From Pristiophorus japonicus (taxonomy: Eukaryota): DNA of 64,000 nucleotides. How positions within the stretch are numbered: position 1 is the first letter of the stretch; each line of letters begins with the position of its first letter. Under the pieces are notes generated by a model that saw only the letters and a list, made by a program, of their open reading frames with translations, did no database searches and had not been told where the DNA came from. Positions 1-64,000 of this stretch are shown piece after piece. The position numbers and the translations under genes were made by a program. Location of the stretch: positions 317,068,001 to 317,132,000 of the forward strand of contig NC_091979.1 of assembly GCF_044704955.1 (NCBI RefSeq). The letters are read 5' to 3'.

Positions 1-84
1 GAGTTGTTTAATTTAGTCCCACACCCCAGCTTTTTCCCCATAACCCTGAAAATTAGTTATCTTCAAATATGTGAGACAAAATAT

Positions 85-304
85 ACTAAGCCTTTATAAA
101 ACATGGTTAGGCCCCATCAAGAGTCCTGTGGCTAACTCTGGGCACCACACTTTAGGAAGGATGGCAAGGCCTGAGAGTGGGTGCAGAGGAGATTTACTAG
201 AACGGGTCCAGGGTGGGAAGATTTCAGTTGTGTTGAGAGATGGAGAAATTGAGGTTGTTCTCCTTAGAGCAGTGAAGATTAAGGGGAGATTTGATCAAGG
301 TGTT
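85..304 (+). mobile_element. Degenerate CR1 LINE ORF2 C-terminal fragment
   Basis: Translates with frameshifts to LYKT..RP...APHFRKD...RRFTR...LFSLEQ*RLRGDLI.VF, which is the CR1 ORF2 C-terminus. It is cut off by the CR1 starting at 305. Confidence 0.7.
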
Positions 305-396
305 CATAGAAACATAGAAAATAGGTGCAGGAGTAGGCCATTCAGCCCTTCTAGCCTGCACCTCCATTCAATGAGTTCATGGCTGAACATGAAACT

Positions 397-3235
397 TCAG
401 TACCCCCTTCCTGCTTTCTCGCCATACCCCTTGATTCCCCGAGTAGTAAGGACTTCATCTAACTCCCTTTTGAATATATTTAGTGAATTGGCCTCAACTA
501 CTTTCTGTGGTAGAGAATTACACAGGTTCACCACTCTCTGGGTGAAGAAGTTTCTCCTCATCTCGGTCCTAAATGGCTTACCCCTTATCCTTAGACTGTG
601 ACCCCTGGTTCTGGACTTCCCCAACATTGGGAACATTCTTCCTGCATCTAACCTGTCCAGTCCCGTCAGAATTTTATATGTTTCTATGAGATCCCCTCTC
701 ATCCTTCTAAACTCCAGTGAATACAGGCCCAGTCGATCCACTCTCTTCTCATATGACAGTCCTGCCATCCCGGGAATCAGTCTGGTGAACCTCCGCTGCA
801 TTCCCTCAATAGCAAGAATGTCCTTCCTCAGATTAGCAGACCAAAACTGAACACAATATTCCAGTTGGGGCCTCACCAAGGCCCTGTACAACTGCAATAA
901 GACTTCCCTGCTCCTATATTCAAATCCCCTTGCTATGAAGGCCAACATACCATTTTCTGCCTTCACCGCCTGCTGTACCTGCATGCCAATCTTCAATGAT
1001 TGATGTACATGACACCCAGGTCTCGCTGCACCTCCCCTTTTCCTAATCTGCCGCCATTCAGATAATATTCTGCCTTCGTGATTTTGCCCCCAAAGTGGAT
1101 AACCTCACATTTATCCACATTATACCGCATCTTCCATGTATTTGCCCACTCACCTAACCTGTCCAAGTCACCCTGCAGCCTCTTAGCATCCTCCTCACAG
1201 CTCACACCGCCACCCAGTTTCGTGTCATCTGCAAACTTGGAGATATTACACTCAATTCCATCATCCAAATCATTAATGTATATTGTAAAGAGTTGGGGTC
1301 CCAGCACTGAGCCCTGCGGCACTCCACTAGTCACTGCCTGCCATTCTGAAAAGGACCCGTTAATCCCGACTCTCTGCTTCCTGTCTGCCAACCAGTTCTC
1401 TATCCACGTCAGTACATTACTCCCAATATCATGTGCTTTAATTTTGCACACCAATCTCTTGTGTGGGACCTTGTCAAAAGCCTTTTGAAAGTCCAAATAC
1501 ACCACATCCACTGGTTCTCCCTTGTCCACTCTACTGGTTACATCCTCAAAAAATTCCAGAAGATTCGTCAAGCATGATTTCCCCTTCATAAATCCATGCT
1601 GACTTGGACCAATCCTATCACTGCTTTCCAAATGTGCTGCTATTTCATCCTTAATGATTGATTCCAAAACTTTCCCCACGACTGATGTCAGGCTAACCCG
1701 TCTATAATTACCCGTTTTCTCTCTCCCTCCTTTTTTAAAAAGTGGTGTTACATTAGCAACCCTCCAGTCCATAGGAACCGATCCAGAGTCCATAGACTGT
1801 TGGAAAATTATCACCAAAGCATCCACTATTTCAAGGGCCACTTCCTTAAGTACTCTGGGATGTAGACTATCAGGTCCTGGGGATTTATCGGCCTTCAATC
1901 CCGTCAATTTCTCGAACACAATTTCCCGCCTAATAAGGATATCCTTCAGTTCCTCCTTCTCACAAGACCTTCGGTTCCCTAGTACATCGGGAAGGTTATT
2001 TGTGTCTTCCTTTGTGAAGACAGAACCAAAGTACTTGTTCAATTGGTCTGCCATTTCTCTGTTCCCCATTATAAATTCACCCGAATCCGATTGCAAGGGA
2101 CCAACGTTTGTCTTCACTAATCTTTTTCTCTTCACATATCTATAGAAGCTTTTGCAGTCATTTTTTATGTATCCGGCAAGCTTACTCTCGTACTCTATTT
2201 TCCCCCTCTTAATTAAACCCTTTGTCCACCTCTGCTGTATTTTAAATTTCTCCCAGTCCTCCGGCTTGCTACTTTTTCTGGCTAATTTGTATGCCTCTTC
2301 CTTGGATTTAACACTATCCTTAATTTCCCTTGTTAGCCACGGTTGAGCCACCTTCACCGTTTTATTTTTACTCCAGAGAGGGATTTACAAATGTTGAAGT
2401 TCATCCATGTGATCTTTAAAGGTTTGCAATTGCCTATCCACCGTCAACCCTTTAAGCATCATTTGCCAGACTAATCTAGGCAATTCGCGCCTCATACCAT
2501 CAAAGTTACCTTTCCTTAAGTTCAGGACCCTAGTTTCTGAATTAACTTTGTCACTCACCATCTTAATAAAGAATTCTACCATATTATGGTCACTCTTCCC
2601 CAAGGGGCCTCGCACAACAAGATTGCTGATTAGTCCCTTCTCATTACACATCACCCAGTCTTGGATGGCCAGCTCTCTGGTTGGTTCCTCAACATATTGG
2701 TCTAGAAAACCATCCCTAATACACTCCAGGAAATCCTCCTCCACCGCATTGCTACCAGTTAGGTTAGCCCAATCAATATATAGATTAAAGTCGCCCATGA
2801 TTACTGCTGTACCTTTATTGCACACATCCCTTGTTTCTTGTTTGATGCTGTCCCCAACTTCAGTACTACTATTTGGTGGCCTGTACACAACTCCCACTCG
2901 CGTTTTCTGCCCTTTGCTATTCCATAGCTTCACCCATACCAATTCCACATGATCCAAGCTAATGTCCTTCCTTACAATTGCATTAATTTCCTCTTTAACC
3001 AGCAATGCCACCCCGCCTCCTTTTCCTTTCTGTCTATATATCCTAAATGCTGAATACCCCTGCATGTTGAGTTCTCAGCCTTGGTCACCCATGTCTCCGT
3101 GATGCCAATCACATCATACCAGTTAACTGCTATCTGCGCAGTTAATTTGTCCACCTTATTCCGAATACTCCTCGCATTGAGGCACAGAGCTTTCAGGCTT
3201 GTCTTTTGAACATACTTTGACCCTTCCGAATTCTG
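397..3235 (-). pseudogene. CR1 ORF2 (APE endonuclease + reverse transcriptase), frameshifted
   Basis: EN motifs IGITETW, GGGVALLV, VVYRPPN, MGDFN, SDHN. RT motifs LDFQKAFDKVPH, GVPQGSVLGP, FADDT. Split across ORFs 2972-3154, 2385-3065, 993-2357 and 397-996. Confidence 0.93.
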
Positions 3236-4321
3236 CTATAAAGTGGCCCTTTTCGTTTTTTGCCTTGGGTTTCTCTGCCCTCCACTTTTACTATTCTCCT
3301 TTCTATCTTTTGCTTCTGTCTCCATTTTATTTCCCTCTGTCTCCCTGCATAGGTTCCCATCCCCCTGCCATATTAGTTTTAGCTCCTCCCAAACAGCACT
3401 AGCAAACACTCCCCCTAGGACATTGGTTCCGGTCCTGTCCAGGTGCAGACCGTCCGGTTTGTACTGGTCCCACCGCCCCCAGAACCAGTTCCAATGTCCC
3501 AGGAATTTGAATCCCTCCTTTCTGCACCACTGCTCAAGCCATGTATTCATTTGAGCTATCCTGCGATACCTACTCTGACTGGCACGTGGCACTGGTAGCA
3601 ATCCTGAGATTACTACTTTTGAGGTCCTACTTTTTAATTTAACTCCTAGCTCCCTAAATTTGTCTCGTAGGACCTCATCCCATTTTTTACCTATATCATT
3701 GGTACCTATATGCACCACAACAACTGACTGTTCACCCTCCCTTTTCAGAATGTCCTGCACCCGCTCCGAGACATCCTTGATCCTTGCACCAGGGAGGCAA
3801 CATACCATCCTGGAGTCTTGGTTGCGGCCGCAGAAATGCCTATTTATTCACCTTACAATCGAATCCCCTATCACTATTGCTCTCCCACTCTTTTTTCTGC
3901 CCTCCTGTGCAGCAGAGCCAGCCACGCTGCCATGAACCTGGCTGCTGCTGCTCTCCCCTGATTAGTCATCCCCCTCAACCTAACCCAAAGCGGTGTATCT
4001 GTTTTGCAGGTGGATGACCGCAGGGGACCCCTGCACTATCTTCCTTGCACTGCTCTTCCTGTTGGTCTTCCATTCCCTATCTGGCTGTGAACCCTTAACC
4101 TGCGGTAAGACTAACTCATGAAATGTGCTATTCACATCTTTCTTAGCATTGTGCATGCTCCAAAGTGAATCCACCCGCAGCTCCAGTTCCGCAACACGGT
4201 TCGTCAGGAGCTGGAGGCGGATACACTTCCCGCACACGGAGTTGTCAGGGACACCGGAGGCGTCCCTGATTTCCCACATGGTACAGAAAGAGCATAACAC
4301 GTGTCCGAGCTCTCCTGTCAT
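3236..4321 (-). pseudogene. CR1 ORF1 (Cys zinc-finger/coiled coil + SGNH esterase-like), broken
   Basis: CSFC..MWE..CGKC, LQNRY, CLPGARIKD, VHIGTND and DGLHL motifs, in two ORFs. Confidence 0.9.
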
Positions 4322-4392
4322 GACTTAACCCCTAGATGAACTTAATTTGGCAGCAACAATGCTAAAGGTTACTTACTGAAATAGAAAAGAGA

Positions 4393-5148
4393 ATGAAAAG
4401 CTTCACCAGTGTTGAATTCAAGGAATTCATGACCAGCAATGGGATCAAGCATGTCACATCTGTCCACTTCAAGCCCGCATCCAACGGCCAGGCAGACGGG
4501 CAGTTCATTCATCAAGCAAAGTTAGAAACGCATGTCGGAAGGCTCCCTACAGACCCGCCTGCCCCGAGTCATGCTCAGCTACCGCACTAGATCCCACTCG
4601 CTCACCGGGGTTCCCCCAGCCAAGCTGCTCATGAAAAGTGTGCTCAAAACAAGACTCTGTCTTGTCCACCCTGATCTCCATGATCACGTCGAGGATAGGC
4701 AGCATCAACAAAGCATGTACCATGATCGCGCAAATTTGTGATGCGATATTGAAGTCAATGACCCTGTATTTGTACTCAACTATGGACATGGTCCCAAATA
4801 GCTTGCTGACACTTTCATAGCCAAAGAAGGGAGTAGGGTGTTTCAGGTCAAACTCGCAAATGGACTAACTTGCAGAACGCATTTAGACCAAACCAAACTG
4901 CGATTCACAGACAGCCACGAGCAACCTGAAGAAGACACCACCAACTTTGATCCTCCGGCACATACAAGTGGCAACCAACATCACGGTTGACCATGAAGCC
5001 CAGCAAGGCCAGCTGCGCTGCAGCCCAGCGAAGAATCAACCGCCTCACCTGCACCTGCATTTGTACCGAGAAGATCGTCTAGGGAGCGGAAAGCCCCAGA
5101 TCGTCTCACCCTGTAAATAAGTATACTATTGACTTTGGGAGGGAGTGA
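4393..5148 (+). mobile_element. Gypsy/Ty3 LTR retrotransposon remnant: integrase C-half and polypurine tract
   Basis: FTSVEFKEFMTSNGIKHVTS..KPASNGQA and LSYRTR.HSLTGVPPA.LLM. PPT GGGAGGGAG at 5137-5145. Confidence 0.85.
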
Positions 5149-5361
5149 TGTTATGTATGCAACCCGATATAACCAGCATTCTACTGCCACCAGAGAGTGT
5201 ATCTGTTGGAGTTCCAAGGGATCCCAGCATCCCTTGGCAGTAATGTTTATAAGCAGGCCTCCCATGCTGTACCAGCACTCTGGAGTTAGAATAAAGAGAC
5301 TAAGGTCACACTTACTCACGTCTACAGTACTCAGTCACATTGCTTTGTTCAAGATATAACA
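5149..5361 (+). mobile_element. 3' LTR of the Gypsy remnant (213 bp)
   Basis: TGTTAT...ATAACA inverted termini, directly after the PPT, with AATAAA at about 5290. Confidence 0.85.
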
Positions 5362-6675
5362 CGAATGGAGGGAGGCCCAGAGCTCCCTGGTTTAGTGAGG
5401 AGGTGCTGGAAGAACTTGTATGTGAATTGGAGTGCCATTATAAAGACCTTACCCGGGATGGTCGTGGCAAGCCTGCACCACCCGAATACAGACACATTTG
5501 GCGGGAGATGGGGGAGGCTGTGTCCTCAGTAAGCAATGTTGTGTGGGATGGAGACCAGTGTAGGAAACGATGGAACCATATGGTTGCATCATCAAGAATA
5601 AATAAACATGTATTGTTGCACTCCCATACTATTCCAAAAGGTTCTCTGTCCATTGTGTCTGTGTGGTTGTGTGTGCGGGTGTTACATGAGCAAAACAGGT
5701 AAAGGCTGCAACTTTTATTTCTGCAGAAGAAAAGAGCATCCAACACATCAAAGCAGAGTGGCATGGGAGGGGGCTCACCAGATTTCATCGAGGTGACTAG
5801 CTTAGAGGAGCGTGCTTTGGCTGTGGTGGGTGACCACCCCCGTGCCACCACACAGGGTGGTGCAGATCCCGTGCTAGAGCAGGGTAAGCATTACTGAATC
5901 TCCGGTCTGTGTCACGCTCATGTCATGCAAGGTCATGTAATGTTATGTCAACTGTTTTTTATCGCACTGTGTGTCGCCCATTAATGCTGTGCTCATGTAG
6001 CGATGGAAGTCCTTGAAGTAAGAATGAGAAATGTGACGGAAACATGTCACATGACCAACCCCCCCCCCCCCCCCCACACCTGCTACACACCTAAATGTTG
6101 TCCTCTACGTCCAGATGTTGATTGGGACAGCACCGATCAATGCACCCCATCCACCTCTGATACACAAAGGCAGTGTCAAACAACCCGCCTTCCACCTCGA
6201 CACCATCAGCAGCTCAACACACCAGCTCCTTCCCCCACCCACCAGATCACACACATCCCCCACATCAACCTCCGCCACCCAGAGACAGAGACACGAAGAC
6301 CAGGAGGGAGAGGAGGGAGAAGTGCCAGTGTTCGAACTACTTGAGGTCGAGGAGCTGCAAGAGGAGGACTCCAGCCTCCTGACATGTGTGTCACCTGTTC
6401 GGCCAACATCGCTTTCGGGGTCGGATTTTTTGGGATTCGAATTGGACGACGTGGGAACAAGTGTTGGGAGGTACAGAAGCCGTGCCGGAAAAGCCACCAA
6501 GCCACAATCATCCATGATGATGCAACAAGCCGATGAGGATGCAGGACGGGGGGGAGGCATTCCAGGAAATGGTGCAGTTGTCGAGGACGAGTGTCGAGAT
6601 AGGTCGAGATCTGCTGCAGGCCAGGGCTGGGATAGGTGCCAGCATTGCCACCTTTGCAGAGGAGCATTCTGCCAG

Positions 6676-9220
6676 TATGTCGCGGCTCATCAGTGCGGTG
6701 GAGCGAAACACCGACTCTGTAGAGGCCATGTGCCAATCGATGCTTTCGGGCCATGTCATGCAACCCCCCGATGCCTCACCAACGAGGCCGACAGATCCCA
6801 AGGAGCTGGAGTTACCAGTGGATTTCATCTCACCCCCTACATTCTCTCCAAGACGAACATGGCAGCAGGGCTCCACTGCCCTCCTGCACAAAGTCATGGA
6901 GCAGAGGCGGTGAGGGGCAGTATGTCATAGAAACATAGAAACATAGAAAATAGGTGCAGGAGTAGGCCATTCAGCCCTTCGAGCCTGCACCACCATTCAA
7001 TAAGATCATGGCTGATCATTCCCTCGGTACCCCTTTCCTGCTTTCTCTCCATACCTCTTGATCCCTTTAGCCGTAAGGGCTATATCTAACTCCCTCTTGA
7101 ATATATCCAATGAACTGCCATCAACAACTCTCTGCAGCAGGGAATTTCATAGGTTAATAACTCTCTGAGTGAAGAAGTTCCTCCTCATCTCAGTCCTAAA
7201 TGGCCTACCTCTTATCCTAAGACTGTGTCCCATGGTTCTGGACTTCCCCAACATCGGGAACATTCTTCCTGCATCTAACCTGTCCAGTCTCGTCAGAATC
7301 TCATATATTTCTATGAGATCCCCTCTCATCCTTCTAAACTCCAGTGTATAAAGGCCCAGTCGATCCAGTCTCTCCTCAAATGTCAGTCCAGCCATCCCTG
7401 GACTCAGTCTGGTGAACCTTCGCTGCACTCCCTCAATGGCAAGAACGTCCTTCCTCAGATTAGGAGACCAAAACTGAACTCACCAAGGCCCTGTACAACT
7501 GCAGTAAGACCTCCCTGCTCCTATACTCAAATCACCTAGCTCTGAAGGCCAACATGCCATTTGCCTTCTTCACCGCCTACTGTACTTGCATGCCAACTTT
7601 CAATAACTGATAAACCATGACACCTAGGTCTCATTGCACCTCCCCTTTTCCTAATCTGCTGCCATTCAGATAATATTCTGCCTTCGTGTTTTTGCCCCCA
7701 AAGTGGATAACCTCACATTTATCCACATTATACTGCATCTGCCATGCATTTGCCCACTCACCTAACTTGTCCAAATCACCCTGCAGCCTCTTAGTGTCCT
7801 CCTCACAGCTCACACCGCCACCCAGTTTAGTGCCATCTGCAAACCTGGAGATGTTACACTCAATTCCTTCATCCCAATCATTAATATATATTGTAAAGAG
7901 CTAGGGTCCCAGGACTGAGCCCTGCAGCATTCCACTAGTCACTGCCTCCCATTCCGAAAAGGAACCGTTTATCCCGACTCTCTGCTTCCTGTCTGCCAAC
8001 CAATTCTCTATCCACGCCAGTACATTATCCCCAATACCATGTGCTTTAATTTTTCACACCAATCTCTTGTCAAAGGCCTTTTGAAAGTCGAAATACACCA
8101 CATCCACTGGTTCTCCCTTGCCCACTCTGCTAGTTACATCCTCAAAAAATTCCAGAAGATTCGTCAAGCATGATTTCCCTTTCATAAATCCATGCTGACT
8201 TGGACCGATCCTGTCACTGCTTTCCAAATGCGCTGCTATTTCATCCTTAATAATTGATTCCAATATTTTTCCCAATACTGATGTCAGGCTACCCAGTCTA
8301 TAATTACCCGTTTTCTCTCTTCCTCCCTTTTTAAAAAGTAGTGTTACATTAGCTACCCTCCAGTCCATAGGAACTGATCCAGAATCGATAGACTGTTGGA
8401 AAATGATCACCAATGCATCCACTATTTCTAGGGCCACTTCCTTAAGTACTCTGGGATGCTAACCTTCAGGCCCTGGGGATTTATTGGCCTTCAATCCCAT
8501 CAATTTCCCTAACACAATTTACCACCTAATAAGGATATCCTTCAGTTCCTCCTTTCACTAGACCCTCAGTCCCCTCGTACTTTCAGAAGGTTATTTGTGT
8601 CTTCCTTTGTGAAGACAGAACCAAAGTATTTGTTCAATTGGTCTGCTATTTCGTTGTTCCCCATTATAAATTCACCTGAGTCCGACTGCAAGGGACCTAC
8701 GTTTGTCTTCACTAATCTTTTTCTCTTCACATATCGAAAGAAGCTTTTGCAGTCATTTTTTTATGTTTCCGGCAAGCTCCCTCTCGTACTCTATTTTCCC
8801 CCTCCTAATTAAACCCTTTGTCCTCCTCTGCTGTATTCTAAATTTCTCCCAGTCCTCAGGTATGCTGCCTTTTCTGGCCAATTTGTATGCCTCTTCCTTG
8901 GATTTAACACTATCCCTAATTTCCCTTGTTAGCCACGGTTGAGCCACCTTCGCTGTTTGATTTTTACTCCAGACAGGGATATACAATGTACAAGGATGTC
9001 GCGGCTCATCAGTGCGGTGGAGCGAAACACCGACTCTGTAGAGGTCATGTGCCAATCGATGGTTTCGGGCCATGTCATGCAAACCCCTGAAACCTCACCA
9101 ACGAGGCCGACAGATCCCGAGGAGTTGCCAGCGGATTCCATCTCGCCCCCTACATTCTCTCCAAGACGAACACGGCAGCAAGGCTCCACAATGTCATGGA
9201 GCAGAGGCGGTGAGGGGCAG
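6676..9220 (+). repeat. About 245-bp tandem duplication (6676-6920 and 6921-6926 + 8996-9220), separated by a later CR1
   Basis: The two copies align directly with scattered substitutions and two indels. Confidence 0.9.
6926..8995 (-). mobile_element. 5'-truncated CR1 LINE
   Basis: (CATAGAAA)n tail and RT motifs. Candidate TSD ATGTC at 6922-6926 and 8996-9000. Confidence 0.93.
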
Positions 9221-10096
9221 GGGTGCGTGTTGCCATGGTGAAAGCGGAACCATGAAGAAGGCAATAGGCCTCACATCGAGGGGGGGAAAGAGAGGTGGTG
9301 GTAGTGGATGGAGGGTTGGGTGTTGGTGCTGGTGATGTTGGTAACTCTTCATTAAGCTATTGCTGTTGCTTCACATGGTTCGTTTGGATTCTCACTTGAC
9401 TGGTTTTGGAAATAATGTACAATTTTTGGATTCACTTGTTTGCATGTCCTGTCATTTGCCATGCTGCACTATTCAATACAGACACATTGTTCACCAACTC
9501 TTGGCCAGTGTTTCATTTTTATATCATCTGGGGTACGTACTGAGAAACAGACAGACCTCCTTCAGGTGTACTGGTCTCTGAGCAATATCTTGGCGTCCAC
9601 ATATAATGTGACTCTTTATTGGGTCCTGTCATCAGGCGATCTCGCAACGACAAGGGTGACCAATGCAGGAAGGCTGTCATTGAATGAGAGATATTTGCAC
9701 AACTTGGAGGGCACACATTAAGACTTACACTTCAGTCCACATTGCCGAGCCCCACCCCTGATATGACATGTTACTCGTTATATCTATTGTCCTGTATTCT
9801 ATACTTGAGTTCCTGTTGTTCGCAGGTTCACATCCTCCTACCTAACAGAACCTTACATGATCTCATTTTTGCCTAAATAATTTGACATAAGCTCATACCA
9901 TCTGAACATTCACATGGACTCAATAAATCTGGTCCGCCTGCAATGTTCTAAACACCCTTATAGTACACCTCCATCGAGTCTTCACTGTATCCCGTAGCAC
10001 ATTTCCACTTCCTATACCACACCTGCCCTTCAACAGAGTACTTTTTATTTACATCTGTGAAGTCTTTGTGCAGTTAATTTGCATCTGTGAACTCAT

Positions 10097-11450
10097 TCTG
10101 AGGGTGTGATAATGGTGCAGTGTGTGTCTGTTACCCGGGATGTACATTCTGGACCACTCTGAGGGTGTGATAATGGTGCAGTGTGTGTCTGTTACCCGGG
10201 ATGTGTAGCTCTGGATCACTCTGAGGGTGTGATAATGGTGCAGTGTGTGTCTGTTACCCGGGATGTACATTCTGGACCACTCTGAGGGTGTGATAATGGT
10301 GCAGTGTGTGTCTGTTCCCCGGGATGTGTAGCTCTGGATCACTCTGAGGGTGTGATAATGGTGCAGTGTGTGTCTATTACCCGGGATGTGCAGCTCTAGG
10401 CCACTCTGAGGGTGTGATAATGGTGCAGTGTGTGTCTGTTCCCCGGGATGTGTAGCTCTAGACCACTCTGAGGGTGTGATAATGGTGCAGTGTGTGTATG
10501 TTACCCGGGATGTACACTCTGGACCACTCTGAGAGTGTGATAATGGTGCAGTGTGTGTCTGTTACCTGGGATGTGTAGCTCTGGATCAACTCTGAGGGTG
10601 TGATAATGGTGCAGTGTGTCTGTTACCCGGGATGTACACTCTGGATCACTCTGAGGGTGTGATAATGGTGCAGTGTGTGTATGTTACTCGGGATGTGCTC
10701 TCTGGACCACTCTGAGGGTGTGATAATGGTTCAGTGTGTGTCTGTTACCCGGGATGTACACTCTGGACCACTCTGAGGGTGTGATAATGGTGCAGTGTGT
10801 ATCTGTTCCCCAGGATGTATAGCTCTAGACCACTCTGAGGGTGTGATAATGGTGCAGTGTGTGTATGTTACTCGGGATGTGCTCTCTGGACCACTCTGAG
10901 GGTGTGATAATGGTGCAGTATGTGTCTGTTACCCGGGATGTGCAGCTCTGGACCACTCTGAGGGTGTGATAATGGTGCAGTGTGTGTCTGTTCCCCAGGA
11001 TGTACAGCTCTAGACCACTCTGAGGGTGTGATAATGGTGCAGTGTGTGTCTGTTCCCCGGGATGTGTACTCTGGACCACTCTGAGGGTGTGATAATGGTG
11101 CAGTGTGTGTCTGTTCCCCAGGATGTACAGCTCTAGACCACTCTGAGGGTGTGATAATGGTGCAGTGTGTGTCTGTTCCCCGGGATGTGTACTCTGGACC
11201 ACTCTGAGGGTGTGATAATGGTGCAGTGTGTGTCTGTTACCCGGGATGTACACTCTGGACCACTCTGAGGGTGTGATAATGGTGCAGTGTGTGTATGTTC
11301 CCCGGGATGTGCACTCTGGACCACTCTGAGGGTGTGATAATGGTGCAGTGTGTATATGTTACCCAGGATGTACACTCTGGACCACTCTGAGGGTGTGATA
11401 ATGGTGCAGTGTGTGTCTGTTCCCCGGGATGTACATTCTGGACTATTCTG
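10097..11450. repeat. 61-62 bp minisatellite, about 22 copies
   Basis: Unit CTCTGAGGGTGTGATAATGGTGCAGTGTGTGTCTGTTACCCGGGATGTACACTCTGGACCA. Confidence 0.97.
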
Positions 11451-11794
11451 TGCGATTGTCCCTGCCGCCCGAATCACAACCCGCTCAGAGCACCTTTTTC
11501 CCAGCGGTCAGTCTGGTTGGCGGGAGCAGCATGTTAGAGGATCCTAGACCACCACAATCCCATTTTTGGAGCCTCCAGCCTGGGCGGGCAGTAGGAAGTT
11601 GCACCGGTGGTACTTCCCTGAAGAAACTCCCGCCCCGCGGGATCTGGGCGGCAGATGGGCTGTACATGAGGAATCACAACAAAATATTTAAGGCAGCACT
11701 ACCTTGGCGGCTGTGGGTGGTATTGGGCAGCTCATTGATCAAGTTCAGGCCCGATAACTTGCTAATACAGGATTAAATTAATAATTTAAACTAT

Positions 11795-13130
11795 GGGGCT
11801 GAATTTGGTCAAGGTCTCCGCTCGCCCAAGTGCCGCCCAAAGTGCCGCCGATGGCCGCCGAGGATCGGACGGTACTTTCGGCGGGGTTTTCATCGCCGAG
11901 GTCCCTCGATGTCGGAGGGTGACAAACCAATGACGTACGCCACCAATCTGGGCGGCAGCGGGCGGGAGTCTCATTCTCAGCGGCAGAGGCACTTGCCTCC
12001 CAAGTGCCGCCGAGGATGGAGTTGGGCCCACGGAGGGTCGAAGAGGTCAAAATAAAAATCGTCACCAACAAAAAAACCACATCTGAGGACCTCCAGGTAA
12101 GTCCCTGCAAATAAATAATTTATCAACATTCCACTTACCTTTGTTACAGGATCTTGACACTTACCGTTGAGGACAGAGCAGCCTCCACCCAGCGGTCCCC
12201 CGCCGTCCTGCCGCCGACTCCCGCCCACACCAATCGGGCATCTCGGCGGGCGGGAGTCGACTTACGTGCATCAGCCATCCGCTGACATTGACGGGCACTT
12301 CCCGGCGGCTCTCCCTTCCCACCCGCTCCAGGCCACATCGAAAGTGGCACTGGGCAGTTCGAGCAGAGGAATGTTGGCAGCAGTGGGCGGCAGTGGGAGG
12401 CAGTGGATGGCAGTGGATGGCAGTGGGCGGCAGTGGATGGCAGCGGGTGGCAGTGGGAGGCAGTGGGTGGCAGTGGGCAGCAATGGATGGCAGTGGGTGG
12501 CAGTGGGCAGCAGTGGATGGCAGTGGGTGGCAGTGGGAGGCAGTGGATGGCAGTGGGTGGCAGTGGGCGGCAGTGGGAGGCAGTGGATGGCAGTGGGTGG
12601 CAGTGGGAGGCAGTGGATGGCAGTGGGCAGCAGTGGATGGCAGTGGCTGGCAGTGGGCAGCAGTGGATGGCAGTGGGTTGCAGTGGGCAGCAGTGGATTG
12701 CAGTGGATGGCAGTGGATGGCAGTGGGTGGCAATGGATGGGAGTGGATGGCAGTGAGTGGCAGTGGGCGGCAGTGGATGGCAGTGGGTGGCAGTGGATGG
12801 GAGTGGATGGCAGTGGGTGGCAGTGGGCGGCAGTGGATGACAGCGGATGGCAGTGGGCGGCAGCAGATGGCAGTGGGCCGCAGTGGGCAGCAGTGGGTGG
12901 CAGTGGATGGCAATGGGTGGCAGTGGATGGCAGTGGGCGGCAGTGGATGGCAGTGGATGGGAGTGGGTGGCAGTGGGTGGCAGTGGGCAGCAGTGGGTGG
13001 CAGTGGATGGCAGTGAGCGGCAGTGGGCGGCAGTGAATGGCAATGGGTGGCAGTGAATGGCAGTGGGCGGCAGTGGGCGGCAGTGGATGGCAGTGGATGG
13101 CAGTGAGTGGCAGTCATTAAAATTGGCCCC
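11795..13130. mobile_element. GC-rich non-autonomous DNA-transposon-like element carrying a decamer array
   Basis: Imperfect termini GGGGCTGAATTT and AAATTGGCCCC resemble the Harbinger TIRs in this window. No TSD found. Confidence 0.4.
12381..13114. repeat. 10-bp tandem repeat (CAGTGGRYGG)n, about 73 copies
   Basis: Seen directly in the sequence. Confidence 0.97.
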
Positions 13131-13147
13131 CAGATCAATTAATTCTT

Positions 13148-15634
13148 CTTTAATATGCACATAGATTGGGTTAGCCAAACTGGAAGCAATACGGTGGAGG
13201 AGGATTTCCTGGAGTGCATAAGGGATGGTTTTCTAGACCAATATGTCGAGGAACCAACTAGGGGGGAGGCCATCTTAGACTGGGTGTTGTGTAATGAGAG
13301 AGGATTAATTAGCAATCTCATTGTGCGAGGCCCCTTGGGGAAGAGTGACCATAATATGGTCGAATTCTGCATTAGGATGGAGAATGAAACAATTAATTCA
13401 GAGACCATGGTCCAGAACTTAAAGAAGGGTAACTTTGAAGGTATGAGGCATGAATTGGCTAAGATAGATTGGCTAATGATACTTAAGGGGTTGACTGTGG
13501 ATGGGCAATGGCAGACATTTAGAGACCGCATGGATAAATTGCAACAATTGTACATTCCTGTCTGGCGTAAAAATAAAAAAGGGAAGGTGGCTCAACCGTG
13601 GCTATCTAGGGAAATCAGGGATAGTATTAAAGCCAAGGAAATGGCATACAAATTGGCCAGAAATAGCAGCGAACCCGGGGACTGGGAGAAATTTAAAACT
13701 CAGCAGAGGAGGACAAAGGGTTTGATTAGGGCAGGGAAAATGGAGTACGAGAAGAAGCTTGCAGGGAACATGAAGGCGGATTGCAAAAGTTTCTATAGGT
13801 ATGTAAAGAGAAAAAGGTTAGTAAAGACAAACGTAGGTACCCTGCAGTGAGAATCAGGGGAAGTCATAACGGGGAACAAAGAAATGGCAGACCAATTGAA
13901 CAAGTACTTTGGTTCAGTATTCACTAAGGAGGACACAAACAACCTTCCGGATATAAAAGGGGTCAGAGGGTCTAGTAAGGAGGAGGAACTGAGGGAAATC
14001 TTTATTAGTCGGGAAATTGTGTTGGGGAAATTGATGGGATTGAAGGCCGATAAATCCCCAGGGCCTGATGGACTGCATCCCAGAGTACTTAAGGAGGTGG
14101 CCTTGGAAATAGCGGATGCATTGACAGTCATTTTCCAACATTCCATTGACTCTGGATCAGTTCCTATCGAGTGGAGGGTAGCCAATGTAACCCCATTTTT
14201 TAAAAAAGGAGGGAGAGAGAAAGCAGGGAATTATAGACCGGTCAGCCTGACCTCAGTAGTGGGTAAAATGATGGAATCAATTATTAAGGATGTCATAGCA
14301 GTGCATTTGGAAAATGGTGACATGATAGGTCCAAGTCAGCATGGATTTGTGAAAGGGAGATCATGCTTGACAAATCTTCTGGAATTTTTTGAGGATGTTT
14401 CCAGTAAAGTGGACAAAGGAGTACCAGTTGATGTGGTATATTTGGACTTTCAGAAGGCTTTCGACAAGGTCCCACACAGGAGATTAATGTGCAAAGTTAA
14501 AGCACATGGGATTGGGGGAAGTGTGCTGATGTGGATTGAGAACTGGTTGTCAGACAGGAAGCAAAGAGTAGGAGTAAATGGGTACTTTTCAGAATGGCAG
14601 GCAGTGACTAGTGGGGTACCGCAGGGTTCTGTGCTGGGGCCCCAGCTGTTTACATTGTACATTAATGATTTAGACGAGGGGATTAAATGTAGTATCTCCA
14701 AATTTGCGGATTACACTAAGTTGGGTGGCAGTGTGAGCTTCGAGGAGGATGCTATGAGGCTGCAGAGTGACTTGGATAGGTTAGGTGAGTGGGCAAATGC
14801 GTGGCAGATGAAGTATAATGTGGATAAATGTGAGGTTATCCACTTTGGTGGTAAAAACAGAGAGACAGACTATTATCTGAATGGTGACAGATTAGGAAAA
14901 GGGAAGGTGCAACGAGACCTGGGTGTCATGGTACATCAGTCATTGAAGGTTGGCATGCAGGTACAGCAGGCGGTTAAGAAAGCAAATGGCATGTTGGCCT
15001 TCATAGCGAGGGGATTTGAGTACAGGGAGGTGTTGCTACAGTTGTACAGGGCCTTGGTGAGGCCACACCTGGAGTATTGTGTACAGTTTTGGTCTCCTAA
15101 CTTGAGGAAGGACATTCTTGCTATTGAGGGAGTGCAGCGAAGATTCACCAGACTGATTCCCAGGATGGTGGGACTGACCTATCAAGAAAGACTGGATCAA
15201 CTGGGCTTGTATTCACTGGAGTTCAGAAGAGTGAGAGGGGACCTCATAGAAACGTTTAAAATTCTGACGGGTTTGGACAGGTTGGATGCAGGAAGAATGT
15301 TCCCAATGTTGGGGAAGTCCAGAACCAGGGGTCACAGTCTAAGGAGAAGGGGTAAGCCATTTAGGACCGAGATGAGGAGAAACATCTTCACCCAGAGAGT
15401 GGTGAACCTGTGGAATTCTCTACCACAGAAAGTAGTTGAGGCCAATTCACTAAATATATTCAAAAGGGAGTTAGATGAAGTCCTTACTACTCGGGGGATC
15501 AAGGGGTATGGCGTGAAAGCAGGAAGGTGGTACTGAAGTTTCATGTTCAGCCATGAACTCGCTGAATGGCGGTGCAGGCTAGAAGGGCTGAATGGCCTGC
15601 TCCTGCACCTATTTTCTATGTTTCTATGTTTCTA
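13148..15634 (+). mobile_element. 5'-truncated CR1 LINE (partial EN + RT), inactive
   Basis: ORFs 13155-13850 and 13884-15536 are separated by an in-frame TGA. Catalytic FADD is mutated to FADY. (TTTCTATG)n tail. Confidence 0.95.
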
Positions 15635-15712
15635 AATAACAAAAAAAAGCAAGAGAATTTATTATATAAAACCTCTTATTCATTAAATAAAGTAAGAAAG
15701 GGTTGGATAGAG

Positions 15713-16563
15713 ATGGCAGTGGAGGAGGTGTGCAATATCTGCAGCATGTGGGAGTTTGAGGCGAGCAACATGATCCCAGGCAACCACATCTGCGGTAAAT
15801 GTTGAGGAATTTTGGCTCAGAGTTGTTGAGCTGGAGTCTGAGGTGCAGACATTGCGATGTATCAAGGAGAGGGAGAGATACCTGGACACTTTGACCAAGG
15901 AGGCAGTCACACCCATTATGTCAGGTAGTGATTGAGATTTAGCTATTGGTCAGGTACAGGAGGATGTGCCTGCGAGTCAGGCAGGTAAAGGGACCTCATA
16001 TGCAGTGGTGCAGGAACTTCAGCCTTTGTCCTTGTCCAACAGGTATGAGGTACGTGCTACCTGTGTGGATGAGAACAAAAACTGCAGTGAGAATGGGCAA
16101 ATTGACCATGGCACTGTGTTACAGGAGGCCATTGATGTGGGGAGATAGGATGAACTAGGAATGAGGTTCTGCTGAGAGATTAAAAAGCATAACCTCAAAG
16201 GAAATAATCTCTGGATTACTACCTGAGTCACGTACAAATTGTCACAGGGACAAAAAGATTAGAAGGTGAAATGCGTGGCTGAAAGAGTGGTGCAGGAGTC
16301 AGGGGTTTCGTTTCATGGGGCACTGGCACCAGTACTGGGCTAAAAGGGAGCTATTCCATTGGGATGGACTCCACATTATCCAGGCTGGGACCAGTGTCCT
16401 GGAGAATTGAATAACTAGGGTGCTAGATAGAGCTTTAAAGTAATAAGACAGCATGGGGAGAAGGTTCAGGTAAGGGCAAATTTATAATTCTAAAGACAAA
16501 AGTCAAGGCTGTAGAGCAGAGTAGTGATTTGGGTAAAATCAAGCAGCGTGTCAGGAAGGAACA
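15713..16563 (+). mobile_element. Old CR1, piece 1: ORF1 remnant and ORF1-ORF2 spacer
   Basis: CNICSMWE..CGKC, LSNRYEV, IISGLLP, WDGLH. Confidence 0.8.
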
Positions 16564-17665
16564 GAGGGGGGAGCATTCAGTTGGTTAGTGCCTCCTGTTA
16601 GCGCCTGCAGAGGGTGGTAATGGGGCACTGACGCAGGAGCGCTGGGGTGAGGCGAATCCCGCGGTGCACAGCAAATCCGGAGCCTCCGTTGCGCTGCCGA
16701 TACAAGGTACCGCCGGGGACTTCAACGCCAGGCAGATCGTGACATCAGTGAGCGCCCAATCTGCCAAATTCATTATGGACGTTTAACTTTGCACCTGGAC
16801 CAGACAGCGACAGGGAGAGGAGGCACACAGCTTCAGGATGCTGGCATCCGCATTAATCACTCGCACCTATCAGCAGGTTAGTTTCTGAGGTCTCTGGTCA
16901 GTTTCAACCAGGGGATCAGTTTGTATGAGTCATTTCAAGGTTCATTTTTATCAGCATTGTTTCGCAAAGTGGCTACATTTATTGTTCACAGATTTACACT
17001 GCCACATTTGCCACACTGCTACACATGTCACCTCGCCCTCCAGGGTCTACGGCAGAGAGAGCGTAGGCAGCCAGAAATGTGGGAACATGTGCGCACAGGG
17101 ATGAGGAGGGGCATCAGGGCTCTCACCAGGATGACTTAAACCCCAGAAACCTTTTGCTCATCACATGTCCATCATACCATCACCGTGTCCTGCCCTATGA
17201 CAGCGTCCTCCTGGGCACAAGGGTGAAATAAGAGAGACCACAACATATTGCAAACTCCATTAATAAATTTGTGCGTAAACATATCACACATATCACATTC
17301 ATTCAAATAACTAATGACCCTTGTGCCTGCCATAGTTAAATAGCTGTCATTGTCTGCAAGGCGTGAGCTGTGGGTGTGAGTGTTAGTAGGTGGAGATTGT
17401 TGGTTGGTAAGTGCTAGGAGTCTGGTCCTTTTGGCAGTGTGTGAAGCTTGTGGTACAGATGGTGGTATGTAGCATGTGTTGAAGCATTCAATCACCCTGA
17501 CCACCTGACTGAGGTGGATCTGCCATCAGCACACCTGCTCCAGACCTCCAACTCCCTCTCCTTGTTGTGCTTCTCCTTGTGAGGCAGCTACACAGCCAGC
17601 AATGCTGAGAATGTGCTGCTGTGGTCAGAGACAAATGAAGGGGAGGCAAATGGGGCAGTCGCCTA

Positions 17666-18176
17666 GGGCTCAAGCCTAGAATGGTGCCCAAGCCTAGAGT
17701 GGGGCCCAAGCCTAGAGTGGGGCCCAAGTCTAGAGTGGGGCTCAAGCCTAGAGTGGGGCCCAAGCCTAGAGTGGGGCCCAAGCCTAGAGTGGGGCCCAAG
17801 CCTAGAGTGGGGCCCAAGCCTAGAGTGGGGACCAAGCCTAGAGTGGGGCCCAAGCCTAGAGTGGTGCCCAAGCCTAGAGTGGGGCCCAAGCCTAGAGTGG
17901 GGCCCAAGCCTAGAGTGGGGCTCAAGCCTAGAGTGGGGCCCAAGCCTAGAGTGGGGCCCAAGCCTAGAGTGGGGCCCAAGCCGAGAGTGGGGCCCAAGCC
18001 TAGAGTGGGGCCCAAGCCTAGAGTGGGGCCCAAGCCAAGAGTGGGGCCCAAGCCGAGAGTGGGGCCCAAGCCTAGAGTGGGGCCCAAGCCTAGAGTGGGG
18101 CCCAAGCCTAGAGTGGTGCCCAAGCCTAGAGTAGGGCCCAAGCCTAGAGTGGGGCCCAAGCCGAGAGTGGGGCCCA
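17666..18176. repeat. 18-bp tandem repeat (GGGGCCCAAGCCTAGAGT)n, about 28 copies
   Basis: Seen directly; lies in the hAT left subterminal region. Confidence 0.97.
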
Positions 18177-18313
18177 TACAGGGTGGGATTAAGTGTAAGA
18201 GTAAACAGTATTGAGGTAAGTGACGTAGCAGGAGTGGAGCGAAGCCACGAGGGCTCAGGCGCATGTTATTGTCGACTTGATGTAAACAGACTCGAGATGC
18301 CCTTTTTCTAGAG

Positions 18314-20828
18314 ATGCATTCTACACACAAATCCGGGTTAAAAAAAGGAACGAACACGAGCTACGCAAGGAGCAAAAGAGACGAGAAGTAGCTAAACTGC
18401 TTAAACTAGAACATTTTTTCCAGCTAATAACGCAAGATCATGAAGATGAAGACCAAGATGACGTTGTGCAGTTAAGTTCAACAATGAAACCACTCGTGGC
18501 ACCAGACTCAGAGTTGGGCGAGTTGGAGCTCCAAGTCTAAAAAGTTGAAGAAGATGACAACCAACTGGCACATACTGAGCTGAAAGAGATGCAATTTATG
18601 AGCGACATTGGGCTGTGGGGAGACAATATCTCAGAAGACATGTAAAGCCATTGGATTGCAAAAGGTAGTGAGGACTACCGAAACTGTGATAAAGACTTCC
18701 AAAACTCCGGTGTGATTCATGCCAAGGAAGGATGTCGCTGATACTGCTCGAAGTCCTTCTTCACACGTGTGCACCAACTGACAGCGGAACGTGTGGAGTG
18801 AATGTGGCTCTGTTAGTCACCATCAAACGGTAGTGTATACTGCTTTGTTTGCAAGGTCACAGCACAAATAAGAAGCTACTTTACTCATGGGTTTAATGAC
18901 TGGAAGCATGGAGATGAGACGATTTCATCTCACGAAAACAGCCACCAGCACAGAGAAGCCATGGTAGTAATGTGCACTAGACAAGCAGGCACTGGTTTTG
19001 TGGATGGTCATATTGTCTTCCAGTTTGAAAATGAATTGCAGTGCTGTCGCAAGGTGCTAGAGCGGGCTGTCTGTGTCATAACATTTTTCTGTGAACGAGG
19101 TCTTTCATTGCGAGGTGGAGACAAAATCGTTGGGTCTCCAAGAAATGGTAATTATCTGGGTGTGTTGGAGGATCTCGCAAACTACGATGCATTTCTTGCT
19201 GAACACATCAAGCAGTTTGCCAACAAAGGCAAGGGGCATACTTCATACTTGTCTTCCACCACTTGTGAAGAACTGATTAGTCTGATGGGTGGCAAAGTAC
19301 TTGAGACAATTATCCAGGAATTGAAATCAGTGAAGTTCTATTCAGTATCTGTTGATTCAACACCAGATGCCACACACTCAGATCAGCTGACATTTGTTGT
19401 CCGCTATGTTCTACCGACTGGTCCTGAGGAAAGATTCCTCATGTTGTTGCCGATAATCGGTCATACTGGACAAGAAATAATAGAAATAATAGAAATAACA
19501 CTGGCCTTTCTGGATGAGAATGGGATTGATGTACAAAATTGCCACAGACAATCTTATGATAATGCTTCAAATGCGAGTGGTAAATACATTGGTGTCCAAA
19601 TTATCATCAAAGAGCAATGCCCATATGCGACGTTTATACCATGCACAGCACACTCACTCAACCTTGTGGGGAAAAACAATGCCGAACGCAGCCCAGTGAT
19701 CATCAGATTTTTGACATTGTACAAAAGTTGTACACTTTTCTCTCTGCATCAACGTATCGCTGGTGACTGCTTTATGAAAAACTAAAGTTTTTAGGGCTGT
19801 CTGTCGTCAAACAGCTTTCTGCTACTCGATGGTCAGCAAGGTATGAAGCAGTGTCAGCCCTGCTCAAAGATTACACTCCCATATGTGAAGTGTTGGAATC
19901 TCTGGCAACTGAGGTGAAACAGAAAGTTGAATGCTGAAATGAAGCTCAGTTGATCCTTGACAAACTGGGCACCTGGATTCAGCGATTCTCATTGTTATTT
20001 GGAACACAGTCTTGAAGCGCTTTCACCTGACCAATCTCTCGCTTCAAGAGATCGGCTTGAATCTAAATGTCATGATGTCCTTACTCGGGTCCCTTGTCGA
20101 TTTTGTCAAGACACGGTGAACAGAGTTTGAGGACTTCGAAGCCCGAGGGATTAAACTGTGGCCAGAATGAGTACAATTCAGCTCCGAGGCACATTCAGGT
20201 ATGCAGTCGCCGTTATGACGATGGAGACGCTGAAAACATTGTGCTGTCACCCAAGGAGAAATTCAAAACTGAAGTGTTCCTTGTCATCATTGATCAACTA
20301 ATCAATACCTTGAAACATCACCTTGAAGCACACAAGGAAATCAACTGTAAGTTTGGATTCCTGTCCAAGCTAGCCGCTCTCTCGACTCATGAGATCAAGC
20401 AAGCCACAGCAAATATTGCCTGTTCCTATCCCAACAATCTGGAACCCAGGATTGAAAATTAATTCATCCAGTTTTCTAACTTGGTGGCATCCTCAACAGA
20501 GCTTCAACCCTCAAGTTGTGTCAAACAAACGAAGCCATCAGAGCTGAGAATGTACCAATTGCTCAATAGACACGCCCTCACCCAAACCTTTTCTAACACT
20601 GAAATAGCTCTTCGGATATACCTGTCGAGGATGGTATCAAATTGCAGTGGTGACCAATCCTTCTCGAAACTAAAACGCATCAAGGATGAGGTCTGGAACC
20701 GAATGGGACAAGATTGACTTAATAGTCTTTCAATCGTGAGAATTAAGAGCGAAGTACTGCGAGGACTTGACTTCTCAAAAATCATTGACGAGTTTAGCCG
20801 ACAAAAATCTAGGAAAAGACCAATGTAA
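18314..20828 (+). pseudogene. hAT transposase, multiple stops and frameshifts
   Basis: VYCFVC, GFNDWKH, LSLRGG, NGNYLG, SVSVDSTPD..HSDQL, QSYDNASN.SG, PCTAHSLNL, TRWSARY, and a dimerisation domain ALRIYLS..VSNCS...SFSKLKRIK. Confidence 0.9.
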
Positions 20829-21851
20829 TGGTAGTTGCCTCTGTGGAGAAAATAGAATACAAATGACAAATGATGGTCTTCCAATAAAATTGCACAGTCT
20901 TATTCGAAATTGTTGTCATTGTCGATTTAGTTTCAAAATGTAAGGATTTTTTTTTATTAAAGCGTTGTTGTTTACTGTTTATACAGGGTTTCATCAAGGT
21001 ATCGGTTTGATTATTCGGAAACATAAAATATTAAATGGGAGTCGTTATAGTAGCAATGAGAACATAACCTGAGGCGTAGACCTGACCTGACCGTGACCGG
21101 ATACATACTCAGTGTAGTGTCCTGTGACTTAGCTCACTAATGTCATTTACTGCAGGATGTGAATGGGAGTAGGGGGCCCATGATCAGGATACTAGCCGGG
21201 CCCCAAGGCACTCTTAATCCGTCCCTGGCTGCAGTATCAAAGAACCTTCCCTTTAAGTACTGGCAAAAACCTGCGGCAATAATGAGTTGTGATTAGACTG
21301 CACCCGATATCCGTCCACCCTGTGAGTGTGACACCACTGAACTAGGCCTTTAAGACTTGATTTAGCGCCCAAATCATTTCTTTGAGCAGTGAGAATGAAT
21401 TTTGCATGCAATCTAAAGCATTAGCGCCTGGCGCAAAATCTCAGGGGTCGAAATTCGGTTGTACCGCCAGCTGATACCACCTGGGAGAGGCGGCAATGGG
21501 GCGTAAATGGCTCGGCGGCAGCGTTAGACGGTGGTGCTGCCTGATGGGAAATTCGGTTCTGCTTCTTCAAGGGTGCAAAGATTTTCCGCCTCGCCGACTA
21601 CCGCCATGGAAATCCTGACATCAGTACGCGTGCAATGCCTCCTTGGTGCCGGTCTCGCCAAATTCATTTTTCTGCCTCACTTACCGGCTGGCGGGGAACA
21701 CGCCAAAAAAAGTTACCATTCACAAATCAAGGTAAATCAAGGGGCAGTAATTAAAGGGAGTAGCAGCCGGCCACAGAGGTCGCGGTCAGTGTTGCGTTCT
21801 CTCCTCGCAGAGTGTGTAGGTGTTGGCGTGCTGCGACTACTCAGCTTCACA

Positions 21852-23138
21852 ATGAGCATTTCGCAAACATTGGTGGGTTTCAGGTTGGATCCATTTGCAA
21901 CTACCATATCGCGGCTAACTTCTGCAAATTAATGGGGGCAGTGATGGCACACAACTTCGTCCTGCAGTGAATATTTCCAAGGCACCGGCTACAGAGACAG
22001 CTTCAGGCCAATGTGGGTCCATGCCAGAGGAGAGGCCCCAGATGTCAGGGCAAGAGACCATAGAGACGCAGGGGTTACCGTGTGCATTATTCTTACCTGG
22101 ATATGTCCGAGGAGCTGTACATAAAAAGACTGCGGTTCCGGAAGGAGGTCGTTACTGAGCTCTACCACCTCCTGCAGACATAACTCGAAGCTGACATTGG
22201 CACCAGGACCTCGCTGTCAATAGCAGAGAAAATGACAGTTGCCCTCCAATTCTATGCTACCGGCTCCTTCCAGTCTCCTGTCGGTGATATCTGCAACATC
22301 TCGCAGTTTGCAGTACATTGCCGCATTCGCCAGGTGTCTGCACTCTCTGCAGCCGATGAATGGTCTACATAAAGTTCAGTATGTCCAGGGAGAGCCAGGA
22401 TGAGCGGCCCCATGGCTTTGCCAGGATAGCGGGCTTCCCCGTGATTCAGGGGGCCATTGACAGTATGCATGTGGCATTGAGGGCCCCGCCTCACAATGGA
22501 GAGGTGTTCCGCTATCGAAAGGGCTACCACTCCCTCAACGTTCAGCTGGTCTGCGATCACAGGCAGATGATCCTCGCTGTATCAATGCACGCTATCCTGG
22601 CAGCTGCCACGATGCCTTCATCCTTCAGGAGCGCAGTGTGTCCTGACTGTTCCAGCTATCGCATGAATGGTGTGGTTGGCTCATCGGCGACAAAGGATAT
22701 GGTCTCGCCACCTGGCTGATGACACCAGATGCTGAGGCTCTGCCCCGGGTGAGTAGCAGCGGGTCGGGCCTTTTGGAACGTGTTTTTGCCCACAATCCCA
22801 CCACACCTGCCGAGCAGCGCTCCAACAGCAGTCATATCACAACCAGGACCATTAGAGAGCAAAGTATCAGGTTTCTGTAGCAACGTTTTCACTGCCTTGA
22901 GCATTCTGGAGGGGCATTTCAGTACTCACCTGACAGAATGTCCATCTTCACTGTTGTGTGCTGCATACTGCACAACCTGGCCATCATGTTGGGCTAGCCA
23001 TTACCAAAAGAGATGGCAGCTCCACCTCAGGAGGACAATGACGATAAGGAGGACGACAAAGTGCTGAGGAGGCAGCCTGACACTGTTGTGGCTGCAAAGA
23101 CTGCTCGTCAGAGATTCATCGTGCATCGATTCCAGTGA
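21852..23138 (+). pseudogene. Harbinger (HARBI1-like) DDE transposase, disrupted
   Basis: TVALQFYATGSFQ, GFPVIQGAIDSMHV, RKGYHSLNVQLVCD, YPGSCHDAFIL, LIGDKGY, WLMTP, CCILHNLA. Confidence 0.9.
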
Positions 23139-24839
23139 ATGACACAAGATGTGCCGAATGGCCAGTCTACTTCACCTGCCGATCTGCTGAAGACATCGCG
23201 CCCCACCCGCCCAGCATCTGTGTATATAAATGGCAAGTCAAGAGTGTGACAACAAAAACCACAGTGTGCTGTAAAGAAGCACAAAAGGATGCCATCATCC
23301 ACAGCAAAGAATAATTGAAATCAGACCACTTGAAACTTTCTCACCCACATCCACGTGCAACTATTTAGATTAATTCATATTCAAACAAGGACAGCATCTC
23401 TGGCCACGATCACATAATTCTTTAGTGGCTCATCCAAGTGCAACTATTTACATGAGTTCATATTTGAGCAAGGTCACCATCTCTGGCCATTAGCACACAC
23501 ATTTTTAGTAGATCTTTCTTCGTGTTTTTCCACTCATTCGCTTCTCCCCCTCCGACGCCTACTGCTCCTCCTCAATAGGGTCTCAGTGCCCGCAGTAAGG
23601 CTTGTAGAAGGACGCTCAATTGACACCGCTGCCACAGCTGATGGCCTAGCAGGACGTGCTGCACCAGTTCGGGCCCATGCAGACTACATCACCGCAGCAT
23701 GGACAGCAGCACACTGTGGTGGATGGGTTGCAGAGAGCGGCAGGGGCAAGTGCAGAATTATGTCGTCCTGTGAGAGGACATCAAATTGCAAAAGGCCCAA
23801 CACGCTGCTACTCCCTCAGCATCTGGAGCAACCTGGGTGAGAACAGATTGCTGCCCTGCTTCGGCAACGTGAGGTCCCTGTTGAACTGATGGGGCCGCAG
23901 ACACGATGGCAGCAGTCAGTGGCTACGTGGCATCAAGTTGGCTCTGCATCAGCATCTGCAGCACATTACAGAGCTGATTGATGCCACCACATACTGACGG
24001 CATATAGTATGCAGGTCTACCATAGCATCGGCCTAGTGCTCAATCGCTACTGCCACCTCAGCCATAGCCCGTCCCACCACGTCTGGGACCCCATGCTCAC
24101 TGGAAGCATCCAACATCTGTTAATATCGACCAATGATGGACTCCACGGACTCTGAGAGACATGTGTATAAGTTGAGGCAGGCTCCTCCATCTTCACAGCT
24201 AGTGCATTGAGACTCTCGGACACCCTTGCCAATACACCCAGCAGATCACTGTGCATCCACAATGACTGTCTTGCAACATCCTCTAATTTGGGCTCATCAT
24301 CAGAGTGCTGCTGAGTATCACTCAGGTGCACACTCACCCTCCGGGGAGCTGGCCCCCTGTTTTCCCCTCCCCCATGGCACTGCTGTAGGCCACTGGGTCC
24401 CGGAGCATCACTCACCTCAATCTCACCGACCACGCCTTCCGTCAAAAAGCTGCTGGCCCTGCTCTCTGAGGACGCTGGATCCTCGGTCACATCCAGAGAG
24501 GTGTCCTTCGCCTCCTCCTCCTCTCCACCACCACCAACAGTGGAAGGCTGACGTGCAGGCCCCTGGCCATCTGAGTCGCCATCGGAAACTACAAAGCCAG
24601 AGAAGAGTGGTTACCTACAGGTGGGAGAGACGTTCGGAAATGCTCATCTCAGGAACGTGGTGAAGGATTCTGCTGTCAGGGCTGAGTGGCCTGCTGGAGG
24701 CTGTAAAGGAACTCAACATACCGTCACTGTACCAAGGGGGATCAGCCTCACCCACCGCCGACGCACTCACTTGTGCATCCATCAGGACCGAGAGGTATTC
24801 CTCCACCTGAGTCAGGGGTTGCACCTCAGAGTCCCCCTC

Positions 24840-27800
24840 GGACCGGAACCAACGTCCGAGGGGGAGTGTCTGCTAGTGCTGTTGGGGAGGAATTAAACTA
24901 ATATGGCAAGGGGATGGGAACCAATGCAGGGAGACAGAGAGAAACAAAAAGGAGACAAAAGCAAAGGACAGAAAGGAGATGAGTAAAAGTGGAGGGCAGA
25001 GAAACCCAAGGCAAAAAACAAAAAGGGCCACTGTACAGCAAAATTCTAAAGGGTCAAAGTGTAATAAAGAGGCAAGCATGAAAGCTCAGTGCCTCAATGC
25101 AAGGAGTATTCGGAACACAGGAGAGGGCTCTGAGCTAGTTAGAATGTGTGAGAGCTCAGATGAACAGGATCCCAAGAAAGAATGCAAAAGACAGGAGGCA
25201 ACAGAGCAGAGTAGCACTGGGGTAAGTGTAAACCACAAGGTGATAGGAAGGGACAATATGTATGAATACAAAGGGGCTGCAGGAGGGGTCAAAACTAAAA
25301 ATCATGGTTTAAGAACTGGTAGTAAAACACTCTACCTAAACGCACGCAGCATTCGAAATAAAGTAAATGAGTTGACGGCACAAATCATGACAAATGGGTA
25401 TGATTTGGTGGCCATTGCAGAAACGTGGTTGCAGGGTGGCCAAGAATGGGAATTAAACATACAGGGGTATCTGGCAATTCGGAAAGATAGACAAGAAGGG
25501 AAAGGAGGTGGGGTAGTTCTGTTAATAAAGGATGATATCAGGGCAGTTGTGAGAGACGATATTGGCTCCAATGAACAAAATGTTGATTCATTGTGGGTGG
25601 ACATTAGAGATAGTAAGGGGAAAAAGTCACTGGTGGGCGTAGTTTATAGGCCCCCAAATAATAACTTCATGGTGGGGCAGACAATAATCAAGGGAATAAT
25701 GGAGGCATGTGAAAAAGGAACGGCAGTAATCATGGGGGATTTTAACCTACATATCGATTGGTCAAATCAAATTGCACGGGGTAGCCTTGAGGAAGAATTC
25801 ATAGAATGCATACGGGATTGTTTCTTAGAACAGTATATTACAGAACCTACAAGGGAGCAAGCGATCTTAGATCTGGTCCTGTATAATAAACGATCTCCTC
25901 GTAAAAGATCCTCTCGGAATGACTGATCACAGTATGGTTGAATTTGTAATACAGATTGAGGGTGAGGAAGTAGTGTCTCAAACGAGCGTACTATGCTTAA
26001 ACAAAGGGGACTACAGTGGGATGAGGGCAGAGTTGGCTAAAGTAGACTGGAAACACAGACTAAACGGTGGCACAATTGAGGAACAGTGGAGGACTTTTAA
26101 GGAGCTCTTTCATAGTGCTCAACAAAAATATATTCCAGTGAAAAAGAAGGGTGGTAAGAGAAGGGATAACCAGCCATGGATAACCAAGGAAATAAAGGAG
26201 AGTATTAAATTAAAAACCAATGCGTATAAGGTGGCCAAGGTTAGTGGGAAATTAGAAGATTAGGAAAATTTTAAACGACAGCAAAGAATGACTAAGAAAG
26301 CAATAAAGAAAGGAAAGATAGATTACGAAAGTAAACTTGCGCAAAACATAAAAACAGATAGTAAAAGCTTTTACAGATATATAAAATGGAAAAGAGTGAC
26401 TAAAGTAAATGTTGGTCCCTTAGAAGATGAGAAGGGGGATTTAATAATGGGAAATGTGGAAATGGATGAGACCTTAAACAATTATTTTGTTTCGGTCTTC
26501 ACAGTGGAAGACACAAAAACCATGCCAAAAATTGCTGGTCACAGGAATGTGGGAAGGGAGGACCTTGAGACAATCACTATCACTAGAGGGGTAGTGCTGG
26601 ACAGGCTAATGGGACTCAAGGTAGACAAGTCCCCTGGTCCTGATGAAATGCATCCCAGGGTATTAAAAGAGATGGCGGAGGTTATAGCAGATGCATTCGT
26701 TATAATCGACCAAAATTCTCTGGACTCTGGTGAGGTACCAGTGGATTGGAAAGCAGCTAATGTAACGCCTCTGTTTAAAAAAGGGGGCAGATGAAAGGCA
26801 GGTAACTATAGGCCGGTTAGTTTAACATCTGTAGTGGGGAAAATGCTTGAAACTATCATTGAGGAAGAAATAGCAGGACATCTAGATAGGAATAGTGCAA
26901 TCAAGCAGACGCAACATGGATTCATGAAGGGGAAATCATGTTTAATTAATTTACTGGAATTCTTTGAGCATATATCGAGCATGGTGGATAGAGGTACACC
27001 GATGGATGTGGTATATTTAGATTTCCAAAAGGCATTCGATAAGGTGCCACATAAAAGGTTACTGCAGAAGATAAAGGTACGCGGAGTCAGAGGAAATGTA
27101 TTAGCATGGATCGAGAATTGACTGGCGAACAGAAAGCAGAGAGTCGGGATAAATGGGTCCTTTTCGGGTTGGAAATCGGTGGTTAGTGGTGTGCCACAGG
27201 GATTTGTGCTGGAAGCACAACTGTTTACAATATACATAGATGACCTGGAAGAGGGGATAGAGTGTAGTGTAACAAAATTTGCAGATGACACAAAGATTAG
27301 TGGGAAAGCGGGTTGTGTAGAGGACACAGAGAGGCTGCAAAGAGATTTAGATAGGCTAAGCGAATGGGCTAAGGTTTGGCAGATGGAATACAATGTCGGA
27401 AAATGTGAGGTCATCCACCTTGGAAAAAAAAACAGTAAAAGGGAATATTATTTGAATGGGGAAAAATTACAACATGCTGTGGTGCAGAGGGACCTGGGGG
27501 TCCTTGTGCATGAATCACAAAAAGTTAGTTAGCAGGTGCAGCAGGTAATCAGGAAGGCGAATGGAATGTTGGCCTTCATTGCGAGAGGGATGGATTACAA
27601 AAGCAGGGAGGTCCTGCTGCAACTGTACAGGGTATTGGTGAGGCCGCACCTGGAATACTGCGTGCAGTTTTGGTCGTTATAAGGAAGGATATACTAGCTT
27701 TGAACGGGGTACAGAGACGATTCACTAGGCTGATTCCAGAGATGAGGGGGTTACCTTATGATGATAGATTGAGTAGACTGGGTCTTTACTCATTGGAGTT

Positions 27801-28202
27801 CAGAAGGATGAGGGGTGATCTTTTAGAAACATTTAAAATAATGAAAGGATAGACAAGATCGAGGCAGAGAGGTTGGTTCCACTGGTCGGGGAGACTAGAA
27901 CTAGGGGGCACAGCCTCAAAATACGGGTGGCCAATTTAAAACCGAGTTGAGAAGGAATTTCTTCTCCCAGAGGGTTGTGAATCTGTGGAATTCTCTGCCC
28001 AAGGAAGCAGTTGAGGCTAGCTCATTGAATGTATTCAAATCACAGATAGATAGATTTTTAACCAATAAGGGAATTAAGGGTTACGGGGAGCGGGCGGGTA
28101 AGTGGAGCTGAGTCCACGGCCAGATCAGCCATGATCTTGTTGAATGGCGGAGCAGGCTCGAGGGGCTAGATGGCCTACTCCTGTTCCTAATTCTTATGTT
28201 AT
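24840..28202 (+). mobile_element. Chimeric 5'-truncated CR1 LINE (end of ORF1, EN, RT)
   Basis: EN and RT motifs, TTCTTATG tail, TSD GTCCCC(C)TC at 24831-24839 and 28203-28210. Confidence 0.93.
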
Positions 28203-28701
28203 GTCCCCTCCTCCATTCCGCATCTGGTCTCTTTCAATCTGTGCAAACTTGGCCTGCAAGATTAAAAAGAACGTCATAATTAGTGCCTTCTATCTGTCTG
28301 TCTGAAGTGCCTTACATAGTTCAGAACATGTTAGTGTCTGAGACTCTGTAAAGTTTGATGTAACTTCCATTAGCTCCGAGTACTTGTGGCAATGCTTGAA
28401 TGAAGGGGAGCCAGGACCTAACAGTTACTGTGAGGATAGCATCTTCCAGATACATCTGAAGACTGAGGAGGTAACAGGATGAGGGGTGGGTGTCCACAAG
28501 GGAGTAGGAAGGTTAATTGTGCATGCAGGCCTTGGAGTGGGTGAGGCTGCAAATGGGAACCTTGTATCTGGTCTCACCCACATAGAGCATGGAGTCAGAC
28601 ACATTCTCATTGAGGAGAGACTGCACATTGAGCTCAGAGCGTGGCATGGTCAGGTTAATGTAAAATATACTCACCCTCAGAACCGAGTCATGTCGTTCTT
28701 A

Positions 28702-28844
28702 TGACATGGGTCGCTGTCCTGGGCACCGTGTCACTCATTGACACTACTTGTGACATGGGTCGCTGTCCTGGGCACCGTGTCACTCACTGACACTACTTGT
28801 GACATGGGTCACTGTCCTGGGCACCGTGTCACTCACTGACACTA
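28702..28844. repeat. 49-bp tandem triplication within Myb exon 1
   Basis: TGACATGGGTCGCTGTCCTGGGCACCGTGTCACTCATTGACACTACTTG, about 2.9 copies. Confidence 0.93.
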
Positions 28845-29398
28845 TTTCAGCGACTTCCCACCAGAGCTTTCGAAATGTTTGGGGTTGTGGCCTGCTGCCA
28901 GCCTCTGTCCGAAGTAATTCTCAACCCCTCTCCAGGGTATCAAGCAGTGCATCGATAGCGGTGTCGGAGAAGCGGAGAGCTCGCTGGCGAGCTGCGGCTG
29001 CATCTGTAATCTTCACCCTGTGAGTGAGTGCGTAGGAAGCCAGTATACGCACAAGGCGGTGCCACACCTAATCACCGCCTCAATTGAATGCAGGTGGCGG
29101 GAGTGTGTCTGTGGCACACTTACAAATGATAATTGCCGTCTGGGTGTTGCTGCCTCACTTTCCACCCCATTTACCGCCGTTTACCACCTCCAGGGGAGCG
29201 TACAACACCTGCTTTAACCCTGCAATCCCCTTTTCAGGCAGCAAAACTGAATTTCACGGTTGGTGACGGCAACTGCCGCCTGGTGGTAAAATCTCCATTC
29301 AAACGGTGATACCGCCTCAAAAACGGCGCGACCGAATTTCGACCCCTCAAACTTTTCTAATCCTACCGCCCATTCTAGGCTATGATGAATTTCTAACC

Positions 29399-31119
29399 GA
29401 GAGAGGTTAACAAAGGTCATAGGGCTCTAGTGATTAAGGTCACATCAGGGAAAAATAGTAAAAAGTTAAAATTAAAGGCGAGTTAGAAATTCCCCTCGGG
29501 TCCCGTTTGACACGCTAAATCAGGAAAGCTGGAAAGGTTAGAGCCAGGAGCTATCTTCTTCCAGCTTCTCTGAAATTCCCACTTTTTGCTCCAAGGGCAA
29601 TGGAGCACTAAATCGGTCCACTTCCTTCTTGGAGCGCAAAATGGGGGGAAGATTGTGAGCGAGGCGCACGGCTCAGCAGCACTATGCACTATGACACATG
29701 GCACTGCTGCATTGTAGGGGCTCTTCCCTGAATTAACAGCAAGGGCCCAGGCTGCAAACTCTGAATTAATGTTTTAACTTACCTGGACCAATGGAGCGTG
29801 CGGGTGTCATGCAATCAGCCCAGCACTCAAGCAGAGTGCAAGACTGACCGATCGCGGTACGCACCCCACGTCCGCAGGCACAGTAAGAAGGGCGGGGAAC
29901 ATGAGACTAACAGCCTGAAGCCCTCGAGGGAGACACTTCTGGCCCTGATTGGTGAGGCCGAGGTGGGAGCAGGGCCTGTTTAAACAGGAATCAGAGTGTC
30001 TGTCATTATTGAAAGAAAACAGACCAGTTAGTACCCCGGCCATGGGTTTCATGTTCCCACAGACCAATCAGAACACTAGAGCAGTATGAATGATATGGGT
30101 CACTACCGGGGCGATGCATCCAGAGATGACGTCATGAAACAAGATAGATGAACTAATGGCACACATAGAGATAAATGTGTGTGATTTAGTCGCCAGTACT
30201 GAGGCGTGGTTACAGGGTGACCAAGACTGGAAACTAAATGTTCCAGGGTACTTGCCTTTTAAGAAAGATAGTTGAAATAGAAAAGGACGGAGGTAGCCCT
30301 GATAATAAAGGATGAGATAAGGACAGCAGTGAATAAGGATCTTAGCCCAGAAAATCAGGATGTAGAATCAGTTTGGTTGAAGCGAAGAAATAGCAATGGA
30401 CAGAAATATTGGTGTGAGTAGTTTATAGGCCCCATAACAGTGTTGGACAGAGTATAAATCAGTAAATTAGAGGAGCATGTAACGAGAGTAATGCAATAAT
30501 CGTGGGGACTTTAATCTTCATATATACTGGGCAACCCAAAATGGCAAAAGTAGTTTTGAGGACAATTCATGAAATGCGTTTGAGACAGTTTTCTGGAACA
30601 ATGGGGTAGAAATTCCCCTGGGGTCCAGTTTGGGGAGCTCAGTGAAAAATGTTTGAAAAGTTAGAGCCAGGCGTTAGCCTTTTCAATCATTTGAGAAATT
30701 CCCAAATTTACTCCAAGAGGGAAGTAGAGCAATAAATCAAGCACTCCACTTCCCTCGGAGTGCAAGAGAGGGGGCAGGGGTTGGGGGGAATGTGGGGAGC
30801 CGGAGAGTCTAGAACTAGGGGTCATAGTCTCAGGAAAAAGATTGGGACATTTGGGACTGAGATGAAAAGAACGTTCTTCACTCAGAGGGTTGTGAATCTT
30901 TCGAGTTATCGAGCCCAGAGGGCTGCGGATGCTCAGCAGTTGTGTATATTCAAAACTGAAATCAATAGTTTTTGGACATTAAAGGAATCAAGGGGTATGG
31001 GGACAGAGTGGGACAATGGGGTTGAGGTAGAAGATCAGCCATGATCTTATTGAATGGCGGAGCAGGTTCGAGGCATCCTATGGCCTACTCCTGCTCCTAA
31101 TTCTTATGTTCTTATGTTC
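29399..31119 (+). mobile_element. Old CR1, remaining pieces (29399-29480 spacer, about 30136-30602 EN, about 30796-31119 3' end) interleaved with Harbinger-MITE 5' fragments at about 29480 and 30603
   Basis: KKLKLKA, NKIDELMAHIE..TEAWLQG, VYRP, DFNLHI.W and a (TTCTTATG)n tail. The MITE starts GTTAGAAATTCCCC and GGGGTAGAAATTCCCC are homologous to each other. Confidence 0.75.
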
Positions 31120-32005
31120 CCACTGTGAGCAAATTATCCCAGCTCTGTGCATTTCAACTGCTTCGTTGTATACTATTGTGTATGCTATTTTATTCCTGGA
31201 AGAAAACTCCTCATTCAATCGTCTGAATGTAAATTTAAATACAGAAGGAATTCCAATGATCGATACCTCGTAATGCGAATCGAATGGAAAATGCGGCAAA
31301 TTCCTTCTTCAGCTTTCCCTCCAATGGTGAGCTGATTGAGATCAGTACTCAGTGTGTTATAATTTCCAGCTATTTGTTTTCTCAATGTGAAACTATTTAC
31401 TGAAACTGTTAAATATAACTAACCACCACGGCTTTTCTCTCTGCCTTCTGACCATATCACTCATCAACTCCTCTGGAATGCAGTTACACAACATGCTTCA
31501 GTGACATCTCCATGGTAAATTGATCTCAGTGTCGGTAACGCCGAGAACTGGAGAGTCTAGTCAGACTGCTGAGCCACTGGAACTGTGCTGGAGCAGCACG
31601 TCCTGACCAGCAGTCTGCCCTCGCACTGACACCATCCCCAATCCCAGGATCAGGGCCGTGAGTGTAAAGGGGGTGGTCACTTCCAGGACATTCCCCCACC
31701 CTCAGGCCACAGAGCTAAGTTCCTGATCCTTTGCAGCCCACTCAGTGCAGCTGTATTCATACATTTTAAATGTACAAAGGCATCTTCACACAGTAAGAAG
31801 GGCGGGGAACATGAGCCTGAAGCCCTCGAGGGGGACACTTCTGGCCCTGACTGGTGAGGCCGAGGTGGGAGCAGGGCCTGTTTAAACAAGGAATCAGAGT
31901 GTCTTTCATTATTGAAAGAAAACAGACCAATTAGTCCCCTCCCGCAGGTTACATGTTCCCACAGACCTATCAGATCACTAGAGCAGTATTAATGATATGG
32001 GTCAC
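29879..32005 (+). repeat. About 220-bp dispersed direct repeat (29879-30103 and 31789-32005) with a GC box and CCAAT motifs
   Basis: The copies align directly. Both carry GGGCGGGG and at least one CCAAT/ATTGG. Confidence 0.9.
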
Positions 32006-32204
32006 ATGATCCCATCAACCAAAGTATTGGCAGAAGAACAACAGAGTTGTGGGTCATTTGATTCCTAAGGACCAATCAGATCTCTAGGAATCAATCCCAA
32101 TTGAAAGGGACCAGATGATCAACAGTAACAATAGATAAATATTGGAATGCAGCAGTGAAGCTTGTATTGTGCTATCTGATTGTATCTGAGCCGATAGGTT
32201 CAAT

Positions 32205-33115
32205 AAATAAAAACAGAAAATGCTGGAAATACTCAGCAGATCGTGCAACATCTGTGGAGAGAGAAATGTTGCAGGCCGGTGACCTTTCATCAGAACTGGA
32301 AAATGTTCGAGATGTAATGGTTTTTCAGGAAGTACAGAGGCAGGAAAAGGAGGGGTGAGGGCCAGAAGGAACAAAAGGGAAGGTTTGTGATAGGTGGAAG
32401 GCAGGAGTGATCAAATGGCAAAAGGGATGATAGTGCAAGGCAAAAGGGGGTGGTAATGGAACAAGCAAAGAAACAAAAGATGGTTCTAGAGGAGCTGTAA
32501 ATGGCAACAGCAGAGCCATGACCTGTTTGAAAAAGTGGGAGCAGTGAAATTGATCAACTCAATGTTGAGACCGGAAGGCTCTGAAGATGGTAATCCAAAG
32601 ATGAGGTGTTGTTCCCCGAGTTTCTGTTGGGCTTCATTGGAACAATGTAGGAGGCCGAGGACAGAGAGGTCAGAGTGGGAGTGGGAGGGAGATTTATAAC
32701 TAATTGTGACCGGAAGCTCAGGGTCACGCTTGTGGACTGAACAGAAGGGTTCGTCGGAGGGTTCATCCAATCTGCGTTTGGTGTCCCCAATGTAGATCAA
32801 ACCGCATCGTAAGCAACAAATACAGTTTGTGAAATTGAAAGAAGGAGAAGTAAATCGCTGATTGGCCTGGAATGAGTGCTTGGGGCCCTGAACGGTGGGA
32901 AGGGAGGACATGAAAGGGCTGGTCTTACATCTCCTGCGTTTGCACAGGACGTGCTGTGGGAAGGGGAGCAGTGCTGGGGGTGATTGAGGAGGGAACGGTC
33001 ACTTCGGAATGCTGAAAGGGGAGGGGAAGATGTGTTTGGTGGTGGAATCACGCTGGAGAGGGCAGGAATGGTGCAGGATGATCCGATGAATGAATAGGCT
33101 GGTGAGGTGGATGGT
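32205..33115 (-). mobile_element. Penelope-like retroelement remnant (GIY-YIG endonuclease + 3' region)
   Basis: CICCLRCGLIYIGDTKRRL...LPV...H...EQHLIF.L....P.GLN, with a degenerate hammerhead core downstream. Confidence 0.85.
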
Positions 33116-33120
33116 AAAGA

Positions 33121-34464
33121 CAAATTAGGCGTCCAGAACGAGGTGGGGGGGGAGGGGGAGGGAAGGGAAGTCATTAAATTCTATAATAAATCTTTATTTA
33201 TACTTATACAAATATTAAACAAATAAATCCAACCTGAATAAACATTTATAAGCAAAGAAAAGATTAAATAAACCATCTTCCTACCTGTGTGAAAGTGCTT
33301 CAGGCAGGCCTTTCGGGACCGAAGGCTGAACGGGCCGGCCCGAGACTTCAGGCAGGGCCCGTCCCCAGCACCAGATTTACAGGTAGGTGGCGTTGGGTCG
33401 GGGAGGTTCGGTTCGGTTCGGGTCGGGTCGGGGGGAGGGAGGGAGGGAGAGAGAGCGGGGGGGGGGAGGGAGGGAGAGAGAGGGGGGGGGTAGGGAGGGA
33501 GGGAGAGAGAGGGGGGCAGGGAGAGAGAGAGAGTGGGGAGGGGGGGAGAGAGAGGGGGGAGGGTGAGAGAGANNNNNNNNNNNNNNNNNNNNNNNNNNNN
33601 NNNNNNNNNNNNNNNNNNNNNNNNNNNNNNNNNNNNNNNNNNNNNNNNNNNNNNNNNNNNNNNNNNNNNNNNNNNNNNNNNNNNNNNNNNNNNNNNNNNN
33701 NNNNNNNNNNNNNNNNNNNNNNNNNNNNNNNNNNNNNNNNNNNNNNNNNNNNNNNNNNNNNNNNNNNNNNNNNNNNNNNNNNNNNGAGAGGTCAGGTCGG
33801 GGAGGGGGAGGTCAGGTCGGATCCAGTCTGGGGGCGGGGGGGGGAGCGGGAGTCGAGTCGTGTCAGATCGGGTCGGGTCGAGTCGGGGTGGGGGGGCGGG
33901 GAGCGGGAGCAGGAGCGCGGGTCGGGTCCAGTCGGCGGGGGGCGGAGCGGGAGCGGGAGCGGGAGTCCGGTCGGGTTGGGGGGGGGGGGGGGGTGGGAGT
34001 CGAGTCGGGGGGGGTCCAGTCGGAGGGTGGGGGGGGTCAGGTTGGGGGGCGGGAGTCGGGTCGGGTCGGGTCCAGTCGGGGGTGGGGGGGAACAGGAGCG
34101 CGGGTCGGATCGGGTCGGGTCCGGTCGGGGGGTGGGGGAAGCAGGAGCTGGCCGGGGGAGGAGCCTTATTCACGCAGACCCAGTGAGGCCATTCGGCCAG
34201 GGCTAGGGGATGCTTGCTTCGGGCGCCTGGAGCTACTGCACTTGCGTGCCCACTATAGCGCGCATGTGCAGAGGTCCCGGCACTGTTTTCAGCGCAGGGA
34301 CCTGGCTCCGCCCCCCCACAGCTCGTGCTGCGCTGCGCGAGGGCCAGAGGACCTGCAGGGAGGTGGAGAATACCGAGGATTTTTTTAGGCGCACTTTGTG
34401 GCGCGAAAAACGGGCGTCCAGGTCGGGACTGCGCCGTTCTAGGCGTGTGTGGAAACTTAGGCCC
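33121..34464. mobile_element. GC-rich non-autonomous element with low-complexity G-rich interior
   Basis: TIR-like right end GGAAACTTAGGCCC. The left end is missing. Confidence 0.5.
33573..33785. other. Assembly gap (213 N)
   Basis: N run inside G-rich low-complexity sequence. Confidence 1.
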
Positions 34465-34614
34465 GATGTTTCTTCCAAATAGGATGAATTATTCCCCTTG
34501 AATCTTCCTCTCATAAAAGCTTTGCACTGAGAGATTGAACCAGTTTCAAATGAAAAGGTTCAGGTGGTCTCCTTTGGCTTAGAGCCAAAAAAACAAGAAT
34601 CTGGAAATGAGTCT

Positions 34615-35728
34615 TGTTATGTTCAGAATAACTCCACAAGACTGTATTGTGAGCTCAAACTGTTGTGACCTTGGTATCTTTATTCAGACTCCAGAGTGAG
34701 GAGACAGCATGGTGAATGACCTTTTATACCTGCTTGCTCAGGGTGCACAGGTGACCCTTAGGTCTCCCACAGGTATGCCCCCTAGTGGCAAGTCTTACAT
34801 ATTGGTGAGGTTTACATAGATACATAACATCGCTCCCCCCCCAAAGTCTTATGTACAAGTTATTTGCAAGTTGAGGTGATCTGGCACCCTGCGTTCCCGG
34901 GTCGATCGCCTGAGTTGAAGTCCTGGCACGGGTGAGTTGGTCTGATCGTTGCTGCACGGCCACGCGGCTGGTCTGATCGGACTGATGGGCATGATGGGTT
35001 CATCCTCGTGGTTGACGGCGAGGTCACTTGTGGTTAGTGTGTTGCTGGGGGCCAGTGGTTCCTGTGGTTCCTGTTTATCTGTAGTTCGCAGTTGGGTCTG
35101 GTCCAAATGCTCTGTGCGTTTGCCCAGTACATGGTTTCACAACAAACGTTCCATTTTTATCACAAACACTCCATTCCCCTCGTTGGCTAATACAGTGCTA
35201 GCAGCCCATCTGGGGCCTTGAACATGGTCTACATCATTTATTCTGATGTCGCGTGGAGGAGCCATGCGATCGTGGTGCATTCTCTGCTGATAACATAAGG
35301 AAAGCACGGTTCTGAGTGATTCTGTCTGGTAACTGCGTAGCACCCGAGATAGCTGGGTCTGTGGAGAGTCTACCGTGACACGTGTGGTGCTTGGCTTTAT
35401 GATCTGGGCTGCCCGCTCTGGACTATTGTCTCTGACCCTAAGGTCTGGCAAGCCAAGGATGGCTGATATGGACTTGAGACTTTCAGTGGTCGTGGGAGGG
35501 TCCCCATCGATCCTGGGCCATGGTATGGAGGCCCGGACCACCAACTATGTATAGCCTCCCTCCCTTTCTTTGCAACGTAGCAGGGTTGCCCCATAGAAGC
35601 CAATCTGATGGGATGAGCAATCTGTGTTTGCGACGGATAAGCTGCAACATCCCGTCTAGCGGTTTGCCGTTAGCAGGCGGTAACGTGGGATCCTGGCTGG
35701 TCCAGGTCATAAACTGGGGAGCCATTAC
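34615..35728 (-). mobile_element. Gypsy element A: 3' LTR (34615-34829), PPT and heavily deleted pol/integrase
   Basis: TGTTAT...ATAACA LTR with adjacent PPT. Motifs TWTSQDP, LLWGN and LRRSTRER. Confidence 0.85.
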
Positions 35729-38700
35729 TGTGGTGTATGCAGGCACCTTTGGTAATGACTCGATGAGGCAGGGTATGGTACTTAAACTGTGTACACTGCA
35801 GTCCTTTATTTGCAGCTCCTCGAGTGAGGACACCAAGCTGTGAGCTCCCTTTTAGACTGGGTTACCCGCAGTGTGTAGGTAACCCTTAGGTCTCCAGCAG
35901 CAGCACCCTCTGGTGTACAGTAAGGTGTGTACAGTGTAAGGTACATTCAGTGATACAAACATCATATAACAATACAAGCAAGCATACATAACAACACTCC
36001 CCCCTAAGCATTTTTCAAGTCCTTATTGTAATGACCTGGGGAAGTGATCGGTAGTGGGTTATGGGAGGTTGTGGTGAGGGTTGTGTGGGTGCTAGGTGTA
36101 GTGAGGGTTGTGTGGGTGCCAGGTGTGATCCCTGTTCTTAAGGTTGGCCTCATATATTTCCCCCCCATCCCTCACACAGACCATGTGGGTGTCACTGTTG
36201 TGGGATCCCTCAGTGGGGTAGTCATTGCAGCAGTGGGTAGGGTGCATATTCTGAGATGTGGGTAGTTGTGTGGTGGTGGGCAGGACCACAGGACTGTGTG
36301 GGCTCCTTGTCCTCCAATTGGGATGAGAGTCTGGTCATCCCAGGGTTTGCCAGGAAAGCTGGAGGGTATTGGCCTCTCGCTCCTGGTGTTGGCCCTCGTG
36401 GCCAGGGGGTGTAGGGCTGGTCTGGGGCAGGTTGCCAGTGGTGGTGGCTGTGTTGCCCATTGACCACTGTCCCTGTAGTGGGTCTGCTTCCACTGGGTGT
36501 GCTGGGTGTGTGTGTGTCCTTCCTGGGGCATCACACTCGTTCCAAAGATCCAGGCTACATGGTCTGGTAGCCAACTGGACCTGGGGGTCTCCCATGGGGG
36601 GATTCCTCTAGCATTTGCATGGTCCCTGTCGAACACTGTGTGCTTTAACAGTGTCCTACCTGTATACATGACACCCTAGCTCTGATCATACATAGTTGAG
36701 TCTATATTATTGACTGCCTTTACATTGTTAATAACAGCATTTGCATCACTTTTTGGTATCATGGTCTCACCAGACATGGTTACATTAGGTATTTCAAACT
36801 CCCTGCCATAATCATCACACATAACAAGCTTGTTCCTAAACTTACTTACACAAGCATTCATTTTATTTTTCACATTAGTTACACCAGCATCACAATTCAT
36901 GGTTACATTATCATACGTCCACCCTTTTACTGCATTTTTAGTTTTAAAGTCCCTGTCATCTTTAAGTTGAAACTGCCCCTTTAAATTTTTTTGGTTACCG
37001 GTCTCCTTTAAGGGAGCCTTCAAATCCGATTGGCCGCTCGATGTCACGTGTCGCTCCTCCAATGCGGCCCCTCGTGGTCTGGTCCCGGCCATTTTGATTT
37101 TAGGTTTTTTTCCTCGTGGTGAGGCAGCTATCTTCTGGCTCTCCTCCAGGTCGGCTGTGGTGATCTTTTCTTCCTCAGGTTTGGCCATGGACGTCGGGAA
37201 TCCACTTCTTTCGATGATGTTCACCTCTTGGAGTCCTGCCCTGGCCTGGAAGATGAAGGTTGGATTTTCGGTTCCTGAGATCTTGTCACGGTGTTGTGGA
37301 GTCGTCACCCCGCAGTCGACTGGTCGCTGGGATCTCTCGATGCAGCGATGGATCCATGTTCGGGGCTGCGTGGGATGTCGATTGCTGGAGCCTGGAGGCC
37401 GTCGCCACTTCCCCTGATTTGGACCGGGTTCATCCAATTCCTTCCCAGCAGTGTGGGACCATCTCCAGCAACGATCCACAGGGAGAGTTTGTTCAACACG
37501 GCGCCCTGAGAGACCTGGACGTTCACGCTGCCAACGATTTGGATTTTACCTTTGGTGTAGGTGAGCAGCTGCGCCTGGACAGGAGACAGTTTTGGTCGAG
37601 TGGTGGGATTCATCCGAATTTTTTCAAAGGTCGTTTGGCTCATCACAGACTGGCTCGGCCCTGTGTCGATCTCCATGGAAACTGGGACCCCACCGATGTC
37701 AACTTCCATCGTCCACAGAGAACTTTCAGTGGAGCAGGTATTATCTCCATACTCTTCTTCCAGGGGTTGAGCAGCTTCATCTTCATCTGTGTCGGAGCCC
37801 CGGTGATCAGCCTCCTCTTCAGTGACGCAGTGAGTAAAGCTTTTTCTACACATCCTTTGATGGTGCCCTTTCTCTTTGCAGCTTTTGCATGTCTAGTCTT
37901 TGTAGCGGCTGGTGGGCCCTGTGGTTTCCTCCACAGCGCCAGCACGGGGCTATCCGGTTTGCCCCATGTGGCGGACCAGGGTTGCGGAACTCGGGGCAGC
38001 ATTTCTGCCTTTAGAAGTGTCCATGCGGTGCACTGCGCTCGCCGGTTTAGAGTCCAGGGTCAGTATTCACCTGGAGTCGCCGGCCGAAGCCATGTAGGCC
38101 TGGCTCACTGGAATTGCTTTCTGCAGGGTGACTGCGATGTCCGCAGAGAGCAATTTGTATAGGAGGCCCTTGTGGCCAATTCCGATGACAAATATGTCCC
38201 TTTGTGCTTCATTCAGGTGGTCTCCAAAATCACACGGTGCAGCTAGTCTTCTTAAATGTGCAGCATACTTAGTAATTTCCTGGCCTTCGGGTCGCCGGTA
38301 AGTGAAGAACCGGTGCCTGGCTTTGAGGATGCTTTCTTTTGGTTTTACTTGCTCCTGTATTAGTGTTACAAGTTCCTCATAGCTGTTGGTGGTTGTCTTC
38401 ACAGGGGCTAGCAAGTCCCTGACGAGACAATGGATGGTGGGCCCACAACTGCTAAGCAGGATGGCCCTGCGCTTTCAGTCGTGTAGCCGGTGTGTCCCCA
38501 TCCTGGTCGTTGGCTATGAAGAAATGTTCCAATCTTTCTACAAAAGTATCCCAATCTTCCCCATCGGTAAATTGCTGAAAGTTGCTGAGATTCGACATGC
38601 TGAGCATGTAGTTCGTGACCTCATCGCCAATTGCAGTGTATGCAGGCACCTTTGGTAATGACTCCACGAGGCAGTGTATGGTACTTAAACTGTGTACACT

Positions 38701-38895
38701 GTAGTCCTTTATTTGCAGCTCCTGAGTTGGGACACCAAGCTGTGAGCTCCCTTTTAGACTGGGTTACCCGCAGTGTGTAGGTAACCCTTAGGTCTCCAGC
38801 AGCAGCACCCTCTGGTGTACAGTAAGATGTGTACAGTGTAAGGTACATTCAGTGTTACAAACACCATAAAACAATACAAGCAAGCATACATAACA
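35729..38895 (-). mobile_element. Gypsy element B with two LTRs (35729-35993, 38632-38895), gag and protease, but no recognisable RT or integrase
   Basis: LTRs about 95% identical. PBS TGGCGATGAGG and PPT GGGGGGAG. Gag motifs EDWDTFVERLEHFF and ARHRFF.Y..PEGQ, a CCHC knuckle remnant, and protease MEIDTG. Confidence 0.9.
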
Positions 38896-41800
38896 CAGTC
38901 AAACCTGTGAGGGCAGCATGAGTGCAGGAAGGTGGAGGTGAGCTGTCGGATTGGAGTAGGGAATTGGGAGGGCCGAGTACCCGAGAGGGGAGAAATGATA
39001 GGAGACACGTCGACAGAAGTGAGGGATCAAGGAGGGGGAAACAAAAATAAATAAAGTGTCAGTGAAAAGCACAAGTAGAAGTGATGGGCTCGGGTCCGGA
39101 GAGGCAGACAAAATGCTCACGAGAATGGACACAGGGAAACTCAAGTTCCATCGGCCTGGTTACATAGCAATTACCCCACTCCATTTTAACTGCCTGCCTG
39201 TCGGTTTTCGCCAGGTAGGGGGGGAGTTAAAATCGGGACCACAAAGTCAGTTACAAAGGGGGAACGGAGCCAACAACTGATTTGTTGTGTATGTTATTCT
39301 ATTATCCAGATTATTTGTTTCCTGATTGTGAAATTAGAAACTTAACCTGTTCAACAAAACTAACCATAACTGTTTTGCAATCTGCCTTCTCACCAAATGA
39401 GAATTTAAAAATTGCCAGGCTGGGAGCCAATGTATATCAGTGAGCAAAGGGGTGATGGGTGAATGGGACGGTGTGAGTTAGGATACGGGCAGCAGAATTT
39501 TGTAAGAATTCAAGTTCATGAAGAATGGCAGATGGGAGGCCGGCCAGGAGAGCATTGGAATAGTCAAGGCCAGAGGTAACAAAGGCATGGATGAGGGTCC
39601 CAGCAGCAGCTGAGCTGAGGCAGGAGTGCAGTTGTGTGACGTTACTGAGGTGGAAGTTAGCAGACTTGCTGATGGAGCTGACATGTGGTCGGAAGCTCAT
39701 CTCGGTGTCAAATGTGACACCAAGGTTGCGAGTGGACTGGTTCAGCCTCAGACAGTTGCCAGGGAGAGGGATGGAGTCAGTGGCTTGGGAACAGAGTTTG
39801 TGGTGAAGATTCCCAATATTTAGTTGGAAGAAATTTCTGCTCATCCAGTACTGAGTTTTGGATAACCAGTGTGACCAATTAGAAACTGTGAATGGGTCGG
39901 GAGAGGTGGTAGTGAGGTAGAGCTGGGTGTTGTCAGCACAGATATGGAACCTGATGCTGTGTTGTGGGATGATTTCACCGAGGGGCAGCATGATGTAGAG
40001 TAAAGGAGGGGGCCAGGGCTAGATCCTTGGGGAGTCCAGAGGTAATGCTGTGGTAGTGGGAAGAGAATCCATTGCAGATGATTGTCTGACTATGATTGGA
40101 TAGAGAAGAATGGAACCAGGAGAGTGCAGACCCACCCAGCTGGAGGAGGGAGGAGAGGTGTTGCAAGTGATGTTGTGGTCAACCGTGTCAAAGGCTGTAG
40201 ACAGGTTGAGAACAATGAAGAGGGTTAGTTTAACACAGTCACAGACACATAGGATGTCATTTGTGACTTTGATAAGGTTCGAATCAGTACTGGAGGAAAA
40301 CTGATTGTAGGGTTTCAAACATGGATCTGCGGGAATGATCAGCATGGATTTGGGAGGCGATGGCACATTCAAGGACATTGGAGAGGAAAGGATTTTGGAG
40401 ATGGGTCAGTGGGTTGCAGGGACAGAGGTGTTAGGAATGATTTTTTTTGAGGAGAAGGATGATGAAAGCAGATGTGAAGGGCTGGGGGACAGTACTTGAG
40501 GAGATTTAACAATATCTGCTGTTATGGGGGCCAGGAAGGGAAGTTGGGCGGTTATCAATTTGGTAACAATGGGGTTCGAGTGAGCAGGAGGTGGGTCGAA
40601 TAGACAAGGGGAGCTTGGAGTGGGCATGAGGTGAGATTGGGGAGAAATGGAGAAATATGCAAGTTCAGGGCTAGAGCAGAGGGAAACCATAGGTGAAGTT
40701 TGACCTGGTGGGCTCGGTGAAAAGACGGAAGCAGGTGATGCGGCTGAACGGATGGTCTCAATGTTTGTGACCAAAAAATCTACGACCTCCTCACACTTGT
40801 TTTTGGAGATGAGGGTGGAAGAGGCAGGAAGAGGGATTTGGGAAGACTGTGTGTCAATAGAATAGAAGCCAGGGGCTTTCAATGCCTTCCAGAAAGATCG
40901 TGGAAAGGTGAGCATTTTTGGCAGAGGAGCGCAGGGCCCGATAATACTTTATATGCTGCAGTCAGAGCTGGCAATGAATAGCGAAACCATTTGTTTACCA
41001 TAAAAATTCATGTCTGCATCCCTTGGGCTTGAGGGAGCAGTGATGAGGGCTGTACCAGGGAGAAGAACCAGAGTGAAAGAGATTAATGGTTTAAATGGGG
41101 ACAAGAGCATCAGAGGTGGAGGTGAGGGAGTGATTGAGCAGATCAGTAAATGAAGAAATGTTGTGATCAATGGAGGGACAAATGCGAGGCAGTTGAGAAT
41201 TTGAAAGTGCAGTGTTAAGTGACTTGGGGAGAGTTTTTTTTACAGTGGCAGACACAGAACGAAGTGAAGTTGTGAGGGGAAAGGGGGATGTGTGTTGTGA
41301 GCAATACTAGGAAGTGATCAGAGATGGCCTTATCTGTGATTGACACGGGGGGAACAGCGAGGCCAAGTGAGGAGGCAAGGTCGAGGGGATGGCCATGAAT
41401 ATGGGTAGGGGAGTTTATATGAAGGGAAAGATTAAGTGAGGATATGAGGGTAATGAACTCAGAGGTGAGAGAGAATGTTGATTTAAGATGGAGGTTGAAA
41501 TCACCGAAGATGAGAAGTCAGTTGGTGCAGAGACTAAGGGAGGAAAGCAGTGAAGATATCTCGGTAGAAATTTGGCTCTGTATTTGGCTGGGCATTAGAG
41601 AATGAGGATTTTAAATTTGAGAGAGGTAGAACAAAGTGGGATGGTCAAAGGGAGAGAAGATGCCAGAGAAGTACAGAGAACTACCTCGGTGTGATTTGGT
41701 GATAAGTATCACACCGCCACAGCGGTCGTTTGGGTGAGGCCAGTGGTGAAAGGTATAGCCTGGTGGGAAAGATTCACTTGGGGGAAGGCACCTTCAACCA

Positions 41801-42694
41801 TCAGCCAGGTTTCTGTCAAGACCCTGATGTCGCAGCAATCATCCACAGGGTTAGCTTTGGGAGGGGTGAGTGGGACGGGATGGAGATTGGAAAGGTTAAT
41901 GCCCAGCTCTCACACTGAGTAGTAAGCTCAGCGAAGAATAGGATGAGGCAGTTTGAGTTGTTGCTCATAAGGAGAGAATGCTGAGTGTCTTGTTAGGCTC
42001 TCCGGAGAGTGCCAAGCGAGGCACAGGGGGCAGCTGTAAGCTTATCTAAGATGCAGTCAAACCTGTGAGGGCAGCATTAGTGCAGGAAGGTGGAGGTGAG
42101 CTGTCAGATTGGAGTAGGGAATTGGGAGGGCCGAGTACCCGAGAGGGGAGAAATGATAGGAGACACGTCGACAGAAGTGAGGGATCAATGAAGGGTAAAG
42201 AGAAATAAAATAAAGTGTCAGTGAAAAGCACAAGTAGAAGTGATGGGCTCGGGTCCGGAGAGGCAGACAAAATGCTCACGAGAATGGACACAGGGAAACT
42301 CAAGTTCCATCGGCCTGGTTACATAGCAATTACCCCACTCCATTTTAACTGCCTGCCTGTCGGTTTTTGCCAGGCGGTGGGGAGGAGTTAAAATCGGGAC
42401 CACAAAGTCAGTTACAAAAGGGGAACAGAGCTGGCAACTGAATTCCTGTGTATGTTATTCTATTATCCAGATTATTTGTTTCCTGATTGTGAAACTAGAA
42501 GCTTAACCTCTTAAACAAAACTGTTTTGCAATCTGCCTTCTCACCAAATGAGAATTTAAAGATTGAGGCGTTGCCAGACTGGGAGCCAATGTATGTCAGT
42601 GAGCAAAGGGGTGATGGGTGAACGGGACGGTGTGAGTTGGGGTACGGGCAGCAGAGTTTTGGATGAATTCAAGTTCACGGAGGGTGGAAAATGG
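38896..42694 (+). repeat. About 640-bp direct repeat (38896-39535 and 42054-42694), period 3158 bp
   Basis: The copies align directly and include both TE-derived and unique-looking sequence. Confidence 0.92.
39412..42290 (-). mobile_element. L2-clade LINE, decayed (EN + RT)
   Basis: CADNTQLY (from YADDTQLY), LIKVTNDIL, LSTAFDTVDH, RNLGVTFD, LIHAFVTS.LDYSNALL, QNSAARIL, and EN motif IFGDFNLH. Confidence 0.88.
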
Positions 42695-43060
42695 GCCAAG
42701 TGAGCTGGCAAGATCGAGTGGGTGGCCGTGAATATGGGTTGTGGAGTTTATATGGAGGGAGAGGTTAAGGGAGGATAGGAGGGCAGTGAAGTCAGAGGTG
42801 AGAGAGAAAGCTGAGTTGGGACGTACTTGAAATCACCAAAGATGAGAAGTCAGTCGGTGAAGAGGTTGTGAAGATATCTGAGTGGAAATTACTTGGTATT
42901 TGGCTGGGCGATGGAGAATGAGGAATTACATGAGATGACAGAGATGTGGAACAAGATGAGCTGTTCAAAGGAGGAGGTGTCAGAGGAGTATGGCGAGAGA
43001 CCATGATGTGATTTGGTGATGAATGTCTCCTGGCTCCCTGTGGAAACAACACCTCTCTCC
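42572..43060 (-). mobile_element. Internally deleted L2 remnant (RT C-terminus joined to EN region)
   Basis: Homologous to 39412-39535 and to about 41370-41700. Confidence 0.7.
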
Positions 43061-44475
43061 TCGAGTTGACCCCCTACACCAAGGCCTCCAGTGCTGTATC
43101 CGAGAAACTTGCCACACGCTCTCTTCGCTGTTGTGACATGATTTTTCTTTTCTCCTCCTCTCACTGTCTTCCCCAGCCAGTTCAATGAGCTGCTGCAGAC
43201 AGAATGCACCTCCCCTTTCAGAAATGTAGACTGCCTTTAAGTAGTGCAGGCTAGCTTTATGTGGTACTAGCCTCGCACGACCTTGGGTCCCGTGCTGAGC
43301 ATTCAGCCACTCAGCAGCACGTTCGACACTGGGCTGAATGCCATAACCATGGAAATGAGCAGGCAGTATGAAGTTCGTGTGTTGCTTGCATTCCCCACAA
43401 CTGGCGTGTGTTGATCGCACATCGCGATCCCCGCGCCCGTTTTCGGGGGCTAACGAATTTCTAGGCCTTTATATTTTTAAAGTTTATTTTTTGCAAATTA
43501 ATAACTCCAGATTGGTAGAATTAAAATGGTGACTGTAGAATTAACAGTCGACTCACACATCCACCACTGAGTGAGAAACAAGGGTCTGGTTTTACTTCAG
43601 TTGCACCACCCAAAAATGGGGAAGGATGAAAATGGGGTGCGGAAGCCGACCGCCAGAACCTCACTCCTCAGAGCACCACCAGAAAGTCCCCCCATACCCC
43701 ATTTGATATGTTGGTGGGGTGAGGGGGGCAGGGAGTGGGAAACGGGCCACCAGGTGAGGGCCGGCAATACAACAACAACTTGTATTGCTATCTAGATATA
43801 TTTATAATACAGGCTGGGGAAGTAGCAGAACGCCCTTATGGACAGAGAAGGCCCAACAGTGGGCACCTCTCCCTCGCTTCTGTCCCCAGTCACTCAGTTT
43901 GTACAAATGCTGCTCATTCTGAAGCGGTAAGTAAAATTGCGCTGCTAATCTTTGGGGTGTTTCTGCCCCCGTTAATGGTGGATGTTCCTCTCTCTGGTGT
44001 TGCTGTGCGATGCCACCATTCCCTGGCTATCAGTGGTGGCTCCTTGAAGTGTAACAGAGATCCCGCTGGGAGCCTGCCCTGCGGGTCTAATGAGCCCCAA
44101 CCCAGGAAAATGGGTCGGTTGACGTGGGTCAGAGTGTTCGGTGGAAGCCCCGCTTGACCCACCTCTGACACAAACCCTTCCTGGAGGAAAACCCAGCTCA
44201 GGAAGATATAATGGTATTTCAAAGCTATCATGAAAAAAGCTGCTGGGATGGTTGAAGTAGTGTTGCCAACTCTGGTTGGACGTATTCCTGGATGTTTTAT
44301 CACATGACCTCCCACCTCCAATAGCCCCACCCTGAGCTCCCATCAGTGATTACCGGACTCGCACATCCTCACACATTCCCCCACCAATAGGAAAGGGAAC
44401 AGACTCCAGAACCTGATTGGATGATTTTTTATTGTGAGACAGCAGCCTTTTTCCCCACCTCCAATATTTATATTC

Positions 44476-45267
44476 CAGGTACAACGTCCAGAATCCAGAA
44501 TTCCCAAAACCAGAATTGTCCGAAAATTGGACAGTTTTGAAGCGGCCAAGGTGGCAACGGAGGGCAGTGCCGGGGGGCCACGGCCAGTGAGAATCGGCGG
44601 CCAGCGAGGAGCGGGGGATCGGCCGGTGGCGAGGAGTGAAGGATCGGCCGGCGGTGAGGAGCGGAGAATCGGCGGCCAGCGAGGAGCGGAGGATCGGCCG
44701 GTGGCGAGGAGTGAAGGATCGGCCGGTGGCGAGGAGTGAAGGATCGGCCGGCGGTGAGGAGCGGAGAATCGGCGGCCAGCGAGGAGCGGAGGATCGGCCG
44801 GTGGCGAGGAGTGAAGGATCGGCCGGCGGTGAGGAGCGGAGAATCGGCGGCCAGCGAGGAGCGGAGGATCGGCCGGTGGTGAGGAGAGAAGGATCGGCCG
44901 GCGGTGAGGAGCGGAGGATTGGCCGGCGGTGAGGAGCGGAGGATTGGCCGGTGGTGAGGAGCGGAGGATTGGCCGGTGGTGAGGAGCGGGGGATTGGCCG
45001 GTGGTGAGGAGCGGAGGATTGGCCGGCGGTGAGGAGTGGAGGATTGGCCGGCGGTGAGGAGCGGAGGATCGGCCGGCGGTGAGGAGCGGAGGATTGGCCG
45101 GCGGTGAGGAGCGGAGGATTGGCCGGTGGTGAGGAGCGGAGGATTGGCCGGTGGTGAGGAGCGGGGGATTGGCCGATGGCGAGGAGCGGAGGATTGGCCG
45201 ATGGTGAGGAGCGGAGGATTGGCCGATGGCGAGGAGCGCCAACAGCGGATTTCAGACATTGTACCTG
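44476..45267. mobile_element. Tc1/mariner (Tigger-like) non-autonomous element
   Basis: TIRs CAGGTACAACGTCCAGAATCC and (reverse complement) CAGGTACAATGTCTGAAATCC. TA on the right flank. Confidence 0.8.
44586..45237. repeat. 25-bp CpG-rich tandem repeat, about 26 copies, with a 75-bp higher-order unit on the left
   Basis: Unit GAGGAGCGGAGGATTGGCCGGCGGT. Confidence 0.95.
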
Positions 45268-45419
45268 TACTAATAAACAAAAGGATTCAAAGAAAATGTT
45301 AAAAACACACCATTTATTTCATGTCCCCGTGAATGTTCTCCCTAGTTGCTCACAGCAGTGTGCTGGAGATTAACCTTCAATACAGACAGACTCCAGGGCA
45401 ATCTGTTTGACTGATGTGG

Positions 45420-46076
45420 CTGTCATGGTTGAATAGCTAGCAGTGTGTGCAAGCTGTGAGATGTGAGTGTGAGGCTTGCGGCAGTGTGAAGTATGTGAGG
45501 GTGAGGTGAAGCTATGTCAGGTATGAAGCCTGACTGAGAGAGATTGTTGGGAGGTGAGCGATGGGGATGTGGTGAATTGAGCAGTGGGTGTGGCTCCTGT
45601 TGCAGTTGGGAAGACATGGCATTTGAGGTTGCATTCACTGACCTTGACCACTCATTTGAGGTCACTGAACTTCTTGCGGCACTGTATGCGGGTCCTCGGG
45701 GCTTGACTCCGGGCACTGACCACCACGGCTATCTGCTTCCACTTCCTTTTGACCGTGTGTCTGGAGGGCTGCCTTCCCCCCTGTGGATTCAGGACATCGC
45801 GCCTCCTTTCCACATCCTCCATCAAGGCCTTCAGTGCAACGTCCCAATAACTTGGAGACCGCTAGCTCCCCTGTTGTGCCTTTCCTCTTTCCCAGGTCAG
45901 AATCTCTTCAACCACGACCCCCAGCACCTGCTCCAGCCACAATGCAGCACCCCTTTAAGAGGTGCCGGTTGGCGCAGCACCAAGTTGGCGTGCTGCCTGC
46001 ATTTCAATCAACGGGCGTGGGTTAATCACGCTTCATGATCTCTGATCCCGTCTTCAGGGCGATCCAGTTTAGCCCC
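45420..46076 (-). mobile_element. Harbinger end fragment with Myb/SANT exon 1
   Basis: VERRRDVL...WKQIAVVVSARSQAPRTRIQCRKKFSDL..VVK followed by GTCAGT. TIR-like AGTTTAGCCCC. Confidence 0.7.
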
Positions 46077-47672
46077 TCAGGTGACTGTGTATCATCTCCA
46101 ATACCTTAAGTTCAGTTTCCAGCATTGCACGGACCTGAGAAAACCTCCACAGAAAGGCTGTTTCTGGTGCTGTTTCAAGGAGGTGATTTTCCATTCGGTG
46201 TAAATATGGTGTGAGGCATCTGCACCTCTCCCAATGTTAGGTTCTTCCACTGTCCAATTCCACGGAACTTTCCCAACCATTCCTCCCTAACCTTTCTCTA
46301 ATAGCATTATGGCTACAGCTATCAGTGTAAGGTCCATGTGTCACTCCACAATCAACAGCTGTTCAGTTTACTGCCTGTGTTAAAGGCTGGTCTGAATGTT
46401 CCTTACAGAGCTGGTACAGTTCACTATCACAAAGTATGGACTATGAGTGACACTTGCTGTCAGCATTAGCGCAGATCAATGACACAAATAAAATCGTAAC
46501 TACAGTTCATTTTTATTGGTTATTTTAACACTCAGTCTCTGATATTACAGCAAATTAACATTTCTGCTGGGAAAAGCTATCTCTGCAACTATAAAGCTTT
46601 ATTATTTTTTAACCATTTTAATCTATTACTTTATCATTTATCCATAAGTCACGCGGTAGAAATTAACCGCTTCCATTGAAGAGGCTGGAAATCAGGGAGC
46701 TGTGGGCGGCTCATTTCCCGGAGAGAGAGAACATAATCTTTATTCAGGCGTGATACCGACCATCCCGTACAAAGCGGGGAAATCGGTGGGGACTGTACTC
46801 ACAAATACTGAAGCAAAAGGCTGCTTCGAATAAAAATATTAACAGTATATATTAAATAAGGTAAGTCGGATGAGTATGCTGCCAAACTTGTTCATTGATC
46901 AGAGAGCATCACAGCATCTTTCAAACACTGGGGTAGAGTCTCTGCTAATTTGTGATAGTTTTATCAGCACAATCCGGTGAAAACTGCTCAACCAGCGCAA
47001 AAGATCACGGGAACTCGAGCATGATTTACATCAAGTGTAAATCAAGTATTCCGTGATCTTTAACACTGGTTTAAAAATCTACAAAACTGGCCCGGCCCAC
47101 AGATAGAAATAACGAGGATGGCGAGTTTCCACCGATTGCACCCGTTCGAGGAAGGTTTTCAAATTAAACTAATTGTCTTAGGCACCAGGCACTAGTCGGC
47201 ATGATTTAAAAGTTTTACATATTAAACATACTTTATTGACTTACAAACTGACTAATGTATAACAATGAAACTAATAAATGGCTCAGTATAGTTTTCTTTT
47301 CAGACATTTCAGTTATCTTAAATCAGGTTTCCCACAGGTGAAAGGCTGGGCACTTCTATTAAAAATGCTTATTTTTTGTCATAATCAAACTCCAAGGCCT
47401 TTTCAAAGCATTAAATAGCTTCGCACTTCTCCCCATCCAGCTGGTGCAGTAACCCAGGAACACCAAAGGCCTTGCTGTCTCTGGGATTCCTGTCAATTTG
47501 TTTTGATACAATCTTTCTCAAATTTTCGTGACACAATTGCCAACCTTTTGTGCCTTGTTCAATTGTAAGTCCTTCCAGAAAATTGGTGATTGCATTTGAT
47601 TCAGATCCTTTCTAGTGCAGTTCAAATAACCCAAACTGCAAAGACACTGCCTGCTGTTTATCAGGACATAAT

Positions 47673-48773
47673 AACATAAGAACATAAGAAATAGGAGCAG
47701 GAGTAGGCCACCTGGCCCCATGAACCTGCTCCGCCATTTAATATTAAGGCTGATCTGATAATGGACTCAGCTCCACATCCCTGACCGCTCCCCATAACTC
47801 CTTGTTCCCTTATCGCTCAAAAATCTGTATATCTCCTCCTTAAATATATTCAATGACCCAGCCTCCACAGTGCTCTGGGGCAGAGAATTCCATAGATTTA
47901 CAACCCTCTGAGAGAAGAAATTCCTCCTCAACTCAGTTTTAAATGGGTGGCCCCTTATTCTGAGACTATGTGCCCTAGTTTTAGTTTCCCCGATGAGTGG
48001 AAATATCCTTTCTGCATCCACCTTGTCAAGCCCCCTCATTATCTTATTTTTCGATAAGATACCTCTCATTCTTCTGAACTCCAATGAGTATTGGCCCAAC
48101 TTACTCAACCTACCTCCATAAGTCAACCCCCTCAACTGCGGAATCAACCAAGTGAACCTTCTCTGAACAGCCTCCAATGCAAGTATATCCTTTCTTAAAT
48201 ATGGAAGCCAAAATTGTACGCAGTACTCGATAGGTTGGCCTCACCAATATCCTGTACAGTTGTAGCAGGACTTTGCTGCTTTTATACTCTATCCCCCTTG
48301 CAATAAAGGCCAACATTCCATTTGCCTTCCTGATTACTTGCATACTAACTTTGTGTGTTTCATGCACAAGGACCCCCAGTTCCCTCTGTACAGCAGCACT
48401 TTGCAATTTTTTTTCATTTAAATTATAATTTGCTTTTCTATTTTTTCTGCCAAAGTGGATAACCTCACATTTTCCCACATTATACTATATCTGCCAAATG
48501 TTTGCCCACTCACTTAGCCTGTCTATATCCCTTTGCAGATTTTTTGTGTCCTCCTCACTATTTGCTTTCCCACCCATCTTTGTATCATCAGCAAACTTGG
48601 CTACATTACACTCGGTCCCTTCATCCAAGTCATTAATATAGATTGTAAATACTTGAGGCCGCAGCAACGATCCCTGCGGCACCCCACTCGTCACTGTTTG
48701 CCAACCAGAAAATGACCCATTTATCCCGACTCTCTGTTTTTGTTCGTCAGCCAATCCTCTATCCATGCCAACA
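47673..48773 (-). mobile_element. 5'-truncated CR1 in IFIT
   Basis: (ACATAAGA)n tail, GVPQGS and FADDT. Confidence 0.92.
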
Positions 48774-48774
48774 T

Positions 48775-51380
48775 GCTAGTTGGATCCAAAATTGGTTCAG
48801 CGGTAAGAAGCAAAGGGTAATGGTAAATGGATGTTTTTGTGACTGGAAGGATGTTTCCAGTGGGGTCCGCAGGGCTCAGTACTGGGTTTCTTGCTTTTTG
48901 TGGTATACATCAATGATCTAGATTTGATTATCGGGAGTATGATTAAGAAGTTTGCAGGTGACACCAAAATTGGCTGTGTGGTCGTTAATGAAGCAGAAAG
49001 TCATGGACTGCAGGAGGATATCAATCTAATGGTCAGGTGGGCAGAGCAGTGGCAAATGGAATTTAATTTGGATAAGTATGAGGTAATGCACTTTGAGAGG
49101 GCTAATAAGGAAAGGGTATACACATTAACCGGTAAAAGTGTAGATGAATAAAGGGATCTTGGAGTGCTTGTCCACAGATCCCTGAAAGTAGCAGGCCAGG
49201 TGGATAAGGTGGTGAAGAAGGCATACGGAATGGTTGCCTTTCTTGGCTGAGGCACATAATACAAGAGCAGGGAGGTTATGCTTAAAATGTATAATACTTT
49301 GGTTAGGCCACAGCTGGAGTACTGCGTGCAGTTCTGGTCGCCATATTATAGAAAGGACGTGATTGCAATAGAGAGGGTGCAGAGGACATTTGCTAGGATG
49401 CTGCCTGGAATGGAGAAACTTAGCTATGAGGATAGAAACATAGAAACATAGAAAATAGATGCAGGATCAGGCCATTCAGCCCTTCTCGCCTGCACCATCA
49501 TTCAATCAGTTCATGGCTGAACATGAAACTTCAGTACCCCCTTCCTGCTTTCTCGCCATACCCCTTGATCCCCCGAGTAGTAAGGACTTCATCTAACTCC
49601 CTTTTGAATATATTTAGTGAATTGGCCTCAACTACTTTCTGTGGTAGAGAATTCCACAGGTTCACCACTCTCTGGGTGAAGAAGTTTCTCCTCATCTCGG
49701 TCCTAAATGGCTTACCCCTTATCCTTAGACTGTGACTTCCCCAACATTGGGAACATTCTTCCTGCATCTAACCTGTCTAAACCCGTCAGAATTTTAAACG
49801 TTTCTATGAGGTCCCCTCTCATTCTTCTGAACTCCAGTGAATACAAGCCCAGTTGATCCAGTCTTTCTTGATAGGTCAGTCCCACCATCCCGGGAATCAG
49901 TCTGGTGAATCTTCGCTGCACTCTCTCAATAGCAAGAATGTCCTTCCTCAAGTTAGGAGACCAAAACTGTACACAATACTCCAGGTGTGGCCTCACCAAG
50001 GCCCTGTACAACTGTAGCAACACCTCCCAGCCCCTGTACTCAAATCCCCTCGCTATGAAGGCCAACATGCCATTTGCTTTCTTAACCGCCTGCTGTACCT
50101 GCATGCCAACCTTCAATGACTGATGTACCATGACACCCAGGTCTCGTTGCACCTTCCCTTTTACTAATCTGTCACCATTCAGATAATAGTCTGTCTCTCT
50201 GTCTTTACCACCAAAGTGGATAACCTCACATTTATCCACATTATACTTCATCTGCCATTCATTTGCCCACTCACCTAACCTATCCAAGTCACTCTGCAGC
50301 CTCATAGCATCCTCCTCGCAGCTCACACTGCCACCCAACTTAGTGTCATCCGCAAATTTGGAGATACTACATTTAATCCCCTCATCTAAATCATTAATGT
50401 ACAATGTAAACAGCTGGGGCCCCAGCACAGAACCTTGTGGTACCCCACTAGTCACTGCCTGCCATTCTGAAAAGTACCCATTTACTCCTACTCTTTGCTT
50501 CCTGTCTGACAACCAGTTCTCAATCCACGTCAGCACACTACCCCCAATCCCATGTGCTTTAACTTTGCACATTAATCTCTTGTGTGGGACCTTGTCGAAA
50601 GCCTTCTGAAAGTCCAAATATACCACATCATTGGATAGGCTGTGTTTGTTCTCATTGGAACAGAGGATGTTGAGAGGAGACCTCATTGAGGTGTCCAAAA
50701 TTTTGAGGGGTCTGGATATAGTGGATAGCAAGGACCTATTTCCCTTGGTGGTGGGTTCAATTATGAGGGGGCATAGTTTTAAGGTGGTTGGTGGAAGGTT
50801 CAGAGGGGATTTGAGGGGTGGCTTTTTCAAGCAGAGGGTTGTGGGGGTCTGGAACTTAGGGCCTGGAAGGGTGGTGGATGTAGAAACCCTCAACACATTT
50901 AAAAGGTGCTTGGATGGACACTTGAAGTGCCATAATCTGCAGGGTTACATGGACCTAAAGCTGGTAAGTGGGATTAGACTGGATAACCTGTTGTTGGCAG
51001 GCACAGCTATGATGGTAAGTACTGCAGCAAATCGAATATATCCAGGGTGATCTGGACGAGTTTCGATTACCTGGATGGGTTGGAGAGGAATGTTCCGAGA
51101 TATTTTTTCCCCAATTGACCTGGGTTTTTATCTGTTTTTTGCCTTTCCCAGGAGATCACATGGCTCCGGTTGGGGAGGAGTGTAGAATGTTTCGGTGCAA
51201 GGGGTGTCGCAGTTGTGTGGGGCAGACTGGTTGGGCTGGGTGCTCTTTACCTTTCTGCCATTGTTCATTGTTCATACGTTTATATGTAACTTTCAGGGCT
51301 GCTGACTGAGGGCCGTATGTTTCTTTGTCGGCCGGTGTGGACACGATGGGCCGAAATGGCCTCCTTCTGCGTTGTAGATT
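48775..51380 (+). mobile_element. 5'-truncated CR1 of a different subfamily in IFIT, itself interrupted by the CR1 at 49432-50629
   Basis: WIQNW..KKQRVMVNG, FAGDTK, and LSYE..LDRL contiguous across the insertion. 3' end GGGCCGAAATGGCCTCC. Confidence 0.9.
49432..50629 (-). mobile_element. 5'-truncated young CR1
   Basis: (ATAGAAAC)n tail. RT is near-identical to the copy at 13148-15634. Confidence 0.95.
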
Positions 51381-52688
51381 TGCAATTGTGCAAAAATAAA
51401 TGATGGCTTCTGCTCAAATGCCTTTTCAAAATAGTACTTGCATTGATTGATCAACTCAGCTTTCTGTTGAAAAGCAGGATTGCGAGGGGCTTTGCTGCCT
51501 GGATATTTGATCAGTTGAAATATTTTTTTTCTGCAACACTGACCTATTTGGTGGTGTATGAAGGTAGAGTTTGGAGTAATTTTTAATGCTTTCTTCAACA
51601 GCTCCACAGCTTTTTCCACATCTCCTTCTCTTCTGTAAAATTTTGCTGCATAACGAGTTACATATGGAAGATCAGGGGACTTCTGCAATGCTTGTTCAAC
51701 TAATTCGTGTTCTTCCACCTTTTGATTGAACTCTTGTAGTTTTAGAGCCAACATGGCTACAGAGTCATCTGGATCAAGTTCCAGCACACGTCACAACTGC
51801 TTCACTGATTGGCTGCAGTCACCACTCTCTGGGGTACCAGAAAACCCTTCCAGACAGAACAAAACAGTCGCATAGCCAACGTTCCATTCAGTGTCATCAG
51901 GATCTTCCTCCAGAGTCTTCTCAAAACATTCCTTTGCCTCTTCATAGTATTGACAAGGAGAATTCAACAGTGACCAACCCTTCTCCCCGTATACTTCAGG
52001 TATCAGTGCTGTATACTGAGAGCCATCAGTAAATTATTTACAGATCATCTCCAGCTTGTCGAGGTAGGACTGGGCCTCTGTCAGTTGGCCCATGTGATAA
52101 TATACCCAGGCATAGTTTCCATAGGTGATGATGCTTCTTCTTTCAAATTCATGTTCATGGTTCTCCCTCAGAATCTTTTCAGCTTCCTTTAAGTTTTGAA
52201 TTGCCCCTTTGAATTGCCTTGCTGACAGTTTACAAATGCGAGGTGGTTGTCAGACCTGGCCTGATATTTCACACGAGCCTGTATTAAATCTTGTAATCTA
52301 TACTTCATGTCGTCCAAGTCAATGCTGTCTCTCTGTGGGCCCCACGTGAAGTGACATTGAAGCTGGCCAAGTTTTGCTTTCAAGCAATCATTCAGTGTGT
52401 TGCTGTAAGAGAACAAAATAATCAAAGCCCATCTTATGTGTATCTAACTTACATTTTTAGCTCATATATAATCAACATAGCAATGCTGGTAAAGTCAGAA
52501 TAGCAGAACAGATGAGCAGGTCAGTGCACATGGGCCCGGAACACCTCCCTGCAGCCTCACTGCCTGGCATCCCTCAGTTCGGGGGAAACCCATTGGAATC
52601 CCGTAATGGTCCCGGAGGCAACAACAAATGAACAATTGGCTCATGAGTGCCAGCAGAAATCCACGATCATCCATTAGTATGATCATAG

Positions 52689-53048
52689 GTAGGAACATAG
52701 GAACATGTTCCACCATTTAATTTATCATGGCTGAACTGTATCACAACTCCATCTACCCACCCTGGTTCTCTAACCCTTAATACCCTTGTCTAACAAAATT
52801 CTATCATCTCAGTTTTGACATTTTTAATTGGCCTAACCTCGACAGCTTATTGGGGGAGAGAGTTCCAGATTTCCACTACCCTTTGTGTGAAGAGGTGCTG
52901 TCTGACATCACCCCTGAATGGCTGAGCTCAAATTTCTATTTCATGCCCCCTTGTTCTGGCCTCCCCCACCAGAGGAAATCGTTTCTCTCGATCGACCCGG
53001 TCAAATCCTTTAATCATATCAAACATCTCAATTAGATCATCCCTTAAC
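52689..53048 (-). mobile_element. Old CR1 3' fragment
   Basis: (AGGAACAT)n tail and FTQRVVEIWNSLP-type sequence. Confidence 0.75.
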
Positions 53049-53593
53049 ACTGGGGAAAGAGGGCTCGGGGAATGGGAGACTGGGGAATGGGGGCTCGGGG
53101 AGAGGGAGACTGGGGAATGGGGGCTCGGGGAGAGGGAGACTGGGGAATGGGGGCTCGGGGAGAGGGAGACTGGGGAATGGGGGCTTGGGGAGAGTGAGAA
53201 TGGGGAATGGAGGCTTGGGGAGAGGGAGACTGGGGAATGGGAGCTCGGGGAGAGGGAGACTGGGGAATGGGGGCTCGGGGAGAGGGAGACTGGGAAATGG
53301 GGGCTTGGGGAGAGGGAAACTGGGGAATGGGGGCTCGGGGAGAGGGAGACTGGGGAATGAAGGCTTGGGGAGAGGGAAACTGGGGAATGGGGGCTCAGGG
53401 AGAGGGAGACTGGGGAATGGGAGCTCGGGGAGAGGGAGACTGGGGAATGGGGGCTCAGGGAGAAAGAGATTGGGGAATGGGGGCTCGGGGAGAGGAAGAC
53501 TGGGGAATGGGGCCTCGGGGAGATGGAGACTGGGGAATGGGGGCTCGGGGAGAGGGGGAATGGGGGCTCGGGAGAGAGAGACTGGGGAATGGG
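53049..53593. repeat. G-rich 30-bp minisatellite, left array, about 18 copies
   Basis: Unit GGGGGCTCGGGGAGAGGGAGACTGGGGAAT. Confidence 0.97.
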
Positions 53594-53751
53594 TCAGGGG
53601 GGATCATGGTGAGGCCAGGCGGGAGGTAGAAGAGGCCAGGTTGAGTGTAATTTATTCTGTGGGGGCCTGGAAGAGCTGGACTGATCCCTGGGCTCCAGAC
53701 AAGGTCACTGGGCCTCTCCAGCCCTGGCCTTCTCTCACACACCACAGCAAC

Positions 53752-53932
53752 TCCCTTCAGCCCCCTCCCAGCAGATCCTTTCAGTCCCTTCCCTGCAGAT
53801 CCCTTCAGCCCCCTCCCAGCCGATCCCTTCAGCCCCCTCCCAGCAGATCCCTTCAGCCCCCTCCGAACAGATCCATTCAGCCCCCTCCCAGCAGATCCCT
53901 TCAGCCCCCTCGCAGCAGATCCCTTGAACCCC
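53752..53932. repeat. C-rich 24-bp tandem repeat, about 7.5 copies
   Basis: Unit CCCTTCAGCCCCCTCCCAGCAGAT. Confidence 0.93.
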
Positions 53933-54052
53933 TCAGGAGATCGAGCTGCCGGGGGTGGGCAGAGCTTTCGGGGGGTTGGGAGTCGGGAAGTTGGGTTTGG
54001 ATGGTGGTGGGAGAACTCGGGACCGGGAGAGGCGGGGATTATCTTTAACCTA

Positions 54053-54096
54053 CCCGGCAACTGATGATGCAGCTCGCAGTATTTGTCTGATTGGAT
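54053..54096 (+). promoter_or_regulatory. MHC-type X1/X2-Y promoter module (RFX / CREB-ATF / NF-Y)
   Basis: CCCGGCAACTGATG (X1) overlaps TGATGATGC (X2-like), then a 20-bp spacer, then CTGATTGGAT (Y). This matches the motifs and 19-20 bp X-Y spacing of vertebrate MHC promoters. No S box at the canonical distance. Confidence 0.7.
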
Positions 54097-54279
54097 AGTT
54101 CAATGTTTGGAAAGTTTATTTCGGCACCAACACAAACTCTCCCCGTGTCTTTTCTTCCCGGAGCCTATTGACTCACAGCCTGTTTTTATTGTAATTGGAG
54201 ACAAATATACCCTCGAACCAATCGAACCGGAGGAGTCTGAGTGTAAAACACTCTGCACTGGGCAAAGCGCAAGAACAGA

Positions 54280-55358
54280 CAGCACAGGGCACAGAGACAG
54301 TCCCAGAGACACAGTATCAGCACAGGGCACCGAGACAGTCCCAGAGACACAGTATCAGCACAGGGCACAGAGAGACAGTCCCAGAGACACAGTATCAGCA
54401 CAGGGCACAGAGACAGTCCCAGAGACACAGTATCAGCACAGGGCACCGAGACAGTCCCAGAGACACAGTATCAGCACAGGGCACAGAGAGACAGTCCCAG
54501 AGACACAGTATCAGCACAGGGCACAGAGACAGTCCCAGAGACACAGTATCAGCACAGGGCACCAAGACAGTCCCGGAGACACAGTATCAGCATAGGGCAC
54601 AGAGAGACAGTCCCAGAGACACAGTATCAGCACAGGGCACAGAGAGACAGTCCCAGAGACACAGTATCAGCACAGGGCACAGAGAGACAGTCCCAGAGAC
54701 ACAGTATCAGCACAGGGCACAGAGAGACAGTCCCAGAGACACAGTATCAGCACAGGGCACAGAGAGACAGTCCCAGGGACACAGTATCAGCACTGGGCAC
54801 AGAGAGACAGTCCCAGAGACACAGTATCAGCACAGGGCACCGAGAGACAGTCTCAGAGACACAGTATCAGCACAGGGCACAGAGACAGTCCCAGAGACAC
54901 AGTATCAGCACAGGGCACAGAGACAGTCCCAGAGACACAGTATCAGCACTGGGCACAGAGAGACAGTCCCAGAGACACAGTATCGGCACAGGGCACAGAG
55001 AGACAGTCCCAGGGACACAGTATCAGCACTGGGCACAGAGAGACAGTCCCAGGGACACAGTATCAGCACAGGGCACAGAGAGACAGTCCCAGAGACACAG
55101 TATCAGCACAGGGCACAGAGAGACAGTCCCAGGGACACAGTATCAGCACTGGGCACAGAGAGACAGTCCCAGAGACACAGTATCAGCACTGGGCACAGAG
55201 AGACAGTCCCAGAGACACAGTATCAGCACTGGGCACAGAGAGACAGTCCCAGAGACACAGTATCAGCACTGGGCACAGAGAGACAGTCCCAGAGACACAG
55301 TATCAGCACAGGGCACAGAGAGACAGTCCCAGAGACACAGTATCGGCACAGGGCACAG
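54280..55358. repeat. 38/40-bp minisatellite, about 27 copies
   Basis: Unit AGCACAGGGCACAGAG(AG)ACAGTCCCAGAGACACAGTATC. Confidence 0.97.
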
Positions 55359-55454
55359 GAATCACACGGTCTGAATTGGGCGCAGCTCACGGACGGTCTC
55401 TCGGAAAAGGATTGCCTGCAAACCGCTCATTCCAGCCTGTCGAGGGAAGTAACA

Positions 55455-56522
55455 ATGTTTGGACTGACCGTGCTGGCCCTTCTGTGTGGAGAGGTGTGTG
55501 CAGGCTCTCACTCCCTACGGTACATGCACACGGCTATCACTCCGCTCCCGGGCATTGCTGAGTTCACCGATGTGGGTTATGTGGATGACCAGCAGTTTAT
55601 TTACTATGACAGTGTGAGCCGCCAGTACACCCCGCGGCAGCGGTGGATCAGGGAGAGCGAGGGCGCCGAGTACTGGGAGCGCTACACACAGATCCTGCGG
55701 GGCAAGGAGCAGGTGATGAAAGGCAACATTCAGACCGTCTTAACCCGCACCAACCAGACCGGCGGGATCCACACGCTGCAGAGGTTGTGCGGCTGTGAGC
55801 TGCGGGATGACGGCACCACCAGCGGCTTCTGGCAGTACGGCTGGGACGGGAAGGACCTGATCAGCTTCGACAAGGATCGCCTGGTGTGGGTCACCCCGGT
55901 ACCGTGGGGAGAGATCACCAAGAACAAGTGGGACCAGGACAGGGCCGAAATGCAGCAGGACAAAAGTTACCTGGAGCAGGAGTGCATCGAGTGGCTGAAG
56001 AAATACCTGAAGGCTGGAGAGAGAGAACTGGGAGCTGTTGCTCCTCAAGTGTTTCCTTCTGTGGACAAGGCGTCGAATATTAAAGCCCCCCAACTCTCCT
56101 GTCTCCTCACAGGTTTTTACCCTCGCGAAATCCAAGTGACCCTCCTGAGAAATGGCGAGCCAATCAGGGACACGGAATCCACGGGCATCCTGCCCAACCA
56201 CGATGGCACCTACCAGCTCACGACATGGGCTCAGATCGAGCCCGCGGATGGAGCCACCTATTCCTGTCAGTATGAGCAGAGCGGCCAAGCAGGAGGGAAG
56301 ACCCGAGACTGGGACGGGACGTTCCGAGTGACTCCAGGATCGCCAGAGGGAACAAATAGGGGTTTGATTGTTGGAATTGTGATTGCTGCCGTCGCCCTGA
56401 TTGCTCTTGTGATCGGTGCGGTTGTGTGGAAGAGGAGAGGAGGAGAGGAGACATCTGGTTACAGCCCAGCGAACCCTGCTGAACGAGGAGAATTATCCCC
56501 AAACTCACCAGCCCAAGCCTGA
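55455..56522 (+). CDS. MHC class I heavy chain, shark classical UAA-like, intronless, 355 aa
   Basis: ACAATG start and 16-aa leader. Alpha1 GSHSLRY..VGYVDD..EYW..NQT, alpha2 HTLQ..GC..WDGKD..TKNKW..YLEQECIEWLKKYL, Ig-C1 alpha3 C..TGFYP..PNHDGTYQ..YSC, then TM and a cytoplasmic GYSPA tail. Uninterrupted ORF. Confidence 0.95.
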   Translation: MFGLTVLALLCGEVCAGSHSLRYMHTAITPLPGIAEFTDVGYVDDQQFIYYDSVSRQYTPRQRWIRESEGAEYWERYTQILRGKEQVMKGNIQTVLTRTNQTGGIHTLQRLCGCELRDDGTTSGFWQYGWDGKDLISFDKDRLVWVTPVPWGEITKNKWDQDRAEMQQDKSYLEQECIEWLKKYLKAGERELGAVAPQVFPSVDKASNIKAPQLSCLLTGFYPREIQVTLLRNGEPIRDTESTGILPNHDGTYQLTTWAQIEPADGATYSCQYEQSGQAGGKTRDWDGTFRVTPGSPEGTNRGLIVGIVIAAVALIALVIGAVVWKRRGGEETSGYSPANPAERGELSPNSPAQA

Positions 56523-56773
56523 GGCTGGTCCCGAAGTGAAGTTCACTGGGACTAGAATCTGGACTTGCTGTGTCGCAAGGAGGGTTCATTCAGAAGCAAT
56601 CCACGATTCTGCATCTTCATTTCGTTTGATTGTCACTGGCTGCTGCCAGTGTTAATAGTAATCGGTAACGTATCTATCATTGAGTGGGTTTGGGGATATT
56701 TTCTTTTTGGTGATTGGATAGAAATCTCCAGTTGGGTCTTTTGGTGTTTAATGTAAATGAGATATGTCTAATT

Positions 56774-56834
56774 CGGCACGGGCTGGATGGCCAAATGGTC
56801 GTCTTCCGTGCTGCAACCATTCTATGATTCTATG
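56774..56834 (+). mobile_element. CR1 3'-terminal fragment with (ATTCTATG)2 tail ending the class I 3' region
   Basis: GGCACGGGCTGGATGGCCAAATGGTCGTCTTCCGTGCTGCAACCATTCTATGATTCTATG resembles the other CR1 3' ends in the window. Confidence 0.8.
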
Positions 56835-56847
56835 TATGGTGGCCGGA

Positions 56848-57628
56848 GGAGAGGGAGACTGGGAATGGGGGCTGGGGGAGAGAGGGAGACTGGGAATGGG
56901 GGCTTGGGGAGAGAGAGACTGGGGAATGGGGGCTCAGGGAGAGGGAGACTGGGGAATGGGGGCTCGTGGAGAGGGAGACTGGGGAATGGGGGGTGGGGGA
57001 GAGGGAGACTGGGGAATGGGGGCTCGGGGAGAGAGGGAGAGACTGGGGAATGGGGGCTTGGGAAGAGGGAGACTGGGAATGGGGGCTCCGGGCGAGGGAG
57101 ACTGGGGAATGGGGGCTTGGGGAGAGTGGGAGACTGAGGAATGGGAGCTTGGGGAGAGGGAGACTGGGGAATGGGGGTTCAGGGAGACGGTGACTGGGGA
57201 ATGGGGGCTCAGGGAGCGGGAGACTGGCGAATGGGGGCTTGGGGACTGGGAGACTTGGGAATGGGGGCTCGGGGAGAGAGAGACTGGGGAATGAGGGCTT
57301 GGGGAGAGGGAGACTTGGGAATGGGGCCTCGGGGAGAGAGAGACTGGGGAATGGGGGCTCGGGGAGCGGGAGACTGGGGAATGAGGGCTTGGGGAGAGGG
57401 AGACTTGGGAATGGGGCCTCGTGGAGAGAGAGACTGGGGAATGGGGGCTCGGGGAGAGAGGGAGACTGGGGAATGGGGGCTCTGGGAGAGGGAGACTGGG
57501 GAATGGGGGATTGGGGACTGGGAGACTTGGGAATGGGGGCTCGGGGAGATAGAGACTGGGGAATGGGGGCTCGGGGAGAGAGAGACTGGGGAATGGGGGC
57601 TCGGGGAGAGGGAGACTGGGGAATGGGG
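56848..57628. repeat. G-rich 30-bp minisatellite, right array, about 26 copies
   Basis: Same unit and orientation as 53049-53593, but more heterogeneous. Confidence 0.97.
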
Positions 57629-58490
57629 TGGGTGTGGGTTCCAGTATTTCCCCCAGAGCCGGGAGCAGCAGCAACGTGGTGAGTGGGAGTGACACTGAGA
57701 GAGGAGCAGCCAGTAAAGGGGTGAGTGAAACCTGGGGACCTTACTGTGGGTAAATAGTGAAAGATTATTTCCAGTGGTGGGCGAATGGGGAACTATGGAA
57801 CAGAAACCAAGGATTCTAAAACCTAAAGGGAACGTGATAAATATTTGAAAAGGAAGAATGTTATAAGATCTGGGGGGAATGGGATTACAGAAGAGAGTGC
57901 GAGCTCCGAGGCCGAATGGTCTCCTCCTGTGTAGTCATTTCTATAATTCTATGAAAACCCTCCTTTATTGAGACCGAACACATGGAATGGTTTAGAAATG
58001 TTGGTGCTGAGCTGAGTTTAGGACAATGTTCCCTGTGAGAAGTGCCCCAAACACTGAGCTCACTGCCCTTTGCGCAATCTCTCGGATTGGTTCAGGTGGG
58101 TCTGTGCCGGCCGGGTTTGACGTGTGAAGTCCAAATACAGATCAGCTCAGACTGAGGTTCCCAGTTCAGAATTGTCACCTTCACACGGAACCGGAGACCA
58201 AATCAGATTCCAAGGAGATAGAGAGAGAGATGGGGCCTGTTAAATGTGGCTTCAACTGGGGAGCCTGACCTCACCTGGTGCAGTGCAGGGGGATTCTGGG
58301 TATGGTTTCAGGGTGAGTATCAGTGGGTTAAAGTATTACTGCTAGTTACACGTAGGATAGAGAGACATTACACCTATTACTGCTTGTAACATATAGACTA
58401 TCAATGAGTTATTGTATTACTGTTGGTTGTGAGGGGCATCTGATTGTCAGCACTTTTTCGAAATCAGGGATTCCTAAAAATGTATAAAAC

Positions 58491-59571
58491 TGTCACGAAT
58501 GTGTAAAACGGATAAGAATATTATGTTTAAATCGTTGTTTTGAACTGCAGACGGAATATCTATTCGAATCAGAGAAATGCTTAGAAATGGAGGGTATAGT
58601 TTTTTGTACTATTTACAATCTCCCTGATGCTAGGCAATTTAAATACTTGTTGATGTATTTTATGTATAATGCAACGGGTAGGGTTTAAAGTTACCTGAAC
58701 AAAACTGCTGGCGTAGATAATGAAAGGAAGTTTGTAGAGTTACGGTAAACATGTTGCTATGTCGTAAAAGAGGTAACACTCTGGGGTGAGCAGTTTTCTG
58801 GTTTTGCTTCTGTAGAAAAAAAATGAAGTAGAGGGAACCTAATTAATCAAAGGGGACCTAATTAAGTAACGTTAACAACCAAAAACAAAGGCTGTCAGAA
58901 ACAAAAGAAATACGTGCTCCGAAACACAGGGAAAATGTTAAAACTCCAACTCTTCGGAAGATAAATCACCTTATCACAGTATAACCCAGACAGTTGGGCC
59001 AAGGTTAGGTCACATGAGGTGATAAATGATTACGGGAAACAAAGGCGGATTGAGAAAAATCTCAACTGGTTGAGAGCAGATCAGCCAAGAGGTGCAGACC
59101 TGAGAATGATGTAGCACGTAACTTATCAGATAAAAGGCGCACAGGGGAGGTAACGAAGCTTGCTGTCAATATAATTGTATTAACTAATTAATATTTGCAA
59201 TCATAAAGTTAGGCGAAACTTTGTGATGCGGCAGGGAAACAACAAATGGAAAGCTTCCACACGGAACTTCATAATTTTGTATGTATTTTGACTGTTACTA
59301 TAAAAATAGTAACCTGACGCTTGTTCGAGGAGAACAGTTAGTTTGGATCACCGAGTTACTGAACTCGTGCAGAAGCTGTCTTTCTCTCGATCGAGTACTT
59401 AATAAACAAATCTTTTCTCCAAAACAGACTTGTGTTGAGCATCTTTGTAATACTCCACATCAGCTTCATAGTTCAAAGAGTAGAGGAATAAGGCTGTGTA
59501 GTGATTGTTCCTGGGAGAATAGAGACAGAGAGGTATCAAAGGAATTCCACAGAAAAGCTACTTCGATAAGA
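58491..59571 (+). mobile_element. Putative 5' LTR (about 1.08 kb) of a retrovirus-like element
   Basis: Starts TGTCACGAA, TATAAAA at about 59299, AATAAA at 59401, imperfect inverted end TTCGATAAGA. Followed by gag. Confidence 0.65.
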
Positions 59572-62500
59572 TATAAATAGTGAAATGTGACCAAAATTGT
59601 AAGACATCTTTAAGGCGGGTTGTTGAAACAAGAATTGAGACAAAGAACTAGAAAGCTTATTGGATAGTAAGTTTTTAGGGGCACCTCGAAAGGTCAAACG
59701 GTCTTGTCAATATCCAGGGTCAGGCCCACTCCTAAAAATAGAATAAAAGTAGCTTCCTGAAGAATGATGGTATAGATGGTGTGAGGGAAGGGCGAAACAG
59801 AAATTTAGCTGATTGAACACTTTTCGAGAAAGATCCCATGCTTTACCGAAGGAAGATCTAGACGAGAGAAAGAGACTGCAAGCCAGAGTACTGCTCACTT
59901 GTATCAGCCTTTTGTCCGATCGGAATCGGTATCAACTACCTGTTACGGTTGTATGTTTTTGCTCTATAACTAATATGTTATATTCTGTCTTAAACTCTGA
60001 TTAAATATAATGTATCCACCAGATTGGTTTTACCGTTGATCCTGATTATTAAAGGGACCAGAGATAGCCTTAAACTTGGCTATTTCCAACCAATTGGCTT
60101 CGGGGGCAGGACTGTAAAAAGGTTATTGTGGAGAAACGAGTTGGAGACAGACTTGCTCTAAAATGTCATAAAGGGTATCAGGTGGAACGACTGGGTAGGA
60201 AACCCCGTATGGGGGTGTGCTTCGTCACGGAAACCAAAAAACAAATCACGGATGCTCATTGTAGACATAAACTCATGAGCAGTCTCTCCGAGAAATTCGG
60301 GGTCCAGAGGGCCAAAGAGGTTATTAGAGTGGTCCAAGAGGAGGGGTGTAGTTACTCCAAGCACTGGGATGGGATAGCGTCCCAAGTGAATGAGAAGAAG
60401 ATTAAGCTTAAAGAAGCTAGTCATATACAGCCCAATATGGCCCACTTGTGTGCCGTCCGCTCGAAAGAACTCGAGCGCTTAGAACAAAATACTTCACTTG
60501 AAAAAAAATGACAGGACTGGCAGGATCGATATGCTAATGTCTGTTCTTTCCTTCGACATGAGGAGAGGAAGCCCGACTGGCTTCACAACGTCATCAGCAG
60601 GCCTTTGAGCAAAACCAGTCTTTAAAATCCAAGGTTAAACTCTTGTCCTCACAACTGAGGAACTCAAGAGGAGTTCTCAGAGAGTATCTTGTAAGCCCCC
60701 CTCCGGTGGGCATTGGTCACTCCCAGTGTGAATTAAAAATACTAGAATTGCAGGGGAAACTGGGAAAGCAATCAGCTGTTGTGGCAGCCATCACTCGCTC
60801 TAAACTGGGAGACCCCAATGTTAACCCGGAAGGCCTGACTAAACAGAAATAATCCCACAAAGATTCTTATTGTCAGGACAGCCCCCGACCCTCACGCCCC
60901 CTCCCCCTTATCCAGGAGGGAACACCCCGGCAGAGACAAAGAAGGTTAATCTGATCACTACCACTATTACAACAGCCCAGGCAGATAATGAAGATGAGTT
61001 TGACACTAATTCTGAGGTCTCCGGGACATATGACCAACCCCCGAGAGAAAGCGTCACCACTACTAGCAGAAGTCTGAAACCGGATGAATTAAAGGCACTC
61101 GTAGAATCGATGGGACCCGTCATCTTGGGGATGAATCCGATCACCCTGACCCGTAACTGGGGCAGGTTCCGCCGTAGCCATCCTGAATTAGAGACGGCAG
61201 ATTTAAAATAGGTTTTGTTGTGATGTGTCTCCGAGGACCTTTGGGATGTGCTCCCCCAGGATGTGTATGATTCAGACAGAGATTGGTGGTATGTGTCCGT
61301 CCGACTGGGTATGGATTCAATTGACTTTACCCAGCTGATGGGATGCGCTCACCAGATGAGCGCCCTATTTCCTTTCGTTCTCGGTTATATGGCTAATACG
61401 AAAAGGCCCAATGATATCAAGATGCAAATGAAGCTAAGAAATTCAAACTGAAGTTTCTGAACGGTTTTTTGCCTGGGATAAGAGATGCTCTGGGAATAGC
61501 AGTTCATAAACGGACCCCGTGGGTGGACTTGATGGGAGTCTGTATTCAAGCCTGGACCGAGCAAGTCCCTTCGACCTCAACCTCGGGTTTCAGCGGTGGA
61601 GGGTCCCCTAAACCCAGATCCCCAACCACCACAGGGCTCTCCCAATGAGAGGGACAGACGCGATGTGACTTGCTTTCACTGTAAAAAAAACCGGTCACAT
61701 TTCTCGAGAATGTCGAGGTAGTCGACGCTCAAATTATGGGCCGCGTTACCATTCTCCAGGTCAAGACGATAGCAGACTGGATTCAAGACAGATGCTACAG
61801 AAACTGGAGTGCTTGTCGGCAATGGTAGAGACCATGCAACACAATCAAATGGGGGGCAAACTGTGGCAGCTGTCTCCCGTAGTGGGGGTACATGGCCAGA
61901 ACTATCCACCCCTTCCCAAACACTGTGACGGTCACCAACCTCACCAGTGACCAACTCCTCCTCCTCTCCCATTTGGTATCAGGAGGATGCGAGACCCTTC
62001 AGACCAACTATTGATCATGAAGGCCGCCACCATGTCATGCTCATGGACTCCGGCTCTGCCATGACTATTTTACACGACCCTGCCCCATTCAGGTCTTGCT
62101 CTGAATCTTTCTGGTTTTAATGCTGCTACGCGGGTGGCTAATCAGGGGTTAATTCCTATTGTTCTATCTATCAATGGGGATTCCGTTAATGTTCGCTCTG
62201 CCGTTTATCTGACTACTTATGACCAGAAAGGAATTCTCGGGAGTGACACATTACGTACACACCACGCTGTTCTCGACTATTGTTTATGGTGGCACTTTAG
62301 TGAGGGACCACCGAGGCCTGTTCGGATGCCCATTTGGTATATACGATTAAAAAACCCGAGAACTTCACCCTTCTCTGGACTGAAGACCCCGGGGTTGATT
62401 TGCTGAGTGTAAATTTTCAGATGTTTTTGCTAAATCCAGACACGATTGTGGTAGAATGTCAGGGGAGGAGAAGATTATTGGGCCCTCCCACCCTCCTGTT

Positions 62501-64000
62501 AAGCAGTATGCCATTCCAGCTGAGAGGAAACCTTATGTTGGGTCTACTATTGGGTCGTTATTCACACTGGCACTTTTACTACTAATTCTCCAACTTGGCC
62601 AGTTAGGAAACTAGACGATAGTTGCCGTTTAACAATTGATTATCGCAAGCTTAATTCGGTTACTCCAGCTTGTGCCCCTGTTGATCGGGAGACCACATTC
62701 TCCTGTCCCAAATTCCCCCGGGTCGCTGCTACGTCTCCACCTTTGATATTTCAACCAGGTTCTGGAGTATCCCTGTCAAGGGAAGGGATCAGAACAAGTT
62801 TGCTTTCACCTTTGAAGATCAAAGGAACATGAAGGACATGTTTGCCTCAAGGCTTTCACAACGCCCCGACTATATTCCACAAACGGATGGCTCAGGTACT
62901 TAAACCCTTTTTTGAGACCTGACTGTCTGCTGCAGTATGTTGATGACCTTTTGCTTGCAACATCTGATAAACAAACTCATATTGAAACATAGAAACATCG
63001 AAAATAGATGCAGGAGCAGGCCATTCGGCCCTTCGAGCCTGCACCGCCGTTCAATAAGATCATGGCTGATCATGTAACTTCAGTACCCCACTCCTGCCTT
63101 CTCTCCATACCCCCTGATCCCTTTAGTCGTAAGGGACACATCTAACTCCCTTTTGAATATATTCAACGAACTGGACTCAACAACTTTCTGTGGTAGAGAA
63201 TTCCACAGGTTCACAATTCTCTGGGTGAAAAAGTTTCTCCTCATCTCGGTATTAGATGGCTTACCCCTTATCCTTAGACTGTGACCCCTGGTTCTGGACT
63301 TCCCCAACATCGGGAACATTCTTCCTGTATCTAACCTGTCCAATCCCGTCAGACTTTTATATGCTTCTATGAGATCTCCTCTCATTCTTCTAAATTCCAG
63401 TGAATATAAGCCTAGTCGATCCAGTCTTTCTTCATGGAAGAGTTATTAGACCTTCTTCCGAAAGCTGGGTTGAACATTAATCCCAAAAAGGCACAATTGT
63501 TGCTGCCTGAAGTGATATTTTTAGGGGTTATTGTGGGGCCAAAGGGACTCAGTCCCGATCAGGATAAGATTGCTATGCTTTAGGTACCATTGCCCGTATC
63601 CAAAACAGCACTTCTCTCCTTTCTGGGTCTGGTGGGATATCAGCGCTCATTCATTCCCAGATTTGCAGAGCTGGCCAAACCCTTATATGAACTATTAAAG
63701 GGTGAAGAGGACACTGTGGCCTGTGACTGGATCATCGAACATACAACAGCGGTGTCCCTCCTTAAAATTGCCGATATGCAAGTCACATGCCTGATTAGCC
63801 TGACCGAGTTCAGCCTTTCCACCTGGAGATGGGATCCACCGATCAGAGTCTTGGTGCCATTTTGTGTCAAGAGGTACAGAGTAAACTTATGCCAATTGTG
63901 TAGGCCTCTCATATTTTGACTGGCGTGGAGAAGAATTTTACTGTGTGTGAGTGACATCTGCTGGCCACTTTTTGGGCAGTCAAACAATTCTTGTTTATTA
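59572..64000 (+). mobile_element. Decayed endogenous retrovirus-like element (gag-CCHC, protease, RT, RNase H/tether), running off the window
   Basis: CFHCKK.GHISREC (about 61670), LMDSGS (about 62040), NSPTWPVRK..RLTIDYRKLN, LPQGFHNAPTIFH, QYVDDLL (about 62933), FLGLVGYQRSFIP.F, LLATFWAV. Confidence 0.85.
62984..63435 (-). mobile_element. 5'-truncated CR1 inserted in the proviral RT
   Basis: (GAAACATA)n tail and MRGDLIE..SRTRGHSLRIRG. Confidence 0.93.

Follow-up and report, generated by a model that had tools for sequence, protein, structure and literature searches.

A probable LINE-mediated MHC class I retrocopy within a G-rich minisatellite of an IFIT gene cluster in the shark Pristiophorus japonicus

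In a 64,000-nt stretch of Pristiophorus japonicus DNA (the window), two arrays of the same 30-bp G-rich unit enclose a 3,242-bp cassette that holds a 355-aa MHC class I open reading frame. This arrangement raises the question of whether the cassette was inserted into a pre-existing array, or whether the arrays are recombination handles for its excision, circularisation or tandem amplification, both of which a sequence-only reading had offered. In this assembly the first alternative found support and the second did not. The features, in window coordinates, are as follows:

about 47378-47665: 3′ part of a disabled IFIT-like exon, beyond LINE insertions
51383..52434, minus strand: IFIT-like coding exon, disabled by in-frame stops and a frameshift
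52439..53048, no strand assigned: flank B, which lies 5′ of the IFIT exon and has a LINE fragment at its array end
53049..53593, plus strand: array 1, 30-bp G-rich minisatellite of 18 units (TRF 18.4 copies)
53592..53800, plus strand: element E, a conserved block, 5′ end of the inserted DNA
53745..53932, plus strand: 24-bp minisatellite, differing in length between copies
53933..54048, plus strand: G-rich linker without a convincing source
54049..54303, plus strand: class I promoter core, with boxes that we take to be X1/X2-like (54049), Y (54087), AP-1-like (54169) and CCAAT (54218)
54280..55358, plus strand: 40-bp minisatellite, 5′ UTR
55455..56522, plus strand: intronless MHC class I heavy-chain ORF, 355 aa (leader, a1, a2, a3, TM, cytoplasmic tail)
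56523..56834, plus strand: 3′ UTR, 81% identical to the parent-type last exon
56771-56834: CR1-type LINE 3′ tail, ending in ATTCTATG repeats and marking the 3′ end of the insert
56836..57628, plus strand: array 2, 30-bp minisatellite of 26 units (TRF 26.2 copies), natural downstream flank kept
57629..58447, plus strand: element A, which normally follows the minisatellite in the IFIT cluster

An intron-free class I gene and its promoter

The predicted protein matched PF00129 (E 8e-53) and PF07654, and its best match among solved structures was 6LUP. It carries the features of an MHC class I heavy chain: a1/a2, a C1-set a3, a TM segment, an N-glycan site (N100) and two disulfide pairs (C114/C177 and C216/C271), with all four domain cysteines kept. 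Of the nine positions that we take to be the peptide-terminus anchors of classical class Ia molecules, eight are retained (Y23, Y73, R98, T155, K158, W159, Y172 and Y184), and the ninth (equivalent to position 123) is L135, as in the Squalus sequence P0006. The cassette shares its a3 group with Squalus AAN77874 (P0006), Heptranchias P0007 and P0008, and the gene P0005 on contig C19; this group of 10 sequences was supported at 100/99 in an a3-TM-cytoplasmic tree. Like the cassette, P0005-P0008 carry a 4-residue a3 insertion, and identity is 72-74%. Unlike these members of the group, the cassette is intronless, lies within an IFIT cluster and is nearly invariant between copies: 0-3 residues separate the paralogous copies of this one assembly from the window copy.

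Comparison with the spliced C19 paralog showed that all seven introns are gone exactly at the splice boundaries. In the window, its exons of 49, 261, 273, 276, 126, 36 and 48 nt and the UTR exon follow one another without a gap, and the spliced product is colinear with the cassette protein (261/355 aa identical). Three exon junctions were spanned by two DNA-run contigs of 961 nt, possibly from the source sample, and run X5, from another sample, gave contigs with 0-1 differences over 55694-56831. The cassette stops precisely at a CR1-type LINE tail, which the 3′ UTR of the C19 paralog also contains; beyond it the downstream flank of the parent is missing, and no poly(A) was found at the 3′ end of the insert, where the ATTCTATG repeats stand instead. 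Six of the eight matches to this tail were 3′ ends just after RT coding sequence, and the tail endpoint is shared by four scattered 5′-truncated class I copies (L016/L030, L040, L046 and L048). The assembly lacks the direct parent, the best a3 exon being 89% identical at the nucleotide level. The cassette is likely a processed retrocopy of an MHC class I gene, and the LINE tail in the 3′ UTR likely makes parent-type class I mRNA a substrate for retroposition.

The promoter core is 82-84% identical to C19 class I promoters. In intron-containing class I genes, counterparts of element E lie 2.7-15 kb 5′ of the promoter, with 80-82% identity at five loci on C19 and C11, and the 24-bp minisatellite likely grew from the 3′ tail of this element. 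A source for the linker was sought in seven class I upstream regions, where the best scores were close to shuffle level and reflected G-richness only. The ISRE-like block directly upstream of the promoter core in paralogs is missing from the cassette; five paralogs have a conserved block immediately 5′ of the X box that the cassette lacks. An AG just 5′ of the X box in five paralogs is a candidate splice acceptor compatible with where homology starts, and no matching donor was found. The 40-bp minisatellite has one unit in the C19:54.67 gene and six related units in C19:49.77; it measures about 0.9-1.2 kb in six cassette copies and 4.5-5.6 kb in three. Downstream of the ORF, neither AATAAA nor ATTAAA occurs before 59401. 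The usual retrocopy lacks the parental promoter, and the cassette departs from this in having the promoter core and element E. We filed it as a promoter-inheriting variant because these two parts fit that rare class, which comprises about 3% of expressed mammalian retrocopies (Carelli et al. 2016, PMC4772013).

A minisatellite of the IFIT cluster on both sides

TRF placed both arrays on the plus strand, in agreement with the earlier observation that one unit flanks the cassette in the same orientation. A 20-nt core of the unit gave 39 matches (at most 3 mismatches; 0.01 expected by chance), all within the two arrays, which bears out the claim that the unit occurs nowhere else in the window. 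The four runs of at least three G described for each unit were also recovered (G-runs of 4, 5, 4 and 3), and mean G4Hunter scores were 1.79 for array 1 and 1.70 for array 2. Equally strong G4-type tracts also lie at 33.4-34.2 kb of the window. The genome search suggested with that reading disclosed no special tie to class I: an exact 28-mer of the unit had 454 matches genome-wide, all on C1 and C2 among the 100 matches listed, related arrays are present on C1 and C2, and the motif occurs without class I on C1, C2 and C5.

The 30-mer is part of an IFIT-like cluster that comprises about 80 sequences; L101, an intact paralog of the disabled exon in the window, matches IFIT5 (E 4e-117). Fourteen nearby class-I-free arrays share the downstream flank, element A, with the window, and ATGG, a possible target-site duplication, stands at both cassette-array junctions, in the same phase of the 30-bp unit and at a site inside the tandem array. 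Both results favour insertion into a pre-existing array. By our own estimate, in-register junctions would arise by chance roughly 1 in 6-10 times. Element A is also dispersed on other contigs at about 80% identity. Array 1 is likely the 5′ part of the target array. The LINE fragment of flank B stops abruptly at array 1 and the LINE continues in L054; the boundary between flank B and array 1 is likely a deletion breakpoint. G-rich tracts also lie beside the C19 gene (65-75% similar); being low-complexity sequence of different units, they were discounted as the origin of the arrays. The arrays likely represent one old minisatellite of the IFIT gene cluster, split by the class I insertion.

Nine cassette copies lie on C3 amid IFIT-like genes, 140-540 kb apart, in both orientations and not in tandem, and they carry diagnostic SNPs. 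They sit in long segmental duplications (one class of at least 30 kb) whose ends do not coincide with the arrays; for two copies, homology of about 99% starts at or before 40.5 kb of the window and reaches at least 70.4 kb. C19 has dense spliced class I exons and one ABCB/TAP-type exon that is not TAP-specific, and is likely the MHC contig; a search for MHC class II to locate the MHC gave no match. The TAP/PSMB linkage used as a criterion for classical class Ia genes is lacking for the cassette copies, which are on C3, another chromosome-scale contig than C19.

Origin of the cassette and competing explanations

We think it quite probable that a class I gene was reverse-transcribed by the machinery of a CR1-type LINE and inserted, intron-free, into one pre-existing minisatellite of the IFIT cluster, with the frame kept and the arrays passive. 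Intron loss at seven sites, the LINE-like 3′ end, the class-I-free arrays and the nine copies in duplicated blocks were observed directly. The LINE protein would have recognised its own tail within the 3′ UTR of the class I transcript, with the array providing the primer. The template may have started upstream of the normal start, so that element E and the X-Y promoter core were carried along, and the kilobases between them would have been lost by splicing or later deletion. A separate deletion may have joined array 1 to an IFIT intron; segmental duplication of the cluster would then have produced nine copies of the class I gene, with purifying selection maintaining the open frame. Neither a promoter nor an element that in paralogs lies so far upstream is expected in an mRNA copy; both, together with the unsourced linker at 53933-54048, speak against a retrocopy origin. 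As no empty flank-B site is present, the pre-insertion state is reconstructed, not seen.

The ORF is intact in eight of the nine copies and frameshifted in one; among 18 scattered class I retro-fragments, two are intact and 16 are disabled within at most 480 nt. The cassette branch gave a pN/pS of 0.41 (Fisher p=0.006; p=0.056 with UTR sites added), although this branch may include time as a since-lost intron-containing gene, the direct parent being missing. In simulations, about 4% or less of neutral ORFs survived at 8% divergence. Judged from sequence, purifying selection probably keeps the frame open, and the cassette probably encodes an expressed, near-monomorphic peptide-binding class I molecule. 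Contigs of run X5 were nearly identical to the CDS and to 57708-58953, with none over 52420-52703, an RNA-like pattern, yet its uncovered parts are no evidence. The kind of runs X5-X8 (DNA or RNA) is unrecorded, and no listed run is on record as RNA.

It is very improbable that the arrays serve as handles for excising, circularising or amplifying the class I unit with the aid of G4 or R-loop formation. Single-strand annealing between such direct repeats (0.55 and 0.79 kb, with G4 potential) could in principle remove the cassette. However, none of the ten junction sites is empty, as all ten copies of the 5′ (flank B) junction lead into the cassette, and the assembly contains neither the empty site nor the multimers by which such events were expected to be recognised. 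Homology between copies extends far beyond both arrays, and the duplications end well outside them. Each side retains its own variant set in all cassette copies (only three near-consensus variants, of 36 on the left and 46 on the right, are common to both), no hybrid left/right array was found in the assembly, and the motif occurs without class I on three contigs. Array-to-array joints in run contigs were set aside: their sides measure only 20-30 nt, and class-I-free arrays would be expected to yield such joints. As they stand in this assembly, the arrays probably served as a passive target and do not act as handles. Also improbable is that the cassette arose by genomic duplication of a class I gene together with upstream sequence and lost its introns later, through recombination with a full-length cDNA. 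No unusual transcript would then be needed to bring in the promoter and element E, but homology stops exactly at the LINE-type tail with the parental downstream flank absent, the four 5′-truncated retrocopies use the same end, and loss of the block 5′ of the X box would require a deletion anyway.

The same origin might instead have left nine non-functional copies, that is, a young, undecayed retrocopy of a lost parent amplified only along with the IFIT cluster, which we hold to be possible but doubtful. The absent parent and the frameshifted copy fit this explanation, as do the few differences among copies, which are both synonymous and replacement; the lost parental ISRE-like block and the lack of a poly(A) signal until 59401 likewise speak against a functional retrogene. 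On the other hand, the cassette has dead, tail-ended copies of similar depth as its neighbouring branches, three of them with 2-5 disablements in 325-480 nt, the four domain cysteines and eight of nine anchoring positions persist, and the X and Y boxes are retained where the UTR arrays change freely. Should the retrocopy be functional, it might, more speculatively, form a second shark class I locus outside the MHC, intron-free, with its own X-Y promoter and the ISRE lost, co-amplified and co-induced with about 80 IFIT genes. It could then act as a dosage-variable, interferon-driven, near-monomorphic presenter, in which the 5′-UTR minisatellite (0.9-5.6 kb) tunes the output of each copy.

Comparison with known systems

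Intronless copies with parental sequence upstream of the normal start have been attributed to upstream-initiated transcripts (Carelli et al. 2016, PMC4772013). Like these promoter-inheriting retrogenes, the cassette is intronless and has kept parental upstream sequence; it differs from those described there in being an MHC gene of a shark with a CR1-type tail in place of poly(A), in the joining of a far-upstream element to the promoter and in its nine-fold amplification. Stringent LINEs share their tails with SINEs, for example shark HE1/HER1 (Ohshima 2013, PMC3747384). As in HE1/HER1, a non-autonomous RNA with a LINE 3′ tail gave a copy ending exactly there, but the passenger in the cassette is a host mRNA with an intact ORF, and its tail matched local RT-bearing LINE ends, not HER1 itself.

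In marsupials, class I genes lie off the MHC and an intronless class II DAB copy exists (PMC3179965); the intronless copies treated in the relevant part of that study are class II pseudogenes only, whereas the cassette is class I, intact and multicopy. Our search of a literature that included few subscription journals found no intact MHC class I retrogene in sharks. For elasmobranchs, the relevant account in Verissimo et al. 2023 (PMC10751288) gives no class I gene outside the MHC and uses this for a model of the ancestral MHC. To the pattern as given there, the eight intact class I frames on a contig that bears IFIT genes form an exception, and one whose route can be traced.

Flanking arrays and their IFIT neighbourhood

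The class I cassette (3,242 bp) lies between two 30-bp G-rich minisatellite arrays, as follows.

53049-53593, same strand as array 2: array 1, a 30-bp unit found as a tandem repeat
55455-56522: class I open reading frame, 355 aa
56836-57628, same strand as array 1: array 2, its 30-bp unit identical to that of array 1

The sequence-only reading had described one G-quadruplex-type 30-mer, repeated on the same strand on both sides of the cassette and absent from the rest of the window. This description held, as G4 scores were strong for both arrays and all 39 matches of the unit core in the window (chance expectation 0.01) fell within them. It had further proposed either that the cassette was inserted into a pre-existing array or that the arrays serve as recombination handles. 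The former is favoured by 14 other sites in the IFIT cluster, each with its own 5′ flank, at which the minisatellite is again followed by the downstream flank of array 2 (element A) but no class I gene is present. Moreover, the 30-bp unit was in the same phase at the end of array 1 and the start of array 2, with ATGG at both junctions, which lends modest support to a single array having been split. The start of array 1 cuts abruptly into a LINE fragment lying 5′ of a disabled IFIT exon, which we read as a separate deletion.

The handle proposal was not supported in this assembly. Nine full cassette copies were identified at 316.6-319.3 Mb of contig C3, which contains the window, four on the plus and five on the minus strand with a spacing of 140-540 kb, and a tenth 5′ half on contig C3585. 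Homology passed beyond the arrays: two copies were ~99% homologous to the window from 40.5 kb or less to at least 70.4 kb, and the other three plus-strand copies matched it from 45 kb to 57.9 kb, these spans being lower bounds for the extent of duplication. All 10 assembled 5′ junction copies continued into the cassette, leaving no empty site among them, and left (n=10) and right (n=9) arrays shared only three variants: the consensus unit and two that differ by a single change. The assembled copies gave no indication that the arrays act as handles, although an assembly cannot reveal somatic events.

The exact two-unit pattern gave 43 matches, only at C3:311.7-319.5 Mb and on C3585, while an exact 28-mer of the unit gave 454 matches genome-wide. 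At three sampled 28-mer sites on contigs C1 and C2, one of them within a satellite of >100 kb, neither class I nor element A nor IFIT sequence was found. The suggested link between the 30-mer and class I was not borne out at these three sites or at the 14 cluster sites, and the arrays appear to belong to the IFIT-cluster neighbourhood. A satellite of >100 kb at C2:109.41-109.54 Mb (L111) has a closely related 30-bp unit.

Scoring of 150 candidates gave ~80 IFIT-like matches at C3:316.3-319.5 Mb, the cluster containing the window, and 10 on contig C5 (24.7-25.1 Mb), pseudogenes included; an intact cluster member matched IFIT5 (E 4e-117). Many of these ~90 matches have open frames of 483-515 aa, and together they amount to a very large IFIT expansion.

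Processed origin and probable promoter inheritance

An intron-containing paralog on contig C19 (54.66-54.68 Mb) consists of seven coding exons plus a UTR exon. None of its seven introns (148-5,489 bp) is present in the cassette, the losses falling at splice boundaries, and its spliced product (identical to the protein P0005) is colinear with the cassette, with 261/355 residues identical. Three exon junctions were spanned by contigs from DNA runs that possibly represent the source sample; contigs from a second sample covered 55694-56831 with 0-1 differences. These results indicate that the cassette is a processed copy.

Homology ended at 56832-56834, within ATTCTATG repeats. The final 64 nt of the cassette matched ends 3′ of reverse-transcriptase coding sequence in 6 of 8 matches among the fetched loci (RT orientation mixed in one of the six), and the same tail terminates four scattered 5′-truncated class I copies. 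Since stringent LINEs require such a 3′ tail (PMC3747384) and the cassette ends there, CR1-type target-primed reverse transcription probably made the cassette.

Upstream, the segment 54049-54303 shares 82-84% identity with class I promoters on C19 and contains X-, Y- and CCAAT-like boxes; the cassette lacks an ISRE-like block that five paralogs carry directly 5′ of the X box. Homology to loci with element E, the 5′ block of the insert, begins at 53592, the exact end of array 1. An element matching 53628-53790 lies 2.7, 7.2, 8.4 and 15 kb ahead of four class I promoters and also occurs at a fifth locus, on contig C11; a source for 53933-54048 was sought in seven class I upstream regions and none was found. 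A transcript starting upstream of the normal start would, once reverse-transcribed, yield a retrocopy with parental upstream DNA, a known route of promoter inheritance (~3% of expressed mammalian retrocopies; PMC4772013), and we infer that such a template brought in the parental promoter. Single units in the parental sequence likely gave rise to both the 24-mer and the 40-mer array. The length of the 5′-UTR 40-mer array (window 54280-55358; L006-L008) varies: six copies have ~0.9-1.2 kb of it and three have ~4.5-5.6 kb. The window copy's UTR has no upstream ATG.

Other class I sequences and retroelements were also observed. Some 15 copies of a spliced fragment (window 56063-56671; L032-L039, L041-L045, L049, L050), dispersed over many contigs, have common 5′ flanks and mostly common 3′ flanks, suggesting a class I cDNA piece inside a mobile element. 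Another class I type, whose a3 is different, is represented by two intronless copies, L019 (C17:3.9 Mb), with an inverted 5′ piece, and L020 (C2:319.8 Mb). At 13851-15536 the window holds a LINE reverse-transcriptase frame open over 561 aa (PF00078), belonging to one of its several near-identical LINE copies.

C19 is likely the MHC contig, and a survey, in the part available, reported no class I genes outside the elasmobranch MHC (PMC10751288). A second intron-containing set with the same promoter lies off it, at C11:148.35-148.58 Mb (L077-L084), and may represent a genuine second cluster or have been misplaced. At C19:56.61-56.68 Mb (L014, L067, L069, L070, L087, L088), a 36-bp satellite of >50 kb separates the leader and a1 exons of a class I gene.

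Integrity of the class I frame

The cassette protein is 99% identical to a database protein labelled sawshark and grouped with its top named relative, Squalus AAN77874 (72%), in the a3 tree. It retains 4/4 domain cysteines and 8/9 peptide-anchoring positions. Frames were intact in eight of the nine copies, 0-3 residues from the window copy, with a frameshift in one. Among retro-fragments (21 loci tried, L030-L050; 18 scored, aligned over at least 450 nt), 16 of 18 had a stop or frameshift within at most 480 coding nt, and cartilaginous-fish retrocopies have the lowest intact-ORF fraction, 15.7%, according to bioRxiv 10.64898/2026.06.26.734816. Simulated neutral frame survival at 8% divergence was ~4% without indels and 0/1,500 with them.

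Comparison with the C19 gene gave a dN/dS of 0.44 overall and of 0.28 for a3. For the branch of the cassette itself, pN/pS was 0.41 (17 synonymous, 21 replacement; p=0.006), weakening to p=0.056 once UTR sites were added; part of this branch may predate retroposition because the direct parent was not found in the assembly. The missing parent, and a near poly(A) signal looked for and not found, weaken a functional reading. Overall, the cassette appears to be an MHC class I retrogene that is intact, has been amplified, carries a promoter and sits within an IFIT cluster; it resembles retrogenes that inherit their promoter, with a LINE tail as the route of mobilisation.

What the first reader, a model, noticed from the sequence alone, without database searches (positions are those of the whole stretch)
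54020..54240. Correctly spaced MHC X-X2-Y promoter module upstream of a processed gene
Seen: CCCGGCAACTGATG-ATGC..., 20 bp, then CTGATTGG. Nearby are a GC box (54031), TGACTCA (about 54169), near-GAS TTCCCGGAG (about 54155) and a second CCAAT (about 54218). Known: the X-Y module with 19-20 bp spacing is the RFX/CREB/NF-Y platform used by CIITA and NLRC5, and this X box is close to the class II DRB-type ACCAGCAACTGATG. Retrocopies do not normally carry promoters. Inference: either a cDNA replaced the exons of a native MHC locus (intron loss in place) or the copy was captured by another MHC-type promoter. Either way it could be regulated like an antigen-presentation gene.
Basis: partly seen in the sequence, partly recalled or inferred. 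Interest (0 to 1): 0.8.

Follow-up and report, generated by a model that had tools for sequence, protein, structure and literature searches.

The report
Doubled MHC promoter on intronless shark gene
Upstream of an intron-free MHC class I gene of the Japanese sawshark lie two tandem copies of the X-X2-Y control module that switches on antigen-presentation genes in mammals, so the gene most likely kept a class I promoter instead of arriving as a bare retrocopy; whether this promoter is the one used is not yet shown.

Summary
At 54053-54094 an X1 box, an X2-like heptamer and a Y box lie on the sense strand, 1.36 kb upstream of the only MHC gene in the window. That gene is a single-exon class I ORF at 55455-56522.

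- **Match to mouse:** against mouse SXY sequences printed in PMC4374748, the X1/X2 core is 14/14 identical to H2-Eb1. The X-Y geometry is identical to H2-K (CCGG +0, TGA +11, ATTGG +36).
- **Chance:** the H2-K geometry pattern occurs only at these two sites in the window (0.005 expected).
- **Layout downstream:** a CCAAT box, a TATA-like element, then a 1.08-kb 40-bp array. No ATG occurs from 54103 to the start codon. This reads as a class I proximal promoter with a minisatellite expanded in the 5'UTR.

There is no intact ISRE, kappaB or GAS site, and the S box is uncertain. The TSS is unmapped. One contig bridges the leader unspliced, but an annotated sister copy uses an upstream 5' exon (52606-52676), which would make the modules intronic.

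First readers flagged the same module at seven sister copies on other DNA of this genome. A follow-up found a 104-bp doubled SXY at a working class I promoter.

The parts
54020..54024 (+). S-like pentamer GGACC, candidate S box of module 1. It lies 34 bp upstream of the CCGG of X1.
   Evidence: It aligns at shift 104 with GCACC of module 2. It is 11 bp farther from X than GGACC is in mouse H2-Eb1 (hand count).
54031..54037 (+). GC box GGCGGGG. It overlaps a degenerate kappaB-like GGGGATTATC at 54034-54043.
   Evidence: GGGRNNYYCC is not met.
54053..54066 (+). Module 1 X1 box CCCGGCAACTGATG (RFX half-site GGCAAC).
   Evidence: GCAACTGATGATGC is 14/14 identical to the mouse H2-Eb1 X1/X2.
54065..54071 (+). 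Module 1 X2-like heptamer TGATGCA, with TGA at +11 from CCGG.
   Evidence: It is identical to the H2-Eb1 X2 position. It is not a canonical CRE.
54087..54094 (+). Module 1 Y box CTGATTGG (inverted CCAAT, NF-Y site), with ATTGG at +36.
54113..54123 (+). ISRE-like relic AGTTTATTTCG abutting GCACC. It resembles the H2-K ISRE-GCACC junction but is one base short.
   Evidence: and by-eye comparison with the H2-K primer. No consensus ISRE was found.
54124..54128 (+). S-like pentamer GCACC, candidate S box of module 2.
54157..54168 (+). Module 2 X1' box CCCGGAGCCTAT.
   Evidence: 23/42 identity to module 1 without gaps. Shift 104 is the best self-alignment shift.
54169..54175 (+). Module 2 X2' TGACTCA (AP-1/TRE consensus) at +11 from CCGG.
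54192..54198 (+). Module 2 Y' box TAATTGG, with ATTGG at +36.
54218..54224 (+). Forward CCAAT box CCAATCG, 24 bp after Y'.
54242..54249 (+). TATA-like TGTAAAAC. The predicted TSS is about 54250-54300, which is 50-100 bp after Y'.
   Evidence: The 50-100 bp rule for the S-Y module to TSS distance comes from PMC2677874. This is inference, not mapped.
54280..55358 (+). 40-bp minisatellite, 27 copies at 95% identity. It is the inferred expansion inside the 5'UTR and contains no ATG, TAA or TGA.
   Evidence: Contigs lie on its last units.
55359..55454 (+). Unique proximal leader. It contains the splice acceptor ttccag|C at 55430-55435/55436.
   Evidence: A contig covers 55385-55576 with 0 differences and bridges the acceptor unspliced. 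The leader translation recurs in the N-termini of sister proteins P0002 and P0003.
55455..56522 (+). Single-exon MHC class I ORF, 355 aa.
   Evidence: Pfam MHC_I 8e-53 plus C1-set. PDB 6lup shark class I, 5e-94. The exact protein is in UniRef for Pristiophorus japonicus.
52606..52676 (+). Alternative upstream 5' exon (MVPEATTNEQLAHECQQKSTIIH plus TA) with donor GTATGA at 52677. TATATAA lies at 52465-52471.
   Evidence: the translation is identical to residues 1-23 of the annotated sister protein P0006. TA + C(55436) gives the Y that follows.

Best explanation
Window 54010-54280 is a class I-type proximal promoter that travels with the intronless gene.

**Anatomy.** It holds two tandem X1-X2-Y enhanceosome modules 104 bp apart:
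- M1: CCGG 54054, TGA 54065, ATTGG 54090.
- M2: CCGG 54158, TGA 54169, ATTGG 54194.

A forward CCAAT box (54218) and a TATA-like element (54242) follow.

**Inferred mechanism.**
- RFX binds X1.
- A CREB/ATF or AP-1 type bZIP factor binds X2.
- NF-Y binds Y.
- The platform recruits NLRC5 or CIITA, clears nucleosomes and sets a TSS about 50-100 bp after the second Y box (about 54250-54300).

The mRNA would then carry an ATG-free leader of about 1.2 kb. Most of that leader is a 40-bp minisatellite that expanded inside an originally short 5'UTR. Translation would start at 55455.

**Origin (inferred).** The promoter came by DNA continuity from an intron-bearing class I gene. The coding introns were lost through a cDNA, by conversion or recombination, rather than by insertion of a bare retrocopy. 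The whole cassette was then duplicated several times in an IFIT-rich region.

**Regulatory input.** No ISRE, kappaB or GAS site is intact. Regulation would therefore run through the enhanceosome arm only.
For: - **Motif identity and geometry against an independent published reference:** 14/14 for X1/X2 and 8/8 for Y versus mouse H2-Eb1. Offsets are identical to H2-K.
- **Specificity:** the H2-K geometry pattern occurs only twice in 128 kb of searched strand, both here, 104 bp apart, on the sense strand upstream of the only MHC gene. The shuffle mean is 0.005. Shift 104 is the best self-alignment shift, 30/61 against 24 or fewer for other shifts.
- **ATG-free stretch:** no ATG occurs from 54103 to 55455, the longest ATG-free stretch of the window. 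Leaving the array out, 272 nt lack ATG where about 5 are expected, P about 0.006.
- **CpG:** o/e is 0.73 in the promoter and 0.96 in the leader, against 0.44 for the window and 0.07-0.43 in the flanking arrays.
- **Unspliced leader:** a contig of a public run lies on 55385-55576 with no difference and bridges the acceptor and the ATG unspliced. Other contigs lie on the last array units. Two annotated sister proteins start at an ATG inside the unspliced leader.
- **Age:** the lineage is 74% identical to the nearest other sawshark class I protein. It is therefore not a fresh copy of that annotated gene, yet both modules keep the geometry.
- **TSS distance rule:** S-Y modules lie 50-100 bp upstream of the TSS (PMC2677874).
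- **Scan notes (unchecked):** a working class I promoter in this genome is doubled with the same 104-bp period. Sister copies carry the same module, and one has a 4.9-kb ATG-free array.
Against: - The TSS is not mapped. The one reads call could not include 53930-54280, because the 1.08-kb array between it and the gene is a long repeat that the tool forbids.
- The two runs are contigs of unrecorded kind. I take them for RNA only because depth on conserved class I segments relative to the CR1 tail differs about 50-fold between the runs, and the tool warns against reading depth.
- An annotated sister copy (P0006) splices an upstream exon, identical to window 52606-52676, onto the acceptor at 55436. 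For that isoform the modules are intronic.
- The S box is not at the canonical 16 bp. The S-like pentamers are 11 bp farther out than in H2-Eb1.
- Neither X2 is a canonical CRE.
- No ISRE, kappaB or GAS site is intact.
- The sister copies are 99% identical, so their sharing the module shows co-duplication, not selection.
- Homology to the parental promoter rests on an unchecked note.
Confidence: 0.55

Rival explanations
1. The modules are genuine by descent but are not the working promoter. Transcription starts at an upstream TATA-type promoter near 52.47 kb. A 5' exon ending at 52676 is spliced to the acceptor at 55436. The doubled X-Y region lies in intron 1, as an inert relic or at most an intronic enhancer.
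For: - The annotated sister protein P0006 begins with 23 residues identical to the translation of window 52606-52674. The next residue, Y, is explained by TA(52675-6) + C(55436).
- There is a donor GTATGA at 52677, an acceptor ttccag at 55430-55435 and a TATATAA at 52465.
- Distal S-Y-like enhancers are known in class II loci (PMC2677874).
Against: - The contig on 55385-55576 bridges the acceptor unspliced. No joint or loose end was reported at 55436.
- Two other annotated sister proteins start inside the unspliced leader.
- The window's own annotated product is the 355-aa form, although the upstream exon is intact here.
- The N-terminal extension would bury the signal peptide.
- The ATG-free leader and the CCAAT and TATA-like layout after module 2 are left unexplained.
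Confidence: 0.25
2. The intronless copy was captured by a foreign MHC-type promoter, for example one from a class II beta gene, rather than keeping a class I promoter.
For: The module 1 X1/X2 is identical over 14 bases to the class II beta (H2-Eb1) X box and lacks the class I-type TGACGCG X2. There is no intact ISRE or kappaB site.
Against: - The X-Y offset equals H2-K (+36), not H2-Eb1 (+35).
- Module 2 has a class I-like X1 (CCGGAG...) and a TGAC-type X2.
- The ISRE-like relic abuts GCACC as in H2-K.
- The CCAAT and TATA-like order is that of class I promoters.
- An unchecked scan note gives the same 104-bp doubling for a working class I promoter.
- No class II exon is in the window.
Confidence: 0.1
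3. The motif combination is a chance match in repeat-rich DNA and has no relation to MHC regulation.
For: Single short motifs are common. CTGATTGG occurs 8 times and CCNRGCAAC 4 times in the window.
Against: - The combined a priori patterns are unique to this site.
- There is 14/14 plus 8/8 identity to a published mouse module at conserved spacing.
- Two modules share identical geometry.
- The strand and position relative to the only MHC gene are correct.
Confidence: 0.02

Closest known systems
Mouse H2-K class I SXY module (NLRC5 target; PMC4374748)
   Same: - The offsets are identical: CCGG +0, TGA of X2 +11, ATTGG of Y +36, in both window modules.
- Module 2 shares the CCGGA start of X1 and a TGAC-type X2.
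- An ISRE-like element abuts GCACC upstream of module 2, as in the H2-K primer sequence.
   Different: - The module is doubled, with a 104-bp period.
- The ISRE is one base short and does not meet the consensus.
- There is no kappaB enhancer A.
- A class I-type S box could not be recognised.
- X2 is TGATGCA or TGACTCA instead of TGACGCG.
- A 1.08-kb minisatellite separates the promoter from the ATG.
Mouse H2-Eb1 (class II beta) SXY module (CIITA target; PMC4374748)
   Same: The X1/X2 core GCAACTGATGATGC is identical over 14 bases, and the Y octamer CTGATTGG is identical. A GGACC S-like pentamer lies upstream.
   Different: - X-Y spacing is one base longer here.
- The S-like pentamer is 11 bp farther from X.
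- The gene driven is class I.
- There are two modules.
Doubled SXY promoter of a working sawshark class I gene (scan note s1-879240, unchecked)
   Same: Two tandem modules 104 bp apart with H2-K spacing, in the same genome.
   Different: That promoter is reported to have an ISRE and to serve an intron-bearing gene. The sequences could not be compared here.
Retrogenes that gain promoters or 5' exons after insertion
   Same: The coding region has no introns. An upstream non-homologous 5' exon is spliced onto an acceptor just before the ATG in one annotated sister copy.
   Different: This gene carries a family-specific (MHC-type) promoter directly upstream, which points to inheritance rather than recruitment. 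It has no poly(A) tail, and the 3' end runs into a CR1-like tail.

Membership tests
MHC S-X1-X2-Y (SXY) enhanceosome module | X1 box: RFX half-site of the RGYAAC type in the MHC X-box context | tested here: met
   Module 1 has CCCGGCAACTGATG. GCAACTGATGATGC is 14/14 identical to mouse H2-Eb1. Module 2's X1' CCCGGAGCCTAT lacks GCAAC but resembles the H2-K X1 start CCGGAC.
MHC S-X1-X2-Y (SXY) enhanceosome module | X2 box: CRE/TRE-like heptamer abutting X1 | tested here: inconclusive
   TGA sits at +11 in both modules, as in H2-K and H2-Eb1 (hand count). TGATGCA equals the H2-Eb1 position. TGACTCA is an AP-1 consensus. Neither is a canonical CRE.
MHC S-X1-X2-Y (SXY) enhanceosome module | Y box: inverted CCAAT (CTGATTGG) | tested here: met
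   CTGATTGG at 54087-54094 and TAATTGG at 54192-54198.
MHC S-X1-X2-Y (SXY) enhanceosome module | Tightly constrained X-Y spacing (20-22 bp in NLRC5 modules; PMC4374748) | tested here: met
   ATTGG lies at +36 from CCGG in both modules. This equals H2-K and is +1 relative to H2-Eb1.
MHC S-X1-X2-Y (SXY) enhanceosome module | S box about 16 bp upstream of X (it determines NLRC5 versus CIITA specificity) | tested here: inconclusive
   The canonical position in module 1 holds a GC box (54031-54037). GGACC and GCACC pentamers lie 34 bp before each CCGG, which is 11 bp farther than in H2-Eb1. The class I S consensus is available only as a figure, so it could not be scored.
MHC S-X1-X2-Y (SXY) enhanceosome module | Position 50-100 bp upstream of the TSS of an MHC or related gene | tested here: inconclusive
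   The site is on the sense strand upstream of the only MHC gene. The TSS is not mapped. A contig bridges the leader unspliced, and contigs lie on the array end. The module is 1.26-1.36 kb from the ATG.
MHC S-X1-X2-Y (SXY) enhanceosome module | Occupancy by RFX, CREB and NF-Y, and dependence on CIITA or NLRC5 | not testable with these tools
   Needs ChIP, EMSA or reporter assays in shark cells.
Mammalian-type class I proximal promoter (enhancer A, ISRE, SXY, CCAAT, TATA) | Intact kappaB enhancer A and ISRE upstream of SXY | tested here: not met
   There is no GGGRNNYYCC and no GAAANNGAAA(C) in 53590-55460, and no ISRE in the whole window. Only relics remain: GGGGATTATC and AGTTTATTTCG.
Mammalian-type class I proximal promoter (enhancer A, ISRE, SXY, CCAAT, TATA) | CCAAT box and TATA-like element between the Y box and the TSS | tested here: met
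   CCAATCG at 54218 and TGTAAAAC at 54242. The TATA-like match is weak, and there is no TATAWA.
LINE-mediated processed retrocopy | No introns, a poly(A) tail, target-site duplications, and no parental promoter | tested here: not met
   The coding part has no introns. However, there is no poly(A) tail and no AATAAA. An MHC-type promoter is present. The flanks are 30-bp arrays, not short duplications. The 3' end runs into a CR1-like ATTCTATG tail.

The most novel reading that the evidence does not exclude
A shark class I gene lost all coding introns at once through a cDNA while keeping its native, doubled X-X2-Y promoter. It then multiplied as a single-exon, NLRC5/CIITA-responsive family inside an IFIT region. 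On this reading the base-exact X-X2-Y geometry dates to the common ancestor of sharks and mammals. Tandem doubling would be a shark way of strengthening the enhanceosome input in promoters that have lost direct IRF and NF-kappaB sites.
Probability: 0.3. Interest if true: 0.65.

Novelty: new variant of a known kind. Interest (0 to 1): 0.5.

Why it matters
The SXY enhanceosome is the central switch of antigen presentation in mammals. Its role in fish is doubted: salmon data point to IRF1 instead (PMC7573153). I found no paper in the searched library that describes it in cartilaginous fish.

A shark promoter with a mouse-identical X box and base-exact H2-K spacing, present twice in tandem, argues that the platform's geometry was fixed before sharks and bony vertebrates split.

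For the intronless gene family, the presence of this promoter changes the origin story. It points to cDNA-mediated intron loss on a promoter-bearing gene rather than simple retroposition. It also gives concrete, mutable sites for testing whether shark NLRC5 or CIITA drives these genes.

Tried and rejected
- **Earlier scan findings searched by sequence.** Blank.
- **GAS, ISRE, kappaB and canonical TATA scans of 53590-55460, and an ISRE scan of the whole window.** None found. The idea that the region is the IFIT neighbour's interferon promoter is therefore rejected.
- **Bacterial-type promoter/terminator scan.** Irrelevant and empty.
- **Similarity of the unique promoter, leader and 3'UTR to the rest of the window.** No other copy, so the region is not a dispersed repeat within 64 kb.
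- **Reads.** The single read-laying run was put on 55280-56835, beside the long 40-bp array that the tool forbids. It therefore could not show 5' ends at 54200-54300.
- **Upstream ORF 54083-54592 as an exact look-up.** Not in the protein collection.
- **The 775-aa ORF that runs from 54195 through the array into the gene.** Rejected as a composition artefact. The T-poor unit has no TAA, TGA or ATG.
- **Literature.** Searches for shark MHC promoters or intronless shark class I genes found nothing specific.
- **Spliced model.** The model with the upstream exon was checked exon by exon against P0006.

Full report
**What is there**

The window comes from a shark. The exact 355-aa product of the ORF at 55455-56522 is a UniRef entry of Pristiophorus japonicus (Japanese sawshark). 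It belongs to a cluster of six proteins that are 99-100% identical.
- The ORF is a complete MHC class I heavy chain on one exon: Pfam MHC_I 8e-53 plus C1-set.
- Its best solved relative is the shark class I structure 6lup, 5e-94.
- No other class I exon lies in the 64 kb.

The layout around the gene is as follows:

| Coordinates | Feature |
|---|---|
| 53049-53593 | 30-bp G-rich array |
| 53594-53744 | short unique stretch |
| 53745-53932 | 24-bp array |
| 53933-54279 | 347 unique bases, which hold the finding |
| 54280-55358 | 40-bp array, 27 copies, 95% alike |
| 55359-55454 | 96 unique bases |
| 55455-56522 | the ORF |
| 56523-56835 | 3'UTR that ends in a CR1-like ATTCTATG tail, with no poly(A) tail and no AATAAA |
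| 56836-57628 | the same 30-bp array again |

**Check of the observation**

- X1 CCCGGCAACTGATG at 54053-54066.
- TGATGCA at 54065-54071.
- Y box CTGATTGG at 54087-54094, 20 bases after X1.
- GC box at 54031, TGACTCA at 54169, TTCCCGGAG at 54155 and CCAAT at 54218.

The strict pattern is unique, and none of 100 shuffles contains it. That pattern was read off the sequence, so I used two independent yardsticks.
- **A loose a priori pattern.** RFX half-site RGYAAC, 26-30 nt, then ATTGG occurs once on both strands of the window, and that hit is this site.
- **A published reference.** PMC4374748 prints the primers that rebuild the mouse H2-K and H2-Eb1 SXY regions.
  - Aligned primer by primer, the window shares 14 consecutive bases (GCAACTGATGATGC) with the H2-Eb1 X1/X2.
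  - It also shares the whole Y octamer, with one extra base in between.
  - Counted on the H2-K primers, CCGG is at 0, the TGA of X2 at +11 and ATTGG at +36. The window has exactly these offsets.

**A second module**

The H2-K geometry written as CCGG-N7-TGA-N22-ATTGG hits twice in the window, at 54054 and 54158, and nowhere else on either strand. Block shuffles give a mean of 0.005.
- The second module (54157-54198) is 23/42 identical to the first without gaps.
- A shift of 104 is the best self-alignment of the region, 30/61 against at most 24 for any other shift.
- S-like pentamers (GGACC 54020, GCACC 54124) sit 34 bases before each CCGG and align with each other. They are 11 bases farther from X than GGACC is in H2-Eb1. 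The canonical S position of module 1 holds the GC box, so S remains open.

**What surrounds the modules**

- *Upstream of module 2:* AGTTTATTTCG abuts GCACC (54113-54128). By eye this resembles the H2-K ISRE-GCACC junction but is one base short. No consensus ISRE, kappaB or GAS site exists in 53590-55460, and no ISRE exists in the whole window.
- *After module 2:* a forward CCAATCG (54218), TGTAAAAC (54242), and then the 40-bp array.

PMC2677874 states that S-Y modules lie 50-100 bp upstream of the TSS. That places a predicted TSS at about 54250-54300, at the edge of the array.

The stretch from 54103 to the start codon contains no ATG. It is the longest ATG-free gap in the window.
- The array unit lacks ATG by composition.
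- The 272 non-array bases also lack ATG where about 5 are expected, P about 0.006.

CpG o/e is 0.73 in the unique promoter and 0.96 in the proximal leader. The window average is 0.44, and the arrays are at 0.07-0.43.

Together this reads as a class I proximal promoter with a minisatellite expanded inside the 5'UTR.

**Transcript evidence**

One search found two public runs of one study, kept as contigs, kind not on record. The tool forbids a stretch with a long repeat, so I laid them on 55280-56835, beside the array.
- In X1, contigs lie on 55694-55979, 55971-56285 and 56272-56831 with 0-1 differences.
- In X2, a 192-base contig lies on 55385-55576 with no difference. It bridges the acceptor at 55435/6 and the ATG unspliced.
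- In both runs, short contigs lie on the last array units (55280-55344).
- No joints were reported.

I take the runs for RNA. Depth on conserved class I segments relative to the CR1 tail differs about 50-fold between the two runs, which DNA copy number cannot do. The tool warns against reading depth, so this is an inference. If it holds, transcripts of this copy or its twins reach upstream into the array. That excludes a TSS in the last 70 bases before the ATG and fits a TSS at or before the array. It does not map the TSS.

**A complication**

Three of the six annotated sister proteins have longer N-termini.
- P0002 and P0003 start at an ATG inside the unspliced leader. Their extension LLTDGLSEKDCLQTAHPSLSREVT matches the window's leader translation except for one residue.
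- P0006 starts with MVPEATTNEQLAHECQQKSTIIH. This is identical to the translation of window 52606-52674.
  - TA at 52675-6 plus C at 55436 gives the next residue, Y.
  - A donor GTATGA follows at 52677, and TATATAA lies at 52465.

I checked this model exon by exon and built no joined sequence. For that isoform the modules lie in intron 1. This is the main rival reading. The unspliced contig, the two unspliced annotated models and the 355-aa annotation of the window's own copy speak for the contiguous leader as the commoner form.

**Origin**

The gene is not a simple processed retrocopy.
- It has no poly(A) tail.
- It has no short target duplications.
- It carries a family-specific promoter.

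The nearest other sawshark class I protein (P0010) is only 74% identical, and Squalus class I is 73%. The lineage is therefore not a fresh copy of that annotated gene, yet both modules keep exact geometry.

Earlier notes of this scan, which I could not check on sequence, add three points:
- A working class I promoter on another piece of the genome has two SXY modules 104 bp apart with H2-K spacing plus an ISRE.
- The same X-Y module precedes sister copies at about -0.45, +0.82, +1.35, +1.49, +1.99 and +2.2 Mb.
- One copy has a 4.9-kb ATG-free array.

The identical 104-bp period is the strongest lead that this promoter descends from a class I promoter. I therefore favour loss of the coding introns through a cDNA on a promoter-bearing gene, followed by segmental duplication. 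I rank this above capture by a foreign promoter, although the module 1 X box is of the class II beta type.

**Limits**

- The mouse primer sequences used were copied from the paper text returned.

**Verdict**

- The module is almost certainly a true X1-X2-Y element (about 0.9).
- That it is the working promoter of this gene is likely but unproven (about 0.55).
- It is a variant of a known system: doubled, without intact ISRE or kappaB sites, attached to a single-exon class I gene, and separated from the ATG by an expandable minisatellite.

Noticed in passing
window 52606-52676 (+), with TATATAA at 52465-52471: A small exon with donor GTATGA whose translation equals the first 23 residues of the annotated sister protein P0006. 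It would splice to the acceptor 19 bases before the class I ATG. It lies antisense within what was intron 1 of the neighbouring IFIT pseudogene.
   Followed up: partly
window 55466-55495: A low-depth contig in run X1 matches about 30 bases of the leader-peptide coding part. After 55495 it runs on for 189 unlike bases, beginning (with the last matching GT) like a splice donor. This may be an intron-bearing paralogue whose exon 1 ends at 55493, which is 10 bases before the usual leader/alpha1 junction.
   Followed up: no
window 55748-55851, 55956-56111, 56216-56319: Very deep short contigs match only these conserved class I segments. They have loose ends at 55966 and 55971. They probably come from highly expressed classical class I mRNAs, or from the MITE-borne class I fragment noted elsewhere in the scan.
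   Followed up: no
window 54195-56522: A 775-aa ORF runs in frame from the promoter through the whole 40-bp array into the class I gene. The T-poor unit has no TAA, TGA or ATG in any frame, so this is a composition effect. Gene callers could be misled by it.
   Followed up: yes
window 51293-52425 (-), 47767-50896 (-): IFIT-like ORF pieces (CHFTW motif at 52189-52425, TPR-like 51293-51787) have a strong acceptor at about 52402 on the minus strand. They are broken by a LINE reverse-transcriptase ORF. No ISRE is found anywhere in the window, so the IFIT promoter is absent or decayed.
   Followed up: partly
window 53049-53593 and 56836-57628: The same G-rich 30-bp minisatellite brackets the whole promoter-gene cassette in direct orientation. 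The second array starts directly after a CR1-like ATTCTATG tail.
   Followed up: partly
window 33573-33785: An assembly gap (213 N) inside extremely G-rich low-complexity DNA. It was left untouched.
   Followed up: no

What the first reader, a model, noticed from the sequence alone, without database searches (positions are those of the whole stretch)
55455..56522. Intact, completely intronless classical-type MHC class I gene
Seen: leader, alpha1, alpha2, alpha3, TM and cytoplasmic tail form one 1068-nt ORF with no intron at any domain junction and no disablement, while every neighbouring coding remnant is broken. Known: class I genes normally have about one exon per domain, and classical molecules keep peptide-terminus anchors. 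Equivalents of Y7, Y59, R84 (non-mammalian form), T143, K146, W147, Y159, W167, Y171, the N86 glycan (NQT), both disulfides and the cytoplasmic Tyr are all present. Inference: a processed copy of a classical UAA transcript that could still present peptides. I cannot tell whether single-exon shark class I genes of this lineage are already described.
Basis: partly seen in the sequence, partly recalled or inferred. Interest (0 to 1): 0.9.

Follow-up and report, generated by a model that had tools for sequence, protein, structure and literature searches.

The report
Intronless shark MHC class I retrogene
A Japanese sawshark carries an intact antigen-presenting (MHC class I) gene whose whole protein is coded without introns; it ends in a jumping-gene tail, sits beside a dead interferon-response gene and not among MHC genes, and is one of several near-identical copies, so it looks like a retrogene kept under selection, though its function is unproven.

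Summary
Window 55455-56522 (+) is one uninterrupted 355-codon MHC class I heavy chain: leader, alpha1, alpha2, alpha3, transmembrane segment and tail.

- **Species:** Pristiophorus japonicus. The protein is already in public protein sets, with five other variants at least 99% identical.
- **Already seen by the scan:** notes report other copies on other DNA of this genome, 0.45-2.2 Mb away on the same piece.
- **Retrocopy evidence:** all coding introns are missing. There is no poly(A). The 3' UTR ends at 56834 in a CR1-type LINE tail, a hairpin plus (ATTCTATG)x2, built like four LINE ends in this window.
- **Context:** satellites and LINEs surround the gene. A broken IFIT gene lies head-to-head 3 kb upstream. 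No MHC-linked gene is in the window.
- **5' intron:** only the coding part is intronless. A paralogue's model starts in an exon encoded identically here (52606-52676), with splice sites for a 2.76 kb 5' intron.
- **Constraint:** the protein keeps the peptide-end anchor residues and 76 of 79 near-invariant elasmobranch class I columns. Its alpha1-alpha2 is the longest branch in the tree.
- **Transcription:** exact-match contigs in small, probably RNA, runs suggest weak transcription.

Function, interferon control and age remain inferred.

The parts
55455..56522 (+). Intronless class I coding sequence, 355 codons plus stop. Leader 55455-55502, alpha1 55503-55766, alpha2 55767-56042, alpha3 56043-56318, connecting peptide/TM/tail 56319-56519.
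   Evidence: ORF and translation; Pfam MHC_I and C1-set; 6LUP alignment; genomic contigs continuous over all junctions.
55359..55454 (+). Unique 5' flank or 5' UTR, 96 nt between the 40-bp satellite and the ATG. Holds an inverted CCAAT (ATTGG, 55375-55379) and a splice acceptor (ttccAG, AG at 55434-55435).
   Evidence: Sequence; motif scan; exact contig 55385-55576 in run X6 crosses the acceptor unspliced; the N-terminal extension of paralogue models P0001 and P0122 is encoded here.
52606..52676 (+). Candidate upstream exon. It encodes 100% of the first 23 residues of paralogue model P0125, followed by a GT donor at 52677-52678.
   Evidence: tblastn of the P0125 N-terminus against the window; sequence. 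RNA support at this locus was not tested.
52677..55435 (+). Candidate 5' intron of 2759 nt. It contains the 30-bp, 24-bp and 40-bp tandem arrays.
   Evidence: Inferred from the P0125 model, with donor and acceptor present in the window; tandem arrays.
56523..56772 (+). Unique 3' UTR with no AATAAA or ATTAAA. Highly expressed relatives in run X5 match 56626-56789 at 90% or more.
   Evidence: loose end at 56626; depth bins 56596-56811.
56773..56834 (+). CR1-type LINE 3' tail: hairpin 56774-56813 and (ATTCTATG)x2 at 56819-56834. This is the end of the copy.
   Evidence: Pattern found once in the window, 0.02 expected; fold -26.1 kcal/mol, z -2.7; 56789-56834 is very high copy in the genome, with unlike flanks behind 56834; same build as four LINE ends in the window; CR1 hairpin plus 8-bp microsatellite described in PMC8665684.
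54280..55358 (.). 40-bp satellite, 27 copies, abutting the 5' flank.
   Evidence: TRF.
53049..53593 (.). 30-bp G-rich satellite. The same unit and orientation as the array downstream of the gene.
   Evidence: TRF consensus units are rotations of each other.
56836..57628 (.). 30-bp G-rich satellite starting 2 nt after the CR1 tail.
   Evidence: TRF; sequence.
51293..52425 (-). IFIT pseudogene, head-to-head with the class I gene. It has an in-frame stop at 51788-51790, a change of frame between 51967 and 52189, and a truncated C-terminal part.
   Evidence: TPR families in Pfam; IFIT5 E 2e-30 and IFIT1 E 7e-29 in the PDB; ORF pieces and frames.

Best explanation
This is one copy of a sawshark-lineage family of MHC class I retrogenes. 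Shown: the coding sequence lacks every intron, ends in a CR1-type LINE tail without poly(A), and lies among satellites, LINEs and a dead IFIT gene. At least six near-identical protein variants exist. A block reaching at least 2.8 kb upstream is shared with another copy. Inferred: a spliced class I RNA of the squalomorph main class I lineage was reverse-transcribed by CR1 machinery. Either that RNA carried a CR1 tail in its 3' UTR, or the enzyme switched template from a CR1 tail. The copy landed outside the MHC in or near an IFIT cluster, gained an upstream exon and promoter, and was then multiplied with its surroundings by segmental duplication. The protein most likely still folds as a beta2-microglobulin-associated, membrane-bound class I molecule that holds peptide ends in the classical way. 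It would work as a low-expressed, little-varying (nonclassical-type) presenter. Interferon control through its IFIT neighbourhood is a guess.
For: Intact 355-codon ORF with MHC_I and C1-set domains. All peptide-end anchors, the NQT site and the disulfides are kept. The gene differs from the majority in only 3 of 79 columns that are at least 90% conserved in 72 elasmobranch class I proteins, against 81 of 180 variable columns (Fisher 1.5e-12). That is the same range as classical molecules, 2-5 of about 80. Six variants at least 99% identical, all open. Genomic contigs are continuous over all domain junctions, while a related gene's contig ends at the alpha2/alpha3 junction. The CR1 tail comprises hairpin, octamers, a high-copy segment ending exactly at 56834, and four in-window LINE ends of the same build next to RT ORFs. 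CR1-type LINEs need such a 3' end (PMC8665684; PMC3747384). An IFIT pseudogene lies 3 kb upstream and no MHC gene is in the window. The upstream exon of P0125 is identical here. Exact contigs occur in small runs X5, X6 and X7. The satellite-to-gene depth ratio is about 60:1 in DNA but about 1:1 in X5, which argues against DNA carry-over.
Against: No parent gene or allele was identified, so retroposition rests on anatomy. No target-site duplication and no clear 5' end of the copy were found. The CR1 tail could be a separate 62-bp truncated insertion that happens to lie at the end of the unique sequence. Runs X5-X7 are of unrecorded kind, and RNA is inferred from depth patterns only. Exact contigs have depth 35-50, against 25,000-82,000 for the classical relative. 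There is no canonical poly(A) signal in the 3' UTR. No ISRE or NF-kB motif lies near the gene. The upstream exon brings an in-frame ATG that would bury the signal peptide. Constraint measured covers the whole branch, including time before retroposition. Copies are too alike for dN/dS.
Confidence: 0.7

Rival explanations
1. A young, functionally dead retrocopy family. A divergent classical allele was retrocopied recently, the block was amplified together with satellite and IFIT DNA, and the frames are open only because too little time has passed.
For: Copies are at least 99% identical. Exact contigs have very low depth beside the classical gene. The gene is embedded in satellites with no poly(A) signal and no recognisable class I promoter motifs except one ATTGG. 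Classical class I alleles can be very divergent, so an unseen parent allele is possible. Scan notes report dead intron-free class I copies elsewhere in this genome (unchecked).
Against: No protein above 74% identity outside the family exists among the annotated sawshark proteins found. Alpha1-alpha2 is the longest end branch in the tree, yet the near-invariant columns are spared. At least six separate copies are all open. Contigs of probable RNA runs from three samples and two studies match exactly.
Confidence: 0.2
2. Intron loss at the DNA level in a conventional gene, for example conversion by a cDNA as proposed for part of the teleost L lineage, followed by duplication. No retroposition to a new site.
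For: A 5' intron and an upstream exon are still modelled. An inverted CCAAT lies 75 nt before the ATG. An earlier scan note claims an MHC-type promoter at another copy (not confirmed here).
Against: The copy ends in a LINE tail. The neighbours are IFIT and repeats, not MHC genes. The upstream exon lies inside the IFIT remnant's region and has no class I counterpart.
Confidence: 0.07
3. Assembly artefact or cDNA contamination.
For: The gene is flanked by long tandem arrays, which are hard to assemble.
Against: Contigs of genomic runs cover the gene and both unique flanks without mismatch, at several times the depth of a related single gene. There is no poly(A). Several loci and several protein variants are annotated.
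Confidence: 0.03

Closest known systems
Main (classical-type) class I genes of squalomorph sharks: sawshark P0005, Squalus acanthias Q8HWH7, Heptranchias perlo; also nurse shark UAA (PDB 6LUP)
   Same: Same domain order and length (355 aa, as P0005). Same alpha3-TM-tail type (clade 100/99). Same peptide-end anchors, NQT site and disulfides.
   Different: No coding introns. Only 74%, 73% and 68% identity. Alpha1-alpha2 is an unresolved long branch. Multi-copy and near-invariant. Not next to MHC genes. Far lower contig depth in probable RNA runs.
Teleost L-lineage class I genes (processed genes; Dijkstra 2007, cited in PMC4364491)
   Same: Class I genes that lost the introns between alpha1, alpha2 and alpha3, lie away from classical loci and are multi-copy. 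Some are interferon- or virus-induced (PMC11695323, abstract).
   Different: L molecules lack the peptide-end anchors (PMC4364491), whereas this one keeps them. This is an independent origin inside an elasmobranch lineage. Here the leader and TM/tail introns are gone too.
Retrocopies and SINEs mobilised through a CR1-type LINE 3' tail ('stringent' recognition)
   Same: A hairpin plus 8-bp microsatellite at the very 3' end and no poly(A) (PMC8665684, PMC3747384).
   Different: The cargo is a full protein-coding mRNA that stayed intact. Such retrogenes are held to be rare where CR1 is the active LINE (Suh 2015, as cited in PMC8665684).
Elasmobranch nonclassical class I lineages (UBA, UDA, UEA, UFA)
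   Same: Low variation, multi-copy, probably restricted expression.
   Different: Those lineages are reported to map only inside the MHC in white shark, catshark and sawfish (PMC10751288), and they have ordinary exon structure as far as described. This family groups elsewhere in the tree: the clade with Heterodontus O19480 is separate.

Membership tests
MHC class I heavy chain | Alpha1-alpha2 peptide-binding superdomain (PF00129) | tested here: met
   Residues 17-192, E 8e-53, covering the full profile 1-179.
MHC class I heavy chain | C1-set Ig alpha3 domain, two conserved disulfides, TM anchor and tail | tested here: met
   PF07654 at 199-275. C114, C177, C216 and C271 are invariant. Hydrophobic stretch LIVGIVIAAVALIALVIGAVVW followed by KRR.
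Classical (class Ia, UAA-type) molecule | Conserved residues that bind peptide N- and C-termini | tested here: met
   Identical to 6LUP at all anchor equivalents.
Classical (class Ia, UAA-type) molecule | High polymorphism | tested here: inconclusive
   Six variants differ by 1-4 residues, none clustered in the groove. These are paralogues, not alleles, and there are no population data.
Classical (class Ia, UAA-type) molecule | High, broad expression | tested here: inconclusive
   Exact contigs have depth 7-50, against 25,000-82,000 for the 90-95% relative in the same runs. The kind of run is not on record, and contig depth is a poor measure.
Classical (class Ia, UAA-type) molecule | Tight linkage to TAP and immunoproteasome genes in the MHC | tested here: not met
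   In 64 kb there are only LINEs, transposase fragments, satellites and an IFIT pseudogene. The chromosome-scale position is not testable here.
Classical (class Ia, UAA-type) molecule | Phylogenetic grouping with classical genes of related species | tested here: inconclusive
   Alpha3-TM-tail groups with P0005, Squalus and Heptranchias (100/99). Alpha1-alpha2 is unresolved, with end branch 0.59.
Processed retrogene | All parental coding introns absent | tested here: met
   One ORF. Genomic contigs cross all junctions, and a relative's contig stops at 56042.
Processed retrogene | 3' end made by a retrotransposon enzyme: poly(A) for L1-type, LINE tail for CR1-type | tested here: met
   No poly(A). 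CR1-type hairpin and octamers at 56774-56834.
Processed retrogene | Target-site duplication and a defined 5' end | tested here: inconclusive
   None seen. The 5' flank runs into a 40-bp satellite at 55358. CR1 insertions often lack duplications (own knowledge).
Processed retrogene | Identified multi-exon parent | not testable with these tools
The nearest other sawshark protein is 74% identical.
Teleost L lineage | Groove without peptide-end anchors; teleost-specific clade | tested here: not met
   The anchors are present. The nearest relatives are all elasmobranch class I.

The most novel reading that the evidence does not exclude
A CR1-mobilised class I retrogene escaped the MHC, settled in an interferon-response (IFIT) gene cluster, took a new upstream exon and promoter there, and was kept and multiplied as a peptide-presenting, interferon-responsive, non-polymorphic class I molecule. 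That would be the first class I family outside the MHC in an elasmobranch, a group reported to keep all class I genes inside it. It would also be an origin independent of the intronless teleost L lineage.
Probability: 0.3. Interest if true: 0.8.

Novelty: new variant of a known kind. Interest (0 to 1): 0.6.

Why it matters
Elasmobranchs were reported in 2023 to be the one vertebrate group with every class I gene inside the MHC (PMC10751288). That report surveyed three species, none of them a squalomorph. An intact, multi-copy class I family beside IFIT genes in a sawshark would be an exception, and it would show how such an escape can happen, by retroposition.

It is also a rare example of a full, still open protein-coding retrogene that ends in a CR1-type tail. 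That route is thought to make few retrogenes.

It parallels the intronless teleost L lineage but keeps the classical peptide anchors. So it offers a natural test of whether a class I gene can work away from TAP and the immunoproteasome genes.

The limits are real. The gene is already annotated, the scan has reported sister copies, and function is unproven.

Tried and rejected
- I could not fetch the DNA of the paralogues or of P0005. That ruled out dN/dS, comparison of unit boundaries and a parent search.
- **Other class I remnants:** none are in the window (tblastn and blastn).
- **3' UTR and 5' flank:** neither has another copy in the window.
- **Motifs:** there is no AATAAA or ATTAAA in the 3' UTR. 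There is no ISRE, NF-kB or TATA motif within the 96-nt 5' flank. The only ISRE-like motif near the upstream exon (52933) lies in a LINE fragment, so I dropped it.
- **MHC-type promoter:** I could not confirm it here beyond one ATTGG, because a satellite starts 96 nt before the ATG.
- **Copy number from depth:** about 190-220 for the gene against about 24 for a related single gene suggests some 8-9 copies. The tool states that depth is no copy number, so this is only a rough hint.
- **Contig ends as boundaries:** I first read contig ends as boundaries of homology between copies. I rejected that because these contigs drop variants.
- **Spliced model:** the P0125-type model was compared exon by exon. 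The joined sequence was not built.
- **Not run:** I ran no structure prediction or complex prediction. No sawshark beta2-microglobulin was in hand, and a class I fold is not in doubt.
- the N run at 33573-33785 was left alone.

Full report
**Observation**

The window holds one open frame from ATG 55455 to TGA 56520-56522, 355 codons.

- Pfam finds the class I alpha1-alpha2 domain at residues 17-192 (E 8e-53, full profile) and a C1-set domain at 199-275.
- The best solved structure is nurse shark class I, 6LUP (E 5e-94).
- The four disulfide cysteines are invariant in alignment A1.
- A hydrophobic anchor followed by KRR, and a tail with a tyrosine, complete the protein.

It is far beyond chance.

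**Organism and copies**

The protein search shows the organism is Pristiophorus japonicus, the Japanese sawshark.

- The window's own protein is in the public collection, in a 90% cluster with five other variants of 355, 380 or 385 residues. All are named 'class I histocompatibility antigen, F10 alpha chain-like'.
- These variants differ from the window's protein by one to four residues.
- Notes of this scan report intact 1068-base intron-free copies on the same piece of the genome. They lie 0.45 Mb before and 0.46, 0.82, 1.35, 1.99 and 2.2 Mb after this window. The notes also report dead copies elsewhere.
- So the scan has found this family before, on other DNA. I treated those notes as leads and tested their claims in this window.

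**Is the intron-free state real?**

- Contigs of a genomic run (X1) match without mismatch and run through every domain junction (records 1-6).
- One contig of about single-gene depth carries the residue of the classical relative at 56031. It stops at 56042, which is the alpha2/alpha3 junction where ordinary class I genes have an intron.
- That run may be the sample the assembly was made from, so it is not fully independent.
- There is no poly(A) stretch. cDNA contamination is therefore unlikely.

**The 3' end**

- The unique 3' UTR ends at 56834 in a 40-nt hairpin (56774-56813, -26.1 kcal/mol, z -2.7).
- The hairpin is followed by ATTCTATG twice (56819-56834). That pattern occurs once in the window, against 0.02 expected.
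- Literature describes exactly this, a hairpin plus the 8-bp repeat ATTCTRTG, as the 3' structure that CR1 reverse transcriptase is thought to recognise (PMC8665684). PMC3747384 describes the same 'stringent' tail recognition for such LINEs.
- In the genomic run, 56789-56834 has a depth of 44,000-102,000. The letters behind 56834 disagree between contigs. That is what a dispersed retroelement end looks like.
- Four LINE ends in this window have the same build, a hairpin and then (TTTCTATG)n. They lie at 15590-15630 (+), 49477-49437 (-), 6972-6932 (-) and 343-303 (-). At least three follow reverse-transcriptase ORFs.
- In the small run X5, very deep contigs of the classical relative match the 3' UTR from 56626. 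One contig leaves the window's sequence at 56789 into a diverged CR1-like tail.
- That hints, without proving it, that the parent's 3' UTR already carried such a tail.

**Surroundings**

- The 30-bp G-rich satellite lies on both sides (53049-53593 and 56836-57628). A 24-bp array and a 40-bp satellite (54280-55358) lie upstream.
- The rest of the window is CR1-type LINE pieces (RT, endonuclease, GDSL esterase), other transposon fragments and more satellites.
- One ORF had TPR hits. It matches IFIT5 (E 2e-30) and IFIT1 in the PDB.
- Together with two further pieces, that ORF forms an IFIT gene on the minus strand at 51293-52425. It has an in-frame stop at 51788-51790, a change of frame and a missing end.
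- The earlier notes' claim of an IFIT setting therefore holds here, as a pseudogene head-to-head with the class I gene.
- No TAP, proteasome or other MHC gene is in the 64 kb.

**A 5' intron**

- Paralogue model P0125 has a different N-terminus. Its first 23 residues are encoded at 100% identity in this window at 52606-52674.
- They are followed by TA and a GT donor.
- The model then continues at the base after the AG at 55434-55435, 19 nt before the ATG.
- The exons were compared apart. I did not build the joined sequence.
- Three things follow:
  - Only the coding part is intronless. A 2,759-nt intron holding the satellites is plausible.
  - Another copy shares sequence at least 2.8 kb upstream, so the copies spread by DNA duplication of a block and not by repeated retroposition.
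  - A recruited upstream exon is what working retrogenes often acquire (own knowledge).
- Against function, this exon brings an in-frame ATG that would put 30 residues in front of the signal peptide.
- Run X6 has an exact contig at 55385-55576 that crosses the acceptor unspliced. So an unspliced or downstream-initiated form exists too, if X6 is RNA.

**Transcription**

- No holder is on record as RNA.
- Runs X5, X6 and X8 belong to one study and X7 to another. They hold 34-165 million letters.
- X5 covers the gene with depths from 25 to 82,000, while the genomic run is flat at about 200. I infer from this that X5 is RNA.
- Exact or one-mismatch contigs cover 55694-56831 (X5), 55385-55576 and 56541-56718 (X6), and 55762-56064 and 56353-56501 (X7, labelled as another organism).
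- The 40-bp satellite is about 60 times deeper than the gene in DNA but about equal in X5. DNA carry-over therefore does not explain the signal.
- The level is tiny beside the 90-95% relative. Loose ends in that relative read FNQGVKG and KEPNL, as in P0005.

**Relationships**

- In a tree of 80 proteins the family sits with P0005 (sawshark, 355 aa, 74% identical) and Squalus Q8HWH7 (73%) in an unresolved three-way fork. That fork lies inside a starred clade with Heptranchias and some galeomorph genes.
- Split by domain, alpha3-TM-tail joins that clade at 100/99. Alpha1-alpha2 is unresolved and has the longest end branch, 0.59 against a median of 0.27.
- Identity to P0005 is 65% in alpha1, 73% in alpha2 and 84% in alpha3.
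- Either the lineage is old or its groove domains evolved fast. A divergent unseen classical allele as parent cannot be excluded.

**Constraint**

- Of 79 ectodomain columns at least 90% conserved in 72 other elasmobranch class I proteins, the gene departs from the majority in 3.
- Of 180 variable columns, it departs in 81 (Fisher 1.5e-12).
- Classical molecules score 2-5 of about 80 on the same measure.
- The changes are thus of the kind that selection on a working class I molecule allows.
- This covers the whole branch, including any time before retroposition. The copies are too similar to each other for a rate test.

**Literature**

- I found no paper on intronless shark class I genes.
- Veríssimo et al. 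2023 state that no class I gene lies outside the MHC in the elasmobranchs they surveyed: white shark, catshark and sawfish. The words intron, retro and IFIT do not occur in that paper.
- The nearest known kind is the teleost L lineage. It lost the introns between alpha1, alpha2 and alpha3, but it lacks the peptide anchors.

**Verdict**

- This is a real, intact class I retrogene copy that was already annotated but is undescribed in papers. It was made through a CR1-type tail and multiplied with an IFIT-bearing block.
- I put 0.7 on the reading that the family is or recently was under selection as a class I molecule. I put 0.2 on young dead copies.

Noticed in passing
window 51293-52425 (-): IFIT pseudogene in three pieces: an in-frame stop at 51788-51790, a frame change between 51967 and 52189, and no C-terminal third. 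It lies head-to-head with the class I gene.
   Followed up: yes
window 303-3850 (-), 13143-15630 (+), 24877-27850 (+), 47770-50944 (-): CR1-type LINE copies with endonuclease, reverse transcriptase and, in one, a GDSL-esterase ORF. Those at 303-3850, 13143-15630 and 47770-50944 end in a hairpin plus (TTTCTATG)n. All have broken frames.
   Followed up: partly
window 10097-11450: Satellite with a 61/123-bp unit, 22 copies, 90-93% alike.
   Followed up: no
window 12380-13114, 17666-18176, 44606-45238: Further tandem arrays with 10-bp, 18-bp and 25-bp units. They give long spurious ORFs on both strands.
   Followed up: no
window 18817-19782 (+): ORF with DUF4371, a transposase-related domain. Elsewhere one ORF each hits the DDE_Tnp_4 (Harbinger-type) and gag aspartyl protease families; their positions were not located.
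   Followed up: no
window 33573-33785: Run of 213 N (gap or masked).
   Followed up: no
window 56166-56225: One genomic contig of about single-gene depth replaces 58 bases of alpha3 with 24 other letters. It probably comes from another class I gene of the same alpha3 type.
   Followed up: no
window 52800-53050 (-): LINE 3' fragment that contains the only ISRE-like motif near the upstream exon (52933-52942). It is probably not a regulatory element of IFIT or class I.
   Followed up: partly

What the first reader, a model, noticed from the sequence alone, without database searches (positions are those of the whole stretch)
56523..56840. Class I copy ends in a CR1 3' terminus instead of poly(A): possible CR1-mobilised retrogene
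Seen: about 250 nt of 3'UTR-like sequence ends in a same-strand 60-nt CR1 terminus with an (ATTCTATG)2 tail. I found no poly(A) tract and no AATAAA before the LTR at 59401. Known: CR1/L2-type LINEs are 'stringent' and prime on their own 3' end, so host retrogenes are uncommon where they dominate. Inference: a CR1 end in the parental 3'UTR, or a template switch from CR1 RNA to the mRNA, licensed retrotransposition. That would be a route for copying immune genes in CR1-rich genomes.
Basis: partly seen in the sequence, partly recalled or inferred. Interest (0 to 1): 0.8.

Follow-up and report, generated by a model that had tools for sequence, protein, structure and literature searches.

The report
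CR1 tail ending shark MHC-I retrogene
An intron-free, transcribed MHC class I gene of the Japanese sawshark ends in the 3' recognition module of a CR1 jumping gene, and the shark's main class I messenger RNA carries the same module, so CR1 machinery probably copied this immune gene, though that step is not proven.

Summary
After the stop codon at 56522 come 251 nt of unique 3'UTR. A 61-nt same-strand CR1-type terminus follows (56774-56834): a stable hairpin plus (ATTCTATG)2. There is no AATAAA, ATTAAA or A-run before 59401.

New here: contigs from two runs that behave like RNA-seq show that the dominant class I transcript of the same species (P0005-type, 74% aa identity) shares the distal 3'UTR at about 84% identity. 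It also shares the start of the CR1 hairpin at the same distance from the stop. The tail is therefore an inherited part of this lineage's 3'UTR. It is not a later insertion into this copy, and probably not a template-switch product.

CR1 homology stops at 56832-56834, exactly where a 30-mer minisatellite begins.

Not shown:
- that the P0005-type gene has introns;
- what follows its tail;
- any clear target-site duplication.

An MHC-type X-Y promoter module lies upstream, which a plain mRNA copy would not carry. The split from P0005 is old. Six near-identical proteins point to recent DNA-level multiplication.

The parts
55455..56522 (+). Intact MHC class I ORF (355 aa) with leader, alpha1-3, TM and tail on one exon
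   Evidence: 99% identical to annotated Pristiophorus japonicus proteins. Window-identical contigs in RNA-like runs X5 and X6.
55359..55454 (+). 5'UTR-like stretch; splice acceptor ttccag|c at 55435/55436
   Evidence: A paralog mRNA contig (X5 record 9) matches from 55357 at about 80%. The acceptor is implied by sister protein P0125.
56523..56773 (+). Unique 3'UTR; its distal part 56626-56773 is shared with the dominant class I mRNA
   Evidence: X6 record 19 (84% over 56626-56790). X5 record 14 (56272-56831, 1 difference) shows it is transcribed. No poly(A) signal.
56774..56834 (+). CR1-type 3' module: hairpin 56774-56813, spacer, (ATTCTATG)2 at 56819-56834
   Evidence: CR1 copies of a DNA run stop matching at 56832-56834. 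The octamer equals the CR1 ATTCTRTG microsatellite (PMC8665684, PMC5729268).
56836..57628 (.). 30-mer minisatellite that starts right after the CR1 octamers
   Evidence: 26 copies, 85% matches. First unit starts at phase 8 of the consensus.
53049..53593 (.). Same 30-mer minisatellite upstream; together the two arrays bracket the cassette
   Evidence: Ends at phase 12, compatible with one array split by an insertion with a 4-5 nt ATGG(G/T) duplication. This is a weak test.
54057..54094 (+). MHC-type X1-(20 nt)-Y box module (GCAACTGATG ... CTGATTGG)
   Evidence: one hit, 0.00 expected. Motif identity and spacing are judged from my own knowledge of MHC SXY promoters.
54280..55358 (.). 40-mer minisatellite between the promoter-like module and the 5'UTR
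   Evidence: 27 copies, 95% matches.
52606..52676 (+). Possible recruited upstream exon (MVPEATTNEQLAHECQQKSTIIH, then gtatga)
   Evidence: Its reading in the window, done by hand, equals the N-terminus of sister protein P0125.

Best explanation
The 61-nt CR1-type module (hairpin plus ATTCTATG repeats) is an old, inherited part of the 3'UTR of this sawshark class I lineage. The main, very highly expressed class I mRNA (P0005-type) carries it at the same distance from the stop codon. Most likely a spliced class I RNA with this module served as a template for CR1 reverse transcriptase acting in trans, as it does on a SINE. Priming on the octamer repeats would explain why the copy has no coding introns, no poly(A) signal and no poly(A) tail, and why it ends exactly at the CR1 terminus. 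The founder is old: on the protein tree its split from P0005 lies near the sawshark-dogfish split. It stayed intact, is transcribed, and was recently multiplied at the DNA level into at least six near-identical genes; the window holds one of them. Shown: the anatomy, the shared tail in the parent-type mRNA, transcription through the tail, and the age and copy pattern. Inferred: that P0005 has introns, and that CR1 did the reverse transcription.
For: - Intronless ORF.
- Complete CR1 3' module: hairpin at z = -3.3 and the octamer ATTCTATG x2, which matches the published CR1 requirement of hairpin plus ATTCTRTG (PMC8665684, PMC5729268).
- Module boundaries fixed by hundreds of other CR1 copies.
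- The minisatellite begins at 56836.
- No poly(A) signal or A-tract.
- X6 record 19 (depth 936) joins class I coding sequence, the distal 3'UTR and the CR1 hairpin start, then continues with the CR1 core. X5 record 16 (56747-56831, about 85%) crosses the same junction.
- Loose ends of the high-depth contigs, translated by hand, read NQGVKG, KEPNL and LTRTNQSGG. These are P0005 peptides.
- The high-depth transcripts do not reach 56877-56900 (depth 35 against 1e4).
- Tree: WINDOW+P0001 is sister to P0005 with support 90/84.
- Six proteins differ by 6 residues or fewer.
- Diverged DNA contigs that cross exon borders without introns (X1 records 5 and 7) show further retrocopies of this family.
Against:
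- No convincing target-site duplication. Only ATGG(G/T) at the array edges, and the phase test is weak.
- An MHC-type X-Y module lies 1.36 kb upstream. An ordinary mRNA copy would not carry its promoter, so either the template started upstream or DNA-level steps were involved.
- The founder is old, so today's tail/minisatellite junction may be secondary.
- X5 and X6 are taken as RNA from their depth pattern only; their library type is not on record.
- The intact-looking CR1 copies in the window have a different tail subfamily (TTTCTATG).
Confidence: 0.5

Rival explanations
1. Passenger tail. The CR1 piece is an old transposon fragment in the class I 3'UTR and played no part. The intron-free copy was made by another route, such as a poly(A)-primed reverse transcriptase, and its distal 3'UTR and poly(A) were later lost to minisatellite growth or deletion.
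For: The tail predates the copy. The founder is old and minisatellites are unstable. No TSD was found.
Against: The loss would have had to stop within about 2 nt of the natural CR1 terminus. No A-rich remnant remains. The octamers are still perfect.
Confidence: 0.23
2. Mainly DNA-level history. Introns were lost by recombination with a cDNA at a class I locus. The gene, with its own promoter and flanks, was then moved and multiplied by segmental duplication. The CR1 tail is just part of the flank.
For: An MHC-type X-Y module lies upstream. The same 30-mer arrays sit on both sides. Six near-identical copies exist.
Against: It does not explain why unique homology ends at the CR1 terminus. The high-depth parent-type transcripts show no 30-mer sequence after the tail. 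Loss of all introns at once is rare.
Confidence: 0.15
3. Template switch. CR1 reverse transcriptase started on a CR1 RNA and jumped to a class I mRNA, creating the fusion at the founding event. The highly expressed tail-bearing transcript would then be a sibling retrogene, not the parent.
For: Template switching is well documented for CR1-tailed SINEs (PMC5729268). Only 61 nt of CR1 is present. There is no poly(A) at the junction.
Against: It requires the dominant class I gene of the species to be a retrogene too. The tail lies at the same distance from the stop in both genes.
Confidence: 0.07
4. Independent later insertion of a severely 5'-truncated CR1 into this copy's 3' flank.
For: CR1-type tails are frequent, about 10 in 64 kb. 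Another lies 1.1 kb downstream on the same strand (57904-57953).
Against: The parent-type mRNA has the tail at the homologous site. No TSD flanks the fragment.
Confidence: 0.02

Closest known systems
SINE-type trans-mobilisation by stringent LINEs through a shared 3' tail (eel UnaL2/UnaSINE1, Kajikawa and Okada 2002, as cited in PMC3747384; CR1-tailed TguSINE1/PittSINE, PMC5729268)
   Same: The template RNA carries the LINE's 3' hairpin and terminal repeat. The copy ends at that repeat, without poly(A).
   Different: The body is a spliced protein-coding mRNA, not a tRNA-derived head. The product is an intact, transcribed immune gene. No mobilisation assay exists.
Scarcity of retrogenes in CR1-dominated genomes (Suh 2015, as cited in PMC5470649, PMC5729268 and PMC8665684)
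   Same: The same recognition module is involved: a hairpin plus the ATTCTRTG octamer. The case fits the rule that only RNAs bearing it can be copied.
   Different: It would be a positive example of that rule in a shark. The paper itself was not held, so its details were not checked.
L1-made processed MHC pseudogenes, e.g. the wallaby class II DAB processed pseudogene (PMC3179965)
   Same: An intron-free copy of an MHC gene outside its normal place.
   Different: That copy has a poly(A) tail and signal and is dead. This one has a CR1 terminus, is intact, is expressed and is multi-copy.

Membership tests
CR1-type LINE 3' terminus | Terminal 8-nt microsatellite ATTCTRTG | tested here: met
   ATTCTATG x2 at 56819-56834, 0.04 expected. 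Consensus from PMC8665684 and PMC5729268.
CR1-type LINE 3' terminus | Stable hairpin just upstream of the microsatellite | tested here: met
   Hairpin 56774-56813, -29.1 kcal/mol, z = -3.3.
CR1-type LINE 3' terminus | Homology to other CR1 3' ends, ending at the element's terminus | tested here: met
   Alignment with nine window tails. 271 and 208 contigs of other copies mark the start and end of the match.
Processed retrogene | No introns where the parent has them | tested here: inconclusive
   The coding part is on one exon. The parent's introns could not be read. One sister model has a 5' intron.
Processed retrogene | Poly(A) tail at the 3' end | tested here: not met
   No A-run or signal from 56523 to 59400.
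Processed retrogene | Target-site duplication | tested here: inconclusive
   Only ATGG(G/T) at the two array edges. Array phases are compatible but the test is weak.
LINE-tail-dependent (SINE-like) retrocopy | Template RNA carries the LINE 3' module | tested here: met
   The dominant class I transcript contig runs from the 3'UTR into the CR1 hairpin and core.
LINE-tail-dependent (SINE-like) retrocopy | Homology with the parent stops at the terminal repeat | tested here: inconclusive
   High-depth transcripts are absent from 56877-56900. The contigs end inside the tail and the parental DNA was not read.
LINE-tail-dependent (SINE-like) retrocopy | Partner LINE with the same tail active at the time | not tested
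   The tail family is abundant in the DNA run (depth 114,409 against about 200). The RT-bearing copies in the window have a TTTCTATG subfamily tail.
Template-switch chimera | Parent mRNA lacks the LINE tail | tested here: not met
   The parent-type mRNA has it at the same site.

The most novel reading that the evidence does not exclude
The main class I mRNA of sawsharks is a natural SINE-like template. A CR1 module in its 3'UTR let CR1 machinery copy an antigen-presenting gene, promoter region included, into an interferon-gene neighbourhood. There it survived, is expressed and multiplied. This would be the first natural case of a working gene made by CR1.
Probability: 0.4. Interest if true: 0.75.

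Novelty: new variant of a known kind. Interest (0 to 1): 0.6.

Why it matters
CR1-type LINEs are thought to copy only RNAs that carry their own 3' hairpin and octamer. This is the usual explanation for why genomes ruled by CR1 have few retrogenes. A host mRNA that carries this module, next to an intact, transcribed, intron-free copy ending exactly at it, makes the rule testable on a natural case. It would also show how immune genes can leave the MHC in sharks. The same module in the main class I mRNA predicts further retrocopies ending at the same point, and these can be counted.

Tried and rejected
- A self-comparison of the window found no second class I copy.
- Rfam gave only chance-level hits in 56400-58100.
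- TSD search around the 61-nt fragment: only TATG, which is part of the octamer itself.
- Array phase test: compatible with one insertion into a continuous array, but about a third of random phases would also pass.
- I looked for a 5'-truncation gradient in the DNA run's depths and contig counts. The profile is not monotonic, so I make no claim.
- Contig ends at 55385 and 56831 cannot be read as RNA ends, because contigs also end where near-identical copies differ or a repeat begins (my inference).
- The search of earlier findings by sequence and two word searches were blank.
- Suh 2015 is not held.
- No paper on intron-free shark class I genes was found.
- The N run 33573-33785 was left alone.
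- The spliced model implied by P0125 was read exon by exon only.

Full report
WHAT IS THERE
The window holds an intact ORF at 55455-56522 (+) of 355 aa. It carries the MHC_I (alpha1-alpha2) and C1-set domains. It is 99% identical to annotated proteins of Pristiophorus japonicus, the Japanese sawshark. Leader, alpha1-3, transmembrane and cytoplasmic parts lie on one exon.

After the stop come 251 nt that match nothing else in the window. A 61-nt CR1-type terminus follows at 56774-56834 on the same strand. Its two ATTCTATG units (56819-56834) are an exact hit where 0.04 is expected. The stretch aligns with nine other CR1-type tails of the window from CGGCAC onward, and not upstream of that. It folds into a strong hairpin at 56774-56813 (-29.1 kcal/mol, z = -3.3). 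A hairpin plus the octamer ATTCTRTG is the 3' structure held to be needed for CR1 retrotransposition (PMC8665684, PMC5729268, both citing Suh 2015).

No AATAAA, ATTAAA or A-run lies between the stop and 59401. With about five same-strand tails per 64 kb, such a tail within 320 nt of a given stop has a chance of roughly 2-3%.

PUBLIC RUNS
One search found eight runs and four were laid on 55340-56900.

X1 is a genome-scale DNA run of the same organism.
- Contigs identical to the window have depth near 195-200, against 14-20 for single diverged paralogs. This fits a multi-copy family.
- Hundreds of other CR1 copies start to match near 56789, and their preceding letters form a CR1 consensus (...GCCGGCACGGGCTCGACG).
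- 208 contigs lose the match at 56832-56834. The CR1 unit therefore ends at 56834, and the 30-mer minisatellite starts at 56836.

X5 and X6 have no library type on record but behave like RNA-seq. They are small contig sets, with class I coding depths of 1e4-1e5 beside empty bins.
- Window-type contigs of depth 35-50 (X5) and 6-7 (X6) cover 55385-55576, 55694-56285, and 56272-56831 with one difference. The gene family is therefore transcribed through the CR1 tail.
- Contig ends there cannot be read as RNA ends.

THE KEY RESULT
X6 record 19 is 663 nt long with depth 936, the dominant class I contig of that run.
- It matches 56145-56533 at 87%.
- It then has 93 unmatched letters opposite 92 window letters.
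- It then matches 56626-56790 at 84%.
- It ends with 14 loose letters, GCCGAATGGCCTTC, which is the CR1 core.

Every 31-mer of such a contig stands in reads, so the junction from unique 3'UTR into the CR1 hairpin is real in that transcript. It lies at the same distance from the stop as in the window. X5 record 16 (56747-56831, about 85%) crosses the same junction. Positions 56646, 56664 and 56766 are covered by contigs of total depth 2e4-8e4 in X5.

Loose ends of the high-depth contigs, translated by hand, read NQGVKG, KEPNL and LTRTNQSGG. These are peptides of P0005, the 74%-identical sawshark protein. So the main expressed class I gene has the CR1 module in its 3'UTR.

This rules out a later private insertion into this copy. 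It also makes a template switch unlikely, unless the main class I gene is itself a retrogene.

AGE AND COPIES
In a maximum-likelihood tree, the window protein plus P0001 is sister to P0005 (support 90/84), then Squalus, then Heptranchias. The stem length is 0.25, against 0.19 for P0005. The split is therefore old, near the sawshark-dogfish split, and the ORF stayed intact.

The 90% cluster holds six distinct proteins that differ by 1-6 residues, which points to recent multiplication. Notes of this scan report five more intron-free copies within about 2.7 Mb on the same piece, with the same CR1 reading. These are leads, not evidence, but the six proteins agree with them. The window's copy is thus most likely a DNA-level duplicate of an older founder.

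WHAT DOES NOT FIT A SIMPLE mRNA COPY
- The same 30-mer minisatellite lies at 53049-53593 and at 56836-57628. The left array ends at phase 12 and the right one begins at phase 8. This is compatible with one array split by a 3.2-kb insertion with an ATGG(G/T) duplication, but the test is weak.
- Inside the bracket lies an MHC-type module, GCAACTGATG-20 nt-CTGATTGG, at 54057-54094 (one hit, none expected). I identify it as X1 and Y boxes from my own knowledge. A 1.08-kb 40-mer array lies between it and the 5'UTR.
- A copy that includes the promoter needs a template that began upstream, or some DNA-level step.
- Sister protein P0125 starts with 23 residues that I read by hand at window 52606-52676. 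A gtatga follows, and the join lands on the acceptor at 55435/55436. One annotated model therefore has a 2.76-kb 5' intron across the whole upstream cassette. I read this model exon by exon and built no joined sequence.

VERDICT
The most likely course is as follows. An old CR1 fragment in the class I 3'UTR let CR1 machinery prime on a spliced class I RNA. The copy ended at the octamers, stayed functional, and was later multiplied.

| Reading | Probability |
|---|---|
| CR1 priming on the inherited 3'UTR module | 0.5 |
| Passenger tail | 0.23 |
| Mainly DNA-level history | 0.15 |
| Template switch | 0.07 |
| Private later insertion | 0.02 |

The decisive data are the P0005-type locus and the sister loci.

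The literature holds that CR1 limits retrogene formation (PMC5470649) and shows CR1-tailed SINEs (PMC5729268). I found no report of a working gene made this way, and none of an intron-free shark class I gene. I rate it a new variant of a known kind.

Noticed in passing
window 52606-52676 and 55435/55436: A possible upstream exon (MVPEATTNEQLAHECQQKSTIIH, then a gt splice donor) and an acceptor 19 nt before the class I ATG match the N-terminus of sister protein P0125. The gene may use a recruited 5' exon and promoter, with both minisatellites and the X-Y module lying in an intron.
   Followed up: partly
window 56646, 56664, 56766: The window's bases C, G and G appear in the RNA-like contig X5 record 14 but in none of the 9-15 DNA contigs of X1 at these places; all of those read T. 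This is either a copy-specific haplotype that happens to be the transcribed one, or rare variants dropped from the contigs.
   Followed up: no
window 55762-56064 and 56353-56501: Run X7, labelled as a different organism (B), holds pieces with 1 and 2 differences. The first crosses both borders of the alpha2 part without an intron. It also holds the 30-mer repeat. The organism's identity is coded and unknown.
   Followed up: no
window 57629-57953: A second same-strand CR1-type tail (…GGCCGAATGGTCTCC…TTTCTATAATTCTATG, ending at 57953) lies right after the right 30-mer array. It looks like an independent truncated CR1.
   Followed up: no
It lies head to head with the class I cassette. A CR1-type tail fragment sits at 51330-51380.
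   Followed up: partly
window 13155-15628 (+), 397-3808 (-), 49439-50896 (-): CR1-like LINE copies with long RT ORFs (RVT_1) and a different tail subfamily (TTTCTATG repeats). The copy at 13155-15628 has near-complete ORFs.
   Followed up: partly
window 56877-56900 (30-mer array): The 30-mer repeat has depth about 2,250 in the DNA run, against about 200 for the gene family. It is therefore a widespread minisatellite family in this genome, not private to this locus.
   Followed up: no
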